Below, one piece after another: positions 1-64,000 of a stretch of DNA of 64,000 nt (position 1 is the first letter of the stretch; every line of letters starts with the position of its first letter). The translations under genes and the position numbers were made by a program. The notes under the pieces were generated by a model. The model saw nothing but the letters and a program-made list of their open reading frames with translations. It did no database searches and had not been told where the DNA came from. This stretch comes from Deferribacterales bacterium (GTDB taxonomy: Bacteria; Chrysiogenota; Deferribacteres; Deferribacterales; Geovibrionaceae), in contig JBFWLW010000002.1 in the NCBI GenBank assembly GCA_050251945.1, positions 313,655 through 377,654 of the forward strand, read 5' to 3'.

Positions 1-252
1 GAATTTACGCAGAAGTATCGGCACGGCGCCAACATGGTCTTCGTGTCCGTGGGTTATGAAAACCCCTTTCAGCTTATGCTTTATCTGCTCGATATAATCA
101 AAGCCCGGGACAACGTAGTCGATACCGGGAAAGCTGCTATCTGCGAACATTACTCCGCAGTCAACAATAATGGCAGAGCTTTCGGTCTCGTAGACATACA
201 TATTCATGCCTATCTCGCCGACACCGCCTAAAATTGAAATAGAACAAGACAT
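1..252 (-). CDS. rnj: Ribonuclease J, N-terminal part (runs off window start)
   Basis: Manual translation from ATG at 252: MSCSISILGGVGEIGMNMYVYE...IIVDCGVMF...FITHGHEDHVGA; GGxGEIGxN and THGHEDH metallo-beta-lactamase motifs. Not in ORF track. Confidence 0.93.
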   Translation of the reverse strand, partial: MSCSISILGGVGEIGMNMYVYETESSAIIVDCGVMFADSSFPGIDYVVPGFDYIEQIKHKLKGVFITHGHEDHVGAVPILLRKF

Positions 253-312
253 AAGAGTATATTAAAGAAGTCCGTGGCAAAACACAAGCAAGTTAAAGTT
301 AAAGGAATAAAA

Positions 313-337
313 AACCCTGTGCTTTTTACACAGGGTT
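313..337 (-). terminator. Probable intrinsic terminator of the small secreted protein gene
   Basis: Stem AACCCTGTG/CACAGGGTT followed by a T run on the minus strand. Confidence 0.6.
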
Positions 338-343
338 CAAAAA

Positions 344-493
344 TTATTTTCCTTGTGGAGCTTGCTGTTGTGCCCCTCCGCAGCCGCAATTGCTCTGCGC
401 AGGAGTTTGGGGCGCCGCCTTTGTTTCAGCAGCAAAGGCTGTTACAGCCGCAAAAAGCGCAATGGCGAGAACGAAAATAAAAGTAGATTTCAT
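344..493 (-). CDS. Small secreted protein (49 aa) with CGCGG motif
   Basis: GGAGGA RBS before ATG 493; signal peptide MKSTFIFVLAIALFAAVTAFA; mature part ...SNCGCGGAQQQAPQGK. Confidence 0.7.
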   Translation of the reverse strand: MKSTFIFVLAIALFAAVTAFAAETKAAPQTPAQSNCGCGGAQQQAPQGK

Positions 494-555
494 TGTATTA
501 TCCTCCGGATGTAAATCTATAGACAAGACAGAGAATGATTTATTAAGTTCAGATG

Positions 556-1686
556 TCAGACTATGAAAATTTTGCCGTCGATGTTTCTTCCGAAACGCTG
601 GCTGTTGCCTATGCGCCAGAAGACGCATGACACATCCGTGATATCCGTGTCGTCGTCAAACACGAATATTTTAGAAAATTTGCCGTAGAACGGATCGTTT
701 TTCAGTCTTTTCAACAAAATATCGTTAATTCCGTCCGCAAGAACAAAACAGAGCCGCCCGTATACGCCAACCTCCGGATGCCTTATGTCGCGGACTGAGG
801 AATAACTTTCGCAAAAACGGTAAAAGTTGACCCGCGCCGCCGCCTGCCCCAGATACACGTTCTCCGTCGGAGGGATATCCGTTATCATAGTCTGCAAAAA
901 GCCGCCGCGCATCATCTGCACGGATTTTATATTCAGAACCGGAAAATCCTTCGGCTCGGTGAAACGTCCGGTGTGATTCAGAAACCTGCCGCCCTTCGCG
1001 CGCTCCGCACCGACGGTTCCGTGAATTATAACACGGGTATCAGACGGAACAGGAAAACCCGACGTACGGATATATTTCACATCGCCCAGACGTGAAGCCA
1101 GCCGCAGAGCGTCGGTATCGTAAGGGAAACTGCATGCGCATGTGAACACCAGAAACGGCGAACAGCCCACCGCTATGGTTACTGGGATGTCTCCGTGTGC
1201 CTCTGATATGGATTTTGCGAGTCCGCTTTTGTCGGCGCAGTGGATAACAGCGCGCTTTTCACCGATAGGCTCGATGCGGTAGATTCCGCCGTGGTATATT
1301 CCGCTGTGTTCGTTTATGACACATCCGAGGTTTATGGAACCTGACGTATCGCCGTCATGGAATTTGCAGAGCGGCAGGTCTTCAAGTCCCTTAAGAGTGT
1401 CGTATGCCTTGGGATCTGTGAATGAAAGCTGTGAAATATCATGGGATTGGCGGTTTGCGCGCTCGGCGAGTGTGTCTGAGGGCATGCCCCATGCCGCCTC
1501 AAGCCGCGCAGGAGACGCGAAAGCGTTTATGAGCAGAGGAAACGCTGAACCTGCAACACGGGCGAAAAAGGGCGGTTCGCTGTTCATACAGCCGCTTTTC
1601 GCCAGTTCTGACAGCTCTTCCCCTCTGTATTCCCCCTTAAGAAAGGGTATTTCTGTATATTTCAGGTAATAATCAAGATCGGGTAT
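556..1686 (-). CDS. UbiD-family decarboxylase-like protein, short and divergent (start uncertain: ATA 1686 or ATG 1587)
   Basis: PLLINAFAS, GIYR, PVTIAVG, IIHG, NHTGRF, PPTEN, FDDDTDI motifs resemble UbiD; frame stays open upstream of 1587 to an ATA preceded by GGAGG. Confidence 0.75.
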   Translation of the reverse strand: MPDLDYYLKYTEIPFLKGEYRGEELSELAKSGCMNSEPPFFARVAGSAFPLLINAFASPARLEAAWGMPSDTLAERANRQSHDISQLSFTDPKAYDTLKGLEDLPLCKFHDGDTSGSINLGCVINEHSGIYHGGIYRIEPIGEKRAVIHCADKSGLAKSISEAHGDIPVTIAVGCSPFLVFTCACSFPYDTDALRLASRLGDVKYIRTSGFPVPSDTRVIIHGTVGAERAKGGRFLNHTGRFTEPKDFPVLNIKSVQMMRGGFLQTMITDIPPTENVYLGQAAARVNFYRFCESYSSVRDIRHPEVGVYGRLCFVLADGINDILLKRLKNDPFYGKFSKIFVFDDDTDITDVSCVFWRIGNSQRFGRNIDGKIFIV

Positions 1687-1742
1687 AACATCCTCCAGAC
1701 ACTATACCCGATTATACACATAAAAAAGAGGAGAACGCACCT

Positions 1743-3785
1743 TTATTCTGTGCGGAATTCGTTGGCAAGAGCCATAAGCTCCGAAGAATCTTTCTGGAGC
1801 TGGGCAACCGTGTCGTTCACGTTTGAAACTGCCACAAAGCTCTGTTTTATACTGTCGGTGACGTTTTCAAGCCGCGCGCCTATCTCGTTCATAGACCTCG
1901 TCTGTTCCATTACGGATGAGGACATGCTCGAATTTGCACCCTTGATATGATCCATTGAGCTGATTATACCGTCGAAAGTGACTTTCGCATCTGTGATGGT
2001 GCTAACGCCCACCGTTACCGTTTCGGCTGCCTCTTTCATTGTGGAGTTCACCGTCTGGGTTTCGGACTGGAGCGCAGAGATTATTTTGCTTATCTCTGTG
2101 GTGGCGGACTGGGTCTTCTCCGCCAGCTTGCGCACTTCATCTGCAACAACCGCAAATCCTCTGCCCGCTTCCCCCGCTCTTGCCGCTTCAATGGCGGCGT
2201 TCAGCGCAAGAAGGTTCGTCTGGTCTGCGATATCGCTGATAACGTTTATGATGTTTCCTATCTCCTCGGAAGATTCGGAAAGCCTGTCCACCGTGGCGGA
2301 AAGTTCATCCACCTGAGTGTTGATATCCTGAATGGCGCTGAGCGACCTGTCCAGCTTAACTCCGCCGTCTTTGGTCTTTGATATGGTTTCGTCTGTCTGA
2401 ACGGAGATATTGCCGAGGCTGTTCTCAACAGCGTCCGCCTGTTCGCGCACGGCGGAAAGCTCTGAGCTGATACCGGTTATCTCCTCTGTCTGCACGCGAA
2501 AAGTCGCCGCAAATTCCTCCATAGTGGAGGCAAGTTCGCTGTTTATGCTCGAGAGGTCGGTAGTACTCTCTTTAACCCTTACGATTATCCTTTGCAGATT
2601 TGCGATAAAGGTGTTCATGTATGCCGCAAGCTGACCTACTTCGTCGGTTCTGTCCAGCGTGATCCGTTTGGTCAGATCCCGCTCGTCGGTCATTTTGTCG
2701 CGAAGGAAGATAAGGTCTTTCGCAAGTATTCCGGTTACTATTATAACAGTGAGCAGAAGGGTTATTATCGCACCGACATGTATGAATGCCAGACCGTTTA
2801 TAACTTTTTGCTGATAAACGAGAAATTCACTTTCATATGAACCTGTGGCTACAACCCAGCCCAGCTTTTCCAGAGTGAAATATTTAAGAAGCTTAACGGC
2901 GGGTCTGCCGTCCTTAAGTTCGCTGTATTCTATCTCGCCGCTTTTGTTCTCTATCATCTTCCTGATATACGCGACACCTTCGGTGTCTTTGTCCTCAAGT
3001 CCCTTCTGTCCCTGTTTCTGAGGATGGACGAGATAGTTGCCTTCGGTGTCTATTATGAACGGAAATCCGGTCTCGGCGACCTTCATCTTGGCGAATGAAT
3101 TTCTTATGGAATCAAGAAGCACTTCCTCGGATATTCCCACATAAAGCACGCCGATAACATCGCCGCCGGATTTTATGGGTTCATATACCGTCCAGTACCA
3201 TTTTCCGACAACGTTGGCTCTGCCTCTGTATGTTTCGCCGGACATCACTGTCTGATACACAGCCGAATCCTTCGGGATGAATGTTCCGACAGCGCGTGTG
3301 CCGTCCTTTTTCATGACGTTTGTGGAGACACGCAGAAGTCCTTTGTCAATAACCTGAAATATTGTTGCCGTCAGTCCTTTGATATCCGCTCGTTTCGCCG
3401 CAGCGTCAACAGGTGCGAAGTTGCCGTAGATATCCTCGCCGTCATACATCATGGCGGGGATAGTCACGGGAAATTCGTCGCCGCTCTTCTGGTCAACGGC
3501 TTTAACTGTCTTTGTGTTCGCGCTGTCGATGGAAAATTCCGATTTCAGATAAAGAAGTGTGCGGAACGTTGAAAAATTTGATCTGACAAGTTCAATTGAC
3601 TGTGCATAAAAAAGATTTACGGTTTCGCCCAAAACCGCTGTGTTCTCCTCAAGCGAGGCTCTCGACTCGAGAAGCATCTCTTTTTTCACTTTTTCTCCCG
3701 TTGCATAGGCGAGAATAAGGAAAATAAGTATAAGTGGAATGCCGAAATACAGCGAGTATTTCGCCCGGATGCTTTTAATCTTCAT
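1743..3785 (-). CDS. Methyl-accepting chemotaxis protein with Cache-type sensor domains
   Basis: Two TM segments, Cache motifs (RAVGTFI, GFPFIID), signalling motif [38 protein letters not shown]. Confidence 0.95.
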
Positions 3786-3889
3786 CTTTCCCCCAAAACC
3801 AATAGAATCTGATTGCTAAATGTGTTGTGTACGCAAAAATATAGCGCTTAAGAGCATAAATTCAATAAAAAAATTAACAAACTGAATTA

Positions 3890-4573
3890 TTATTTTTTAA
3901 TACAGATAGTAGCGTCGCAGATGCCGAAGCTCATTGGGTTGAATTGCGCCTCTGAAAATCCTGCATCAAGAATCATTTGCCGGTATACGTCCCTTTTCGG
4001 AAATTTGTACACCGAATCGGGCAGATACTCGTATGCTTTTCTGTTTCCGGAGATGATGCCGCCGATAAAAGGCAGTATCTTTGTGAAATAAAGCCTGTAA
4101 AGTCTGCTGAAAATCGGTCCATCGGGCTGTGAAAACTCAAGAATACAGAGCTTTCCGCCGTCTTTAAGCACCCTGTGCATCTCTTTCAGACCTTTCGCCT
4201 TGTCCGTTACGTTCCTGAAACCGAAGGAGATTGTTATTCTGTCGAAGCTGTTGTCAGCGAACGGGAGACAGTGGGCATCCGCCACACTGAACGAACCTTT
4301 CGGGAATTTCTGTTTACCAATCAGCATCATGTTATAGCTGAAATCGCCGCCCACAAGGTTGACGCCCTGAACCCTTTTGTCCATCTCTATCATCATGTCG
4401 GCTGTTCCGCACGCAAGGTCGAGAACTGTCTGACCGCCTGCGATTCCCGCCAGTTTAATAGCCTTTTTACGCCAGCGCACGTCGGTACGGAAGCTCAAAA
4501 CCCTGTTCAGAAGGTCATACCTTCCGGCTATATTGTCAAACATCTGCTGTATTTCTTTTGATTTCTGTTCCAA
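3890..4573 (-). CDS. ubiE: Demethylmenaquinone/ubiquinone methyltransferase (UbiE/MenG)
   Basis: MFDNIAGRYDLLN, VLDLACGTAD, SFGFRNV, YEYLPDSV. Confidence 0.93.
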   Translation of the reverse strand: MEQKSKEIQQMFDNIAGRYDLLNRVLSFRTDVRWRKKAIKLAGIAGGQTVLDLACGTADMMIEMDKRVQGVNLVGGDFSYNMMLIGKQKFPKGSFSVADAHCLPFADNSFDRITISFGFRNVTDKAKGLKEMHRVLKDGGKLCILEFSQPDGPIFSRLYRLYFTKILPFIGGIISGNRKAYEYLPDSVYKFPKRDVYRQMILDAGFSEAQFNPMSFGICDATICIKK

Positions 4574-4584
4574 GAAAAAACCCC

Positions 4585-6150
4585 TTAAATCCTTATGATC
4601 ATGCAGGTGAAATCATCCTTCTGCATCTCTCTGTCCAATACCATATCCTCGTAAAGAACATCAAGTATATTATCCGCACCGGAATTTGCAAGCTGTTTGA
4701 CTTTCTGCATGAGATTATCTTCGCTCATGTATTCTATCAGCCCGTCGGTGTAAAGAAAAAGCGTGTCGCCTTTTGCAAGCGGTTCAGTCTTAACCGTGTA
4801 TTTCTCCTCCATCAGACCGATAGGGAGAAAATCCGAAACTATACTTTTGTCGCCGCTCGCTGAAAGGTGCATGATCGGTTCGTGTCCGCACGAGAGATAG
4901 CGCAGGCTGAGGTCATTTTTATCTATGAAGCCGAAGAAAGCAGTGATGAACCTGTCTCCGAAGTTTTTCCCAAGAAGGAAGCTGTTCAGTGTTCCGGCAA
5001 GCTTATCCAGCGCGACGTCTCTGTCAAAAAGTTCTGCATTTTCTGTAAAAACGCTCAGAACAACGGTGAAAACGGCGGCGGAATAGCCCTTTCCGCAAAC
5101 GTCAGCTATGCAGAAAAAAAGCCCGTCAGGAGTCTCTTTAACAGTCATGTAATCGCCGCCCGCGGCACGCGCCGGATGATTTATTCCGCGCAGAAATATT
5201 CCGCAGTCTGCCGAAACGGATTTGGACACGAACTTGTTCAGTATCTCCCCTGTTGCAGACATCTCTGATTCCTGAATCTTCAGTTTTGTCATCTTCTGGT
5301 GATACATTGCGTTTTCAACCGCAGTCGAGACTATGGACGACACCAGTTCAGAAAATTCTTTATCGGGTATGATATCGAAATGTATGTTGAAAAGCAGGAT
5401 GCGGATATTCTTCGTCTCTTCGTAGATGAAAAAAATGTTCTCTATGTTGAATTTGGAACAGTCTATCCTGTCCTCGATAAATTCAGTGTAGTCGATACCC
5501 ATTACATAAGCGTAAGCACCCTGTTCGCCGATACGAACGTTGTTGCGCACGTCGCCCTCTTCCAGTCCGAAACCTATGAATTCGCTGTTGTGCAGAACAC
5601 AGCCCGCCTCCGCGGAAAAAACGTCCATAAAGAATGTGAGCGCAAGCGCCACAACCTCGTCAAGCTCCACAGCGCGCAGTATCCTGCTGCTCTGTTTAAC
5701 AAATTCGATCTTCTTCTGGTAATCCACATATACGTTTATATTCTTTTCACGGGCGATAAGCTCGGCAAGCCTCTGCCCTATGTAGTCGCTGAACGCGATA
5801 AGCTCGGCAAATATTTTGTATTCCGGCGCCTCGTGAAAACTGACGGCACAGTATACCGTTCCCATATGGCTGAAAAACACCGTTCCGTAGACGTCTATCT
5901 TCTCATCGAAAAATTCAAGGGTACGGCGCTCTTTGGAACTTCCGGTGCCGTCGAATCCGAGGTCGTGTATGTCGTATTTTCCTTCCGCATTCCTGTGCGC
6001 GCCTGTCACAGGCGTGCAGATACTCATATCTATCTGCCATATGGTGAACGGCGCAAAGCATGCGCTGTCCAGATACTCACGCATACCGTGGTAAAAATCC
6101 TGAACGCCGTTGGCAAAAAGAGCATCGAGAAGCTTTTTAGGAAATATCAT
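4585..6150 (-). CDS. SpoIIE/RsbU-like PP2C Ser/Thr phosphatase with GAF-like N-terminal region
   Basis: GGDY, IADVCGKG, CGHEP, LYTDGLIE, DDFT motifs. Confidence 0.88.
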   Translation of the reverse strand: MIFPKKLLDALFANGVQDFYHGMREYLDSACFAPFTIWQIDMSICTPVTGAHRNAEGKYDIHDLGFDGTGSSKERRTLEFFDEKIDVYGTVFFSHMGTVYCAVSFHEAPEYKIFAELIAFSDYIGQRLAELIAREKNINVYVDYQKKIEFVKQSSRILRAVELDEVVALALTFFMDVFSAEAGCVLHNSEFIGFGLEEGDVRNNVRIGEQGAYAYVMGIDYTEFIEDRIDCSKFNIENIFFIYEETKNIRILLFNIHFDIIPDKEFSELVSSIVSTAVENAMYHQKMTKLKIQESEMSATGEILNKFVSKSVSADCGIFLRGINHPARAAGGDYMTVKETPDGLFFCIADVCGKGYSAAVFTVVLSVFTENAELFDRDVALDKLAGTLNSFLLGKNFGDRFITAFFGFIDKNDLSLRYLSCGHEPIMHLSASGDKSIVSDFLPIGLMEEKYTVKTEPLAKGDTLFLYTDGLIEYMSEDNLMQKVKQLANSGADNILDVLYEDMVLDREMQKDDFTCMIIRI

Positions 6151-7237
6151 TATCCGCCTTCTCCGAAATCAGCACGGGGTCAACCGCCTCGTGCAGTTTT
6201 TCAAGGGTCAGTCCAAGCGCAAGCGCACAATCGGATATCGTGTCCTCAAGCGCCTCATGGCAGTCTATGTTTTTGTGCATCTGGTTGGCGAAATACAGCA
6301 CGCGGCTGAACGTGTCCTTACCAAGCTGATGGTGATAGCGTACGGACTCAGCGATACTCTTCACCACAGCCCATTTCGTGAGCACAAGCTCACCCACGGC
6401 ACAGTGATCAGTTCCGAGCTGGTTCCGCTCGTCCTCAATGGTGACCGCTTCTTTAACGAGAAAGTCCACAATAACGGTCTTGCCCATATCGTGCATAAGA
6501 CCTGCCAGATAAAGCGCGTCCTCGTCTTCACCAACCAGCTTCGCGATAGCCTCGCAAAGCCTTGCAACGGCGAATCCGTGCTGCCATATCTTCTGACCTG
6601 TCGTTTTCAGCAGGCTGAAATTCTTATTGTAAAAAGACTCTGTGGAAACAGCCAGCGCAAGGTTCTTAACGGTATTAAGCCCCAGAAGGACAGTCGCCCT
6701 GTCTATACTGGATATCTCCTGCCGCACACCGTAGAAAGGGGAATTCACCAGCTTTATGATGCGGGAGCTAAGCCCCTGATCCTTCTTTATCTGGTCAACA
6801 AAATCCTTAATTCTCGTCTTGTCGTTGCGCGTAAGCCTTACAAGTTCCCTCGCAAGCGCAGGCAGAGGGGGAATATTCTCCGCTTTCGCTATTATTTTGG
6901 CTTTCAGTGTGTCAAACTCGCTGCCGTTCGCAGTGGATGTCTGCACGTTTCCGCTGAACATCTTTTTGACCACTTCCTCCGGTTTGACAGGGGGAAAAAA
7001 TATCCCCGATATCTTAAAATCCGTAAGAGCGTCAAGAAGCTGTCTGTCTTTTTTTGTGATATAGAAAAATGTCGGGACAGAGAATTTTTTCGGTAGACGA
7101 AAAAGAGTGGACGCCTCGGATATCTCTATTACGCAGAGATCGGCGTTCTTCTCCGAGGTTATCTCCCCGTGTCCGGCGATGGCAAACTGAAACAGGTTTC
7201 TGCTCTCCTGCGAGCCTATGAAAAGAACACGCATCAC
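6137..7237 (-). CDS. HDOD domain protein with degenerate receiver-like N-terminus
   Basis: IPPLP, DQGLSSRIIKLVNSPFYG, AGLMHDMGK, WAVVKSIAESVRYHH. Confidence 0.9.
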   Translation of the reverse strand: MMRVLFIGSQESRNLFQFAIAGHGEITSEKNADLCVIEISEASTLFRLPKKFSVPTFFYITKKDRQLLDALTDFKISGIFFPPVKPEEVVKKMFSGNVQTSTANGSEFDTLKAKIIAKAENIPPLPALARELVRLTRNDKTRIKDFVDQIKKDQGLSSRIIKLVNSPFYGVRQEISSIDRATVLLGLNTVKNLALAVSTESFYNKNFSLLKTTGQKIWQHGFAVARLCEAIAKLVGEDEDALYLAGLMHDMGKTVIVDFLVKEAVTIEDERNQLGTDHCAVGELVLTKWAVVKSIAESVRYHHQLGKDTFSRVLYFANQMHKNIDCHEALEDTISDCALALGLTLEKLHEAVDPVLISEKADNDIS

Positions 7238-7593
7238 GACCTGCTTTTTATGATGTCGATAAGCTCTTTGGGACTGAACGGCTTTGTCAGATATTCATCT
7301 GCGCCGGCGTCCCTGCCTTTTTTAATATCATCGGATTCCGCCATGGCTGTCAGCAGAACAACAGGTATGGAGGCAAGTTCGGGAACGGCCTTTATTTCGG
7401 CACACGCCTCAAGTCCGGTCTTCTCCGGCATCATCACGTCAAGCACGATGATGTCGGGTACCAGCTCCTTTGCCATTTCCACTGCCTGCTGACCGTTTCC
7501 GGCCTCATAAACATCAAAACCGCTTTTCTTCAGATGAAGCGCCACCACTTTGCGGAGGCGAAGCTCATCATCGGCAATTAATACTCTCATCAT
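7234..7593 (-). CDS. Single-domain response regulator (CheY-like)
   Basis: VLIADDE, LDVMMP, LLTA, TKPF. Confidence 0.95.
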   Translation of the reverse strand: MMRVLIADDELRLRKVVALHLKKSGFDVYEAGNGQQAVEMAKELVPDIIVLDVMMPEKTGLEACAEIKAVPELASIPVVLLTAMAESDDIKKGRDAGADEYLTKPFSPKELIDIIKSRS

Positions 7594-8155
7594 GGAACCT
7601 CAAAATAATGGATGTTTTATCATAGCTCATCACTATACCGGTTCTCTCAAAAATCTCCGCAAATATGGTAAATATGGGCTGAATCTCATTATAGCCCTTA
7701 TCGGGCAGAATATATATTTTGTTCTCGTCGTGGGTTACTTTCAGCTCCCCTGCCGACGAAGCAAGCCCTTCCTGCAAAAGTATCTGAAAAAGACTTTTAA
7801 AGGAATAAGCGTCGCATCTGATGCTTACGCCGTTAAGACGGCTGTTTACAGCGGCGCTCTCCTGCGACACTGCGTTTTTGATATAAAGCCCTGTGAGAAG
7901 GGCAATATCCACCTCTTCAAGCTCTATGTCGTGCGGTTTCCCCAGCACGTGGTTGAAACAAACGCTCATCCCTCTGTCATAAAGGTCAAGCAAATAACCG
8001 GACTCCATTATCATATCGGTCATAGACTTGTCGGTAAGCCCCTCCGCAACTACATCCAGCATGGCAACGACAACAGACGTACATGTCCTGATATGGTGGG
8101 AGAAATACCGGTATGTAACGTCCAGACGACGTTCAATATCCTCAGGTGAAGACAT
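7568..8155 (-). CDS. Hypothetical protein, degenerate histidine-kinase-like (possible phosphotransferase)
   Basis: H-box-like FSHHIRT and kinase-like 'LFQILLQEGL' segment, but no N/G1/G2 ATP-binding boxes; overlaps the receiver gene. Confidence 0.55.
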   Translation of the reverse strand: MSSPEDIERRLDVTYRYFSHHIRTCTSVVVAMLDVVAEGLTDKSMTDMIMESGYLLDLYDRGMSVCFNHVLGKPHDIELEEVDIALLTGLYIKNAVSQESAAVNSRLNGVSIRCDAYSFKSLFQILLQEGLASSAGELKVTHDENKIYILPDKGYNEIQPIFTIFAEIFERTGIVMSYDKTSIILRFHDESINCR

Positions 8156-8247
8156 CCGAGCTACCCCCGATTTCTTGGAATTAAAATCATAAAAAGATTT
8201 TACACGAATTTTAAGTAAAATGCTCGAAATATTTACTAAGACAGAAT

Positions 8248-8273
8248 GTGCGGGCAGGTTTGACTGCCCGCAC
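8248..8273 (-). terminator. Hairpin downstream of metQ
   Basis: GTGCGGGCAG-gtttga-CTGCCCGCAC perfect 10-bp stem. Confidence 0.6.
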
Positions 8274-8290
8274 GAAACGGATTATGCGTA

Positions 8291-9139
8291 TTAATTCGTA
8301 ATAAGGGTCTGTGCGGGAAGGATGGAACCCTTATATTTTTCCTCTATAAACTTTTTAACATCTCCGGAAACAAGAACGTCTTCAAGTTTTTTAAGAGCGG
8401 GGTCATTCACCCTGTCCGATTTCACAACCAGAATATTGGCATAGGGAGAATCGGAATCCTCTATGAAAAGCGCATCCCTTGAAGGGTTAAGACCGCCTTC
8501 AAGAGCATAGTTGGTGTTTATAACAGCTACGTCCACATCCTGAAGCACGCGGGGAAGCTGTGCGGCATCAAGCGTTTTAACCGTCAGTTTTTTCGGATTA
8601 TCAATGATATCCTGAACTGTCGCCTGTATACCCGCCCCTTCGTTCAGTTTCAGAAGCCCTGCTTTTTCAAGAAGCACAAGGGCGCGTCCTGCATTTGAAG
8701 GATCGTTGGGAATGGCAATAACAGCCTTGTCCTTTATCTCCGCAACGGATTTCACCTTTGATGAATAAAGGCCGATGGGTTCGATATGCACTTTTGCAAC
8801 AGCGACAAGATCAAGTCCGTGGTCTTCGTTGAAAGAATCGAGATACGGCATGTGCTGAAAGAAGTTAGCATCCAGATCACCTTTGTCCAGCGCAAGGTTA
8901 GGCTGAACGTAATCTGTGAACTGCACTATTTCAAGATCAACTCCCTCTTTCGCCAGAATAGGTTTTGCAAACTCCAGAATCTCCGCATGGGGAACGGGAG
9001 TTGCGCCCACTTTTATGACCACGGGAGCATCCTGTTTCGGTTCCGCCGCAGCCTCCTCTTTTTTGGGTTTTGAGCATCCCGATATAAGCAGAACACTGAA
9101 AACCGCAACAATTAGAGCCGTAATACTTCTTTTTCTCAT
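8291..9139 (-). CDS. metQ: Methionine ABC transporter substrate-binding lipoprotein
   Basis: Lipobox ISGC; VGATPVPHAEIL, DANFFQH, IPNDPSNAGRAL. Confidence 0.95.
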   Translation of the reverse strand: MRKRSITALIVAVFSVLLISGCSKPKKEEAAAEPKQDAPVVIKVGATPVPHAEILEFAKPILAKEGVDLEIVQFTDYVQPNLALDKGDLDANFFQHMPYLDSFNEDHGLDLVAVAKVHIEPIGLYSSKVKSVAEIKDKAVIAIPNDPSNAGRALVLLEKAGLLKLNEGAGIQATVQDIIDNPKKLTVKTLDAAQLPRVLQDVDVAVINTNYALEGGLNPSRDALFIEDSDSPYANILVVKSDRVNDPALKKLEDVLVSGDVKKFIEEKYKGSILPAQTLITN

Positions 9140-9167
9140 ATATACCTCCGCGGGCTGTCAGCCCCGA

Positions 9168-9839
9168 TCATCTTTTTGTGTGCATGGCACCCACCGCAAG
9201 TCTGGTGCCGAGGGTCTGAACCGCCTGAACGAATATCACAAGCACAGCAACGGTGATTATCATCACGTCGGTGCGGAACCGGTTATATCCGTACTGGATG
9301 GCGAGGTCGCCGAGACCGCCGCCGCCCACTGCACCTGCCATAGCGGTGTAGCCGATAACATTGATTATTGTTATTGCCGCTCCGAGGACAAGCGAGGACT
9401 TCGCCTCCGGCAGCAGTACCTTATAAATAATCTGAAAAGGGGACGCGCCCATGGACTGCGCCGCCTCTATCACCCCGTGGGGTATCTCCTTCAGCGAGGA
9501 TTCCACAACCCTTGCCACAAAAGGAGCCGCCGCAACCACCAGCGGAACGACAGCCGCAGTGGTGCCGATGGACGTGCCGATAACCATTCTTGTGAACGGT
9601 ATCAGCGCTACCATGAGAACAATGAAAGGCGCTGAACGCAGTATGTTTATAACTGTTCCAAGCGTTCTCTCAACCCACGGCGCGGGCATGATATGCCCCC
9701 TTGATGTCACGACAAGCAGTATCCCCAGAGGAAGCCCTATCACATAGGACATAACTGCGGAAGCCGCCACCATATATAAAGTTTCAATCACTGCCGGAGT
9801 GAGAAGCCCCAGCATTGATGCGATATATCCGTCACTCAT
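9168..9839 (-). CDS. metI: Methionine ABC transporter permease
   Basis: RSAPFIVLMV, EAAQSMGAS, AMAGAVGGGGLGDLAIQYGY. Confidence 0.95.
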   Translation of the reverse strand: MSDGYIASMLGLLTPAVIETLYMVAASAVMSYVIGLPLGILLVVTSRGHIMPAPWVERTLGTVINILRSAPFIVLMVALIPFTRMVIGTSIGTTAAVVPLVVAAAPFVARVVESSLKEIPHGVIEAAQSMGASPFQIIYKVLLPEAKSSLVLGAAITIINVIGYTAMAGAVGGGGLGDLAIQYGYNRFRTDVMIITVAVLVIFVQAVQTLGTRLAVGAMHTKR

Positions 9840-10854
9840 AGTTCACCCTCTCAACGGAAAGATTCTGTCCCAGAAGATACTCGTGCGCCCGTTTTCTCTG
9901 CCCGTCCGTCCCGCGCAGTTCCAGAAGCAGGTTGCCGAACAGTGTGCTTCTCACATGATCCACGCTGCCGAAAAGAATGCTCACCTGAACGTCGCTGCTG
10001 CGGATAAGCCCGTTTATCATGGGTTCAGATGCAGAACCGCCCAGAAACGATACCCTGACAAGCTCCGAATCACTGTGGGATTCAAGCTCACGCAGAAGTT
10101 CTTCAGGGATATCCGCCTTAAATATACCGGAAACGAATTCCTTCGCCACCTGAGATTTAGGCGATAAAAAGACCTCTTCCACCGTGGCGTTCTCCACGCA
10201 TTTTGAATCGTGCAGAACAGCAACGTGGGTGCATATATCCTTAATAACGTGCATTTCATGAGTAATAATCACGATGGTAAGCCCGAGACTGCGGTTGATA
10301 TCACGCAGAAGGGCGAGTATGGAACGGGTTGTCTTCGGGTCAAGTGCCGAAGTCGCCTCATCGCAGAGCAGAACGTCCGGCTTAAGAGCCAGCGCGCGTG
10401 CAATGCCCACCCGCTGTTTCTGACCTCCCGAAAGTTCCGAAGGATATGCCCCCGCCTTGTCCTCGAGCCCCACAAGGGGAAGAAGCTCCGACACGCGGGA
10501 ACGGATTTCATCGGCGGAAACACCCGCTATCTCAAGGGGGAAAGCGATGTTGCTGGCAACTGTTCTGGACTGTAAAAGATTGAAGTGCTGGAAGATCATT
10601 CCTATTTTCTGTCTGGCGTTTCTCAGCTCTTTTTCGCTGAGCTTCGTCAGATCGTGACCGCCGACGATTATTTCGCCGCCGGTTGGACGCTCCAGAAGAT
10701 TGAGACAGCGCACAAGAGTGCTTTTGCCCGCGCCGCTGAGTCCCATTATACCGTATATCGACCCCTGCGGAATGTCGAAAGATACGCCTTCAAGCGCCCT
10801 GACATCACCGCTGCGCGCGGGGTAAACCTTTGAAAGGTTCTTTATCTGAATCAT
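9832..10854 (-). CDS. metN: Methionine ABC transporter ATP-binding protein
   Basis: GLSGAGKST, LSGGQKQRV, CDEATSALDP, C-terminal NIL-like domain. Confidence 0.95.
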   Translation of the reverse strand: MIQIKNLSKVYPARSGDVRALEGVSFDIPQGSIYGIMGLSGAGKSTLVRCLNLLERPTGGEIIVGGHDLTKLSEKELRNARQKIGMIFQHFNLLQSRTVASNIAFPLEIAGVSADEIRSRVSELLPLVGLEDKAGAYPSELSGGQKQRVGIARALALKPDVLLCDEATSALDPKTTRSILALLRDINRSLGLTIVIITHEMHVIKDICTHVAVLHDSKCVENATVEEVFLSPKSQVAKEFVSGIFKADIPEELLRELESHSDSELVRVSFLGGSASEPMINGLIRSSDVQVSILFGSVDHVRSTLFGNLLLELRGTDGQRKRAHEYLLGQNLSVERVNYE

Positions 10855-10926
10855 ATGTTCCTCTTAAAAAAACAAATAACAGACACGGCAAAAAAACCGC
10901 GCCATCCGCAGTGTTTAACACAACTT

Positions 10927-11053
10927 GAGATCGCTTCGGGCGTAAAGCCCTCGCGAAGACGGGACGAAATTCAGTCTCTGCGAGGAATACTAGCCAAAGG
11001 CTGAATGAATCAACTTTCAGGCTAATTGTTGAACAAAGTGACGAAGCAGTCTC
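10927..11053. repeat. REP-like palindromic element copy 1 (long form with internal insert)
   Basis: GAGATCGCTTCG..CCTCGCGAAGAC..GTCTCTGCGAGG..GACGAAGCAGTCTC; internal insert shared with the 49010-49137 copy in reverse orientation. Confidence 0.85.
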
Positions 11054-11143
11054 GCCTTTCAATATGCTACATTTTACGCTAAAGCCTATCTAATCTATGA
11101 TTTTTATATATTATTCTTTCGGAAAAAGTCAACAATAAAAAAA

Positions 11144-12115
11144 CTACATCTGCGCAGAAAAACTTATTGCACCGAAACTCTGATATCTGCTCCCCTGCCC
11201 GTCGAACTCGCGGGAGCGCATGACCTGAGTATACCCGAACCTGTAACTTTTCCATGACATCACGGCGCCAAACTGAACGTCCATAACAAAAGGTTTCTTG
11301 TCGGCACTCACGCTGTCGCAGAAAGTGTTGCCGTCCAGAAATATGTTCCGCGCAACCGCTCTGCCGTCCACACCTGTGAACACATACCAGCGCAGCCTGT
11401 TCTCCGGCACAAAAAAACCGGAACCCGGCATACTGGGCTGTATTCTGGGCGGTCCGTAGTCAAGATCCGGCTGCTGTCCGTAGCGCACCATAAACCCAGT
11501 GTTCGCGTATGTAAATATATTGCCTGCCGCACCACCGATATGTGGAGTAAAATCAACAGGCATCCCGAAAACGCTCTTTTCTGCAAACTTCCGCCAGCTT
11601 CTCTGATACATCAGAATAAGCCCGGGTTCATTCTTAAGCTGGTTGTGCCAGCCTTTGGGGTCGTCGGAACCTATTATCTTATGCACAGTTTTCTGAGTCT
11701 CTTCCGCCAGTGAAGCCGGACCAACAATACCTGCCGTCAGCTCAAGCTGATCAAGCCGCTTCCCGTCCTCGGCAATAAGCCCCACAGAGCCGTAAAGCCA
11801 GCCCGCATAAGGTCTGTCGCCGTCAGGCGGGTTTTCCTGCGTTATGCTTGTGGGAGTATACATGCTCTGACCAAATGAATAAGTTGTCCGCACCGTATAT
11901 TCTTCAGGGAAAAGAGGAAAGAGTTTAGCCGCCTGTCTGGCAAGAGTGCTGCCGCCGTTCGGCGCACTAAGCCATGAGGCTCTTATCCCGTTCGTATAGT
12001 ATCTGTCGCTGTGGAATATGTCATTCTCAAGGACAATACTGAACGTCCCGTTGTCCTCCGCATAAGCGCAAACAGACACAGCAAGCACTGTGAAAAAAAC
12101 TAAAATTTTTATCAA
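11144..12115 (-). CDS. lpxR: Lipid A deacylase LpxR-family outer membrane protein
   Basis: ENDIF..DRYYTNG, GQSMYTP, DRPYAGWL, GWHNQLKNE, NIFLDGN; likely TTG start at 12115. Confidence 0.88.
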   Translation of the reverse strand: MIKILVFFTVLAVSVCAYAEDNGTFSIVLENDIFHSDRYYTNGIRASWLSAPNGGSTLARQAAKLFPLFPEEYTVRTTYSFGQSMYTPTSITQENPPDGDRPYAGWLYGSVGLIAEDGKRLDQLELTAGIVGPASLAEETQKTVHKIIGSDDPKGWHNQLKNEPGLILMYQRSWRKFAEKSVFGMPVDFTPHIGGAAGNIFTYANTGFMVRYGQQPDLDYGPPRIQPSMPGSGFFVPENRLRWYVFTGVDGRAVARNIFLDGNTFCDSVSADKKPFVMDVQFGAVMSWKSYRFGYTQVMRSREFDGQGSRYQSFGAISFSAQM

Positions 12116-12178
12116 GAAAAGCTCCCGAAATATTAGCGGGAAACTTTGTGCTTTTCCGCAAATGAATTTCAACAAAAC

Positions 12179-12259
12179 CAGACTGCCGCGTCAGCCTACG
12201 GCTTCCTCGCAGAGACAGAATTTGGTCTTCGCGAGGAGTGGCAGCGACGCGGCGATCTG
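12179..12259. repeat. REP-like palindromic element copy 2
   Basis: AGACTGCCGCGTC..CCTCGCAGAGAC..GTCTTCGCGAGG..GACGCGGCGATCT. Confidence 0.85.
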
Positions 12260-12341
12260 TATTATTGACTTTGCAACCAGCCGTAAAGCTCCCGAAATTA
12301 TATCGGGAGCATGTTAACATTTTATACCTGAATCTTCCAGC

Positions 12342-12956
12342 CTATTTCACCGGACATCCTTCAAGTCCTTTCAGCTCCGTTTCGGTCGCCTCAAATGTGA
12401 ACTCCTGCGCACCGTCAGTCTGTTTGCCGAAATTTTCCACTGCGTATTTGGACAGTACCGCGGCTGTTTTTGAAAGATCTTTCTCACGTGTGAATATCTT
12501 TCCCTGCCAAACAGGGGCTTTGTCCGTATTGCCCGCCGTGAACAGCTTGATATTCAGGAAGCTCATGTCTTTGTCCTCGTCCGACACTGATCTGCCCACC
12601 GCCGTTCCGAGAGACAGTCCCGGGGCTATGCCGCCGGAGAAGAACCCTATCCCGCCGCCGATGCTTACCCGCGGTTCAGCAGAAGCTTTGCCGAGAACGA
12701 CACCAAACACAGGGGTTATGATGTATGCAGGATTCTTTGCGTTTCTTTTCCAGCCGATACAGTTGAGCTGTGCCTCAAGAACGCCGACATATTTTATCAT
12801 CTCCAGATCGGTTTTTGATTCGGAAGAAAGAGCGAAATCGTAGGTCTGATTTTTGAAATTGTTTTGTCCGCCATAGCCTGTAACGTTCACGTCATACTTT
12901 GACGCGCAACCGGACAGAACGAACATCCCGATTATGACTGCCATCGTTTTAAACAT
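12342..12956 (-). CDS. Lipoprotein, DUF4136-like
   Basis: Lipobox LSGC; Gly-rich SIGGGIGF segment; VWQG motif. Confidence 0.65.
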   Translation of the reverse strand: MFKTMAVIIGMFVLSGCASKYDVNVTGYGGQNNFKNQTYDFALSSESKTDLEMIKYVGVLEAQLNCIGWKRNAKNPAYIITPVFGVVLGKASAEPRVSIGGGIGFFSGGIAPGLSLGTAVGRSVSDEDKDMSFLNIKLFTAGNTDKAPVWQGKIFTREKDLSKTAAVLSKYAVENFGKQTDGAQEFTFEATETELKGLEGCPVK

Positions 12957-13019
12957 ATGGTTCTCCTTAGCTATTAATCTAGGCAAAGAACCACACTTAA
13001 CAAGACTAATTTAGTTTAA

Positions 13020-13931
13020 TTAAACCCTGAGAAGCTGTTCGGTCTCCGCAAGAGAGGGCATTCCGCCCTGCGCTCCCGCCTTTGTTGTGGAGATGGCTGC
13101 GGCGGCGTTCGCAAACCTTACTGCGTCAATAATGGAAAGTCCCCTGCCAAGTCCGAAGGCAAGTCCTGCGTTAAACGTGTCTCCGGCGGCAGTGGTGTCA
13201 ACTGCGGCAACAACGAATCCCTCAACATGGGTAAGAATACCGTCTGTGAAGACGTAAGCGCCCCTGCTCCCCGCTTTCAGCACCGCAGTTTTGACACCCA
13301 TCTCTATAAGTCTCTGTCCGGCGGCGGCGAATCCCGCCTCGTCCGCCGGTTTGACTCCTGTCAGTATCTCCGCCTCTGTCTCGTTGGGCGTGATGATGTC
13401 TATATATTTAAGAATTTCTTCACCAAGGGGTACAGCGGGCGCAGGGTCGAGAATTACCTTCACACCCGCCCCGGAAGCAGTTTTTGCTGCCTGAACGACA
13501 GCATCCGCAGGCACCTCAAGCTGAAGAAGAAGAAATTCTGAAGATTCAATTATCTCGCGGTTTTTCAGTATATAGTTTTTATCAACCACGGCGTTAGCGC
13601 CTGGAACGATAATGATATTATTCTCACCCTTTCCGTCAACGGTTATAACGGCTATCCCTGTGGAGGTGTCAACTCTGCCCACTCCGGCTGTGCTGACCCG
13701 CAGACGTTTGAAATACGCCATATAATCGTCACCGTATATGTCGTTTCCCGTCAGCCCCACCATGGCAACATCCGCACCGAGTTTTGCCAGCGCGACAGCC
13801 TGATTAGCCCCCTTACCGCCGGTAAAGGTACTGAACGAATCGCCGTACATCGTTTCGCCCGGCTTTGGAAACCTTGGTGCTTTCGTAACAAGGTCGGTGT
13901 TTATGCTTCCCGCCACACAGAATCTGCTCAT
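13020..13931 (-). CDS. rbsK: Ribokinase
   Basis: GSINTD, GGKGANQA, TPNETE, DTTAAGDTF (PfkB signature). Confidence 0.95.
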   Translation of the reverse strand: MSRFCVAGSINTDLVTKAPRFPKPGETMYGDSFSTFTGGKGANQAVALAKLGADVAMVGLTGNDIYGDDYMAYFKRLRVSTAGVGRVDTSTGIAVITVDGKGENNIIIVPGANAVVDKNYILKNREIIESSEFLLLQLEVPADAVVQAAKTASGAGVKVILDPAPAVPLGEEILKYIDIITPNETEAEILTGVKPADEAGFAAAGQRLIEMGVKTAVLKAGSRGAYVFTDGILTHVEGFVVAAVDTTAAGDTFNAGLAFGLGRGLSIIDAVRFANAAAAISTTKAGAQGGMPSLAETEQLLRV

Positions 13932-14971
13932 GCCTCATCCTCCCCTGCAAGGTTTCTGACGCTGGCGCGCTCCACAACCTCGCCGCCTATGACGGTCTTT
14001 TCATATGGCATGGAGCTGCCCTCTTTTATCCTCTGCACGAGTATGCGCACCGCCTTTGTACTGATGCTCTTTTTGGAAACGTCAACAGTTGTCAGCGGCG
14101 GTTCCGCCATCGCACTCATGGGCAGGTTGTCGTATCCCGCAACGGAGATATCATTCGGAATGGCAAGCCCCGCCTCTTTCAGTGCGCGCATACACCCAAG
14201 CGCAATGATATCGTTAACGCATAAGAGTGCCGTAGGCATCTCTTTCTGCTTTGTCAGAAGCCTGCGCATATCCTCATAAGCACCTTCATAGGTGGATTCC
14301 ACCGTGAAAACGAACTCTTTGCGGAATTTGTGTCCGAAGTGCTTCATGGAATTTTCAAAAGCATCAAAACGCTGCTGAAAGTTTATAGTCTCTATGCGCC
14401 CTGTCACGATACCTATATCGCTGTGTCCCATGCGCGTCAGATATGACATCATGTTGTAAACAGAGGAAGCGTTGTTCATATCCACAAAATCATATGGCAT
14501 GAAAGGACAGAGGATATCTATAAACACCAATGGAATATGTATCTTCAGAAAATGTTCCACATCCGCTTCGTCAAGCTCGGTTCCCAGAACCACAGCACCG
14601 CTGGCAAATGAATTGTTCACATAATTCATTATCTCAGCGGGGTCAAATCTGTCGAAAACTGCGACCTCAAGTGAATACCCTTTTTTGGAAGCTTCCATCT
14701 GCGCACCGTTAATATAGTCCGCAACAAAAGCCTGATGATTATTGTTAAGTATCTGTCCGTGTTTGACAATATTCACAAACAAAATGGTTTTGTGCCGTCT
14801 GTTCAGCCCGCTGTCCGTTGTTCCTTTGTACCCGTGTTCACGCGCAATGCGAAGCACACGCTCCCGCGCCGCGGGTCCGACTCCGGTTTTGCCGTTCAGC
14901 ACCAGAGAAACCGTACTGACAGACACGTCCGCTATTTTAGCTATTTCAGTTATTGTTATGTTCTTTTTCAT
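13928..14971 (-). CDS. LacI-family transcriptional regulator, probable ribose regulator
   Basis: HTH ITEIAKIADVSVSTVSLVLNG; C-terminal PPLTTV; divergent from rbsDACB. Confidence 0.92.
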   Translation of the reverse strand: MKKNITITEIAKIADVSVSTVSLVLNGKTGVGPAARERVLRIAREHGYKGTTDSGLNRRHKTILFVNIVKHGQILNNNHQAFVADYINGAQMEASKKGYSLEVAVFDRFDPAEIMNYVNNSFASGAVVLGTELDEADVEHFLKIHIPLVFIDILCPFMPYDFVDMNNASSVYNMMSYLTRMGHSDIGIVTGRIETINFQQRFDAFENSMKHFGHKFRKEFVFTVESTYEGAYEDMRRLLTKQKEMPTALLCVNDIIALGCMRALKEAGLAIPNDISVAGYDNLPMSAMAEPPLTTVDVSKKSISTKAVRILVQRIKEGSSMPYEKTVIGGEVVERASVRNLAGEDEA

Positions 14972-15092
14972 ATATGTTACTAAAATTTCAGCATGAACCA
15001 ATGTTGTTATAGCTTTTTCAAATACCCGCTATAATCCCGCATTATGTCCATTGCCTCATATTCTTTATTATAGCATATTTCAGCAGACGGCA

Positions 15093-15106
15093 ACTAAAAT
15101 TTTAGT
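15093..15106. promoter_or_regulatory. Perfect palindrome ACTAAAATTTTAGT, candidate operator of the LacI regulator
   Basis: 14-bp palindrome upstream of the TTGATA -35-like hexamer; near copy ACTAAAATTTCAGC at 14979-14992 by the regulator start. Confidence 0.55.
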
Positions 15107-15173
15107 AAAATTTGCTAATATTTTTACTTGATATCTCACAGCGCTCTGGTATTCTTAATGTTATAGAGAACAT

Positions 15174-15254
15174 GAGACTGCCGCGCTGACTGCGTCAGCT
15201 CGCAGAGACCACAGCCCGTCTTTGCGAGGAAGCAGGATGCTGACGAAGCAATCT
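15174..15254. repeat. REP-like palindromic element copy 3 (rbsD leader)
   Basis: GAGACTGCCGCG..CTCGCAGAGAC..GTCTTTGCGAGG..GACGAAGCAATCT. Confidence 0.85.
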
Positions 15255-15288
15255 AGTCTCTGTTTTACGGTTTTACAAAGAGGACTGT

Positions 15289-15684
15289 ATGAAAAAGGGA
15301 CAACTGCTCAACAGCCGCATCTCGGCGGTCATATCCGAGATGGGACATACCGACACTATAGTTATAGCCGATGCCGGACTTCCTGTACCCGACAGCGCCG
15401 AACGGATAGATCTTGCGCTGTGCACAGGGATGCCTGATTTCATAACTGTTCTGAAGACCGTCCTCTCGGAACTGCAGGTGGAGGAATTCACCATAGCTTC
15501 CGAGATGTCCGAAAAAAATCCTGTCACAAAGGATGCCGTCGTCTTTCTTCTGAAAGATGCAAAAATGAACATAGTCTCACACGAAGAGTTCAAAAAACTC
15601 ACCGGAAACGCAAAAGCGGTTATCCGCACAGGAGAATGCACCCCATATGCAAATGTGATACTCCACTCTGGCGTGGTGTTCTGA
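15289..15684 (+). CDS. rbsD: D-ribose pyranase
   Basis: MGHTDTIVIADAGLP, IRTGECTPYANVIL. Confidence 0.96.
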   Translation: MKKGQLLNSRISAVISEMGHTDTIVIADAGLPVPDSAERIDLALCTGMPDFITVLKTVLSELQVEEFTIASEMSEKNPVTKDAVVFLLKDAKMNIVSHEEFKKLTGNAKAVIRTGECTPYANVILHSGVVF

Positions 15685-17189
15685 TGTCCGGTTCACCTGT
15701 TCTGCAAATGAAAAATATCTGCAAATCATTTCCCGGCGTAAAGGCGCTGAACGACGTCTCCCTGAACATCTATTCAGGCGAGGCAATGGCCCTTCTGGGC
15801 GAAAACGGAGCTGGTAAATCCACTCTTATGAAGATACTCAGCGGGGTCTACACGAAGGATTCCGGCGAAATGCTGTTCAAAGGCAAACCGCATGCGCCTA
15901 AGGATCCGAAGGACGCTATGAACAGTGGAATAGCCATCATCCATCAGGAGCTTAACCTTATCCCAGAACTCACCGTTGCGGAGAATATCTTCATCGGGCG
16001 GGAGCCTGTGAACATACTGCGCAAAGTAAAATATTCCGAAATGAACGCCGAAGCGAAAAAATATCTCGAACAGCTCGGCGAAAAGACCTCACCCTCCGCG
16101 AAGGTCTCATCACTGAGCGTCGGTCAGGCGCAGATGGTGGAGATAGCCAAAGCGCTCTCCATGAATGCTGAAGTGATAATTATGGACGAACCGACGGACG
16201 CACTTACAGATGTTGAAACGGAGAATCTTTACAAAGTCATCCGAAGTCTGAAAACAGAAGGCAAGGCGCTGATATACATTTCACATAAGCTTTCCGAAGT
16301 GTTTGACGTGTGCGACAGGGCGACCATCCTCAGAGACGGTACTTTTGTTGATGAAAAACCTGTTTCCGAACTCGACGAAGAGAAGATAATTCAGCTTATG
16401 GTGGGGCGTCCCATCAGCGACCGATACCCGAAATGCGACTGCAAAGCCGGCGAAATTGTTTTCACGGCGGAAGGATTGACCAACAGCCGCATAACCGGCG
16501 TATCGTTCAGCATCAGAAGCGGCGAAGTGGTGGGTATAGCGGGGCTTATGGGTTCCGGAAGAAGCGAGGTCGCAAAATCGATCTTCGGCGAAATGCCGCT
16601 GAAAAAGGGCAAAATAACCCTCGCCGGAAAAGAATTGCGCATCAATCACCCGTCAGGGGCGATTAAAAACGGCATTTCATACGTTTCTGAGGACAGAAAA
16701 CAGCTGGGACTTATAGTCGGCATGACAATAAAAGAGAATATAACCCTTCCTGCGCTGAAAAAATTTCAGACCGTGCTTTCAAAGATATCGTTCGGGAAAG
16801 AGGAAGAGGTCTCTAAAGAATATATAGATATGATGTCCATCAAGACCACCGGACCTTCACAGCGGGTAGTGGATCTCAGCGGCGGAAATCAGCAGAAGGT
16901 CGCCATTGCAAAGGGGCTTGTCACGGCGCCCAAGGTGCTGATACTTGACGAACCAACCCGCGGCGTGGACGTAGGCGCGAAAAAAGAAATTTACGAGCAG
17001 ATAAATATCCTGAAATCAAAAGGCATGTCAATCATCCTGATATCTTCCGAAATGCCGGAGGTGATAGGCATGAGCGACAGGATACTTGTGATGAGCGCAG
17101 GACGCATCGCAGGCGAGGTATCCGGCGCGGACGCCACTCAGGAGAACATCATGAAGCTCGCCATAAGCAATATAAAAAACGCCGTATAG
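15684..17189 (+). CDS. rbsA: Ribose ABC transporter ATP-binding protein
   Basis: GENGAGKST, two ABC domains, LSGGNQQKV, DEPTRGVDVG. Confidence 0.94.
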   Translation: MSGSPVLQMKNICKSFPGVKALNDVSLNIYSGEAMALLGENGAGKSTLMKILSGVYTKDSGEMLFKGKPHAPKDPKDAMNSGIAIIHQELNLIPELTVAENIFIGREPVNILRKVKYSEMNAEAKKYLEQLGEKTSPSAKVSSLSVGQAQMVEIAKALSMNAEVIIMDEPTDALTDVETENLYKVIRSLKTEGKALIYISHKLSEVFDVCDRATILRDGTFVDEKPVSELDEEKIIQLMVGRPISDRYPKCDCKAGEIVFTAEGLTNSRITGVSFSIRSGEVVGIAGLMGSGRSEVAKSIFGEMPLKKGKITLAGKELRINHPSGAIKNGISYVSEDRKQLGLIVGMTIKENITLPALKKFQTVLSKISFGKEEEVSKEYIDMMSIKTTGPSQRVVDLSGGNQQKVAIAKGLVTAPKVLILDEPTRGVDVGAKKEIYEQINILKSKGMSIILISSEMPEVIGMSDRILVMSAGRIAGEVSGADATQENIMKLAISNIKNAV

Positions 17190-17202
17190 TTTCGGAGAAG
17201 TT

Positions 17203-18141
17203 ATGAAAATAGACACCAAAGACGTGCTGAAAAGATTCAGACCGCTTCTGGGACTTATCATCCTCTCGGTGATAGTGTCGCTCATCAGCCCTGAGTTTCT
17301 CACCGTCGGCAACATACTGAACGTCATGCGCCAGACATCCATAAACGCAGTCATAGCGGCGGGCATGACATTTGTTATTCTGACAGGCGGAATAGACCTT
17401 TCTGTCGGTTCGATTCTGGCTCTGTGCGGAGCCATAGCCGCAACATTAATTTCAACAGGATTCGGTGTGGCGACAACAGTCTTTGCGACACTGGCACTGG
17501 GAATACTTCTCGGTGTACTTGCCGGAATCGCAATTACAAAGGGCAGAATCCAGCCATTCATAGCCACTCTGGTGGCAATGACGCTTCTGCGCGGCGCAAC
17601 ACTCGTGCATACGGACGGCAAACCCGTCTCGACGGGATACGACTCGGCGGCAGATGCTTTCGCATGGTTCGGCACAGGCTATGTTTTCGGCATTCCCGTC
17701 CCTGTGATACTCATGATACTCGTCTTCGTCATTTCCCATTACATACTTAAACACACCCGCTTCGGGCGCTATGTGTACGCCATCGGCGGCAATGAGGAAG
17801 CGTCAAGGCTTTCGGGCGTTCGGGTGGACAGAATAAAGATAGCCGTCTACGGGATATGCGGTCTCGTTTCAGCACTTGCAGGCATAATACTCACATCAAG
17901 GCTTTCATCGGCACAACCCACTGCCGGCGCAGGATACGAGCTTGATGCTATAGCCGCTGTGGTTCTCGGCGGAACAAGCCTCGCAGGAGGTGTCGGAACC
18001 ATCTTCGGAACCTTCACGGGCGCTCTTATCATAGGAATCCTGAACAATGCGCTGAACCTTCTTAACGTTTCATCCTATTATCAGATGATAGCAAAAGGTG
18101 CGGTGATACTTATCGCCGTTCTTATGGATAGAAAGAAGTAA
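17203..18141 (+). CDS. rbsC: Ribose ABC transporter permease
   Basis: GGIDLSVG, GGNEEASRLSG, YELDAIAAVVLGG. Confidence 0.94.
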   Translation: MKIDTKDVLKRFRPLLGLIILSVIVSLISPEFLTVGNILNVMRQTSINAVIAAGMTFVILTGGIDLSVGSILALCGAIAATLISTGFGVATTVFATLALGILLGVLAGIAITKGRIQPFIATLVAMTLLRGATLVHTDGKPVSTGYDSAADAFAWFGTGYVFGIPVPVILMILVFVISHYILKHTRFGRYVYAIGGNEEASRLSGVRVDRIKIAVYGICGLVSALAGIILTSRLSSAQPTAGAGYELDAIAAVVLGGTSLAGGVGTIFGTFTGALIIGILNNALNLLNVSSYYQMIAKGAVILIAVLMDRKK

Positions 18142-18143
18142 GA

Positions 18144-18214
18144 AGATCGCTTCGTCGCTTACGCTCCTCGCGAAGACGTCTCTGCGAGGCAGTGCAGGCT
18201 GACGCGGCAGTCTC
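18144..18214. repeat. REP-like palindromic element copy 4 (between rbsC and rbsB)
   Basis: AGATCGCTTCG..CCTCGCGAAGAC-GTCTCTGCGAGG..GACGCGGCAGTCTC. Confidence 0.85.
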
Positions 18215-18230
18215 ATTTAAGGAGTGAAGT

Positions 18231-19106
18231 ATGAAAAAATTATTCGCTATTCTCGCGGCCCTCATGGTTATCCCCGCCATGACGGCATTTGCGGCACAGA
18301 AGACGGTGGGTCTCGTGGTTTCCACGCTGAACAACCCCTTCTTCGTCACACTTAAGGACGGAGCCGTCGGCGAAGCAAAAAAAGCGGGCATCAACCTGAT
18401 AGTTCTCGATTCCCAGAATGACCCTGCAAAAGAGATAGCAAACGTCGAAGATCTTTTGTCTAAAGGCGTTGCGGCTATTCTCATCAACCCGACAGATTCA
18501 GACGCAGTGGGCAACGCCATCAAAATGGCAAACAGAGCCAAGATTCCCGTCATCACCCTTGACAGAGGCGCAAACGCAGGAACAGTTGTTTCACACATCG
18601 CCTCCGACAACGTTGCAGGCGGCAAGATGGCTGGTCAGTACATAGCTGAAAAACTCGGCAAGAAAGGAAACGTGGTCGAGCTTGAGGGTATTCCCGGAAC
18701 ATCCGCAGCCAGAGACCGCGGCAAAGGCTTTAACGAAGCGCTTAAAGGCACTTCCATCAAAGTTGTTGCACGTCAGGCGGCAGATTTTGACAGAACAAAA
18801 GGTCTGAATGTAATGGAAAACATTCTTCAGTCACAACCGAAAATAGATGCGGTTTTCGCACATAACGACGAAATGGCGCTGGGCGCAATGCGCGCTATCT
18901 CAGCGGCTAAAAAGAACATAATGGTAGTCGGTTTCGATGCGACAGACGACGCTGTTAAAGCTGTTAAAGACGGCAAAATGGCAGCAACGGTTGCACAGCA
19001 GCCTGCATTCATCGGCGCGAAAGGCGTTGAAACTGCCAAGGCAGTTCTTGAAGGCAAAAAGGTTCAGGCATACGTCCCTGTGGGTCTGAAATTAATCGTA
19101 AAATAG
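18231..19106 (+). CDS. rbsB: Ribose ABC transporter substrate-binding protein
   Basis: [26 protein letters not shown]. Confidence 0.95.
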
Positions 19107-19131
19107 TTAGGTATTGCAAACACCAAACTGG

Positions 19132-19159
19132 AAAAGGCGGTCGATTGACCGCCTTTTTT
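19132..19159. terminator. Bidirectional intrinsic terminator
   Basis: AAAAGGCGGTC-gatt-GACCGCCTTTTTT between convergent genes. Confidence 0.85.
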
Positions 19160-19195
19160 CGTGAAAAGACAACAGGGAGGAATGATAAGGCTAAA

Positions 19196-19843
19196 CTACT
19201 TAATTTTTCTATTCCATTTCATATTTGTTTTATGACATTTATCGCAGAAATCGTTAAAATCTTCGTGAACATTATGGCATTTAACGCAGCTCATGTTTCC
19301 GAAATGAGATTTATGCGGATTTCTTTTCCTGTCAGCAGTTTTCTTTGCCAGCTCTTCATATTCGCCATGACAGCCTTTGCACTTCTTTGCCATTTCATCC
19401 ACGTCGTCAGGTCCGAAAGTGTCGTGACAGTCAAGGCAGTAAACTCCGGATTTTTTATGTGAGTTCGCCAGATAAGACGAATCGTTCCATGTAGCAAATT
19501 TATCGGCAAGGTCTTTCATTTCTTCTTTTGAAAAGATTATCCCTTTCTTATGGGATAAGGATACATTACCTTCCTTATCTGCCTCGTGGCAGGAAAGGCA
19601 GGTGTCAACGGATACTCCAAAAGAACCCGTGTGTGCTACATGCACTTTCTGCCCCAAACTGCCCGCCTTCGATTCTGAGTCATGGCAGGCAAAGCATCCG
19701 GAAAATGTATCGTTTTTTGCATGATCTTTTTTCAACACTTCTGCGGGGTTTTTGTGGCAGTCTTTGCATTTGAATTCAATATCATCTGCGTATACAGCCA
19801 CCGCAGAAAGGATGAAAATAAAAATGTATATAAATAATTTCAT
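19196..19843 (-). CDS. Periplasmic multiheme cytochrome c (7 CxxCH), flavocytochrome c heme subunit-like
   Basis: Signal peptide; CKDCH, CFACH, CLSCH, CLDCH, CKGCH, CVKCH, CDKCH; NPHKSH motif. Confidence 0.9.
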   Translation of the reverse strand: MKLFIYIFIFILSAVAVYADDIEFKCKDCHKNPAEVLKKDHAKNDTFSGCFACHDSESKAGSLGQKVHVAHTGSFGVSVDTCLSCHEADKEGNVSLSHKKGIIFSKEEMKDLADKFATWNDSSYLANSHKKSGVYCLDCHDTFGPDDVDEMAKKCKGCHGEYEELAKKTADRKRNPHKSHFGNMSCVKCHNVHEDFNDFCDKCHKTNMKWNRKIK

Positions 19844-19898
19844 AGATTACTCCCGAAATAAAACAGGCGGTCGTAAAATACGACCGCCGCAGATTGTC

Positions 19899-20786
19899 TT
19901 AGAAAGCGTATACGAATTTAAACCAGAATCTATCTGTTTCCGGCTTGTTCTCAACATTGAACTCGTGATGGTATTTCAGATGAAACGCCATGTTTTTGTA
20001 ATCATATTTCAGTTCAGGACCAAGTGCCACTGCCTGACCTTTGTTACCGTCCAGATATTTTTCTCCATCCAGTTCATCATCGGTTATCTGTTTGTAATAA
20101 TAACCGTTAATACCTACGGTATAAGGTCCGGTATGATATCCGGCAAAAGCGTCAAAGTGAAATTCCTGTCCGGATTTATAGTCTGTATCCTTGTTTTCAG
20201 TGTTTATGTCATACATAAACTTACTTGATACCTCAAATCCGCCGTCGCCAAGATATGTGACAGCAAACACAGGCTCAATTGTAAAGTAATTTCTGCCTAT
20301 ATTCACCATGTCGTCCTCATCATAATCCCCGACAGGAACAAAAAGCTCAGGGCCAAAGGCAAAATGCCAGTTTTTAAAATGCCATGAATCGAACAAACCT
20401 ATTTCAACATCGCCCATACCGGTTTTGTCCTGTTCACTCGCAGCAGTCTTAACATTCATATGTACGAAAGGAACAATCACCTGTCCACCCAGATTACCGC
20501 CAAGAAACTGTTTCTTCGTTACATAAACGAATCTGAGTGTTTCGGCAAATCCCTTAAGTTTAAAACCGGGAACTACACTGTCTCCGTCTGAGTTGTTGAA
20601 TCTGTCGGATGACATGTATTCAACGTAGTTAATAAAATACAACCCGGGGGGCGGCAGAGTGCCACCCATCGTTCCCTCCGGTCCGTTTGCAGATGCCTGA
20701 CCTCCGCCCTCTGTAGCAAAAGAATATCCGGCACACAGAAAGAGAAACAGTATTATCAGTATGCGTTTAATATTATTATTTTCCAT
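19899..20786 (-). CDS. Outer-membrane channel, SphA/phenol-degradation (MetA-like) family
   Basis: LPPPGLYF, GMGD, PVGDYD, NIGRNYFT, terminal Phe. Confidence 0.85.
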   Translation of the reverse strand: MENNNIKRILIILFLFLCAGYSFATEGGGQASANGPEGTMGGTLPPPGLYFINYVEYMSSDRFNNSDGDSVVPGFKLKGFAETLRFVYVTKKQFLGGNLGGQVIVPFVHMNVKTAASEQDKTGMGDVEIGLFDSWHFKNWHFAFGPELFVPVGDYDEDDMVNIGRNYFTIEPVFAVTYLGDGGFEVSSKFMYDINTENKDTDYKSGQEFHFDAFAGYHTGPYTVGINGYYYKQITDDELDGEKYLDGNKGQAVALGPELKYDYKNMAFHLKYHHEFNVENKPETDRFWFKFVYAF

Positions 20787-20794
20787 GACATCAC

Positions 20795-22324
20795 CTATTT
20801 ACTAGTTTGCAAAGCAGCATCTGCACCGGCAACACGACCTGAATAGGCAGCGAAACCGAAAGCTGAGCCGGATGCAAAAAGAGTATAAGTGTCGCCATAG
20901 AGTCCGCCGACGTCACAGCCAACCACATAAAGACCTTTTATCTCTTTGTCATTGGCATCGAGAGCACGCATTTTGCTGTCAACTTTGATACCGCCGAGAG
21001 ACACATAAGCCTGAGGAACTATCTTGATCGCATAGAATTTTCCTTTTTTAACAGGCATAATCCACTTGGGATCGGTATAGAACTCTTTGTCGAGATTATA
21101 TTCTTTATATGAGTTGTAATTTTTGATTGTTTCAGCAAGAATTTTGGGATCAACCTTAATTTTTGCCGCAAGTTCAGCTATACTGTTCGCCATAGCTGCG
21201 TTGGGGTTGCCTGCTTTCTCAGAATCTTCAAACTCTTTTTGCAGGTTGGTCAGTTTTGTTCCGATAGGGATGATAACTCCGATACCTGCCTCAATACCGT
21301 CTTCCTCTGCATATTTGTCAAAAGTTTCCTGATCAAATATCTCCCACGCGAAGCTGTCCGGAGCATGCTCAACAGCGTTGCCTGTTGAAACAAAGCTGAA
21401 CACTATTGATTCGTCAACAAATCTTTTGCCGTATTTGTTAACCCAGAGAGAGGGCTGCCATGTCATTGTAAACAGGTTGCCGAAAGGAATTACTCCGGGA
21501 CCCGCTGTCGCCTGATGGGTCATAAGCCCCCAGCCCTCAGCCGCGCCTCCGATCTCCATTGCCATGTTGATACCGTCGCCGTTTTTCTGAAGAGGCAGGT
21601 CTGCCACAACTTTTTTGCTGTCAAATCTGGTGTACTTGTCAATCATTTCCTTGCTGTTAGGGAAACCGCCTGTGGCGATAATTACAGAACCGGAATTGAT
21701 GATCACCTTATTGCCTTTGGAATCCACACCCTCAACACCTTTAACGACGCCATTGTTGTATATGAGTTTTTTTGCGGGTGTTTCATACATTACCTTCACA
21801 CCTTTCTCTTCGCAGACATCAAGAAGGCGGTTCACAAGAGCCGCGCCGTGATGGAAGGTTTTGTAATCCTTAACAAGGTGCCATACAGGAGAATCGGCAT
21901 AAGACATTTTAACCGCGTCAAAATTCACGCCGTTCTTTTCGAGCCACTCAATGTTTTTGTCTGACTCGTCAACAAACTGCCTTAAAAGAGCGCCGTCTGT
22001 CCTCCAATGACCGTATTCCATTATCTGTTTGTAAAAAGCCGGCTTTGAAATGTCCTGACCGTCATCTCTAAGCTGTTTTGTGCCGATTGCAAAGAGCCCC
22101 TCGGCATAGTTTGTACTGCCGCCAGCTATCGGCATTTTTTCAAGAACGATAACTTTTGCACCGTTTTCTGCTGCCGAAACAGCAGCGGAAAGTCCGGAAC
22201 CGCCTGCGCCGATAACGACAACATCTGTGCTATAGACCCTGTCCTTTGCATACGAAAAAACAGGAAGAAGAGCGAACATGGTTGTAACCAACCCTAAAAG
22301 AACATTTTGAATTGTCCGTTTCAT
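20795..22324 (-). CDS. Periplasmic FAD-dependent reductase (flavocytochrome c flavoprotein family), substrate unknown
   Basis: DVVVIGAGGSG, IATGGF, GDGINMA, WVNKYGKRFVDE, SLGG; Sec-type signal peptide. Confidence 0.88.
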   Translation of the reverse strand: MKRTIQNVLLGLVTTMFALLPVFSYAKDRVYSTDVVVIGAGGSGLSAAVSAAENGAKVIVLEKMPIAGGSTNYAEGLFAIGTKQLRDDGQDISKPAFYKQIMEYGHWRTDGALLRQFVDESDKNIEWLEKNGVNFDAVKMSYADSPVWHLVKDYKTFHHGAALVNRLLDVCEEKGVKVMYETPAKKLIYNNGVVKGVEGVDSKGNKVIINSGSVIIATGGFPNSKEMIDKYTRFDSKKVVADLPLQKNGDGINMAMEIGGAAEGWGLMTHQATAGPGVIPFGNLFTMTWQPSLWVNKYGKRFVDESIVFSFVSTGNAVEHAPDSFAWEIFDQETFDKYAEEDGIEAGIGVIIPIGTKLTNLQKEFEDSEKAGNPNAAMANSIAELAAKIKVDPKILAETIKNYNSYKEYNLDKEFYTDPKWIMPVKKGKFYAIKIVPQAYVSLGGIKVDSKMRALDANDKEIKGLYVVGCDVGGLYGDTYTLFASGSAFGFAAYSGRVAGADAALQTSK

Positions 22325-22436
22325 AGATACCTCCTATGTAAAAACACAGGAGAAGCATATAAGAAAATAGAGATTTTATTAATCGGCACACATACCGGAT
22401 GTATACGAAAAGTTTTGCCGTAATAATTAAGTAATA

Positions 22437-23873
22437 TTACCGGATTTTTGTATGAAGGGATATAACCACAGAAAAGCCGCCGCCTTCAGTATTCTGAAAC
22501 TCCGCTGTCGCACCTATTATTGAAGACCTGTACTTAATTATCCTCATTCCATATCCGGAATCAGTTTCATAACCGGTATCGAAACCGCATCCGTTGTCGG
22601 AAATTGTCATTATCATCATACCTTTTTTTCTCTCGAATATAATTAAGACCGATTTGCAACCGCTGTGTTTAACAGCATTGTTAACAGCCTCCTGCGCAAT
22701 AAGATAAAGATGTGTGGCAACGTTGCCTTTTGGAAGATGCAGATTTCGCCCATGGCTGAAGGTACAGTTAATGGAGTAAACAGAGCTTACCCTTGCCGCC
22801 ATGCACGACAATGCGTCTCCCAGATCGCTTATATCGCCGATCACAGGACAAAGCCCGTCAAGAATATTACGCATAAGTTTTTGCGTGTCAGCAGTGTATC
22901 TGACTATTTTCTCCACAATCCCGTATTCATGAACCCTGCCGCTATCCATTATCTCCAGCAGGCTGGAAGACATCATTGATATCGCCGTCAGCATCTGCCC
23001 CAAACCGTCGTGAAGGTCATGCCCGATACTGCGTCTTTCGCTGTTTGCCATCTCAAGTACCTGTTTTTCAAGAAGTTTTCTCTCCGTAATGTCGCTCAGA
23101 ACCATTACAAGAGAAGTAACTTCCTTTTTATCGTTAAACACTGGATTAACATGAATTATTAATACCTTATCCCCCATAACAACTTCTGCGGTCTGGTTGC
23201 GTTTAGTTGTTACGGATTTCGGCAGACTGCACACGGAGCAGACAACAGGGGAACCCTGACAAAAATCGGAACATCGCCTTCCTTTCATACGGCTTTGAGG
23301 TATTTCCATAACTTCGGATATTACCCTGTTTGCCCAGATAACTTTCATAGATGTATCAAAATATATAACTCCGTCGGACATGACGTCCAGAATAACGCGC
23401 TTTTCATTCTCAGACTGTATCAAAGCTTTGTTCGCATGCACCGTATCTGAAATATCAAGTACAAAACCTACACCGCCGGAAAAATTGCCGTTGTCATCAT
23501 AGACAGCCCTTGCGCTGTGCAATACATCTATGATCTCCCCGGATTTTTTCAGAAGCCTCCACCTGCGCTTGCTCGTATAGCCGAATTGCTTGAACTTTTC
23601 AAAACACTTCAGGTGCCCTTCGATCTCATCGTTATCTGCAAGAAAATCTATAAAATTTCTGCCTGTAAATTCCTCCGCCTTATATCCCATTACCATCTCA
23701 AAGCCTTTGCTTAGTTTGGTTATATACGCATCTTTGTCTATTGTGAGCTCAAACACAGGCACATCATCCAGAGCGAGCATCTTCCTCTGCTCTTTTCCGT
23801 GCAGTTCGTTGTAGGCATTTTTTATCAGGAGAAGCTCTTCCTGAAGCTTATTTATTGTGTCCGCTTTATTCAT
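22437..23873 (-). CDS. Cytoplasmic PAS-PAS sensor histidine kinase (HisKA_3/NarX-type)
   Basis: ERRSIGHDLHDGLGQ, QEAVNNAVKHS, DNGCGF; ATGA overlap with the regulator. Confidence 0.92.
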   Translation of the reverse strand: MNKADTINKLQEELLLIKNAYNELHGKEQRKMLALDDVPVFELTIDKDAYITKLSKGFEMVMGYKAEEFTGRNFIDFLADNDEIEGHLKCFEKFKQFGYTSKRRWRLLKKSGEIIDVLHSARAVYDDNGNFSGGVGFVLDISDTVHANKALIQSENEKRVILDVMSDGVIYFDTSMKVIWANRVISEVMEIPQSRMKGRRCSDFCQGSPVVCSVCSLPKSVTTKRNQTAEVVMGDKVLIIHVNPVFNDKKEVTSLVMVLSDITERKLLEKQVLEMANSERRSIGHDLHDGLGQMLTAISMMSSSLLEIMDSGRVHEYGIVEKIVRYTADTQKLMRNILDGLCPVIGDISDLGDALSCMAARVSSVYSINCTFSHGRNLHLPKGNVATHLYLIAQEAVNNAVKHSGCKSVLIIFERKKGMMIMTISDNGCGFDTGYETDSGYGMRIIKYRSSIIGATAEFQNTEGGGFSVVISLHTKIR

Positions 23874-24535
23874 ATAACTTTGTCTGCATGTATCCATTTA
23901 ATTGCGAATTTTGTCAGCTCCGCTGCGCTGTCCAGCCCTATTTTGTGCTTTATGTTCTCCCTCACGGAATCAATGGTTTTGATGCTCAGGTTCAGCTTTG
24001 CAGCCATATCTTTTGACGTAACGCCCTCTCCTATATATTGAAAAACCTGAAACTCCCTGTCGGAGAGGCACTCCACAGCGTCGGAATCAGTTTTTTCCTT
24101 CGGATTCATAGCTCGCAGAACAACATGCTGGGTCATCTTCGGACTGAGGTATATTCTGCCTTTCAGGATAAGCCGCATAGCTTCAATGATAACCGAAGGG
24201 CTTTCGCTCTTCATAATATATCCGGATGCTCCGGCTTTTAAACACCGCTCCGCAAAAACAAGTTCGTCATGCATGGTCAGAACAAGAATCCGCACATCAT
24301 CATATCGAGCCTTAAGGCATTTAATAAAATCCAGACCATTTGAGTTTTCCAGCGTCAGATCAACAATAATAATATCTGGCTTCAGACTGAACAGCTTGCT
24401 CATGGCGGACGGACCGTCGGAAGCCGTACCGCATACTTCCATATCCGGCTCTTTATTAATTAATATAGTAAGACCTTCAAGCAAAACGGCGTGATCATCA
24501 AGAAGAAAAATAGATACTTTACCGCTCTCGGACAT
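23870..24535 (-). CDS. NarL/LuxR-family response regulator
   Basis: LLDDH, VDLTL, LTMH, LSDREFQV HTH. Confidence 0.94.
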   Translation of the reverse strand: MSESGKVSIFLLDDHAVLLEGLTILINKEPDMEVCGTASDGPSAMSKLFSLKPDIIIVDLTLENSNGLDFIKCLKARYDDVRILVLTMHDELVFAERCLKAGASGYIMKSESPSVIIEAMRLILKGRIYLSPKMTQHVVLRAMNPKEKTDSDAVECLSDREFQVFQYIGEGVTSKDMAAKLNLSIKTIDSVRENIKHKIGLDSAAELTKFAIKWIHADKVI

Positions 24536-24710
24536 AGTGTTCCCCCTTATGCCAGAGTTTACCAGCAATGGAGTGTTGTTTTCAATAATCTATGGGGTTG
24601 CAAATATCCGTTTTCATAAGTGCAATAACTCTTAAATACAACCTGTTTAAAGAAAAAATTTATGTGACGGCAGTATTATAGATAAAAAAACAGTAACATT
24701 ACCTAAAGAG

Positions 24711-25475
24711 CTACTTTCCCGATATGTCACTGATAACCTGATTTGTCTCTTCATCGGAGATGCGCACAGGGGGCATCAAAGCCAGCTTGTTTATACTTCT
24801 TGGGTTCTTTATCCACTCCTTCAGCCGCTTCTCAGTCCATTGTTTTTCATTGGCAGGCAAAACTGACGAAACAAAATATTTAGTCAGCAAACCGGAAAGA
24901 TTAGCCGCCTCACTACCCGTGCCTTTTCCGCCTCCCTTTCTGGTTATCATCCTGTGGCACCCGCCGCAATGCTTTTCAAAAGCCCCTTTTTTTGAAGGAG
25001 TGATATACGCGACGTAAGGTTCGCTCACCTTTTTAGGCTGTCCGGATGCGGCGTTCAGCAGATAGAGTATCACAAGCCGTCTCTCTGTATCGGTGAAATG
25101 GAAATCCGGCATGTATTGGTTGACGTTCTTAATCTTGTCGTCCAGATATTCCCCTGCATATTTCATGACGGACGAGTTCAGGTCTGCGGCGGCGCTTCCG
25201 CCCTCCGCTCCTATGTTATGACATCTGCGGCAGGCGGAATCCGTAACAATTCTTTCACCTGCTGCGACAGCCTTTTTATCTGTATAGAAAGATGAGTATT
25301 CAGCCGTAAGAAGTCCTACATGGGCTACGTTTTCGCGGGATGAACGCATCTCGCCCCTGTGACAGGCGGCACATGTGCCAACCTCGACATAGTGGGGCTT
25401 ATGGCACTTCGTGCAGGCAAAAACCTCGGCGGCAAGCATCAGAAAGATCAGTAATAAAACGGTACGAGTTCCCAA
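24711..25475 (-). CDS. extS: Tetraheme cytochrome c, ExtS-like
   Basis: CTKCH, CAACH, CRRCH, CGGCH; MPDFHF and MPPV Met-ligand motifs; probable TTG start; last gene after cytochrome b. Confidence 0.75.
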   Translation of the reverse strand: MGTRTVLLLIFLMLAAEVFACTKCHKPHYVEVGTCAACHRGEMRSSRENVAHVGLLTAEYSSFYTDKKAVAAGERIVTDSACRRCHNIGAEGGSAAADLNSSVMKYAGEYLDDKIKNVNQYMPDFHFTDTERRLVILYLLNAASGQPKKVSEPYVAYITPSKKGAFEKHCGGCHRMITRKGGGKGTGSEAANLSGLLTKYFVSSVLPANEKQWTEKRLKEWIKNPRSINKLALMPPVRISDEETNQVISDISGK

Positions 25476-26476
25476 TTCGCCCCCCTGAAATATACGGCGA
25501 TGATCGTCAGCACCACAATGAACAGCGCTATCAGAAGAACAGGAAGCCAGATGCGCATGTCGCCTTTTGAAAACCACACTGCGCGGTCTATATGCACACG
25601 TCTGAACGACGGCAGAAAATAACACAGCACAAACACTACGGCAACCGCGTTGAACAGAGATGCGCGCCAGCTGACAACCTCCTGAATCCAAAGCAGAAAC
25701 CATGCGCTCTTCGCGGGGTTCGGCGGAGTGGCGGCATCTGCAGGAAGCTCCAGAGGGCTTTTGAATATCAAAGACAGCACAACGGCAGCGGTCACAGCCG
25801 CGAGCGAAACCAAAAGCGAAAACCTCATGAGCTGTTCACGTGATTTCACCTTTTCAGGTTCCAGCATAGGCAGAAGCCCGCCGTCACGTCTTATATTATA
25901 TAGATGCGCCGACAGCAGAATAAGCGTCAATGTCGGCAGAAAAACGATATGCAGTGCGAAAAAGCGAAGAAGGGTCAGCCGCCCGCCGACATCATCCGGC
26001 ATCAGTAGAGCTTTCAGAAAACCGCCCGCAGGCAGTGTGTTCATAAGCTCCATTCCGGTCTTGGTCGCCCAGAAAGAGAGCTGATCCATGGGCATGAGAT
26101 AGCCCGTGTATGCCTCGAAAATTATAAGTCCGAAAATGATATAACCTAGTTTCCAGTTTTTTTTCCTGACAGAGTAAACGCCTGTGAAGACAGTCCTTAA
26201 AAGATGCAGAGCCGCAATAACCAGAAACATATGTGAACACATGCGGTGCAGGGAACGGATGAACGCGCCGCCTGCCACATGTTCTTCCAGAAACATGACG
26301 GAACCGTATGCCGCCGTGGTTTCCGGTGAGTAATAGAAAAGCAGAAGCACTCCCGTAAGCCCCAGCAGAACAAACAGGGCGGCGGAAATAATCCCCAGAT
26401 ATCCGGTCTTGCGGAAAGACAGGGTGTCTCTATTAAACGTCACAGGAAAAAGGTGAGCAAAAAAACGGTTTATCAT
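25448..26476 (-). CDS. Cytochrome b/b6 with fused subunit IV-like C-terminus (ExtP+ExtQ-like)
   Basis: [50 protein letters not shown]. Confidence 0.88.
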
Positions 26477-26889
26477 ACTGCGCTCCTGCGGTAGACCGTT
26501 ACCTTGCCATCCTTCTCGTCGGTGACGAAAACAGTCAGCCTTTTCACAGCGGGTCCTTTTATGACTTCGCCGTCCAGAGAAAATACGCTTCCATGACAGG
26601 GACATGCAAATTTATCACCATCCAGCGCCACAGTACAGCCCAAATGGGTGCATGTCAGCGACATCGCGGTTATCCCGCCGTTAAGCTTCATGACAGCCGT
26701 CTGTTTGTCGGAAAATATCAGCGCACCGCCCTCAGGCACATCCGCGCCTGCAACGGTCAGCACCACATCTCCGCCGGACGTCTGCGGAGTGAGAAACCTG
26801 TACAGACCGAAAAGCCCCGCCGCGCCTCCTATAACAATGGACAGCCTTCTGAGAAATCCGCGTCTGTTCATACCTTCCGATAAACCCAT
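26473..26889 (-). CDS. Rieske 2Fe-2S protein with Tat signal
   Basis: NRRGFL; CTHLGC and CPCHGS. Confidence 0.93.
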
Positions 26890-26936
26890 CAAATACCTCT
26901 GAATTATTGAATATGGCAGTATAATGAAAATAGGAT

Positions 26937-26957
26937 CGGGGGTCAAGAAGACCCCCG
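26937..26957 (-). terminator. Hairpin after the psrC-like gene
   Basis: CGGGGGTC-aagaa-GACCCCCG. Confidence 0.6.
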
Positions 26958-26969
26958 CGCTGATAAAAC

Positions 26970-27899
26970 CTACTGGATATAGTCCGTAAACTTCTGAGTA
27001 TAAACCCCTGCGTGGACTATCAGAAAACGCAGGAAATATCCGCCCAGAAGTACCAAAGATTCAAAAAAGATAAGCTTGCCGCCCGTAACGTGCATCCTGC
27101 CGCTCTCGCCCAGCCCGAAAACAACAGCCGGAACAAGCAGACCAAGAAACACAAGCACCGCCCAGAATTCCAGAGCAAACTTACCGCTCAAAAGGCTCTT
27201 TGCGGAATACTGCATCTCCGGCACACCCTGCATTGCAATGAGGAACATTCCGAAAAGAAGCAGTATCTCAAGCACTATCAGATAGAAGTGTGTTGTCTCT
27301 ATCTTGTGCATGCTGTCTTCCGTCCTGAACGCAAGTTCGCGCACTATCATCGCACCAGAAATGCCTGTTGAGGTGGCTGAGATGATGAACAGAATCGGCA
27401 AAGAGGTCTGGTGCCAGAAGGGGATCGCCCTGAGGACACCGAGCAGAACCGCCGTATAGCCGGCAGTGCAGATACCCGTGATAATAAGCATCCATTTTAT
27501 CCATTTGCTGCTTCCCATGTTATCAAGCAGTTTCGGCAGCCAGCCGCCCATGAAGCGGAAAAATCTTGCCAGACCAAGGTTGTATATGGCATACAGCATG
27601 GAAAATATCGTGAAAAGTGTCAGAATTCCCGTACCCCACGAAATCGCAGAGGTGGGGTTAACGAACAGAAGAATGAGCAGCCAAGGCTTCCACATACCCT
27701 GTCCAAGGTCTATATACAGAAAGAAAATACCTATGATAACCAGCGGCATACCTATTACGCTCGCCGATTTGATAAACGAGATATATTTCTCTCTGTCGTA
27801 CATATCCGCCAATACAGCCGCAACTATCGAACCCGCGCCCACTCCGGCGAGGAAAAGATAAACGGCGATATACCATTCAAATGCTTCCTGAAAAACCAT
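26970..27899 (-). CDS. NrfD/PsrC-family membrane anchor (quinol oxidising)
   Basis: [35 protein letters not shown]; about 8 TM segments. Confidence 0.92.
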
Positions 27900-27908
27900 A
27901 CCGCCCTC

Positions 27909-28472
27909 CTACTTTTGTATATAATAGATATTCGGCTCTGTACCGAGATCCTGACGCAGTTTCCACACTTTATAATGTTTCTCCGCGGCATCGCTCAGCA
28001 GAACGGATATTTCACTTTTGGGATCGTTTACGTCCCCGAAGACCCTTACATTGCCCGGGCATGTCGTGACGCATGCAGGGGCAAGCCCTTCCGCAATCCT
28101 CGGCAGGCAGAATGTACATTTTTCCGCCACGCCAAGTTCGTGGTTAAAGAATCTCGCGTCGTAAGGACATGATACTATGCAGTATTTACATCCGACGCAT
28201 ATCTTCTGGTTGATGGAGACGATGCCGTCTTCCCTCTTGTGGCTTGCCTTTGTGGGGCATACTGTGACACAGGGTGCATCGTCGCAGTGGTTGCACTGGT
28301 GGGGGAGGAAATGCATCTGCAGTTTCCTTGTATGGTCTGGGCTTTTGCCCGTATCTATGTGCGTGCGGAAATCCTCGTCCGGCACATGCCATTCCGCCTT
28401 GCACGCCACCATACATGCCTTGCAGTCAACACAGCGGTCAACAATATATGCCATTGCGTATTTCTTTTTCAT
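27909..28472 (-). CDS. 4Fe-4S electron transfer subunit (PsrB/NrfC-like)
   Basis: CVDCKACMVAC, CNHCDDAPCVTVCP, CVGCKYCIVSCP, KCTFC. Confidence 0.95.
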   Translation of the reverse strand: MKKKYAMAYIVDRCVDCKACMVACKAEWHVPDEDFRTHIDTGKSPDHTRKLQMHFLPHQCNHCDDAPCVTVCPTKASHKREDGIVSINQKICVGCKYCIVSCPYDARFFNHELGVAEKCTFCLPRIAEGLAPACVTTCPGNVRVFGDVNDPKSEISVLLSDAAEKHYKVWKLRQDLGTEPNIYYIQK

Positions 28473-28485
28473 CTTCGTCTCCCCC

Positions 28486-30675
28486 TTACGCCTTCACGAC
28501 TTTTACAAAGCCGTTGTGGAAACCGGCAGAACCGCTTATGGGGTCTGTCTCATCCGACGTGAAATCGGAATCACGCGCGCCCACACCTGAAATCCTCGTC
28601 AGCATCTTGCTGACGGAACCGAATCCGTGGGGGATGAAGATGGCATCCTTATGGATGTGGTCGACGACTTTTGCCTTGCATGCATGGCTCTTTTTATCGC
28701 CTTTGACAATGCATACGTCATCGCCGTTCTTTATACCCAGATTCTTAGCGCGATCGCTGTTTATCCAAAGCTCCACCTGAGAATGGTGCAGGGCAAGCAG
28801 CCACGCGTTGTTCTGGGTTCTGGCGTGTGTGTGGAAGCTGAGACGACCGAACAGAAGTCTGAACTCGTCGCCTCTTGGCATCGGAGGCGCCTCATACGAA
28901 GGCATAGCTTCATAACCGAGGTCGTCCATCATACTGCTGAAAAGTTCCGCCTTGCCTGACGGCGTGTGGAACTCCGGCTCGGCACCGGATGCAATTGGGA
29001 ACGGGTCGCCCTCTGCGCCCACAAGGCATCCGTGTTTCTTCATGTTCTCCTCGGTGAGACCGATGGATTCCAGAAACTCTTTATTATACTCACGTACATC
29101 CATGAAATGATTTTCGTAGCCCATCGCCTTTGAAAGACGCGCCGCTATCTCCCATCCGCCAAGCGTATCATAAAGCGGCGGAACAGCAGGTTCGCGGTAT
29201 TGTATATAACCGCTCTTTCTCGAAGTGATGATTATCGGGTCGTACCTCTCCAGATATGTGGATTCCGGCAGAACAACGTCGGAATACCATGCGGTATCCG
29301 TCATGTATATTTCGCAGGTGACGATAAGCTCGCTCGCCTTTATCGCCTTTTCCACTGTCTCCGCACTTCCCTGATTATGAAACGGATTGCAGCCGTAAAC
29401 GAACATCCCTTTGAGAGGGTGCTTCTGCTCTGCTATCGCCTGCATCATTTTGTTGGCAAGACCAAGGTCGGTGGACGCTATGGGAAACTCGGTTCCTGCA
29501 CCGTCCGCCCTCTCCGTATCCACTTTCTCAAGATCGTGAACCATATGCGGAGTGTCGAGCTTAAGAGGAACGGGCTTGTATATACCGCCCGGCTGTTCCC
29601 AGTTGCCCATGAGAGCGTTAAGGATAGCTATCGCCCTGACGAACTGGGTGTCGTTGCCGTATCTGGTGAGACGGCGACCGGGGTGGATATAGCAGTGAGG
29701 AGCCGCTTCACAGAGCTTGTTCGCAGCCTCGATGATATCTTTTTCGGGTATCTCGGTTATCTCCGCCGCCCACTTAACCGTATACTGACGGACGTGTTCT
29801 TTCAGCTCGTCCAGACCATATGTGTAGTTATCAACGAAGTCTTTGTTATATATCTCTTTTACGAGGATATAGTTTATCATCGCCAGAACGAGAGCGGTGT
29901 CCGTTCCGGGCTTTATCATCATGTATTTGTTTGCTTTCGCGGCAGTCTTGCTGTATCTGGGGTCGACATATATCACATATGCGCCGTTGGCACAGCCGTT
30001 TATGAAATCCTGAAGTTCGCCGACGTGCAGTGCCTCTGCGATGTTGCGCCCGAGGAGCATGATGCACTTGGCATTTTCTGAATCCACAGGTTCCTTTCCG
30101 CCGACGGGCTTACCGTATGTGAGCGCCCAGCCGATGTCCCTGCTGCCCGTACACTGGGCATAGGAGGGGATGCATATATTGGGCGAACCCATTATATGAA
30201 GAAGATCGACAAAAGAGTGTTCACCCGAACCGTGAGCAAAGAGAGTGAATGTTTCGGGACCGTATTTACCCTTGAGCGCGTTGCATTTTTCGGCAACGTA
30301 CTTTATGGCTTCGTCCCATGAAACTTCCTTGAACTGACCGGAGCCCCTTTCACCCGTGCGGATGAGAGGCTTTTTAAGTCTGTCGGGGTCGTAAAGCTGA
30401 AAAACGCCTGAGTTGCCCTTTGCGCAAAGTTTACCGAAGTTGCTGGGGCAGCTCTTCTGTCCTTCAAGTTTCGTTACTTTCCCATCGACAACCTTAGCAG
30501 TGAGGCCGCACTTCCAGAAGCACATTTCGCACCAGTTCTGGGCGTATGTAACTCCGGATGGGGTGGAGTGCTCAACCTCTCCGGCGATAAGACTGATTGA
30601 CGGCAGGGTAGCCGCCGCCGCACCTGCGGCAATGGTTCCCTGTAAAAACCGCCTGCGGGAGATTCTGCTTTTCAT
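28486..30675 (-). CDS. Molybdopterin oxidoreductase catalytic subunit, polysulfide/thiosulfate reductase (PsrA/PhsA/SrrA) clade
   Basis: Tat SRRRFLQ; CEMCFWKC...LCAKG; probable Cys Mo ligand SYAQCTGSR; HTHARTQNN; about 730 aa. Confidence 0.88.
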   Translation of the reverse strand: MKSRISRRRFLQGTIAAGAAAATLPSISLIAGEVEHSTPSGVTYAQNWCEMCFWKCGLTAKVVDGKVTKLEGQKSCPSNFGKLCAKGNSGVFQLYDPDRLKKPLIRTGERGSGQFKEVSWDEAIKYVAEKCNALKGKYGPETFTLFAHGSGEHSFVDLLHIMGSPNICIPSYAQCTGSRDIGWALTYGKPVGGKEPVDSENAKCIMLLGRNIAEALHVGELQDFINGCANGAYVIYVDPRYSKTAAKANKYMMIKPGTDTALVLAMINYILVKEIYNKDFVDNYTYGLDELKEHVRQYTVKWAAEITEIPEKDIIEAANKLCEAAPHCYIHPGRRLTRYGNDTQFVRAIAILNALMGNWEQPGGIYKPVPLKLDTPHMVHDLEKVDTERADGAGTEFPIASTDLGLANKMMQAIAEQKHPLKGMFVYGCNPFHNQGSAETVEKAIKASELIVTCEIYMTDTAWYSDVVLPESTYLERYDPIIITSRKSGYIQYREPAVPPLYDTLGGWEIAARLSKAMGYENHFMDVREYNKEFLESIGLTEENMKKHGCLVGAEGDPFPIASGAEPEFHTPSGKAELFSSMMDDLGYEAMPSYEAPPMPRGDEFRLLFGRLSFHTHARTQNNAWLLALHHSQVELWINSDRAKNLGIKNGDDVCIVKGDKKSHACKAKVVDHIHKDAIFIPHGFGSVSKMLTRISGVGARDSDFTSDETDPISGSAGFHNGFVKVVKA

Positions 30676-30947
30676 TTGTGTCCCTCTTGATTTTTGCGTG
30701 ATGAGGGACATTTGTACCGATTGAACTTAACACCATAATAATATAGCCAATGGATTTGTCAATAATTATCGGACAAAAAAATATATAAAAAATATTGTAT
30801 ACAATTTTAATTTTAATTAAGACTAAATATGAATTAATTACAAGGAATCAAACTTGCAAGTATTGCATTTGTTTTTTCAATAGCACTATCGCTTCTTTAT
30901 AATTACAATGGCGTATCGCTTATTTGATGATGCTTTTAATTAAGGAT

Positions 30948-31032
30948 GAGATCGCTTCGGGCATAAAGCCATCGCGAAGACGGAATAAAAGTCACGTCTT
31001 TGCGAGAAAACCGCAGGTTGACGAAGCAATCT
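30948..31032. repeat. REP-like palindromic element copy 5
   Basis: GAGATCGCTTCGGGCATAAAGCCATCGCGAAGAC..GTCTTTGCGAG..GACGAAGCAATCT. Confidence 0.85.
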
Positions 31033-31088
31033 GAACCACATAGAATTCTCAGTGCAATATATTACCGCCGCGCCGCCGTATTCAGAAT

Positions 31089-32366
31089 CTATTTTTCTGC
31101 GTTTTCCACCGTGTCGGTCACCTGTCTCCATTTCTTCATTGCGGCTTTCTTATATTCTATATTTTTGGTCGTGATTCTTTTGTATTCAGAGTCGTTTACA
31201 AAACGACCGTTCACTACTTTGAATCCTTTGAAGTTATAAAAACTCTCAAAAGGCAGCCCGTCTTTATCTGTCAGATAAAGCCTGTCCTCTCTCTTCTCAC
31301 GCATCAGTCTTCTCGCGTCGGCATGACAGCTTTCACACATAACCGTTTCACGGCGCACAGTGTGCGGGAATACCGCTCTGAAATCGGCGGACAGCATGTT
31401 ATTCTCTCTGCCCACGACCTTGTCATCTTTGATATTGGTCAGAAACGCAATATACTGAGGGCGAAGGGGCGAATACTTCTTCCGTCCGTTTACGCCTATG
31501 GGAAAATCCGCATACTGTTTCGTATGGCTGCTCTTCGCATAATCTATGTGCGGGCGCTTAACCCATCTGAAATATTCTGAAAATTTCGTATTCTGCAAAT
31601 ATATCCAGAAAGTGCCGTATTCCTGATTTGCCCATGCGGAATGGCATGTGTAGCACTCCATACGGCTGTGTCCGGCTATCGAATGTTCCACCGAGGAACT
31701 CTTCTTCATATCGTGGCAGTCAGTGCATGTCTTAGAAAATTTCCTGCCCTCGGCAAGGCTCTTCATGGAGTGACATTCGCCGCACTGCATCCCCTTTTCG
31801 TGGTGTACGTCCGGAAGCATGGAGGCATATTTCCCGCCCTTATATTCTTTTCCTCTGGAATATCTTTCATGGTCTTCGCGCTGTCCCAGCCCGCTGTATT
31901 CGATGCCAGTGTAATAGTCCCTGTGGCACTCCTGACAGTTGGCGGTTGTCGGTTTTTTAATGGCATGGGGATTCCCGCCGTCATGGCAGTTCATACAGCT
32001 TAACACATGGCAGTTCTGACAGTTTTTGTTCCAGAACTGTCCGTCAACACGCCCGTATGTCTTATCGACAAACACCTTTTCAGAACTTCTGTGAACCATC
32101 GGACTTTCAATAATTCCCGCGTATTCAGCGTGGCAGTTCAGACATCCTTTCGCCGATACAGAGAAATCAGCCGCTTTATCGTAGTGCTCCTTATTGGGCG
32201 CGTGGCACGTTTCGCATTTCTGTTTTGCGTGTACTCCCGTCACCCTTTCCTTGTGGCAGGCGGCGCAGTTTTTGTCGCTTTTCTCCAGAGCAAAGCCGCT
32301 TTCAGCGGAGCAGAGGCTTATGCACAGGGTCAGAAAGAACGCTGTCGTATGAAAACTTCTTGCCAT
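31089..32366 (-). CDS. Decaheme cytochrome c (Geobacter GSU2934/ExtN-like)
   Basis: 10 CxxCH: CAACH, CETCH, CLNCH, CQNCH, CMNCH, CQECH, CGECH, CTDCH, CYTCH, CESCH; follows the extM-like gene. Confidence 0.85.
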   Translation of the reverse strand: MARSFHTTAFFLTLCISLCSAESGFALEKSDKNCAACHKERVTGVHAKQKCETCHAPNKEHYDKAADFSVSAKGCLNCHAEYAGIIESPMVHRSSEKVFVDKTYGRVDGQFWNKNCQNCHVLSCMNCHDGGNPHAIKKPTTANCQECHRDYYTGIEYSGLGQREDHERYSRGKEYKGGKYASMLPDVHHEKGMQCGECHSMKSLAEGRKFSKTCTDCHDMKKSSSVEHSIAGHSRMECYTCHSAWANQEYGTFWIYLQNTKFSEYFRWVKRPHIDYAKSSHTKQYADFPIGVNGRKKYSPLRPQYIAFLTNIKDDKVVGRENNMLSADFRAVFPHTVRRETVMCESCHADARRLMREKREDRLYLTDKDGLPFESFYNFKGFKVVNGRFVNDSEYKRITTKNIEYKKAAMKKWRQVTDTVENAEK

Positions 32367-34161
32367 ATATCCTGCCTTCTCCTTTTTCGTGGCAAACAAT
32401 GCACTGGTTCGCCCTTAACATGGAAGCCAGCTCATTGTTGTTCAGAATCCTCGAATGGTCGCGGACGACATCAGACGTCACATCCTGCTTTCCGTTCTTT
32501 ATGCTGTACAGCGAATCAAGCGGTTTTTCGCACTTGTCGCAAAGATATGCGCTGTTTATGTTTCTCTTGGTTACAGATACCAAGCCCTGACCGTAGCCCG
32601 CAAAAGCAAGCTTCGTATGGCACGTTTCACAGCTCACCGCCTTTTTGCCCGTGTTGTGACTGTAAAACGGTGCAAATTTGAAGTTCTTCACCCCTCTGTA
32701 GTTGAAAACGTGGTCGTCCAGAACCTTTTCACCCTTTTCGTCCAGCACGGTCAGAAACGTCTGACAGCCGGGGGTTACGGGAGATATCTTCCCGCGCTGG
32801 TTCACGCCCAGAGGGAACGGAAAAAGTGTCCTGAAATCCTCGGTTTCACTGAACGCCCCGTATGTGTCCTGCCCTTTGATCAGGTCGGTCATCTTTTCAC
32901 TTTTGTCGTATGTGGTGTGACAGCCGTAGCATTGAACGACGGTATTGGAATGACATGTGTAACATTCCATCCGGTCGTGACCGTATACGCAGTGGTTATT
33001 GGTATTCATAACCGTCTTTATCTCAATGCGCTTACCTTCGCGCTTTGTATACAGGTAATATTTGCCCTTTTCTTTGCGTACGTTGGAATACATACGCCCT
33101 TTGGACGTAAGCACCATTTCGTCGCCGTAGTTCACCCTGAAAGCATAGTTCTGCGATTCCCTCACGGGTCTGCTGTTCTCTCTGGTCACCTTCTGCGTTT
33201 TCGGGAGGGCGTTCTCTGTTCCGTGGCAGTCCTCGCAGGCGGTCTCAATCTGCATGTACATGTTCTCGTACATATATCCGTCGCCCATCATATCAGCCGA
33301 GGTGTGACAGTCGATACACTCCATCCCGAAATCAAAATGGATATCCGCCTGCATATGGCGCACGTTGCGCACACCGTCTATAAGATCTGGTCCCGGATAC
33401 CCCCCGCTTGTGGGTACCAGCGAGTTGTTGCCGTCGTAAAAGCCTTCGTATGAAAGAGCTATCCGTCCGCTTCTGTTGTGGCACGTCAGACATACGTCAT
33501 TTGAAGGAAGAGCGGAAATCTCATGTTTTTCGGGATAAGGACCTTTGCCGTGGATGGTCTTGTCGCCGCCCTTGTAAGTTCCCTCGACCGAATGGTTAAA
33601 GTGACATGCGGAACAGCCGGAGGAGTGATGAGCGCGGTAGCCCTCCAGCTTGTCATAACCGACGTGGCATGCGGAACAGAATTTTCTGTAAAGCTCGCCG
33701 GAAAGCTCTTCAAGTTCCGCAACCGAAGCTCTCTTCTGCGGATTGCCCTCCGCGTCGAAACCGTCGGCTCCGTGAGTGCTGTAAAGTTTGCCCTCATAGT
33801 CGTCCCACGCCTGCTGAGAATTCTTTATCATCCCAGTCGCGGTGTACATAAGCGTTTTTGAAACCCGCTCAAGCTGATACTGGTGGCATTGTCCGCAGGT
33901 CTTGTCCCATACGGACGGATCACTGGGGTTTCGTCCGCCCAGCATATCCGCATGGGCAGCCTTTTTTTCCGACGCTTTCGGGTCGCCGCCGTGGCACTTT
34001 TCGCAGGGTATTTCATGATTTTTTGAAGGATACTCTATTCCGGCGTGGCAATCCGCCGACATACAGCCGACAACCGCTTCGCCCGTGTGATAGAACCCGA
34101 AATACACGAACGCAGCGGCGCATACCGTTAAAGTGATTCCCGCAATTATGTATTTCAGCAT
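32302..34161 (-). CDS. extM: Multiheme cytochrome c, ExtM-like (11 CxxCH plus one CX4CH)
   Basis: N-terminal TM; heme motifs counted in translation; CHNRSGRI, PFYSHN; synteny with extHIJ. Confidence 0.82.
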   Translation of the reverse strand: MLKYIIAGITLTVCAAAFVYFGFYHTGEAVVGCMSADCHAGIEYPSKNHEIPCEKCHGGDPKASEKKAAHADMLGGRNPSDPSVWDKTCGQCHQYQLERVSKTLMYTATGMIKNSQQAWDDYEGKLYSTHGADGFDAEGNPQKRASVAELEELSGELYRKFCSACHVGYDKLEGYRAHHSSGCSACHFNHSVEGTYKGGDKTIHGKGPYPEKHEISALPSNDVCLTCHNRSGRIALSYEGFYDGNNSLVPTSGGYPGPDLIDGVRNVRHMQADIHFDFGMECIDCHTSADMMGDGYMYENMYMQIETACEDCHGTENALPKTQKVTRENSRPVRESQNYAFRVNYGDEMVLTSKGRMYSNVRKEKGKYYLYTKREGKRIEIKTVMNTNNHCVYGHDRMECYTCHSNTVVQCYGCHTTYDKSEKMTDLIKGQDTYGAFSETEDFRTLFPFPLGVNQRGKISPVTPGCQTFLTVLDEKGEKVLDDHVFNYRGVKNFKFAPFYSHNTGKKAVSCETCHTKLAFAGYGQGLVSVTKRNINSAYLCDKCEKPLDSLYSIKNGKQDVTSDVVRDHSRILNNNELASMLRANQCIVCHEKGEGRIYGKKFSYDSVLSDPVHKPLLR

Positions 34162-34220
34162 CTGCCCACCAAAGTTTTTTTCTGATTATATGAGATATTG
34201 AATAGAAAATAAAGCCCCGC

Positions 34221-34356
34221 TCAGGCTGATGACAAAAACAGATAAACACGAGATTGCTTCGCTATGCTCGCAAAGACGGAAGTTCCTGTCATTGCGAGGA
34301 AGCCGCAGGCTGACGCGGCAATCTCATTGGTTTAAAAGTGATTGTCAACAACATGA
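34221..34356. mobile_element. MITE-like element carrying REP copy 6 (34250-34325)
   Basis: Ends TCAGGCTGATGACAAA / TTGTCAACAACATGA next to a GCGGGGC..GCCCCGC hairpin. Confidence 0.6.
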
Positions 34357-34386
34357 GCGGGGCATAAAGCCCCGCCGAAATATTGA

Positions 34387-34602
34387 TTAACAGCCCTGAA
34401 GTTTGAAGCCGGGTTTAGCGCCCACAGCTTCCACCTTCACCGCGTCGCCTGCCTTAACATCAATTGCGCTGTCCAGCTTAATTGTGATGTTAGTTCCGTC
34501 AACACTTGTAACTTTACCTTTTGAGGATTTTGCAGCAGCGATCGCTATTCCTGCTGTAACAACCATCACAGCAAGCACGATAATTCCAAGTTTCTTTTTC
34601 AT
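34387..34602 (-). CDS. extJ: Small periplasmic protein, ExtJ-like, C-terminal LQGC
   Basis: Signal peptide, GKVTSVDG beta motif, ends FKLQGC; follows the porin. Confidence 0.8.
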   Translation of the reverse strand: MKKKLGIIVLAVMVVTAGIAIAAAKSSKGKVTSVDGTNITIKLDSAIDVKAGDAVKVEAVGAKPGFKLQGC

Positions 34603-34630
34603 TTCATCATCTCCTTTCGCTTGTTTTCAA

Positions 34631-35833
34631 TTAAAATCTGACCTGCATATACAGTTCAAATGTGTCAAAGTCCTGATAGTTGGTGTTAGAACCAACTTCT
34701 TTATCAAAGTCCGTCTGTGAATACTGTGCAGTTATTTTGATTTTGTCTTCGTCTATATAGTAGTTCACACCGGCAGCGGCAAATTTGACCTCATTGTCAT
34801 AGTAGCCGTTGAGGTTTGCGAATGTGAAATCATCATAACGTCCGAAGAACTGCACTTGACCGGGGCCTACGTTAAAGGGAAGCATATAGCCCGCTTTAAC
34901 ATAGTAGCCGTCGCGTTCGCCGTAGAGACCATATGAATTGGCATCGGGGTCTGCACCTTTGTAAGCGTCGTCAAAGCTGATGTTCAGATATGCGCCGGAC
35001 AGTGTGAAAGTACCTGCCGCAGTGGGAACCTCGCCGAAGATGTCATATGAGTAAGCGGCATAGTCTTTCTTGTCGGCATAGTTGTCAACGTCGGCATATA
35101 CTGCATCAGGCTCATACTGATAGGATGCGCCTGCTGTCAGCACTGTTTTCTTGCCGAAATATGTACCTTTGTAGCCATAGCCTGATTCCTTGTCGAAAAG
35201 AGACACATGGACACGACCGGTATAGCGGAGATTTGAGCCGGGATCGGGTGAACCGTCGTCAGAATCGCCTGTGCGTCCTTCCTGAATCTCGCCTCTGACC
35301 TGTACCATATTGTCAAGGAACTCTGCGCGCGCTCCGATACCTTTGTCGCGGCTTGTTTTAAAGGGCGCATATACAAAGTATGAACGGTCGAGCGTCAGCG
35401 GGTTGAAACAGCCCTCAAGGTTTTCCCTTGTGAGGGAGTGCTTGAACTTACCGAGAATTACGTCGAAATTCTCGAAAGGGGTATATCTGATCTGTGCGTC
35501 AAGAAGATAGAAATCTTTGCCGTCGTCGTCAGATATGTCCACATACAGCGGGTTTATGTTCTTGTCTTCAATGTACTCTGTCTGAACATAAAAGCTGAGC
35601 TGTTCGTTGTATGTTCCGATGAAACCAATTCTGTTTCTTCTGAAGTTGAACTCGTTGGTGCCATCTTCCGCATTTTCTCCGCTTCCCGTGTTCCTGCCTG
35701 AATAGCCGAACTGAGCGTCATAAAAGAATTGCAGATATTTTCCATCGCCAAGCTCAATGGGCTTGAAGGCAAACGCGCTTCCCGCACACATGAGCATCAG
35801 CATCAGAACGGTTAATATTTTTGTCTTAAACAT
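34631..35833 (-). CDS. extI: Outer-membrane porin, ExtI-like (phosphate-selective porin-type fold)
   Basis: Signal peptide; FRRNRIGF, TRENLEGCFNPLTLDRS, terminal Phe; between rhodanese and extJ. Confidence 0.85.
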   Translation of the reverse strand: MFKTKILTVLMLMLMCAGSAFAFKPIELGDGKYLQFFYDAQFGYSGRNTGSGENAEDGTNEFNFRRNRIGFIGTYNEQLSFYVQTEYIEDKNINPLYVDISDDDGKDFYLLDAQIRYTPFENFDVILGKFKHSLTRENLEGCFNPLTLDRSYFVYAPFKTSRDKGIGARAEFLDNMVQVRGEIQEGRTGDSDDGSPDPGSNLRYTGRVHVSLFDKESGYGYKGTYFGKKTVLTAGASYQYEPDAVYADVDNYADKKDYAAYSYDIFGEVPTAAGTFTLSGAYLNISFDDAYKGADPDANSYGLYGERDGYYVKAGYMLPFNVGPGQVQFFGRYDDFTFANLNGYYDNEVKFAAAGVNYYIDEDKIKITAQYSQTDFDKEVGSNTNYQDFDTFELYMQVRF

Positions 35834-35855
35834 AATTTTTACTCTCCGGTTTTAA

Positions 35856-37382
35856 TCAGCATCCGCTGGGACCGCTGGGAGTTGTTCCAGAATCATCTGA
35901 GCCGCTGTCGTCGTCAGTGTCGGTGTCGTCACCTGTATCATCGTCGGAAGCGACATATGCTTTGTCAGTCTCTTCAATTTCGTTGCCTGTCCCTGTGTAA
36001 GCAGGATTCACATTAAACATGATAACGCCTAGAGCGTCTTTCCATGATGTTGTTGCAGACAGTGTTGCTGTCTGCGGCGCAACGGTGATAAGACCGCTTG
36101 CAACTGTAGGAGCAGCTGTTGAAAGTTTGAATGTGTCATATGCAAGGATGCCGGTATTTGTTGTGCTTGACTGAAGAGGTCCGCCAAGAGCAACTATAAC
36201 GCCTGTTGTGTCGCTTGTTGCAGTGTTAGCAGCTCCAACGGCAGGGACACTTGCAGAATTGGTGTAATACATGAATGAGGAAGTTCCCCAATACACTTCT
36301 TCAGAAGCGTAAGAAGCGCCTCTTTCATAACCAGCATGGCTTGACCAAGCAGACCATGAACCGTCATAAAGAGCTACGTTGTCATATCCGAGGACTTCTT
36401 TTATGTAATAGTAAACGGGTGTTGCGGAATAACCGGACACACAGTGAACAACTATTGTATCGGTCGATTTAACACCGGCAGCTGTGAGAAGCGCTTCGCC
36501 TGATGTTTTATCAAGAAACTTGCCGCTGACAATAACAGAGGCAGCGTTAATGCCTGTTACAGCGCCCTTGATACGTCCGCTGAAAGCAACTGAACCCTGT
36601 GTTCCTGCACCTCTGACATCGATAACTTTTACAGAACCTGCTCTTACAAGATCTATAACGTTTTTAGTTGTTACACGGGCTGCATCATGCAGACCGGGAA
36701 GATTTTTTACTGAAAAAGTGTTGTCCGCAGGATCAACTGATGCAGAAGAAGTATCCACAAGAGATGCATCGACAGCTTTAACAGCAGCCACACCGCCGTC
36801 CAGAACTTTTATCTTGGATTCGGAGAATCCCCAATAGTAAAACAGCCACCATGCTCTTGTCAGATCATAGTTGCTTGACGAAAGAGCAGAGTTTGTAAAT
36901 ACGATGACAGTGTCTTTTGTAACGCCCATATCCTGAATCATCTTGTCCATAGTGGCGCCTGTAGTTGCCATTCTGGCAGAGGTTGCTCTTGCGTCTATAG
37001 AGTCGATGGGACCTTCCGCTCTGTACTCATCAAGAGCGAAACCAGTGATATCGGATTTGCTGAGAGAACCGATAATCCTGTCAGCTGTGGTTGAAAAATC
37101 TGTTTGTACATCAACGATAAGTACGGGATAACCCGCTCCTGTTTTCGCAGAAGAGGTTGTTTTGAACCCGTTATTAATCCAAGCTGCCACATCGTCGGCG
37201 GAGACAGCAGTTTCATCGGATACATCATAACCTGTCCACCATGCGTTGGGGTCTTCCGCTGCAGGTGTTGTGGGAGCCTCATACGACCCGCCGCCTCCAC
37301 ATGCTGAAAGCAGTGCCAAGGCAGAAACGAATGCAGCCGCCATGACAAACTGACGACCTTTTCTCAATAAAGAGTCTTTCAT
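35856..37382 (-). CDS. extH: Multi-domain rhodanese/sulfurtransferase lipoprotein, ExtH-like
   Basis: Lipobox LSAC-GGGG; RAWWLFYYWGF, VLDGG, catalytic HCVSGYSA, LYDGSWSAW; acidic tail ending PSGC. Confidence 0.85.
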   Translation of the reverse strand: MKDSLLRKGRQFVMAAAFVSALALLSACGGGGSYEAPTTPAAEDPNAWWTGYDVSDETAVSADDVAAWINNGFKTTSSAKTGAGYPVLIVDVQTDFSTTADRIIGSLSKSDITGFALDEYRAEGPIDSIDARATSARMATTGATMDKMIQDMGVTKDTVIVFTNSALSSSNYDLTRAWWLFYYWGFSESKIKVLDGGVAAVKAVDASLVDTSSASVDPADNTFSVKNLPGLHDAARVTTKNVIDLVRAGSVKVIDVRGAGTQGSVAFSGRIKGAVTGINAASVIVSGKFLDKTSGEALLTAAGVKSTDTIVVHCVSGYSATPVYYYIKEVLGYDNVALYDGSWSAWSSHAGYERGASYASEEVYWGTSSFMYYTNSASVPAVGAANTATSDTTGVIVALGGPLQSSTTNTGILAYDTFKLSTAAPTVASGLITVAPQTATLSATTSWKDALGVIMFNVNPAYTGTGNEIEETDKAYVASDDDTGDDTDTDDDSGSDDSGTTPSGPSGC

Positions 37383-37951
37383 AAAATCCTCCAAAATTCG
37401 GGCAAAAGCCCATACGTCATACTGTTTTGTGTAAGTTCAGCCGGATATCAAATGTCCGAATCACGCTTTTCGTTACGAATCACTCCGGGCAAAGGCTCAC
37501 GCAACTGACCCCGCCCTGATTTATATACTTGTTCAAATTCAATCATATGAAAGCCATAGCGTCAACAAAACATAGCATATGCCCAATACTGTTAACACCA
37601 ATCTTTCCATAGATTTAGATATCCGTATGTTGATATGTTTGCCCGTAAAGAAGAGGCATATGCCAATAAAGACGAATTACGTCTTTTAAAAAAGTATGAA
37701 AGTTTTTTTGATTTTCAGACCGAATGAATATTTCAAATAAGAAATATTTTCATTCAACAAAATAATTTTATATATCTTTCTGAATAAAGAAATAAATTAA
37801 TTTACGCATTTTTAGTAGGATTTTACCTAAATTTAACTTGATAAAAAACGTAACGTTAAGCAGTGAACAGATATGATTCATCAGAAAGACTTAAAACTTG
37901 TTTTCCCACAGCAAAATGCTAGAATAAAAAGAAAAATCACCGAGGTGCTTT

Positions 37952-38365
37952 ATGGATTGCATTTTCTGCAAAATAATAAGCGGAGAGATTCCCTGCAGCA
38001 AAGTTTATGAGGACGACCTCTTTATTGCTTTTCTCGACATCAAACCCATCAGAAAAGGGCACACGCTCATTGTGCCGAAAAAGCATTTCGAGAACATATT
38101 CGACACACCGGAAGCGGAGGCACAGGCTATTTATCAGGTAACAGGCAGAGTTGCCGCCGCCGTTAAAGAGGCTACTGGAGCGTCGGGTATCAACGTTATA
38201 CAGAATAACGGCGAGGATTCCGGACAGGAAGTTTTCCACTCACACCTGCATATCATTCCCAGAAAAAAAGACGACGGTCTGAAATTTGAACGCCAGCATG
38301 AGGAATATAACGGATTTGAAGAGATGGGCAAACTCGCCCACCGCATAATGAATCTTACAGTCTGA
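37952..38365 (+). CDS. HIT family nucleotide hydrolase
   Basis: MDCIFCKI, GHTLIVPK, HSHLHIIPR. Confidence 0.95.
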   Translation: MDCIFCKIISGEIPCSKVYEDDLFIAFLDIKPIRKGHTLIVPKKHFENIFDTPEAEAQAIYQVTGRVAAAVKEATGASGINVIQNNGEDSGQEVFHSHLHIIPRKKDDGLKFERQHEEYNGFEEMGKLAHRIMNLTV

Positions 38366-38371
38366 TAAACC

Positions 38372-38467
38372 GGAGGTGTATGGGGTGCTGGTGTCCCCCG
38401 CGGTCTTCAAAACCGATTGTGACGCGCTTGCGCGTCAGGCAGGTTCGATTCCTGTCCACCTCCGCCA
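38372..38467 (+). tRNA. selC: tRNA-Sec (anticodon UCA)
   Basis: GGAGGTG../CACCTCC-G-CCA acceptor end; anticodon loop CTTCAAA (TCA 38407-38409); long variable arm TGACGCGC-TT-GCGCGTCA; GGTTCGATTCC T arm; 96 nt. Confidence 0.95.
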
Positions 38468-38642
38468 AAAAAGTATGTAACCGTTGTGCAGATATCAAAT
38501 TTTGATCTGTTGTTCATCAGCATTTTTCAGACTTTCTGACTGATCCCCCCCCTCTGCCTGTAGACTTAACAAGGTTCATAAATCAACCTCACAGCGTTTA
38601 CCGGCTCAATAACGACCCGCATAAATGATTATCAAAAAAATA

Positions 38643-38666
38643 GGGGTCCGGAAATCTCCGGACCCC
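38643..38666. terminator. Intrinsic terminator hairpin after the TorD-family gene
   Basis: GGGGTCCGGA-aatc-TCCGGACCCC with T-rich run on the minus strand. Confidence 0.75.
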
Positions 38667-38673
38667 GGCAGTT

Positions 38674-39273
38674 TCAGTTATTGAGAAGTGCTTCCACCCC
38701 TCCGGCTGCCATTAAGGCTAATCCCCTGTAGTAACCTGTAGCAGCGTGCTTAACGACATCTTTGCTCCACAAGTGTATCCATGGATTCACATGCTTACGG
38801 GCAAAATCAGTTGCCGATTCCACATCATTTTTACTTAAAAGGTATGAGATAAACTCAAGCTCAATACCGATGTGATCATCCGGTTCCGTGTTCTTTTTGA
38901 TAACTTCAAGTCCGTGACTGCGATAGATGTCTCTTATTTCAAGCGTTTTCTCCTGAAAAGTCATTCTCTTCCTCGTCAGATAACACGAGCTCCACGGGGC
39001 GGCGAATATCTTGTTAGTGCCGACAAGCAGGCTCATATAGTCGCTTCTGGCGTCCAGAGTCAATTCAGTCAAGCTTGCGGTTTCAAGCCATTCAAGCATA
39101 TCTGACTGACCGCCGGAAACAGAGGTGTTCTCTGTTCCGAAGGGAACTTCGCTAAAAATATCCTCGCTTTTCACCAGTTTAACAATGTCCAGACTCGGTT
39201 CGTTCTGAAGCAGCATCCCAATGACGTTGAAAAAGAAACCTGCATCAACCGGAACAAAGTTAATAGTTTTCAT
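38674..39273 (-). CDS. TorD/DmsD-family molybdoenzyme chaperone
   Basis: APWSSCY, EPDDHIGIELEF, HVNPW. Confidence 0.92.
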   Translation of the reverse strand: MKTINFVPVDAGFFFNVIGMLLQNEPSLDIVKLVKSEDIFSEVPFGTENTSVSGGQSDMLEWLETASLTELTLDARSDYMSLLVGTNKIFAAPWSSCYLTRKRMTFQEKTLEIRDIYRSHGLEVIKKNTEPDDHIGIELEFISYLLSKNDVESATDFARKHVNPWIHLWSKDVVKHAATGYYRGLALMAAGGVEALLNN

Positions 39274-39889
39274 AAGCTTGAACCTCGTCCGGCAGGCTTA
39301 CTTCTGTCATACCGCCTTTACCGCTGTAGTTCCTGTGCGGAGTTATAACCACGGACGGCTGGGTCACGGGTTTGGGCAAAGGCTGTATCATATTGGTGTT
39401 TCCATATTTTTTCACCAATTCGCTGTATTCGCCGAAATCGAGCGCTCTTTCCATACATGCGGCAACACATGCCGGAAGTTCTTCTGTGCCGATGGTTTCA
39501 CGACAGAAATCGCATTTGCTGACGGTCTGTGTCTCCCTGTTGAAAGAAGGCGCATGATATGGACATGCGTTGCAGCAGCTTTCGCAGCCGATGCATAGTG
39601 TTTCATCGTGGAACACTATGCCGTCTTTTCTCTTTTTAATGGCGTTAGCGGGGCAGACTTCGATACAAACCGGTTTTCTGCAATGCATACAGGAGACTGA
39701 TATATTATAACCGCCGGCGTTTTTATGTTCATAAACTCCGTTTTTCAGAGTCCATTCACCGGTTGCGCAGGTATAAACCTTTCTGAATTTTCTGCCAGCG
39801 GCAAGATTTTTCTTGTCTTTGCAGGCAGCAACGCAGACCTTGCAGCCGGAACATTTATCAACGTTGATATAAAATGCATACTGTTTCAT
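39260..39889 (-). CDS. dmsB: DMSO reductase family iron-sulfur subunit
   Basis: CSGCKVCVAACKDK, SCMHC..PVCIEVCP, CIGCESCCNACPY, KCDFC. Confidence 0.9.
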   Translation of the reverse strand: MKQYAFYINVDKCSGCKVCVAACKDKKNLAAGRKFRKVYTCATGEWTLKNGVYEHKNAGGYNISVSCMHCRKPVCIEVCPANAIKKRKDGIVFHDETLCIGCESCCNACPYHAPSFNRETQTVSKCDFCRETIGTEELPACVAACMERALDFGEYSELVKKYGNTNMIQPLPKPVTQPSVVITPHRNYSGKGGMTEVSLPDEVQAYENY

Positions 39890-39898
39890 TGTTCTCTC

Positions 39899-42550
39899 CT
39901 ATGCCTGCTTAAAAGCTATTATGCGCTGGGGTGTTCTGTAGTCAGGCGGAAGCGGAGTTCCGTTCCATTTTTCGATGCCGCAGACAAGCGTGTTCCAAGG
40001 TTCCTGCCCTTCGCCGCAGAGAACTGTTCTGCTGAGAGTGTTCGGGTTCCCGCCGATATCTATCCCTGTTTTCTCATCAATGGATGGCCATGGACCCTCT
40101 GTTGTGAGAAGGACACCGGGCATTATCGTGGGAATCACCCTCACTCTGCGCATGATCTTTCCTGCCATGCTGGTGAGTACGGCTGTGTCTCCGTGTTTAA
40201 TCCCATATGCCTTTGCATCGATAGGGTTCATATAAATTACGTCGTTAAGAAGCTCTCTGAGGGAGGGCTCGTTTGCGTAATTGGAGTGAACGTGGTGCAA
40301 AGGATGTATGGAATATATCTGAAATGGATACTGTCCTTTCTTTTTTGCCTTCCAGTCGCTGAAAGTGGCTTCATAACCGTCCTGCGGCGGAACATAAGTC
40401 GGGATTGCGTTGCCTTTGGTCAGACCGAACTCGGCATATGCGGTGACACGTCTTTTGCAGTATATTTCAAACTTACCGGATTCTGTAGGAACCGGATTTT
40501 TGATAGGGTCTTTTGCAAAATCTGCATAACCGATATAGCAGTAAGCGTCGTCCCAGTGTCTTTTATAAGTGTAAACACCCTCTTTTTTGAACTCTTTATA
40601 GGGTACGATACCCTGCTGTGGTTTGTAGCCGGTATAACCAAGTTCGTCCAGATCCGCCTGAGTTATGGTGAGGAACGGCATCTCCTTTCCTTCTGGAGTG
40701 AGGTGTTTTGAATTTTTAAGCTGTCTGAAGACAAACTCTTTTTCCGGCACGGGATACACTGTTTTCGGGTTTATGCCCCAGCGTTTCAGAAGTTCCTGTT
40801 CAACCCATTTTTCGTCTCTTATCTCAAATGCTGGCTGTACTATCTGATCCATTGAGTTGATGGTCTCTTTTGCCGTCTTGGTTTTGGATGATTCGCCCAC
40901 AAGGACGTATCCGTCCCTTTCCCACGCAGTTGCCGCGGGAAGGACTATATCCGCGTACATCGCATCCGCATTAAGGAAAAAGTCGGCAGCAACGACAAAA
41001 TCCACCTTTCTGAGCGCTTCGATACCTTTGTTGATGTCTACGACCTGACCGATACGCGCACCGTCACCTATCTTAACAAGCATTCTGATGTCGATGGGGA
41101 GGATACCTTCTCTGAAGTGTTTGTGTCTGCCTTCAAGTATGGCTCTCCACTGCTCGCCCAGAGCTATGCCGTAATATTTTCCGGGTTCGTATTTTGCCTG
41201 ACCGAGTTCGTCGGCACGGGGAGGTGCGCAGACTTTGTTCTTCGGAAATTTGATGCCGCTTTTGCCTGCATCGACAATTTTAGGTCCGCCGAACATCCTG
41301 TTGCTGCCGTTCATCTCTATTGTAACCTCGGCTCCGGGCTTACCCACGTTTCCAGTCATCCACCCGACGACATAGAATGCATGAACAAAGTCGTCACCGT
41401 TATAGGTTCTTGCCGCCGCGGCGCTGGCTTTTATGGTGAGGGGTTTCGTCGTACCCATATATTTTGCCAGTTCTTTGATGGTCTTAACGGGGGTGCCGCA
41501 GATCTCGCTTGCCCACTCCGGAGTTTTCGGCATACCGTCGTAAGTGCCTAGCAGATAGTCTTTGAAGTTGTCTCTCGGGTCTGCACCTTTCGGCATGTGT
41601 TCCGCATCGAATCCGATTGTGCATTTGTTCAGAAATTCGTAGTCCACCCAGTTGTTTTTGATAAGCTCATAGCCTATTGCAAGCAGCAGCGCAACGTCTG
41701 TGCTGGGACGCACTGGAACCCATTCGTCTGCAAAGGGGAAGTTGCCGGGTGAGAACCAAGGGTCAACAAGTTTGATTTTTGCTCCGTTCTGTTTGGCAAG
41801 TTCATAGGTATAGGCGTGTACGTTGCCTGCCTTACTCCATGCAGGGTTTTGTCCCCACAACAGGATGTTTTTGGCATATTTCATGACAACGAGACGGTCG
41901 GAAGAATCGTTTGCTCCGTCACTCCAGTCGCCTTTGCAGACGTTCGCGACCAATGTGCAGGCTCCTGCGGACTGCTGTCCCCAGATGTTGTTGTGACCTC
42001 CGTACGCCAGAAGAGAGGGAACCTCTGTGGAAGATTTAAGATTGAGTATGGATCTGTTTCCATATGTCTCTTTGATGCGCGTGGTCTCTTTGGCTATGAT
42101 GTCCAGCGCCTCATCCCATGATATACGCACCCATTCGTCCCTGCCGCGCAGCTCTTTCCTGCCGCCGCCCGGCTCCCAATGCTTTCTTTTCATGGGGTAT
42201 TTAAGACGTTCCGGACTGTAGATAAGCCTTCTTGTGGTTCTGCCTTTCATACATCCGCGATACTGCGGATTTTCCATTGTGTCTTTAAATCTGTCGTCCG
42301 TTTTCTGACGGATAACGACTCCGTCTTTTACATATGCCCTGTTGATACAGCCGCCGCTGCATCCGACCCAGCAGGTCACGTTCTGCCAGTGTCCGCCCGA
42401 AAGACGTTCTGCAGGTTTGTCGCTGAAGGACCCGGCAGTCTCCGCCGCGACAGCTTCAACCGCATGCAGACCTGATGCGCATATCGCAGCAGATGCCATG
42501 CTCCATTTAAGAAAACAGCGTCTTGAAACTTGTGAACTGTTTTGCTTCAT
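39899..42550 (-). CDS. DMSO reductase family molybdoenzyme catalytic subunit (DmsA-like), substrate unknown
   Basis: Tat SRRCFLK; CWVGCSGGC...CMKG; RLKYPMKR; probable Ser ligand WGQQSAG; TESGKFEI. Confidence 0.88.
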   Translation of the reverse strand: MKQNSSQVSRRCFLKWSMASAAICASGLHAVEAVAAETAGSFSDKPAERLSGGHWQNVTCWVGCSGGCINRAYVKDGVVIRQKTDDRFKDTMENPQYRGCMKGRTTRRLIYSPERLKYPMKRKHWEPGGGRKELRGRDEWVRISWDEALDIIAKETTRIKETYGNRSILNLKSSTEVPSLLAYGGHNNIWGQQSAGACTLVANVCKGDWSDGANDSSDRLVVMKYAKNILLWGQNPAWSKAGNVHAYTYELAKQNGAKIKLVDPWFSPGNFPFADEWVPVRPSTDVALLLAIGYELIKNNWVDYEFLNKCTIGFDAEHMPKGADPRDNFKDYLLGTYDGMPKTPEWASEICGTPVKTIKELAKYMGTTKPLTIKASAAAARTYNGDDFVHAFYVVGWMTGNVGKPGAEVTIEMNGSNRMFGGPKIVDAGKSGIKFPKNKVCAPPRADELGQAKYEPGKYYGIALGEQWRAILEGRHKHFREGILPIDIRMLVKIGDGARIGQVVDINKGIEALRKVDFVVAADFFLNADAMYADIVLPAATAWERDGYVLVGESSKTKTAKETINSMDQIVQPAFEIRDEKWVEQELLKRWGINPKTVYPVPEKEFVFRQLKNSKHLTPEGKEMPFLTITQADLDELGYTGYKPQQGIVPYKEFKKEGVYTYKRHWDDAYCYIGYADFAKDPIKNPVPTESGKFEIYCKRRVTAYAEFGLTKGNAIPTYVPPQDGYEATFSDWKAKKKGQYPFQIYSIHPLHHVHSNYANEPSLRELLNDVIYMNPIDAKAYGIKHGDTAVLTSMAGKIMRRVRVIPTIMPGVLLTTEGPWPSIDEKTGIDIGGNPNTLSRTVLCGEGQEPWNTLVCGIEKWNGTPLPPDYRTPQRIIAFKQA

Positions 42551-42583
42551 ATTCTTTCCTCCGAAATAAATATGAAAACAAAA

Positions 42584-42599
42584 TGCAATAACGATGCCA
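42584..42599 (-). promoter_or_regulatory. Sigma54 (-24/-12) promoter of the dmsA-like operon
   Basis: TGGCAT-CGTTA-TTGCA on the minus strand, about 35 nt upstream of the ATG. Confidence 0.85.
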
Positions 42600-42690
42600 G
42601 AGATATAATTGTTGATTATTAAGACTTTAACTTATACAGGGAATAGCGGTTATGCTATGTGCAATTCAGAATGAATAGCCTATGCAAAAC

Positions 42691-44067
42691 TCATATGCCT
42701 TTTTTCAGTCTTCTGCTAAGTGTTGACTGCGAGAGACCTATCATTGCCGCCGCCTTTGTCTGGTTGTTATCACAGAGCCTCATCGCCTGATCTATGAGCT
42801 GGGTTATAACGTCGTCGACATTCGGCAAAGTGGACATATCCTCCATCGGCAGGTGAGTTCCATGGATGTTTTCGTCGCTTTTCTGAAAATACTTGCGCAC
42901 GTCGTCGGGGTTTATCACAGGTTTATCAGAGCGGGCAATCAGATCGTAGCACATTGCACGCATCTGCCTTGCGTTTCCGGGGAAACTGTATGACTGGAGC
43001 ATATCGACTGCGCTTTGAGATATCTCAGGAATGTCCTTTTTGAACTCCGCCGATGCCGACGTGATAAAATGGCTGAAGAGCAGAGGTATATCTTCCGGTC
43101 TCTCACGCAGAGGGGGGATATGGACATAGTGAGTGTTCAGTCTGTAATACAGGTCTCTTCTGAATTCACCGGATCTCCTCTTCTCTTCAAGGTTCTGGTT
43201 GGTGGCAAATATGAACCTTGCGGGAGACTTGTATACATGGTCGGAACCCAGCTGACTGTATTCGCCGTTTTGTGTGAGGTACAGCAGTTTGAGCTGCGAA
43301 TGGGTAGGCAGTTCGCCTATCTCGTCCAGAAACAGTGTGCCGTCCTTCGCCTGCTGAACAGCGCCCTGACGGTTGGTGTCCGCACTGGTGAACGCGCCTT
43401 TCCGGTGTCCGAAAAGTGTGTCTGAAAATATCTGGGTGTCCAGTCCGCCAACATTTATTGATACAAACGGCTTGCCGGGGCGGGATAAATCCGCAATCGC
43501 CTTCGCCAGAACACCTTTGCCCACACCGCTTTCTCCCGTTATCAGAAGAGGATACGGGCTTGTCGCTATGGCTGTAAGATATTTGAACGCCGTTGTCATG
43601 TGATTGTTTATGGTGATAAAATCTTTGAAAGCGGGAAAGTCGCTGGAGTGTGAAAACAGTCCGCTTTTGAGGGCAGTGTTCTCTTTTTCAAGCTGGGTTA
43701 TCTTGACCAGACGTCTGATATTGCCTATCAGCTCCTCCATCAGTGAGGTTTTTATGATATAATCCGCCGCGCCGAACTTTCCGCAGTCAAGGGCGGTGCG
43801 GATATCGTTCACTCCTGTCATGATAACCACAACCGTTTCCGGATATTCATTTTTTATACGCTGGAGGACATCCTTCCCTGAGGTATTGCCCAGAATGAGA
43901 TCGAGAAAGATAATATCAATGCTGTTGTTTTTAAGCAGATGGAATGCCAGCTCTTCATTTTGAGCGGTGTATATATTTTCGCCCGTTGTTACCATATACT
44001 GCAGAAGGGTTCTTCTGAAAGAGACCAGCCAGTCTCGCTCGTCGTCGATAAGAAGTATTGATATCAT
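42691..44067 (-). CDS. Sigma54-dependent response regulator (NtrC family)
   Basis: Receiver; GESGVGK, GAFTSA, FLDEIGE, DLYYRL, FPGNARQ; Fis-type HTH. Confidence 0.94.
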   Translation of the reverse strand: MISILLIDDERDWLVSFRRTLLQYMVTTGENIYTAQNEELAFHLLKNNSIDIIFLDLILGNTSGKDVLQRIKNEYPETVVVIMTGVNDIRTALDCGKFGAADYIIKTSLMEELIGNIRRLVKITQLEKENTALKSGLFSHSSDFPAFKDFITINNHMTTAFKYLTAIATSPYPLLITGESGVGKGVLAKAIADLSRPGKPFVSINVGGLDTQIFSDTLFGHRKGAFTSADTNRQGAVQQAKDGTLFLDEIGELPTHSQLKLLYLTQNGEYSQLGSDHVYKSPARFIFATNQNLEEKRRSGEFRRDLYYRLNTHYVHIPPLRERPEDIPLLFSHFITSASAEFKKDIPEISQSAVDMLQSYSFPGNARQMRAMCYDLIARSDKPVINPDDVRKYFQKSDENIHGTHLPMEDMSTLPNVDDVITQLIDQAMRLCDNNQTKAAAMIGLSQSTLSRRLKKGI

Positions 44068-45974
44068 TCAGCGACTCCCGGAAAGAACACTGAAACAGCA
44101 GTGCCTTTTCCTTCTTCACTTTCTATTTTGTAAAATCCGTTATGTTCTTTTACAATACTTGCCACTATGGAAAGCCCCAGTCCGGTTCCGTTTTCTCTGG
44201 TGGTATAAAACGGGTTGCACGCCATGCTCAGAACCTCTTTGCTCATGCCGCAGCCTTCATCCTCCACAGACACCATCACATACTTGCCGTCACCGGAGGT
44301 TTGCAGTGTGCAGATTATTTTCTGACTGCTGTTTGTCAAAGCGTAACAGGAGTTCTGTATAAGATTTATGATAATCTGCTCAATATGCTGTTTCTGTCCG
44401 TATACCGGCATGATCGGTTCCTTTATTATACACTCAAAGCCGGACGTGAAACTTTTTACGAAAAACCCTATGAACTTAACGGATTTTTCAACACATTCTT
44501 TCATATCCACCTGTTTGTATATGTTGTCACGTTTTTTCCCGAACTCTTTCAGCTCGTCAACGGTATTTTTGATTCTCAGAACATTTTCCCATATTATCAG
44601 CCATGCGGAATCGGTTTCGTTCTTCGCTTCGTTCCAAGACATCCCGAGGAACTGTTCGCCTTCGTTGCGGTCGCCTATGAAATGAGCCATATCCGCATAC
44701 ATGCCTTTCAGGAAGCTGATGTTGTGCATGATAAGACCGACCGGATTATTTATCTCGTGTGCAACGTTAGCCGACATGTAGCCCAGAGCCGCCATCCTGT
44801 CCGTCATGAGCGCTTCCTCGCGGCTTCTTGTCGCCTCGGTTATGTCTGATGCCACCAGAAGAAGAGGGTCTTCCCCTTTTTCCAGTATTATACCGGAAAT
44901 TGCCCATGTCTGCGCATTGTTCAGGAGCAGTTTGCTTTTGAACGATCTCTTTTCAGCGATGGTTTCCTTTATCTCCGCCGCTATCAGGTCTATGGAAAAC
45001 GCGCCGCCTTTGGATGCCGCGTTAGACCATTTTGGCGAACCGTTGTCACTTATCAGATATATTTGTTCCGGCAGTACGTCCAGAAGCATTTGCAGAATGC
45101 TTGTAAGGTTGTTCAGAGAAGCAGTTTTTCTGCGCACCTGATAATGGAGGGATTTATTCCAAAGCAGAATAAGCGTTGTTACGAATGCACCCAGTATGAG
45201 GGCAATAATAAAGTATTTTATGTAAAAAGGTTTTCTCTCAGGGCTTGTCCACTTGTGCATTATGTCGAAATAGTCGCCGTTGCTCTTTATTTCGTTCATT
45301 GCGCTGTTCAGTCTTTCATAAAGCTCGCTGTTATCCTTTCTGACGGCGAAGCCGTATATGGCGGGCATTATAGGCAGACCGTTTATCTTAAGATTGTCGT
45401 TCTTCTGCAGGTTCATGATAGACGGCAGGCTGGCAATGAAAAAATCGCCCTTGCCGTTATCCAGATTTTCAACCAGTTCCGCGTGTGTGTTCAGTCTGAC
45501 AATCTTTATACCCAGCTTCTTCTGTTCACCAGTAAGGTAGTTGTCGCTGTAGCTGTCTTTGATAACCAGTACAGTTTTACCCCTCCATGCCGTTACGTCC
45601 GGAATATACGGATCTTTCTGCCTGTTTACCACACATCTGTAAATGACGATGGATTGGGGTATGTGTGTTACGAATTTACCGGTTATTTCATCCGGAGAGA
45701 TACTCAGCATGGAAATTTCGCCTGTCTGAAGTTTTTTCAGCATAACTTCCCGGGACGCCGTTACGATCTCATAACTGCATCCCGCCTGTTTGGCGATCGC
45801 CTTCAGAAGGTCGATGTTCATCCCGTGCGGACCCTTATCGTCTATCCATTCGTAAGGTTTATACGGTTCAAGTCTCAGACCGTAGACAATATTACAGCTC
45901 TTTTCGCTGGCAAAAAGCTGTGTGGGAAACAGCAGAAAAATTAATATAAAAAGGCGCAAATTACATGTTCTCAT
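44064..45974 (-). CDS. Sensor histidine kinase with periplasmic amino-acid-binding (family 3 SBP-like) domain
   Basis: PYKPYEW..G.NIDL; TM; AHEINNP, NLIQNS, DEGCGM, GTGLGL. Confidence 0.92.
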   Translation of the reverse strand: MRTCNLRLFILIFLLFPTQLFASEKSCNIVYGLRLEPYKPYEWIDDKGPHGMNIDLLKAIAKQAGCSYEIVTASREVMLKKLQTGEISMLSISPDEITGKFVTHIPQSIVIYRCVVNRQKDPYIPDVTAWRGKTVLVIKDSYSDNYLTGEQKKLGIKIVRLNTHAELVENLDNGKGDFFIASLPSIMNLQKNDNLKINGLPIMPAIYGFAVRKDNSELYERLNSAMNEIKSNGDYFDIMHKWTSPERKPFYIKYFIIALILGAFVTTLILLWNKSLHYQVRRKTASLNNLTSILQMLLDVLPEQIYLISDNGSPKWSNAASKGGAFSIDLIAAEIKETIAEKRSFKSKLLLNNAQTWAISGIILEKGEDPLLLVASDITEATRSREEALMTDRMAALGYMSANVAHEINNPVGLIMHNISFLKGMYADMAHFIGDRNEGEQFLGMSWNEAKNETDSAWLIIWENVLRIKNTVDELKEFGKKRDNIYKQVDMKECVEKSVKFIGFFVKSFTSGFECIIKEPIMPVYGQKQHIEQIIINLIQNSCYALTNSSQKIICTLQTSGDGKYVMVSVEDEGCGMSKEVLSMACNPFYTTRENGTGLGLSIVASIVKEHNGFYKIESEEGKGTAVSVFFPGVAE

Positions 45975-46331
45975 GTTTAATATTATAGTATATCTCACTG
46001 ATTTTACTACATAAAACACAAACTATGCAAATTTCATAATTATGCATTTTGCACTGCATTTTGCATCAAAACAGACCTCTCTGAAAACGTAAATCATTGT
46101 TAATCCTTATAACGCATCATTGAGTTATGTCCGGTTAATAAAACAGGCGTGTATCCTCTCTGAAAGTTTCTGATTTTGATATCCGTCATTATAATCACGT
46201 ATTTAATTATTATTAATAACACCTAAAAGCAGAATATGCAGTTTGCATCATTGATGCAAATTGCATTGCAGAACGCATAAAAACAATCGCCCTTAACCAA
46301 TAAATAACTAATAAATAACACTTTTATAATC

Positions 46332-46347
46332 TGGCAGCCGATTTGCA
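46332..46347 (+). promoter_or_regulatory. Sigma54 promoter of the cytochrome-flavoprotein operon
   Basis: TGGCAG-CCGAT-TTGCA. Confidence 0.8.
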
Positions 46348-46381
46348 TTATAACTGAGAAATATCTGTAAAAGGAGCCAAT

Positions 46382-46945
46382 ATGCTGGATTTTAAAAAAT
46401 GTATCCTACCTCTTGTTTTAATGTTTATCCTGACGGTATGCGGTGCTGCTATATCAAAGAGCAGCATTCCTACTCAATGGAGCATGAATACGGATTGCAC
46501 TCTGTGCCACACCAATGAGGCGAATACTCTTAACAATGAAAACTGCCTGCTTTACTCCCACCGTGAAGAAAAATGTATAACCTGCCATTCACAGGAAGAT
46601 AAGCTAGCTGTCGCACACAAAAAAATGTCCGCTGATACCTCAAAGCTGAAACGGCTTAAAAGAACCAAAATGAGCGAGGAGAACTGTATTGCCTGTCATG
46701 GCGGCTGGGAAGAGCTGAGCAAGCAGACAAAAGATTCGGTTATGGTTAAAGACTCTGAGGGAACTGTTGTCAATCCGCATGCCGTAAGAGCGGAGATCAA
46801 CAAGAAAAAACAGCACAACCTGGTGACATGCACCTCCTGCCATCTGATGCATAAAACAAAAAACACTCTTGAGGAAGCTGCAAAAGAAGAATGCAGCAGC
46901 TGTCACCACGCTGACGTTTTCAAATGTGGAACATGCCACTCTTAA
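46382..46945 (+). CDS. Periplasmic hexaheme cytochrome c
   Basis: CTLCH, CITCH, CIACH, CTSCH, CSSCH, CGTCH; VNPH motif; signal peptide. Confidence 0.9.
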   Translation: MLDFKKCILPLVLMFILTVCGAAISKSSIPTQWSMNTDCTLCHTNEANTLNNENCLLYSHREEKCITCHSQEDKLAVAHKKMSADTSKLKRLKRTKMSEENCIACHGGWEELSKQTKDSVMVKDSEGTVVNPHAVRAEINKKKQHNLVTCTSCHLMHKTKNTLEEAAKEECSSCHHADVFKCGTCHS

Positions 46946-47009
46946 ACAAAGTCAGCAGAAGGACAGACCTGCGAAAGTTTTTATTACCGCAATTACAAAG
47001 GAGATAAAC

Positions 47010-48713
47010 ATGTCTGAAAAAAAAGATGATATTGGAAGTAAAATGTTAACCAAAAGAGATTTTATGAAGGCGTCCAGTTTGGCAATCGGCGGCGCGATAC
47101 TGGCTGCAACAACACCTTCAACATCGCTTGCAGCATCAAAATCAAAATCTGCGATAAAGTGGGATTACGAGGCGGACGTTATTGTAATAGGCACCGGTCC
47201 TGCCGGATTGAGCTGTGCTACTGCTGCTGCTGAAAACGGTGCATCTGTCATCGCTATCGACGCAAACGACAAGATAGGCGGTAAAGGTATTCTTTCGGGC
47301 GGCAACTTAGGCATAGGCGGCGGAACACGTATGCAAAAGGATCTTGGATACGTTGAAACAGCAGATATTATCTATGAAGATCGTACTGTCCCGAATCTGC
47401 GTACGGATGCGACCATGACAGTTAAAACCATTGACGACAGGAAAGTAAAAATGGGCATGTGGCGTAAGATTTCCGGTGCGGAAGACGGCGAGGGCATGTC
47501 GCGTGCTTTTGCAGATAACAGTCTGGACACATGGAACTGGCTGGATGAGATGGGCTGTACGTTTATCAAAGCCCAAGTCAGTAAAATGTCTCAGGTTTAC
47601 CGTGGCACTCGTTACTACACACTCACTGCCAGGCATTATGTGGATCGTGATAATGCAAAACCCGGTGATTTGAAATCAGGAGGAGCAGGTATTATATGGC
47701 CTCTTTACGATAGAGCGGTGGATAACGATGTTAAGTTCATGCTTAACTGCAAAATGACCAAAATCATCCGTGAGAACGATAACGGGCGTGTTGTGGGTAT
47801 AGAAGCGACCTACAATGGCAAAACAATACATATGAAAGGTAAGAAAGCCGTGTTTCTCGGCACCGGCAGCTGGAACGGCAACAATAACCTCAAGGCACTC
47901 TTTTTGCCATGGCTTACAAAGTATCCGCACATCTCCGGCGAACCCTATGTAAAGAATGACGGAAAAGGTATTGAGGCTGCAATTGCAATCGGCGCATCGC
48001 TGTCTACTGACCGCGGATGTGACTGGCACGGCTGGCACCGTCACCCCGGATCACGCTGGCACCGCTCGGGGGCACCTTTCGGAATCCGCGGCTTTGAAGA
48101 CGGCTTTCTCGACAGCGAAAACATCTATGTCAATGCGGAAGGAAATCGCTTTATGAATGAAGAGATTGGTGAAGACAACCCTGCATGGGTCGGAGGGTCG
48201 AAACCATTCTATTTCGCGCAGATATGTGCCTCACAAACCACAGATCAGGACGGTCCCGTTGTGTGGATTATTCTGGATGAAACATCACGCGTTAAACAAA
48301 AACTTGAGTTTAAACCCGGTGAAAATGTTGAAACCTTCATGTACGGCAAAGGTAATACTCTTAATGAGCTGGCATCTGCCATTAAGGTTCCCGGCGCTAA
48401 TCTGGAGGCTTCTGTTAACCGTTACAACGAGCTGGTTACAAAAGGCAAAGACGAGGATTTCGGTAAATCGGAAATGACGGCGCAAATCCTTACACCTCCT
48501 TTCCATGCCGTTAAATGGGGTATCCAAAAGCACAATACCCTCGGCGGGGTAACAATCAACCCTAAATCGCAGGTTCTTGACTGGAAGCGTGAGCCAATCC
48601 AAGGTCTGTATGCTGCCGGAGAATGTGCGGGAGCCATGGATCTTATCGGTCTGGCAAGACCTCTCGTTTTCGGTCGTATTGCCGGCATGACAATCGCAAA
48701 AAAAGAAAAATAA
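47010..48713 (+). CDS. FAD-dependent reductase (flavocytochrome c flavoprotein family) with variant Tat signal
   Basis: TKRDFMK; WDYEADVIVIGTGPAG; YVNAEGNRFMNE; HNTLGG; GLYAAGE; GGAG RBS before ATG 47010. Confidence 0.88.
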   Translation: MSEKKDDIGSKMLTKRDFMKASSLAIGGAILAATTPSTSLAASKSKSAIKWDYEADVIVIGTGPAGLSCATAAAENGASVIAIDANDKIGGKGILSGGNLGIGGGTRMQKDLGYVETADIIYEDRTVPNLRTDATMTVKTIDDRKVKMGMWRKISGAEDGEGMSRAFADNSLDTWNWLDEMGCTFIKAQVSKMSQVYRGTRYYTLTARHYVDRDNAKPGDLKSGGAGIIWPLYDRAVDNDVKFMLNCKMTKIIRENDNGRVVGIEATYNGKTIHMKGKKAVFLGTGSWNGNNNLKALFLPWLTKYPHISGEPYVKNDGKGIEAAIAIGASLSTDRGCDWHGWHRHPGSRWHRSGAPFGIRGFEDGFLDSENIYVNAEGNRFMNEEIGEDNPAWVGGSKPFYFAQICASQTTDQDGPVVWIILDETSRVKQKLEFKPGENVETFMYGKGNTLNELASAIKVPGANLEASVNRYNELVTKGKDEDFGKSEMTAQILTPPFHAVKWGIQKHNTLGGVTINPKSQVLDWKREPIQGLYAAGECAGAMDLIGLARPLVFGRIAGMTIAKKEK

Positions 48714-48971
48714 ACATATCACGGCAGACTTTATAAAGCCGGCAGAAACGCAGCGGCTGAAAAACGCCGGGGTTACGGTCAAAATCTTGTGCGCCTCCTG
48801 TTTTTTCTGGGGGCGCATTCTGCGAATAGTGTTACTAATTTGACGCTGTAACGACTTAATATTAATTCAGCTCCAGCCTCCTAAATCATATCCGTCAGTT
48901 ATATGGCGGGCATCTCCATTTTCCTGCCTGCCTGTCAAAGGCAGGCAGTTCTATTTTCAGGTGATTGTTTC

Positions 48972-49196
48972 AGAGCATTTAACGAAAATAATGATGTATA
49001 TTGGAAGACGGGACTGCTTCGTCACTTTATTCAACAATTAGCCTGAAAGTTGATTCATTCAGCCTTTGGCTGGTATCCCTCGCTGAGACATGATTTTTAT
49101 TCCGTCTTCGCGAAGGCTTTATGCCCGAAACGATCTCATCTTAATTGGTTTTGTCATCTCCCCCTGAAATACGTCATTATTTTCGTTAAATGCTTT
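48972..49196. mobile_element. MITE-like element with 28-bp terminal inverted repeats carrying REP copy 7 (49010-49137)
   Basis: AGAGCATTTAACGAAAATAATGATGTAT vs ATACGTCATTATTTTCGTTAAATGCTTT (2 mismatches). Confidence 0.7.
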
Positions 49197-49277
49197 AGTA
49201 TGAAATGATGTGAATTAAACGCAGAGTCCGCATATTGGAGCATATGCGGAACCCTGCGTACCTACCGGAGAAAGCTC

Positions 49278-50519
49278 TTATTTTCTGCCTTCGCCGAATT
49301 TAACAGCGTAGGTCATAAGAAAACGGGTGTCTGTTGCGTCGGAACTATTGAATGTGCCGTCAGTATCAGAAACACCGTATGAGGCCCTAAGAGCAAGACC
49401 TTTGAGATATTTCGGTTTATAGTTAATTTCATAGTCTGTTTCACTGGCATCATATGATGCGTTTGCGCCAGAATCGGGAGACTCGTATTTTGCATAGGAT
49501 ATTGAAAAATCGAGACCATCAGCGCCAAGCCCCGAAAAGTCATAACCGGCAATAGCGGCATATGATTTAACTCCGGCGGTGTCTGCACCGAGGATATTCT
49601 GGTTAATTATAAGCGAGTGACCCCATGGTGTCTGGATATCGTCGTCACCAACCCTTGCGTATGCCACCTGAACGCTGAAACCATATGCCTCGGCTGTTGC
49701 TGTCGCTCCGTAAAGATCGGTATCAAAATCGCCGCCTGTTTTATCGCCTATCGCTTTCTGCTGAAGATACGAAGGCAGGAAGCTGAAAGTGAAATCATTG
49801 ACCTTTGTTGAAAACTCTGTGTCCAGATATGTCATGGACAGACCATCTCTGATGGTGTAATACCACGCCTGAGGTTTTACGGATGCGTTTTCGCTGAGAG
49901 AAAGATTGTATTTAAGACCACCTATCAAAAGCGGGTTATCTTCCATGCCTGTTGCGTATGACTTGGCAATGTTGTCAAACGTTGTGTCACCATGGTCTAT
50001 GAAATCAGTTATGTAATATGCAGACATTGTAAGGTTGGGAACGATATCTGAAACCACTGATGCTCCTTTGTAGCTTCTCGGGGCAACGCGTGAATCGTGC
50101 TTGTTTGCATAGGGCGTGTTTATTTCGTGGGCACCGACTTTGAATACTGTGTCAAACCAGTTTCCTTGAAGGTATGCCTCGCCCATTTTGGTGAAACCTT
50201 TGTGCTTTTCACTGTCGTTATTGGTGAGAAGATCATACCCGCCTTTATCGTCGTCGCTGTAAAAATCGCCTGCATTATACATGCTGACGCCGAACGATAC
50301 GCCATGCAGATCCGCTGATTTGAAACGCAGCAGACCGCCGATTGCCGATTCATTGCGATCTTTTGCCGGAGTGGTGTCGTAATCTCTGTCAAAAGAACGC
50401 ACCCTCAACTCGAAAGAACCCGTACTCTGCGATATCATATCGCGGATGCTGTCTGCCGCATATGCCGAAACAGACATTATGCTAAACATAGCGGACAGTA
50501 GAAAATAACGCATTTTCAT
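49278..50519 (-). CDS. OprD-family outer membrane porin
   Basis: Signal peptide; GEAYLQ, INTPYANKHDSRVAPRSY, beta-strand pattern. Confidence 0.85.
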   Translation of the reverse strand: MKMRYFLLSAMFSIMSVSAYAADSIRDMISQSTGSFELRVRSFDRDYDTTPAKDRNESAIGGLLRFKSADLHGVSFGVSMYNAGDFYSDDDKGGYDLLTNNDSEKHKGFTKMGEAYLQGNWFDTVFKVGAHEINTPYANKHDSRVAPRSYKGASVVSDIVPNLTMSAYYITDFIDHGDTTFDNIAKSYATGMEDNPLLIGGLKYNLSLSENASVKPQAWYYTIRDGLSMTYLDTEFSTKVNDFTFSFLPSYLQQKAIGDKTGGDFDTDLYGATATAEAYGFSVQVAYARVGDDDIQTPWGHSLIINQNILGADTAGVKSYAAIAGYDFSGLGADGLDFSISYAKYESPDSGANASYDASETDYEINYKPKYLKGLALRASYGVSDTDGTFNSSDATDTRFLMTYAVKFGEGRK

Positions 50520-50596
50520 ATTACCTCCAAAAGTTTCCGGTCTGCTTTGCAACCGGTTTTTGAAAAAGCGCAAAACTTTGGAACAGCGGCATGAAA

Positions 50597-50612
50597 AGCA
50601 ATATTCGAGCCA
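50597..50612 (-). promoter_or_regulatory. Sigma54 promoter of the OprD porin gene
   Basis: TGGCTC-GAATA-TTGCT on the minus strand. Confidence 0.7.
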
Positions 50613-50954
50613 ACGAATTATGCATGCGATACCAACATTTTAAGTTTTTCAGACATGAGAGGATGATGCAAAATTCATGTCACTTATGAAAATTGCATCG
50701 AACAGGAAGATAATATGTCAGAATTTCATGCGTGGACTCCAACGTCTCTGCGGAAACAGCCGGAGAGGAATCATGATGCCGTCAGCCGTGTAATCACCGC
50801 TTTTGTACAGTTCCGATATCCTGCTTTGAGCTTATGGCATAGAGCAGGTTCGAGTTGTTCATCAGCAGTTTTTCAAGACTCTCCTTTTATTAATGTAATA
50901 CAACGACAGGAACTGACGCACGATGCCTTCATAATCGTATAACCGGAGGCAGTC

Positions 50955-51500
50955 ATGATAGAAGTATTTTTCATTGTCATCGGCATATTTTTTTTCAGCG
51001 GCATTTTTCCGGTTATTGTTATATACGCTGTTGCTGCGGCATACCACATACTCAAATTCATTATGCCGCCAATTCTGCGTTTTCTTATTTTCGTTACGTT
51101 TGATCTTTCGGTAATAAGACCTGACGTACGCAAATCCTTTGACGGTACATACATTGTTACTTATCTGAAATGGAACGATGAGGATGGAACAATGTATTGC
51201 ACCGAAGACAAATGGGTTAACGTGAAAAAGATGCATTATGCTTTTAAAGGAGATAACGTATATTCCGATTTTGATGTTGAGTGGAACGATCACGTTAAAT
51301 GGTTTTTAAGCAAGGTCGGAAAGGTGCTTAATGATGCTGATTTCCGGACCGAGGTCAAAGGTCTGTTTACTGTTCACGGATATGGTTCCGTTGGATGCCC
51401 TGACGGTCGCAAGCTGGATTTTGAAATCAGAATGATGAAGATCAGCAATAAAGTTATCAGAAAGTTTTTCCGATGTGTCGATGTAAATGCCGATCAATGA
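50955..51500 (+). CDS. Hypothetical membrane-anchored protein
   Basis: GGAGG RBS; hydrophobic N-terminus; no recognised motif. Confidence 0.6.
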   Translation: MIEVFFIVIGIFFFSGIFPVIVIYAVAAAYHILKFIMPPILRFLIFVTFDLSVIRPDVRKSFDGTYIVTYLKWNDEDGTMYCTEDKWVNVKKMHYAFKGDNVYSDFDVEWNDHVKWFLSKVGKVLNDADFRTEVKGLFTVHGYGSVGCPDGRKLDFEIRMMKISNKVIRKFFRCVDVNADQ

Positions 51501-51571
51501 TCATACGCTTTTGGAAAGAGCATGGGATACAAAAAGATATATCCCACACTCTTTTAAGGACGTCACAGTGT

Positions 51572-52786
51572 TTAGCGCATCAGGAGACTGCGGTAATAAT
51601 GGGTGCTGTCGTTTTTCCCGAAAGCTTTCAGAAAGTCTTCGGATACTGTTTTCTGCGATACGTAGAGTCCGTAGATATATCCGGAAAGCAGGGTGTCGCC
51701 CACTATCTGATAGCCGTTTATCTTTCCGTCTTTCAGGTATATCCGTCTGAATATATCCCCCCCTGTAAAGGTTAGCTGTTCGCCTTCGTATATCCCTGCG
51801 GCTATGATGGAAAAATCAATGTGTTTCTTCAGCACGTTGGTGTTTATCGACCCTTCATATTCCGCCTCGCCGTGTATCAGCCCAAGGGCGCAGTTTTTCG
51901 CCTGCGCTCTGGCGTTTGGATATGTTCCGTATATCTTGTTTTCGCCTGTGACTTTGTGTTTTGTAACGGCAACATCCCCTGCGGCAAATATGTTGCCGGA
52001 ATATTTCAGAAAGCCGTCAACCGTCACTCCGCTGTCCTTGCCCGTCAGAGATTCAGAATTGGGAGACACCCCCACGGAAAGTATCAGAAGCCGCGTGTCT
52101 ATCTCAGTTCCGTCCGTGAGCACCACTCCGGTCAGCTGTCCGTTGTCGGTATTTATGCGCTCCACAACATTCTTAAGAATTATCTTCACGCCTGTTCTGC
52201 GTTTTATAAGTTCCGTGGCGAAGATTCCGCCGTCGTTGTCCGTCATTTGGGAAAGAACCCTGTTGTTCCTGTGGACAAGTGTGACGTCCAGACCTCTGTG
52301 GTGCAGGCATAGAGCCGCATCCACTCCTATGAAGCCGCCGCCGAATACGACCGCGTTCCCGCAGTTCTCTTCTTTCAGATATGCGTCAATCTCCAATAGG
52401 TCTGTCAGTGTCTTAAACCCGAAAACGCCTCTGGCAGAGAGCATGGACGGGTCGGGATACCAGCTTTTTGAGCCGGACGAGAAAAACAGCCTGTCATATT
52501 CGATTTTACGCCCTTTATCGGTGGTCAGCACCTGCGAATCGGGGTCTATTTCTGTCGCTGATTCACCCAGAACGGTTTGTGCGCCGTATTTCTGATAGAA
52601 GTCCGCTCCCTTCCAGTAGACCGTGTCCAGTGGTTCGCCAGCCAGAAAGAAAGGCATACTGCATGGCGAATACGGCGGCAGGTCTTCCGGACTTATCATA
52701 ATTATTTCGTCACGGCTCCCCTGCTCCCGCAGGGTGGACACAAACTCTGTGGCAGCCATGCCTGTTCCCACTGTGACAATCTTCAT
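51572..52786 (-). CDS. FAD/NAD(P)-dependent oxidoreductase associated with CODH
   Basis: GTGMAA, YSPCSMP, GGGFIG, FAAGDVA. Confidence 0.9.
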   Translation of the reverse strand: MKIVTVGTGMAATEFVSTLREQGSRDEIIMISPEDLPPYSPCSMPFFLAGEPLDTVYWKGADFYQKYGAQTVLGESATEIDPDSQVLTTDKGRKIEYDRLFFSSGSKSWYPDPSMLSARGVFGFKTLTDLLEIDAYLKEENCGNAVVFGGGFIGVDAALCLHHRGLDVTLVHRNNRVLSQMTDNDGGIFATELIKRRTGVKIILKNVVERINTDNGQLTGVVLTDGTEIDTRLLILSVGVSPNSESLTGKDSGVTVDGFLKYSGNIFAAGDVAVTKHKVTGENKIYGTYPNARAQAKNCALGLIHGEAEYEGSINTNVLKKHIDFSIIAAGIYEGEQLTFTGGDIFRRIYLKDGKINGYQIVGDTLLSGYIYGLYVSQKTVSEDFLKAFGKNDSTHYYRSLLMR

Positions 52787-52787
52787 G

Positions 52788-53375
52788 TCACTTCTCCTGC
52801 GGGCAGTCCACAGCTCTTTTCAAAGCTCTGTAGAGCGCCATATTTCCGGGGATGCTGTCCTCGCCCAGTATATATTTTCTCAGTCCCTTGCCGGCGTTTG
52901 CTATCCTCTGCTGTTCCATATCGGCGTAAATCAATGCACCTGTTTTACACGCCTCGACACAGGCGGGTTTGCCGCCCTTGCCCACTTTCTCGTGGCACAG
53001 ATCGCATTTGAAGGCGACGTCTCTGCCGAATTTTGACTGATGTGTCTCTTTGAACGCTATGGCATCAAACGGGCAGACCATTGCGCACATTGCACATGCC
53101 TTGCAGAGGTATGAGTCTATTATCACCGCGCCTGTGGCGGCATCCCTTGATATAGCGCCTGATGGACATGCGTCCAGACAGTTTGCAGGATCGCAGTGGC
53201 GGCAGGACACGGGGAAGGTAAATTCGTCAATCCCCAGCACCTTCACGTTCACCTGCGTCTTTTTGTCGTTTACCAGCCCGAAAAGGCTCTTTGAAGGATG
53301 GTGCTCCACTGCGCACGCAAGTTCGCAGTGTTTGCAGCCGATACATTTTTCATATGTTACCAATATTCTTTTCAT
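52788..53375 (-). CDS. cooF: CooF-like 4Fe-4S protein
   Basis: CIGCKHCELACAVEH, CRHCDPANCLDACP, CKACAMCAMVCP, KCDLC. Confidence 0.88.
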   Translation of the reverse strand: MKRILVTYEKCIGCKHCELACAVEHHPSKSLFGLVNDKKTQVNVKVLGIDEFTFPVSCRHCDPANCLDACPSGAISRDAATGAVIIDSYLCKACAMCAMVCPFDAIAFKETHQSKFGRDVAFKCDLCHEKVGKGGKPACVEACKTGALIYADMEQQRIANAGKGLRKYILGEDSIPGNMALYRALKRAVDCPQEK

Positions 53376-53387
53376 GTCAGCAGTCCT

Positions 53388-54203
53388 TTATTTCACTTGA
53401 AAGGTGCAGAGTGCATCGGCAAGTTTTTCCACGGCGGACGTGTAGCCGTACTCACGCCTGCCGATCACTGCCGATATATCCGGCTCGGTCTCCCTTATCA
53501 CGGTTTCATAAGGGATATACCATACGCTGTCGAACTTCTCTTCCGCGGGCGCTTTCAGGATATCCGCCATGCGGGCTGCTTTAGCGGAATCTTGTGAGGT
53601 GCGGTTGAACACAAGGTGTACGTTCTTTATCCCCGTCTCTCTTGCCAGTTGAAGAGTCATAGCGGCAACGCTCATAGCGCCGAAGGTGTCGTCGGTGACG
53701 ATCAGACAGTGTTCAAAACCTTCCGTAAGCGCACGCCCGAAATGTTCCACTCCTGCCTGCGTGTCCATCAGGATAACTTCGTTTTCACGGACTCCGACGT
53801 ATTTGACCACAGAGTCAAGCAGGGCATTTTCAGGACAGAGGCATCCCGCCGCCGCCTTCTGAACTGTTCCCATGACAAGAAGAGTCATGTTTTCTTTCAC
53901 CCTCACTCCGAAGCGGTCAATGACATCCTCCACAGGGGGATTAAGTCTGAAATATGCTCCGAAGTTGGACTGGGGTCTCGCTCCAGTTTTCTCCTCTATA
54001 TAGTCAAAATTCCTGTTCAGCGGGGTTATCTCTTCCGCGGTTCCGGGAGTCACCCCAAGGGTATAGGGCAGGTTCATCTGCGGATCTTCGTCCACCACCA
54101 GAAGCTTGTTTCCGCCCGAATGAAGTATATGTGCGAGGGACGAGGTAAGCGTTGTCTTACCGACGCCCCCCTTTCCTGTTATTACTATTCTGAGACCATC
54201 CAT
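53388..54203 (-). CDS. cooC: CODH nickel-insertion ATPase
   Basis: GKGGVGKTT, GCLCPEN, DTQAGVEHFGR. Confidence 0.93.
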   Translation of the reverse strand: MDGLRIVITGKGGVGKTTLTSSLAHILHSGGNKLLVVDEDPQMNLPYTLGVTPGTAEEITPLNRNFDYIEEKTGARPQSNFGAYFRLNPPVEDVIDRFGVRVKENMTLLVMGTVQKAAAGCLCPENALLDSVVKYVGVRENEVILMDTQAGVEHFGRALTEGFEHCLIVTDDTFGAMSVAAMTLQLARETGIKNVHLVFNRTSQDSAKAARMADILKAPAEEKFDSVWYIPYETVIRETEPDISAVIGRREYGYTSAVEKLADALCTFQVK

Positions 54204-54204
54204 A

Positions 54205-56115
54205 TCATATCCCCAGCGCCGCTCTTTTCTTCATGATCATCTCGTCCATTATGGCGGCTGATTTCACCGGATCAGGTTCAATAAAGAACGCCGCACCCAG
54301 AAGATCGTTAATGTCTTCTGTGAGTATTCTGGTTACAGTGGGGCTTCCAAGAACAGGAGGTGCGGGCCACAGGTGTACGGGGATACCGCTGCCGACAAAA
54401 TAAACTCCGATGGATACAGCTTTTTCAGTTGTCCATTCGGGAGCTGAGCCCACGAGAGGAAGCTGGTCTATGTCGATATTCAGAGCATCCGCCAGCGCTC
54501 CTGCCAGAACGAGCATTCTGGAACAGTCGACGCAGGAACCCATATGGATGACAGGGGGTATGCCCACCGCCTCGCAGACACTGCGAAGACCCTCGGATGT
54601 CTCGTTCAGAATGTTCATATCCATAAATCCGGCTTTTGCCATGGCGATCGCCCAGCATCCGGTTCCTATGACAAGTATGTCCCGCTTGATAAGCTCTCTG
54701 GTGAGTGCTATGTGGAATGAGTCCTGTCCTATCTTGACGTTATTGCAACCCACAACGCCCACAACACCCTTTATTTTACCGGACGCTATTGCGTCTATCA
54801 GGGGCTGGGGTGTCCCGCCGAGAGCCTTCAGAATCTCTTCAACGCTAAAACCTACTATTGCCTGAGATTTTATTTTGGGAATGTGTATCTTTGACTTGTT
54901 ACGCATAGGGAAAACATCTGCGGCTGCCATTATGACCTTATCAGCTATCTCGTTGGCACGCTCTTCCACAAACTGATAGTGTGTTGCGCCGGGAAATTTC
55001 GCCTGATCACTGGTGGATATGAATTTTGTGTGGAAGCATTTCGTCAGATCACCCAGTGCGGGGTAGATACACTGAACATCCACAACAACAGCCTCGACAG
55101 CGCCTGTCATGACGGCAAGCTCCTGATGGAGTTCGTTGCCTGCAACAGCTATGCCCTGACGCATCAGTATCTCGTTGCCTGTGCAGCACATGCCCACAAC
55201 GTTGATTCCTTTTGCACCCTTTGACACTGCGTATTCACGCATCTCTTTGCAGGTCGCTCTTTCAACTATCTTCGCGGAAAGTATGGGTTCGTGTCCGGAC
55301 ACGACGATATTAACATAGTCTATATCTATTACGCCGAGATTGGCGGAGACTGATTTCACCGTGGGGGTACCGAAAAGGATGTCCTGAATTTCAGTGGCGA
55401 TGAGCGACCCGCCCCAGCCGTCTGACAGTGAGCATCTGACACCCTGCATCAAAAGCGATACCGGATCATGGTCTGTTCCGAAGTGTGTCCGGTGGAGGAT
55501 ATCAACGGACTCACGGTCTATGTTTCTGGGGAGAATGCCTATTTTCATCCCCATATCTTTTTCAAACATCTCTTCAAGTTTTACGAATCTTTCCATGCGT
55601 TTTTTGGGAAGATATGCCGGCATGAAGGGCAGGGCTCCCTCTTCCTGACGTGAAAAACACTCCAGAGCGAGGTTGGCGACCTTAAGCGCCATTTCATTGA
55701 TGCTGTCCTCTGCGGAATATACGCCGATGCGTGTGGCGACCGCCTTCAATTTTTCTATATCTGTTATCTGATAATCGTGGTTTTTGCCGAGCGCTACCTC
55801 TTTAAGGAGGATTGCAGGTCTGCGACCGTGGTCGGAGTGGGAAGCCGCACCCACAGAAATCATTCTTGCTATGTTGCGGGCAACTATTGCGTCAGCGTTA
55901 GCTCCGCAGACGCCTCTGGAGGGCTCGCCGCCGAAAGGGTCTATGCGGCAGGGTCCCATAACGCAGTTCTTACAGCAGATACCCAGTTCGCCGTAACCGC
56001 ACTGGGGCTGCTGCTTTTCAAGCCTGCTCCATACGTTGTCGTAACCGTTTCTGTCCATAACTGACAGCATTTCCTGTGCAGCGGGATCCGCACTTCTATG
56101 GTCGTTTGTGTTCAT
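54205..56115 (-). CDS. cooS: Anaerobic Ni,Fe carbon monoxide dehydrogenase
   Basis: QCGYGELGICCKNCVMGPC, ASHSDH, GHEP, MCCTGNE, DVQC, GCNN, TGC, GSCVDCSR, EKA; cluster ligands appear intact. Confidence 0.96.
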   Translation of the reverse strand: MNTNDHRSADPAAQEMLSVMDRNGYDNVWSRLEKQQPQCGYGELGICCKNCVMGPCRIDPFGGEPSRGVCGANADAIVARNIARMISVGAASHSDHGRRPAILLKEVALGKNHDYQITDIEKLKAVATRIGVYSAEDSINEMALKVANLALECFSRQEEGALPFMPAYLPKKRMERFVKLEEMFEKDMGMKIGILPRNIDRESVDILHRTHFGTDHDPVSLLMQGVRCSLSDGWGGSLIATEIQDILFGTPTVKSVSANLGVIDIDYVNIVVSGHEPILSAKIVERATCKEMREYAVSKGAKGINVVGMCCTGNEILMRQGIAVAGNELHQELAVMTGAVEAVVVDVQCIYPALGDLTKCFHTKFISTSDQAKFPGATHYQFVEERANEIADKVIMAAADVFPMRNKSKIHIPKIKSQAIVGFSVEEILKALGGTPQPLIDAIASGKIKGVVGVVGCNNVKIGQDSFHIALTRELIKRDILVIGTGCWAIAMAKAGFMDMNILNETSEGLRSVCEAVGIPPVIHMGSCVDCSRMLVLAGALADALNIDIDQLPLVGSAPEWTTEKAVSIGVYFVGSGIPVHLWPAPPVLGSPTVTRILTEDINDLLGAAFFIEPDPVKSAAIMDEMIMKKRAALGI

Positions 56116-56237
56116 GTTTTTGACCTCCTGCTTTATAATGTCATAAATAAACAACATTATATAATACTGCAAACTTAGGTTTGCAGATTGCAGAATGAGC
56201 ATGTAAAGTGCAGGATGTTATTGTGAATAAAAGAGGA

Positions 56238-56942
56238 TTATTTGAGTCCCATTATGTCGAGAAATGTTTTAACGCGGGAGCGGGAGACAGAAAGTTCCGC
56301 TCCGGTAAACTTCAGTATCACATAGAAGCTGCCGTCACGTTTCACCACCTTTTCGATGTAGTTTACATTGATAATGAAACTGCGGTGTATTCTGATGAAG
56401 GTGTCTTCTGGAAGTTTTTCTTCTATCTCGGAGATCATAAAGAACGAATAGTGTTCCTTGGTCTTGGTGTAGAATTTGGTATAGATATTGTCTGCGGCAA
56501 AATAGAGTATCTTGTTCAGTTCTATGAAGTGGATATCGCTCCCCAACTGGGTGGGCATTTTGGTCAGTTTACGGTTTTTGGTGGTCAGCATGCTGGTTAT
56601 GTCGTAGCTGAGCAGGCAATAGCACCTGCGATCGCCGTCTGATATCAGGTTATTCAGCTTTATCAGGTAATATTTGTCGCCGTTGTTGGCCATGTCGACC
56701 TTAATCTGGGTCACCATCTGGTTCTCATTCCTGTCCATTATCTCCAGCATGGACGTGATGCGGTTTTTCGCCGGATCCTTGTGCAGTTCGATTATATTTT
56801 TTCCGATTATCTCATTTCGACCGAACATGGGAAAGTGTCTGATAAAGGTATTGTTGGCGTGTCTGACCAGCATTTTGTCATCAAAAATAAGAAGCCCCGG
56901 TTCAATATTTTCAAATGTTTCCAGAAAATCCGAGTATGACAT
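56238..56942 (-). CDS. rcoM: RcoM-like heme-PAS/LytTR CO-responsive regulator
   Basis: PAS with IGKNIIELH; LytTR FIRIHRSFIIN, VSRSR; directly upstream of cooS. Confidence 0.8.
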   Translation of the reverse strand: MSYSDFLETFENIEPGLLIFDDKMLVRHANNTFIRHFPMFGRNEIIGKNIIELHKDPAKNRITSMLEIMDRNENQMVTQIKVDMANNGDKYYLIKLNNLISDGDRRCYCLLSYDITSMLTTKNRKLTKMPTQLGSDIHFIELNKILYFAADNIYTKFYTKTKEHYSFFMISEIEEKLPEDTFIRIHRSFIINVNYIEKVVKRDGSFYVILKFTGAELSVSRSRVKTFLDIMGLK

Positions 56943-57133
56943 AACCTGCTCCGACGTATGCGCCGACTGAATAAATATAAAGTAGTATATGGAGAAAACG
57001 CAAATCATTCAATAAAATAAATTATGTTCTATTGACGCGGTTTGCTGTTATCAGTGCGATATTAAATACGGGCGTATATGAAGCCTTAGGACAATCTCCG
57101 CCCCCGGGCCGGATTCTTTATCAATTGTTCCGG

Positions 57134-57439
57134 TCATACAAGGATGAAGTTTATCTTCTTTTCAAGCCTCTTGCGTTCGGTAATATCGCAAATAACATGC
57201 ACTATCCCTACAAATCGTCCCTTTTCGCCATTCACAGGCGTGGCGGTGCAAAGATAAGATCTGTCATTTATGCAAATATTGCTGTCATGTCTTGTTCCGT
57301 ATTTCTTAACGAGGGTCACAGACCAACTTCCGCTTCATTCTGCAGGTAAAGTCTCTCGACTTATTGATCCAAGCTCTTTCTCAAGCTCCGCAATCCTTAC
57401 TTCTGCATCATATAGTTTTTTAGAGGTTGTATTTGCCAT
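57134..57439 (-). pseudogene. PAS/PAC sensor remnant with in-frame TGA at 57335-57337 (pseudogene; Sec readthrough not excluded)
   Basis: AAGGA RBS, ATG 57439; MANTTSKKLYDAEVRIAELEKELGSISRETLPAE*SGSWSVTLVKK...HVICDITERKRLEKK. Confidence 0.6.
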
Positions 57440-57639
57440 AGCTGTTCCTTTTGTATGATCCCATTAATAATTTAATAGAAAATAGAGTTTCTGCCTTATC
57501 ATAATCATACAGCGCTTCTGGTTTTCAAGAGCCGCATAAATGCCCCGAAAACATTCTCAGTATCCGGCTGGTTAAAACGCCAACAGGAGCTTTATCACAA
57601 GCTCCTGTTGATTTATAGCTGAATTGAAATGATTTTATT

Positions 57640-59955
57640 CTAATTTTTTGCCGCGAGTTTATCCAAAACCCGTAAAAGAGAAGTAACACATGCGGTAAGC
57701 TCTTTAAAATCTTTTTCAAGGGACTGCCTGTCTCCTGAATTATACTCTTTTATCAGTTGCCTACCGAGATCATGCACTTTGACATGCAGAGGTTCCAGCG
57801 CTTTGAAATCCGGATCGGAGGCGCAGGACGCGCAGGAATCGCTGTAATACATTTTTCCGAACGCACAATTTTTGTGGTCATCAAGACTTGTCAGAACTGT
57901 TTTACCTGTCAAATGCTTGAGAATTCTTGAAACAAAAACAATATGAGCTATTTTGGCAAGCAGAAAAATCTGTGCCTTTTTGCTCATTTTTGTATTTTTT
58001 GCTTTTTCGCTTAAACCGACAACTGCATTCTGCATATCGCCGATACCTTCATAAAGCTTATCCATATTTTCTGAAACTTTCGCTGTATGTTCCGCTGTCA
58101 TAGCGATATTCTGAGTGATCTGCTCCGTAACGACAGACTGTTCCTCAACAGCGGATGAGATGCTGATGATTAAACCGTTCAGCTCTTCCACAGAGGCGGA
58201 TATCTCCTCAAACTTCGCTCTGGTATTCTCTGTTTCCCTGCCCTGCAAAACTATGGACTCGGCAACACCTTTTGATTTACTGTCTGCACTTTCAACACTC
58301 TCAAGGATATTTCTCACTGTTGAGCTTATCTCGTCGAGAGACTGTTTGGTTTTTTCTGAAAGTTTTCTGACTTCATCAGCAACAACAGCGAATCCCCGTC
58401 CCGCTTCGCCAGCTCTGGCAGCCTCTATAGCCGCATTGAGAGCCAGAAGGTTTGTCTGGTCGGAGATATCGGAAATAACGCTGATAACAAGCCTGATCTG
58501 CTCTGTCTTTTCCCTGAGACTGTTCACTTCTTCCACAAGCGCACCGACGTTTGCGTCTATACTCTCCGCAACTTCGCAAACACCGCCGACAGCCTTGCGT
58601 CCGTCTTCCGCAAGTTTAACGCACTGACCAGCCTTATCCGCCGACCCTGCGACATTTGATGAAATATCGTTTATAGTCGCGCTCATCTCTTCACTTGCCG
58701 TCGCAACCTGACGGGCAAGGTCTTCGGTAGCGCTGATAACACTCGCAACGTCCATAATGGTCTCTGTCATAGGAACCACGCACTGCATGGCATTGCTTAT
58801 ATTTGCCAGATTTTCGAGCATTTCGCTTTCAACTTTATCCAGATAGCTGTTGAAATTTTTTGAGAGCAGATAGGTTTCTGAGCCGACTTTTTTATTCTCG
58901 GCAACTTCTTCAAGCGGAATACGTTTTGAAACATCTGAATCGTTTTGCTGCGCAAACTCCCTCATTTTTTCCGAAACGATGTCCACCGGTCTGAAAAAAA
59001 CTATAAGAAGCAGGATTATTACGGCATTGATAACAACAATTGTTACAAAAACTGCAATCAGAGCAACCTTTATCATATGTTCGGACTGATCCAGAGAATG
59101 TTTTATTATCCCTGAATCCTCGCCGAGAAGCACTGCACCGACATTTTTCCCGCTGATGTCAGCGACAGGCAAAACAGTTATGAAGTATTTATCCGTCATG
59201 AGATAACTCTCTTTGCTGTCGAACAGGGAAAGGTTTTCGCGCACAAGGTTTAAAATATCCTCGCTGTCAGTTTTCTGCGCCAAAACATAAGAACCGACTG
59301 TCGGTGCGGAAGCAAGATCGGGTGCCAGACCTATCAGGTCTTTGTTCATAAGGAGAACCATGCTTTTTTTTGATGCACTGAGTTCTTTTGCCACTGAATT
59401 TAAGCCCTGAATAAACTCAACGGCTCCGATATAATCTCCGTTTTTCATAACAGGAGCGATAGACCTGAGAGCAAATCCGGCATTGCCCACCTCAAAACCG
59501 GCAACAATCCTTTTTTCAGCTTTAACCATTTTAACAGAAGGTCTGGTTTTGCTGAGATCCTCTCCGTATTTTTCAGGCGCCCATGATCTCACAAACGACT
59601 TGTAATCAGCCGTGTGAACGTGGATTTTAATGTTTTTATATTCGGTATTTTTCTTAAAAAGATCCGAAATACCGCTAAGTCTGTTAATCACTGCCTGCCT
59701 GTCTCCGCTGAGCAGTGAAGAAATAATAACCGGATCGTTTGAAAAAGAGACCACGTTTGTGATACCGACCTGCATCTTTGTGTTCATCTTGTCCAGATAA
59801 GTACTATTCAGGCTGGCAGCAGAAGAAGCGTAGATATTTTTTTCAATCTTTTCTGCGGCATTAGCCATGATGAGGTACGTCACAAGCAGAACAACAACGG
59901 ACACAAGTGTAGCGAGAAGTATAATTTTAAATTTGATGGACATTAAACGAATCAT
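57640..59955 (-). CDS. Methyl-accepting chemotaxis protein with Cache domain and C-terminal CZB zinc-binding domain
   Basis: MCP signature; [21 protein letters not shown]. Confidence 0.92.
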
Positions 59956-60287
59956 CAGAATCCTCCCTGAGAGCATAAAACAAACTGCATGTATTTTTGT
60001 TTGTCAGGCTTAAATACCCAAGGCAAATATGTAATTATGTATGTCTTATGTTTAAAAATACCGCTACTGAGTTACCAAATCAAGATTATTTGCAATATAT
60101 TTCATAAAAAAGGCAATGTTGGAAATATAAAATTTTTCCCGATGCATAATAATTAATTATTAATTAAATTATTGAAACTTAAATACAAAACAACACACTG
60201 AACGACTAAAAAGGGGAGATTCTCAAGAAAAAAATTTGATTATGCACGGTGGCAGGAGAAAAAGGGAGAGCCTGAAAAAGCTCTCCC

Positions 60288-60430
60288 TCAGCTTGTTGAT
60301 AAACTAAATTTACACAGACTCACATTAGACTGCTTCGGGTTAAAACCCTCGCAGAGACGTTTTCTTGTCTTCGCGAGGAGCGCATGTGACGAAGCGATCT
60401 CCCATTTTCCTGACTTTGTCATCAGTTTGA
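60288..60430. mobile_element. MITE-like element carrying REP copy 8 (60327-60401), flanked by a duplicated terminator hairpin
   Basis: Ends TCAGCTTGTTGATAAA / TTTGTCATCAGTTTGA; flanks GGGAGAGCCTGAAAA(A)GCTCTCCC at 60264-60287 and 60431-60453. Confidence 0.7.
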
Positions 60431-60461
60431 GGGAGAGCCTGAAAAGCTCTCCCCTTTTTTA

Positions 60462-61082
60462 TTAAGATTTCGCTTTAAAGTAAATCGAAGGCAATGTATC
60501 ACCTGATTTAAGCGTGTTGCCGTTCGCATCCTTGTCAGTATCGGGGAAACCGACAACCGTACGGGCTGCAGTCGGATATTTCGCCGCTATCTCTTCAGCT
60601 GTACCGAAGTCAAGCGCACGCTGAGGACATGAAGCCACACATGCGGGAAGAAGTCCTTCCGCAAGCCTGTCCCAGCACATTGTGCATTTCTGCATAGGGT
60701 GATCAACTGCCCAGCTTGACTCTTTCGCCGGTTCGCTGGTGTCGTCGCCGAACTGGGGCGCGCCGTAGGGACATGCAACAAGGCAAGCTCTGATATCCTG
60801 ACAGATATCGCGGTTGACTATTACTATGCCGTCCTCTTCTCTTTTGTATATCGCTCCCACCGGACAAGCCGCCGTACATGCGGGATTTTCACAGTGGTTA
60901 CAGGACATTACGAGGTTAAATACCTTAACGTCAGGAAATGAACCGGACTCCGTACCTGAAAGTCTTCTCCATTTCGCCTGTCCGGGTTTAACGTCGTTCC
61001 AGTCTTTACATGCAACAACGCAAGTATGGCAGCCCATACATCTTGTCTGATCAAAGTAAAATGCCATCTGTTTAGTAGACAT
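60462..61082 (-). CDS. DMSO reductase family iron-sulfur subunit (DmsB-like)
   Basis: CMGCHTCVVACKDWN, SCNHCENPACTAACP, KCTMC. Confidence 0.9.
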   Translation of the reverse strand: MSTKQMAFYFDQTRCMGCHTCVVACKDWNDVKPGQAKWRRLSGTESGSFPDVKVFNLVMSCNHCENPACTAACPVGAIYKREEDGIVIVNRDICQDIRACLVACPYGAPQFGDDTSEPAKESSWAVDHPMQKCTMCWDRLAEGLLPACVASCPQRALDFGTAEEIAAKYPTAARTVVGFPDTDKDANGNTLKSGDTLPSIYFKAKS

Positions 61083-61094
61083 GTCATACCCCCC

Positions 61095-63977
61095 TTACGC
61101 CTTTTCGATCTTAATGCGGCAATCGTTGCCCGATGTCATACCTTTGCATATTCTGGCGGGACGCGCAGTCATGAGCGTATTCGTACATCCGCCGACATCT
61201 ATGCCTGATGAGTTTTTCTGGAACCAGCCGCCTTCGGACATAAACACAACCTTTTCGGGTACGCGAGCAGTAACCTGAGCAGATGCGTACATTTTGCCTC
61301 TGTCGTTGCTTAAAAGCAGCCTGTCGCCTGTCTGTATGCCCAGTTCAACGGCATCCGAGGGGCTAATCCAAACAGGTTCATAGATCCCATCCTCCCAAAC
61401 GCCGTCTTTCCATTCCCTGTCGGGTTTAAGGAAGGCGGGGTTGCCGTCGGCATCTTTTTTGTAGTTTTCTGCCGCATATGCAACGTTATTGTGGGTGGAG
61501 TGCGTCCTGTACATCTTATGATAGTTGTGCAGTGTATAGACGTATCCTTTGCTTTTTGAACCTGCGGGATCGTCGTGAGCAAGCTCGTCACCGAAATCGG
61601 TGAGGTCGATAGCGTGTCTTCCCTCAACTGTGGGGATATACATGGGGATGGGGTACACATACCTTCTGCCTGCATTGGTACCGTGATATTTTGAATAGAT
61701 AGAACCGCTGTAAAGGTCGGTTTTACCGCCGGAATCAGTGGTGGTGGTGTCTATATTGTCATGATACCTCGCTTCATAGTCCTCTATCATGCCGAGGCAG
61801 TATGCCTCGAATTTTCCGGTGGGCGTGTAAAGAGGATTGTTAGCGGGGTCGTCTCTGAATGCCTTATACTGTATGGGATCCGTTGTCGCTTCCAGATCCG
61901 CCCAGCCTTTTTCGCATATTTCATCATAGGTCATGCCGTAAACACCGGTAAGACCGTAATTATCCCACCCTTTGCGGAGTCTTGCCTCCATACCTGCATC
62001 GCCTGTTTCATATGAACCGAGATATGAACCTTTGAGTCCGAGTTTTTCTGCGATGCCCGCGCATATGGTGTATTCGTCCAGGACTTCACCGGGAGCCTCT
62101 GTCACGACGTTGGATCTGATGAGTTTATCCTGACCGAACCAGCCTGTGATGAACGCAGGCTTTTCACCGATCATCTTAGAAGGGAGCACATAGTCCGACA
62201 TGGCGGCTGTTCCCGTCATAAAAGGTTCAAAGTTGACGATAAGCTCGCATTTAGTCTTATCTTTGTATATTTCGGTGTTGTAATTCACGTCGCCGCTGTT
62301 GTTGGTCATGATGTTAGCGCCTGAAACAAACACTGCCTTGCCGAAGTTGGACGGAAGGTTTTTGACCTGACCGTCATTCCAGCGTGATTTTCCGGTTCCT
62401 GCGTTATCAAAACCGTCCGGAACAACGAAAGCGGGAACGTTGATACGTGAAGCGGACGGCATATACGAATCGGGGGACGTTATTCTGTCGGTAGCGTAAA
62501 GACCTGTCATTGCAACGTTGTTATCAAGATACATATCATCGGGATCGGGTCCGTATGCGCCTGCTCTGGCTGCGATAACAAATCCGGAAGATTTGCCTGC
62601 GGCGCCGAAGTTTTTTGTAACAACGGACAGGATTCTGTTCAACCATACGCCCTGTTCAGATTCCGTGTGGCGCTGATATCCGAGACCGATATGTGTTGTC
62701 ACTTTACTGTTAAGGTAAAGCTCTGCAAGTTCTCTTATCTTATCTGCGGAAACGCCTGTTATCTTCTCAGCCCATTCTGGTGTCTTGGGTCTCTGACCCC
62801 AGATATGTACTGATTTGCCGTGAAGAACGTCATCTGAATTCACGTTATAGCCTATGGTATCGGGATAGATAGAGGTTCCGTTGTTATTTCCGGCTGTAAC
62901 AAGGTCATTTTCCGTTCCCATGATGAAAGCGGAAAGAGAACCGCCGTCCGGCACAGCATAGCTTGTTGCGTCAACGTCTGTGTGGATAAGTGAGTTGCCG
63001 TTATCAAAGAAACCGTACATATGCTCGTTGACAAAGTTTATATCAAGAGACGCGTAGTGGTTTTTCAAGAGATGATACAGCATCGCCAGAATAAGCGCGG
63101 CATCAGTACTGGGCATAATAGTGACCAGATCGGCATCAAGTGTCGCGGCGGTTTTAGATACCCTTGTATCAACGATGGTTATCGGGATGCCTTTTTCCTT
63201 ACACTGGGTGATATACCACGCAGTATTTGTATCATAGATGGTTTCCATGGGGTTGTATGACCACAGAACAAGATGATCGGAATTCAGAACATCCTGCCTT
63301 GAGTTCGCCATCGGCAGATAATACTGCTTTCCTTCAATAAGGGCGCCGACATGCACAACCGCGGGAACGCTGTAAGAGCCGTAGTGTTTTGTATAGCCTT
63401 CATTGTGCAGGACAAGGAGTTTATTAACCCCGTACCATGACCAGCCGCTGAAGTCGCCGGCGGCATGTATTTTGTGATAAGCACCCACACCGTATGTGGA
63501 TTTGATGGTTTCCATTTTTGCAGCTATCTCTGTGTACGCCTGTTCCCACGTTATCTGCACAAAAGTGCTGAGGTCTCCCCTTTCGCCTGTCTGTTTCAGG
63601 GGATAAAGAACGCGGTCGCTTCTGTAAAACGACTGTCTTCTGGAACGGCAGCGAACACACGCCCTGAACTGGGGTTTGTCACCATTATCAAGATCAAGAT
63701 CGTCGCTCTCGTCTGTCACGATCCTTTTGATAACGCCGTCTTTAACATAGTGTTTTGTAATGCATCCGCCGCCGCAGTCATTGGGGATACAGGATATAAC
63801 AGGTTTTTCGGTGATTTTCGGTACCTCGACGGTTTCGTCCTCTTCCATGTAGGTCTTGCCGCCGCCGCCGCCACCGCAGCCGTAAAGTGCCGCAGTAGCT
63901 CCCGCTACGCTCGCTCCCTTAAGGAACGTACGGCGGGACACATTCGCTTTATCTAAAAGTCTTTCTTTGATACTCAT
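61095..63977 (-). CDS. DMSO reductase family molybdoenzyme, Tat lipoprotein, substrate unknown
   Basis: SRRTFLK, lipobox LYGC-GGGGGG; CIPNDCGGGC...CVRC; YGSYS; TPTGKFE; RTHSTH. Confidence 0.88.
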   Translation of the reverse strand: MSIKERLLDKANVSRRTFLKGASVAGATAALYGCGGGGGGKTYMEEDETVEVPKITEKPVISCIPNDCGGGCITKHYVKDGVIKRIVTDESDDLDLDNGDKPQFRACVRCRSRRQSFYRSDRVLYPLKQTGERGDLSTFVQITWEQAYTEIAAKMETIKSTYGVGAYHKIHAAGDFSGWSWYGVNKLLVLHNEGYTKHYGSYSVPAVVHVGALIEGKQYYLPMANSRQDVLNSDHLVLWSYNPMETIYDTNTAWYITQCKEKGIPITIVDTRVSKTAATLDADLVTIMPSTDAALILAMLYHLLKNHYASLDINFVNEHMYGFFDNGNSLIHTDVDATSYAVPDGGSLSAFIMGTENDLVTAGNNNGTSIYPDTIGYNVNSDDVLHGKSVHIWGQRPKTPEWAEKITGVSADKIRELAELYLNSKVTTHIGLGYQRHTESEQGVWLNRILSVVTKNFGAAGKSSGFVIAARAGAYGPDPDDMYLDNNVAMTGLYATDRITSPDSYMPSASRINVPAFVVPDGFDNAGTGKSRWNDGQVKNLPSNFGKAVFVSGANIMTNNSGDVNYNTEIYKDKTKCELIVNFEPFMTGTAAMSDYVLPSKMIGEKPAFITGWFGQDKLIRSNVVTEAPGEVLDEYTICAGIAEKLGLKGSYLGSYETGDAGMEARLRKGWDNYGLTGVYGMTYDEICEKGWADLEATTDPIQYKAFRDDPANNPLYTPTGKFEAYCLGMIEDYEARYHDNIDTTTTDSGGKTDLYSGSIYSKYHGTNAGRRYVYPIPMYIPTVEGRHAIDLTDFGDELAHDDPAGSKSKGYVYTLHNYHKMYRTHSTHNNVAYAAENYKKDADGNPAFLKPDREWKDGVWEDGIYEPVWISPSDAVELGIQTGDRLLLSNDRGKMYASAQVTARVPEKVVFMSEGGWFQKNSSGIDVGGCTNTLMTARPARICKGMTSGNDCRIKIEKA

Positions 63978-64000
63978 TGTCTCTGCTCCTATTGACTATA

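Follow-up and report, generated by a model that had tools for sequence, protein, structure and literature searches.

A Deferribacterales ext gene cluster with a PsrABC-type enzyme, a probable polysulfide reductase, and without ExtKL

Introduction

A locus type resembling the one analysed here was described in 2010 by Takaki et al. in Deferribacter desulfuricans SSM1 (DEFDS_0665-0677; PMC2885270), where psr/phs genes stand with a porin, a rhodanese lipoprotein, two multihaem cytochromes and a cytochrome bc complex. In the parts of that paper dealing with the locus, roles were proposed for the porin and the rhodanese in this S0 reducer and a similar locus without psr was noted in Geobacter and Desulfuromonas acetoxidans; those parts mention neither ExtKL nor any exclusion between enzymes. 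In Geobacter sulfurreducens the corresponding cluster is extHIJKLMNOPQS (PMC5877670, PMC13510729). ExtKL (MccSep), a pentahaem Sec/Cys cytochrome, has been proven to reduce polysulfide and is required for S0 respiration; it prefers polysulfide sevenfold over selenite and is inactive on thiosulfate and tetrathionate (PMC13510729). The 2026 MccSep paper left open the route of polysulfide into the periplasm and the electron-donor protein.

The Psr enzymes of Thermus thermophilus (PDB 2VPW/2VPX/2VPY/2VPZ) and Wolinella succinogenes consist of a TAT-exported, Cys-ligated Mo/W subunit, a four-cluster subunit and an eight-helix NrfD anchor. Srr of Bacillus selenitireducens and Phs of Salmonella share this catalytic lineage. 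The A subunits PsrA, PhsA and SrrA are not separable by sequence; an eight-helix cofactor-free NrfD anchor is the mark of Psr and a five-helix dihaem PhsC that of Phs (PMC12949373).

Gene content of the locus

The locus lies in a window of 64,000 nucleotides, the whole stretch of DNA that was analysed, from a Deferribacterales bacterium (contig JBFWLW010000002.1, positions 313,655 to 377,654). Eleven genes, all on the minus strand, follow the order extH-I-J-M-N, psrABC, extO-PQ-S:

35856..37382, minus: extH, rhodanese lipoprotein (likely start 37382, open frame to 37394; PF00581)
34631..35833, minus: extI, outer-membrane porin (NF040900, 527 bits, cut-off 150)
34387..34602, minus: extJ, small exported protein ending in LQGC (NF040942, 57.6 bits, cut-off 52.5)
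32302..34161, minus: extM, 12-haem cytochrome c (NF040943, 930 bits, cut-off 800)
31089..32366, minus: extN, periplasmic cytochrome c with 10 haems (likely start 32366, open frame to 32399; NF040967, 475 bits, cut-off 200)
28486..30675, minus: psrA, Mo/W-bisPGD subunit with TAT export, PsrA/PhsA/SrrA lineage (likely start 30675, open frame to 30711; Pfam)
27909..28472, minus: psrB, subunit with four 4Fe-4S clusters (Pfam; 16 cluster Cys in four motifs)
26970..27899, minus: psrC, NrfD-family membrane anchor (PF03916, 120 bits; eight hydrophobic segments)
26473..26889, minus: extO, Rieske 2Fe-2S protein (likely start 26889, open frame to 26946; PF00355)
25448..26476, minus: extPQ, cytochrome b and subunit IV as one fused protein (likely start 26476, open frame to 26605; matched by NF040969 and NF040970, one per half)
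24711..25475, minus: extS, cytochrome c with four haems (likely start 25475, open frame to 25703; NF040971, 243 bits, cut-off 100)

The co-oriented ext-like order given in the original prediction was thus confirmed, with ExtI, ExtJ, ExtM, ExtN and ExtS above their NCBIfam cut-offs and in Geobacter order. The predicted 12-haem, 10-haem and tetrahaem cytochromes agreed with the motif counts (11 CxxCH plus one CX4CH in ExtM, 10 CxxCH in ExtN, 4 in ExtS), and ExtM has an N-terminal membrane anchor (hydrophobic segment 5-23). ExtH matched NF040901 over the full model with 131 bits, below the cut-off of 200; its position before extI, its lipobox (LSAC) and its terminal Cys fit an ext-type ExtH. The active-site Cys of ExtH lies within HCVSGYS, and the C-terminal Cys, at the tip of a flexible tail, was found in all 74 aligned ExtH homologues. 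ExtJ is likely a sulfur carrier: GC forms the C-terminal end in 58/58 homologues. A search of a protein atlas with ExtJ matched ExtJ-like or hypothetical clusters only. The two halves of ExtPQ scored below the NCBIfam cut-offs (ExtP 181 bits against 290, ExtQ 97 bits against 150); the four haem-b His positions are present, and where other ExtP proteins commonly have the motif FCLGG, this one has GYLGI. The Rieske motifs of ExtO were checked across 91 aligned homologues, and the NCBIfam model named ExtO matched ExtN, not the Rieske protein.

Comparison with G. sulfurreducens showed that nine of its ten genes have counterparts here in the same order, but that ExtP and ExtQ are fused, ExtKL is missing genome-wide and psrABC, with an internal promoter-like site, lies between extN and extO. 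Since ExtKL is absent from the genome, the locus is a variant and not a canonical ext cluster. Its psrABC genes do stand amid ext genes, as had been proposed for a mid-cluster insertion, but after extN and not in the extKL slot. In the D. desulfuricans locus as published, psr comes straight after the porin and rhodanese genes and is flanked on its opposite side by the multihaem genes. Fusion of extP and extQ is a further difference of the locus here, and the named D. desulfuricans PsrA record (P0016) is 55% identical to PsrA here. In view of that 2010 description (PMC2885270, the parts on the locus), the idea that the hybrid locus was undescribed was dropped.

The psrABC genes encode a Psr-type enzyme

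Pfam searches showed PsrA to have a TAT signal together with Fe4S4 and molybdopterin domains. The protein carries the N-terminal motif CEMCFWKC at position 61 and a Cys ligand, Cys187, whose aligned counterpart is the Cys in the Thermus chain. Among PDB sequences its best match was Thermus 2vpw (E 2e-157; next 2e-48), placing it nearest to Psr, and its score against the PhsA model (475 bits) was below the cut-off of 694. These features (TAT signal, 4Fe-4S motif, Cys ligand, nearest match) assign PsrA to its lineage. PsrC gave no match to PDB sequences at E 0.001; its NrfD match and eight hydrophobic segments make it an anchor of Psr type, not the five-helix dihaem PhsC of Phs. Unlike Srr, psrABC has no srrD/E/F block around it: no chaperone or rhodanese gene was found within psrABC-extOPQS, the ExtH rhodanese belonging to the upstream block. 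A TorD-like gene (38674-39273) comes after a separate dmsAB-like pair. Unlike the Thermus and Wolinella enzymes, the putative polysulfide reductase PsrABC described here is embedded in an ext cluster.

ExtKL and PsrA in the phylum

ExtKL had been predicted to be absent, and searches of the whole genome with a protein query, the family model NF040886 and tblastn all gave no match. The model, which detected 2/2 positive controls, found no ExtKL over its cut-off in any of 68 phylum genomes. Weak matches in 14 of these (best 50.6 bits against 250) were rejected as orthologues; the two strongest came from pentahaem proteins that share 20-22% identity with ExtKL and lie in short loci without ext genes.

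The PsrA orthologue was present in 18/68 phylum genomes and adjoined ext genes in 18/18, in several gene orders, so that the juxtaposition is not peculiar to one strain. Named records of Seleniivibrio woodruffii and Denitrovibrio acetiphilus also contain the orthologue (P0003, 86%; P0004, 76%). In the bacterium's own family, three of 16 genomes lack extM, and the same three lack the PsrA orthologue. In four genomes the psrABC-extOPQS block is separate from extHIJMN, and in G027-G030 it stays together as a single unit. Family f7 has eleven genomes that retain extM-N, mostly together with extJ and in several cases also with extH-I; no extOPQS in the locus, ExtKL or Psr-type match was found in them, 3/11 having been rechecked for the Psr type at a loose threshold. 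Ext genes without a PsrA orthologue also occur in G019, G022, G042, G066 and G067. Distant ExtM-like proteins of the wider phylum (12/15 fetched) had no adjoining psr or ExtH/I genes; eight of the distant proteins were used as an outgroup only.

Near-exclusion of ExtKL and Psr in Desulfuromonadia

The mutual exclusion of extKL and psrABC that had been suggested was surveyed in an independent class. Among 151 Desulfuromonadia genomes, ExtM was found in 74 and ExtKL in 46, all ExtM-positive. The result showed a near-exclusion not described before: a Psr-type subunit was present in 28/28 ExtKL-negative and 4/46 ExtKL-positive genomes with ExtM, these four holding both enzymes. At least 13 of the 77 ExtM-negative genomes also have such a subunit. 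A Fisher test of 28/28 against 4/46 (p 2e-16) was set aside because kin are not independent. On the ExtM tree there were five switches, or seven with five forced by starred branches; the tree-aware p was 0.125 with four independent pairs and, after a change of method and addition of G003, the median p was 0.031 with six pairs. No independent pair ran against the exclusion pattern. Tree-aware support for the exclusion is modest.

Where both genes were on one contig, the Psr-type gene and extM were no more than 20 kb apart in 21 of 22 cases. In two genomes the swap is exact, Psr genes occupying the extKL slot: H-I-J-psrABC-M-N-O-P-Q-S (G361) and H-I-J-torD-psrAB-M-N-O-P-Q-S (G423). Ext-linked PsrA fell into at least three separate starred clades of the PsrA tree, showing that different PsrA clades were repeatedly recruited to ext clusters; this tree contains no characterised enzyme and so cannot assign a substrate.

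Gaps, repeats and promoter-like sites

Two gaps interrupt the cluster, the second of which had been overlooked earlier:

34216..34358, no strand: 143-bp strain-specific insertion, dispersed palindromic repeat, without counterpart in 4/4 aligned congeners
34356..34376, minus: terminator-like hairpin 3' of extJ, also in four other aligned Seleniivibrio-genus loci
30935..31037, no strand: second copy of a dispersed palindromic repeat, between extN and psrA (46 blastn segments genome-wide; fold z -3.55)
30794..30805, no strand: palindrome ATTGTATACAAT, candidate operator upstream of the psrA promoter-like site, kept in 4/4 same-genus loci aligned
30735..30762, minus: sigma-70-like promoter site TTGACA-16-TATTAT before psrABC-extOPQS, 11/12 consensus

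Alignment with congeners resolved the 225-bp extJ-extM gap into an 82-bp spacer and the 143-bp repeat, implying that nothing was deleted in this strain. The repeat has 83 blastn segments genome-wide (self-hit included), a fold z of -3.3 and a 12-bp direct repeat on both sides; it is dispersed, palindromic and recently inserted. A REP-like palindrome, presumably of the CGTC type, and a MITE are equally likely identities. The length of the gap and its dispersed hairpin repeat agree with the original prediction; a scar of extKL deletion was rejected, the insert being absent in 4/4 congeners and the whole phylum being without ExtKL.

The second gap, 377 bp and AT-rich, lies upstream of psrA. Its promoter-like site is the best of 24 in 14.7 kb and is kept in 4/4 same-genus loci but absent in the five other-genus loci aligned; the palindrome upstream reads ATTGTATACAGT in two of the four same-genus loci. 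The sequence thus marks psrABC-extOPQS as a putative block with its own promoter-like site, and since the block also lies apart in four genomes, joint control with extHIJMN is not given. An IS256 transposase sits within the extN-psrA gap in G023. A metatranscriptome run contained 7% of the words, and it yielded 49 short contigs of a relative that are uninformative on level, strand and co-transcription; a related contig of run X1 skips the second repeat copy.

Proposed function and alternatives

We consider it likely (probability about 0.65) that PsrABC does the job of ExtKL/MccSep, periplasmic polysulfide reduction, in this ExtKL-less cluster. The original prediction of a Mo/W enzyme standing in for ExtKL fared well, with no ExtKL elsewhere in the genome, a conserved juxtaposition and near-exclusion; the substrate is a prediction. 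Counting against this reading are the listing of two carrier type strains as S0-negative (see below), the inseparability of PsrA, PhsA and SrrA by sequence, the ext-bearing genomes with no ExtKL or no PsrA orthologue, the four genomes with both enzymes, the modest tree-aware support, the separate promoter-like site of psrABC-extOPQS and the position of psrABC outside the extKL slot. Polysulfide would enter through the ExtI porin, and its sulfane sulfur would be carried to PsrA by ExtH, through the rhodanese Cys and the Cys-tipped tail, and by the C-terminal Cys of ExtJ. Menaquinol would be oxidised at PsrC, and electrons would pass through the four PsrB clusters to the Mo/W centre of PsrA, where sulfide would be released. 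A search for menaquinone methyltransferases gave three HemN-like matches, to which no class was assigned. That two quinol-oxidising routes lead into the reductase, as proposed, is doubtful: Rieske/cytochrome b electrons are at high potential and the acceptor is at -275 mV, so that this route into Psr would be uphill. The ExtOPQS-ExtMN chain would likely be a parallel, higher-potential branch and not a second direct feed to PsrA.

An enzyme working mainly on selenite, tetrathionate or thiosulfate is unlikely. The Rieske/cytochrome b and multihaem chain suits these acceptors, thiosulfate excepted, and the type strains of S. woodruffii and D. acetiphilus, species with the PsrA orthologue, are listed as not reducing S0 (PMC6896113, Table 2). 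MccSep also reduces selenite (PMC13510729), an extI mutant was weakened in selenite/tellurite reduction, and a Shewanella Psr works on tetrathionate and thiosulfate, and the A subunits are inseparable by sequence. However, the anchor is of PsrC and not PhsC type, the block holds no srrD chaperone gene, MccSep, the enzyme that alternates with Psr, has the polysulfide preference and inactivity on thiosulfate and tetrathionate given above, and a triple rhodanese is often added in Psr-linked Desulfuromonadia loci. Operation in the opposite direction is improbable: PsrABC would oxidise sulfide and reduce menaquinone, and co-transcribed ExtOPQS would reoxidise the quinol towards high-potential acceptors. 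This agrees with the high potential of the Rieske chain and with psrABC-extOPQS being a single block that has a promoter-like site of its own and forms a unit in G027-G030. Psr has been proposed as a sulfide dehydrogenase in Epsilonproteobacteria. The Psr of Wolinella can oxidise sulfide, and sulfide serves Geovibrio thiophilus as an electron donor. Yet extOPQS also accompanies MccSep, which is active in S0 reduction in vivo, and the two directions are not mutually exclusive.

That two unrelated operons are merely neighbours, psrABC having no functional tie to the ext genes, is very improbable. The promoter-like site, the AT-rich 377-bp gap, the IS256 transposase in it in one genome, the variable gene order and the non-independence of kin would allow it. 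Against it, psrC is 24 bp from the open frame of extO and 81 bp from the likely extO start, leaving no gap of promoter size; the linkage holds in every orthologue carrier through several gene orders, and other PsrA clades show it too in a second phylum, in two genomes exactly at the extKL slot.

For polysulfide reduction by PsrABC, the wider context is a set of conserved genes with two chemically unrelated reductases alternating in it, which points to the ext genes as the answer for polysulfide entry and electron donor. As these enzymes almost never co-occur in relatives, the cluster is likely a common chassis in which the final enzyme can be exchanged. That the ext genes form a universal polysulfide-respiration chassis of porin, Cys-tipped sulfur carriers, multihaem wire and bc-type complex, into which a Se-haem enzyme or any of several Mo enzymes were swapped repeatedly in two phyla, has about even odds. 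If so, about a third of ExtM-bearing Desulfuromonadia would use Psr instead of MccSep to respire sulfur, with ExtMN as the electron partner of either enzyme. In genome surveys, an ext cluster without extKL should not be read as evidence against sulfur respiration.

Selenocysteine capacity

A selenocysteine tRNA gene lies about 1 kb upstream of extH:

38372..38467, plus: tRNA-Sec (ARAGORN; C2:352026-352121)

The genome also has selA, and together these indicate that selenocysteine capacity is kept. In ExtM-bearing Desulfuromonadia, selA was found in 25/28 ExtKL-negative and 45/46 ExtKL-positive genomes. No selA was found in G003, G030 and G054. With selA so widely kept and tRNA-Sec beside the locus itself, selenocysteine loss was rejected as a general driver of the enzyme swap. 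The swap is a clear candidate for displacement, unexplained by loss of the selenocysteine machinery, between two enzyme types, Se-haem and Mo.

A Psr-type molybdoenzyme within the ext cluster

The cluster comprises 11 genes, all on the minus strand and in the order originally described: extH-I-J-M-N-psrA-B-C-Rieske-cytochrome b-extS. The features needed below are as follows.

37382-35856, minus strand: extH, first gene of the cluster
34216-34358: 143-bp insert, member of a dispersed palindromic repeat, absent in 4/4 congeners aligned
ending at 24711, minus strand: extS, last gene of the cluster

ExtI, ExtJ, ExtM, ExtN and ExtS passed their NCBIfam cut-offs; ExtH fell below its own (131 vs 200 bits), and in the cytochrome b ExtP and ExtQ are fused, each half scoring under its cut-off. 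ExtM, 96% identical to a Seleniivibrio sp. protein, contains 11 CxxCH motifs and one CX4CH, while ExtN and ExtS contain 10 and four haem motifs, respectively. The fused ExtPQ (25448-26476) has GYLGI where most split ExtP proteins have FCLGG, a haem ci-like motif. The NCBIfam model NF040968 (416 positions), named ExtO (iron-sulfur subunit), matches the decahaem ExtN (31089-32399) no less well than the ExtN model does and gives no match to the window Rieske protein; it looks mislabelled. Directly upstream of the cluster lies a dmsA/dmsB/torD-like molybdoenzyme set (38674-42550), in which dmsB and the chaperone gene have no dmsC anchor gene between them.

PsrA carries a TAT signal and an N-terminal 4Fe-4S motif, and Cys187 occupies the Mo/W ligand position. 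Among solved structures its closest relative, by a wide margin, is the Psr structure 2vpw from Thermus (E 2e-157, next 2e-48), an entry labelled thiosulfate reductase in the structure listing. PsrC is NrfD-type with eight hydrophobic segments. Section 3.6 of PMC12949373 gives criteria separating Psr from Phs and Srr; by these the window enzyme is classed as Psr, but the catalytic subunits are inseparable by sequence according to the same section. Polysulfide reduction is probably the main role of PsrABC (probability about 0.65). The type strains of Seleniivibrio woodruffii and Denitrovibrio acetiphilus are entered as S0-negative in Table 2 of PMC6896113. A second Psr/Phs-type subunit of the genome (contig C1, 591844-594144), 33% identical to window PsrA and with a psrB-like neighbour, falls in another clade, widespread in the order.

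The 225-bp extJ-extM gap holds a repeat, as had been noted, and consists of an 82-bp spacer (as in G034, a relative) and the 143-bp insert. The insert, a copy of a dispersed palindromic repeat and missing from all four congeners aligned, is therefore ruled out as a remnant of extKL. Contig C10 (67132-67804) has about eight tandem copies of this repeat family, spaced 91 bp apart. The 377-bp gap before psrA contains the top-scoring of 24 promoter-like sites in 14.7 kb, a count uninformative by itself because 19 are expected by chance; the site is kept in 4/4 same-genus loci and not in five loci of other genera. The cluster is likely divided into two units, extHIJ(MN) and psrABC-extOPQS.

Absence of ExtKL and conservation of the hybrid locus

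The query, a true ExtKL encoded at locus L068 with its Sec residue at position 325 (620 bits against the family model NF040886), matched no protein in the 68 phylum genomes. NF040886 itself gave none of the 68 over cut-off (14 weak matches, none in the window's genome) and detected both Desulfuromonadales genomes used as positive controls; tblastn of ExtKL against the window's own genome was also empty. The absence of ExtKL claimed for the cluster thus extends to the whole genome and is lineage-wide. Both tRNA-Sec and selA are retained in this genome, the former at 38372-38467, 1 kb upstream of extH and behind a HIT gene; the cluster itself encodes no selenoprotein. Pentahaem proteins of about 430 residues at L072 and L073 (in G003 and G002), 20-22% identical to ExtKL and with no in-frame stop, probably belong to a wider pentahaem family.

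ExtM was matched in 34/68 phylum genomes and a PsrA orthologue (identity ≥50%) in 18, in every one of which it adjoins ext genes. The juxtaposition is therefore not unique to this strain; the hybrid locus is real and conserved. The window's order occurs in seven genomes (G000, the window's own, G033, G034, G036, G037, G031 and G023, whose gap contains an IS256 transposase), and in four (G027-G030) the cluster is split into extHIJMN and psrABC-extOPQS. Other orders are H-I-J-psrABC-x-O-P-Q-S (G014), I-J-psrABC (G040), H-I-psrABC (G017, G020, G021) and psrABC-x-M-N-O-PQ-S (G024, G025); in several carriers psrABC takes Geobacter's extKL position. The three own-family genomes without extM (G026, G032, G035) lack the orthologue too. 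Counter to this pattern, 17 ExtM-positive phylum genomes have no PsrA orthologue: G003 has a different Psr-type enzyme and two rhodaneses next to extS, the ext clusters of G019 and G022 are shortened, and G042, G066 and G067 are fragmentary. Eleven family f7 genomes retain extM-N, in most cases together with extJ and often also extH-I; they have neither reductase, and extOPQS is absent from the locus (3/11 rechecked). In G003, which has no selA, an ext cluster lacking extKL faces, in convergent orientation, a block of torD, psrA-like, psrB and two rhodanese genes (L031, 12269-17310) that resembles the srr layout. In one f7 genome a gene encoding peptidase M66, TagA and ricin-B lectin domains lies downstream of extN (L034, 6150-9227).

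Near-exclusion of ExtKL and Psr in Desulfuromonadia

One set of 151 genomes, from the class of genome G068, was searched three times. ExtM exceeded the cut-off in 74; 46 of these, and no other genomes, also had ExtKL over cut-off, and window PsrA matched at least 44 of the 151 at E 1e-100. The first PsrA search, scoring no more than seven candidates per genome, missed G330; a further query that allowed as many as 19 took in all 46 ExtKL-positive genomes and the five ExtKL-negative ones still open. The results showed a Psr-type subunit in 28/28 ExtKL-negative ExtM-bearing genomes vs 4/46 ExtKL-positive ones (G349, G364, G399, G401), a near-exclusion in line with the proposed replacement of ExtKL by the Mo/W enzyme; at least 13 of the 77 ExtM-negative genomes also had one. 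Loss of selenocysteine does not account for this pattern, since selA is present in 25/28 and 45/46 genomes, respectively.

The extM loci of all 74 genomes were read. psrA and extM share a contig in 22 of the 28 ExtKL-negative genomes, <20 kb apart in 21. In G361 (H-I-J-psrA-B-C-M-N-O-P-Q-S) and G423 (H-I-J-torD-psrA-B-M-N-O-P-Q-S) the psr genes exactly occupy the extKL slot; psrC is missing from G423, whose longer PsrB ends in a weakly hydrophobic tail. In many other Psr-linked loci extJ has been lost and a triple-rhodanese gene immediately precedes psrA, and in G352, G360 and G398 Psr is unlinked and the ext clusters are shortened. One island of G364 (L119) holds both reductases: a second I-J-KL copy, then genes for a sulfur transporter of the YeeE type and for a two-component pair, then psrABC and a rhodanese gene. 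In six genomes (L050, 17204-17593; L059, 6562-6927; L061; L081; L083; L084) psrC is followed by an exported protein of 109-129 residues with no Pfam or NCBIfam match, two copies ending in EGC like ExtJ. Six loci of other Desulfobacterota (L097, L101, L102, L103, L105, L107) encode a distant ExtM-like pair with 11 and 10 haems and no extH/I or psr; four have Rieske and cytochrome b, and L103 a nearby pentahaem protein 20% like ExtKL.

The first ExtM tree (119 rows, FastTree) requires five ExtKL-state changes within the class, gain and loss being inseparable, and gave four independent pairs, none discordant (p 0.125). The second, run afterwards (88 rows, IQ-TREE quick; without outgroup rows and with G003 included in the pairs), requires seven, five forced by starred branches and again inseparable as gain or loss, and gave six pairs, none of them discordant (median p 0.031, range 0.031-0.125). 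The G003 ExtM lies within the Desulfuromonadia proteins, suggesting transfer of the cluster. In a PsrA tree of 72 rows, none a characterised enzyme, ext-linked PsrA falls into at least three separate starred clades (an own-order clade, itself part of a wider group that includes Hippea and Sulfurospirillum proteins; the main Desulfuromonadia clade; and a torD-psrAB clade), indicating that Psr was recruited to ext clusters repeatedly; the G003 enzyme stands apart again.

The ext cluster is defined in PMC5877670. A Deferribacter desulfuricans locus described in PMC2885270, in which psr genes accompany those for a porin, a rhodanese lipoprotein, a pair of multihaem cytochromes and a bc complex, is of the same hybrid type as the window's, so that this type has been known since 2010 from a relative. 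That paper proposes porin and polysulfide-binding roles for such proteins and points to a comparable locus, free of psr, in Geobacter and Desulfuromonas acetoxidans. PMC13510729 identifies ExtKL (MccSep) as a polysulfide reductase required in S0 respiration, leaves its electron donor and polysulfide entry route undefined, and in its main text names Psr once and Deferribacterales not at all. No statement of ExtKL/Psr exclusion was found in the literature searched (subscription journals outside coverage); the near-exclusion, exact-slot swaps and repeated recruitment appear new relative to those papers.

Predicted sulfur and electron routes

Whichever reductase is present, ExtH has a C-terminal Cys on a Gly/Ser-rich tail (74/74 homologues) and ExtJ ends in GC (58/58). 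SoxY has a Cys-tipped arm, and the resemblance of these ends to it suggests that ExtH and ExtJ are sulfane-sulfur carriers. Polysulfide would enter through ExtI, its sulfur being carried on ExtH and ExtJ to PsrA, and electrons would pass from menaquinol through PsrC and PsrB to PsrA. Rieske-chain electrons come at a still higher potential than those of menaquinones. This makes ExtOPQS unlikely as a simple second feed to PsrA, the role implied by the two quinol-oxidising routes of the original prediction, given potentials of -275 mV for S0/HS- and -125 to -70 mV for menaquinones (values from PMC12949373). ExtOPQS may instead be a parallel branch or a bifurcation arm, or serve the reverse reaction. 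The gene following extJ in 59 copies is extKL in 32, extM in 21, psrA in three and another gene in three, two of these being a chaperone-sized gene before psrA.
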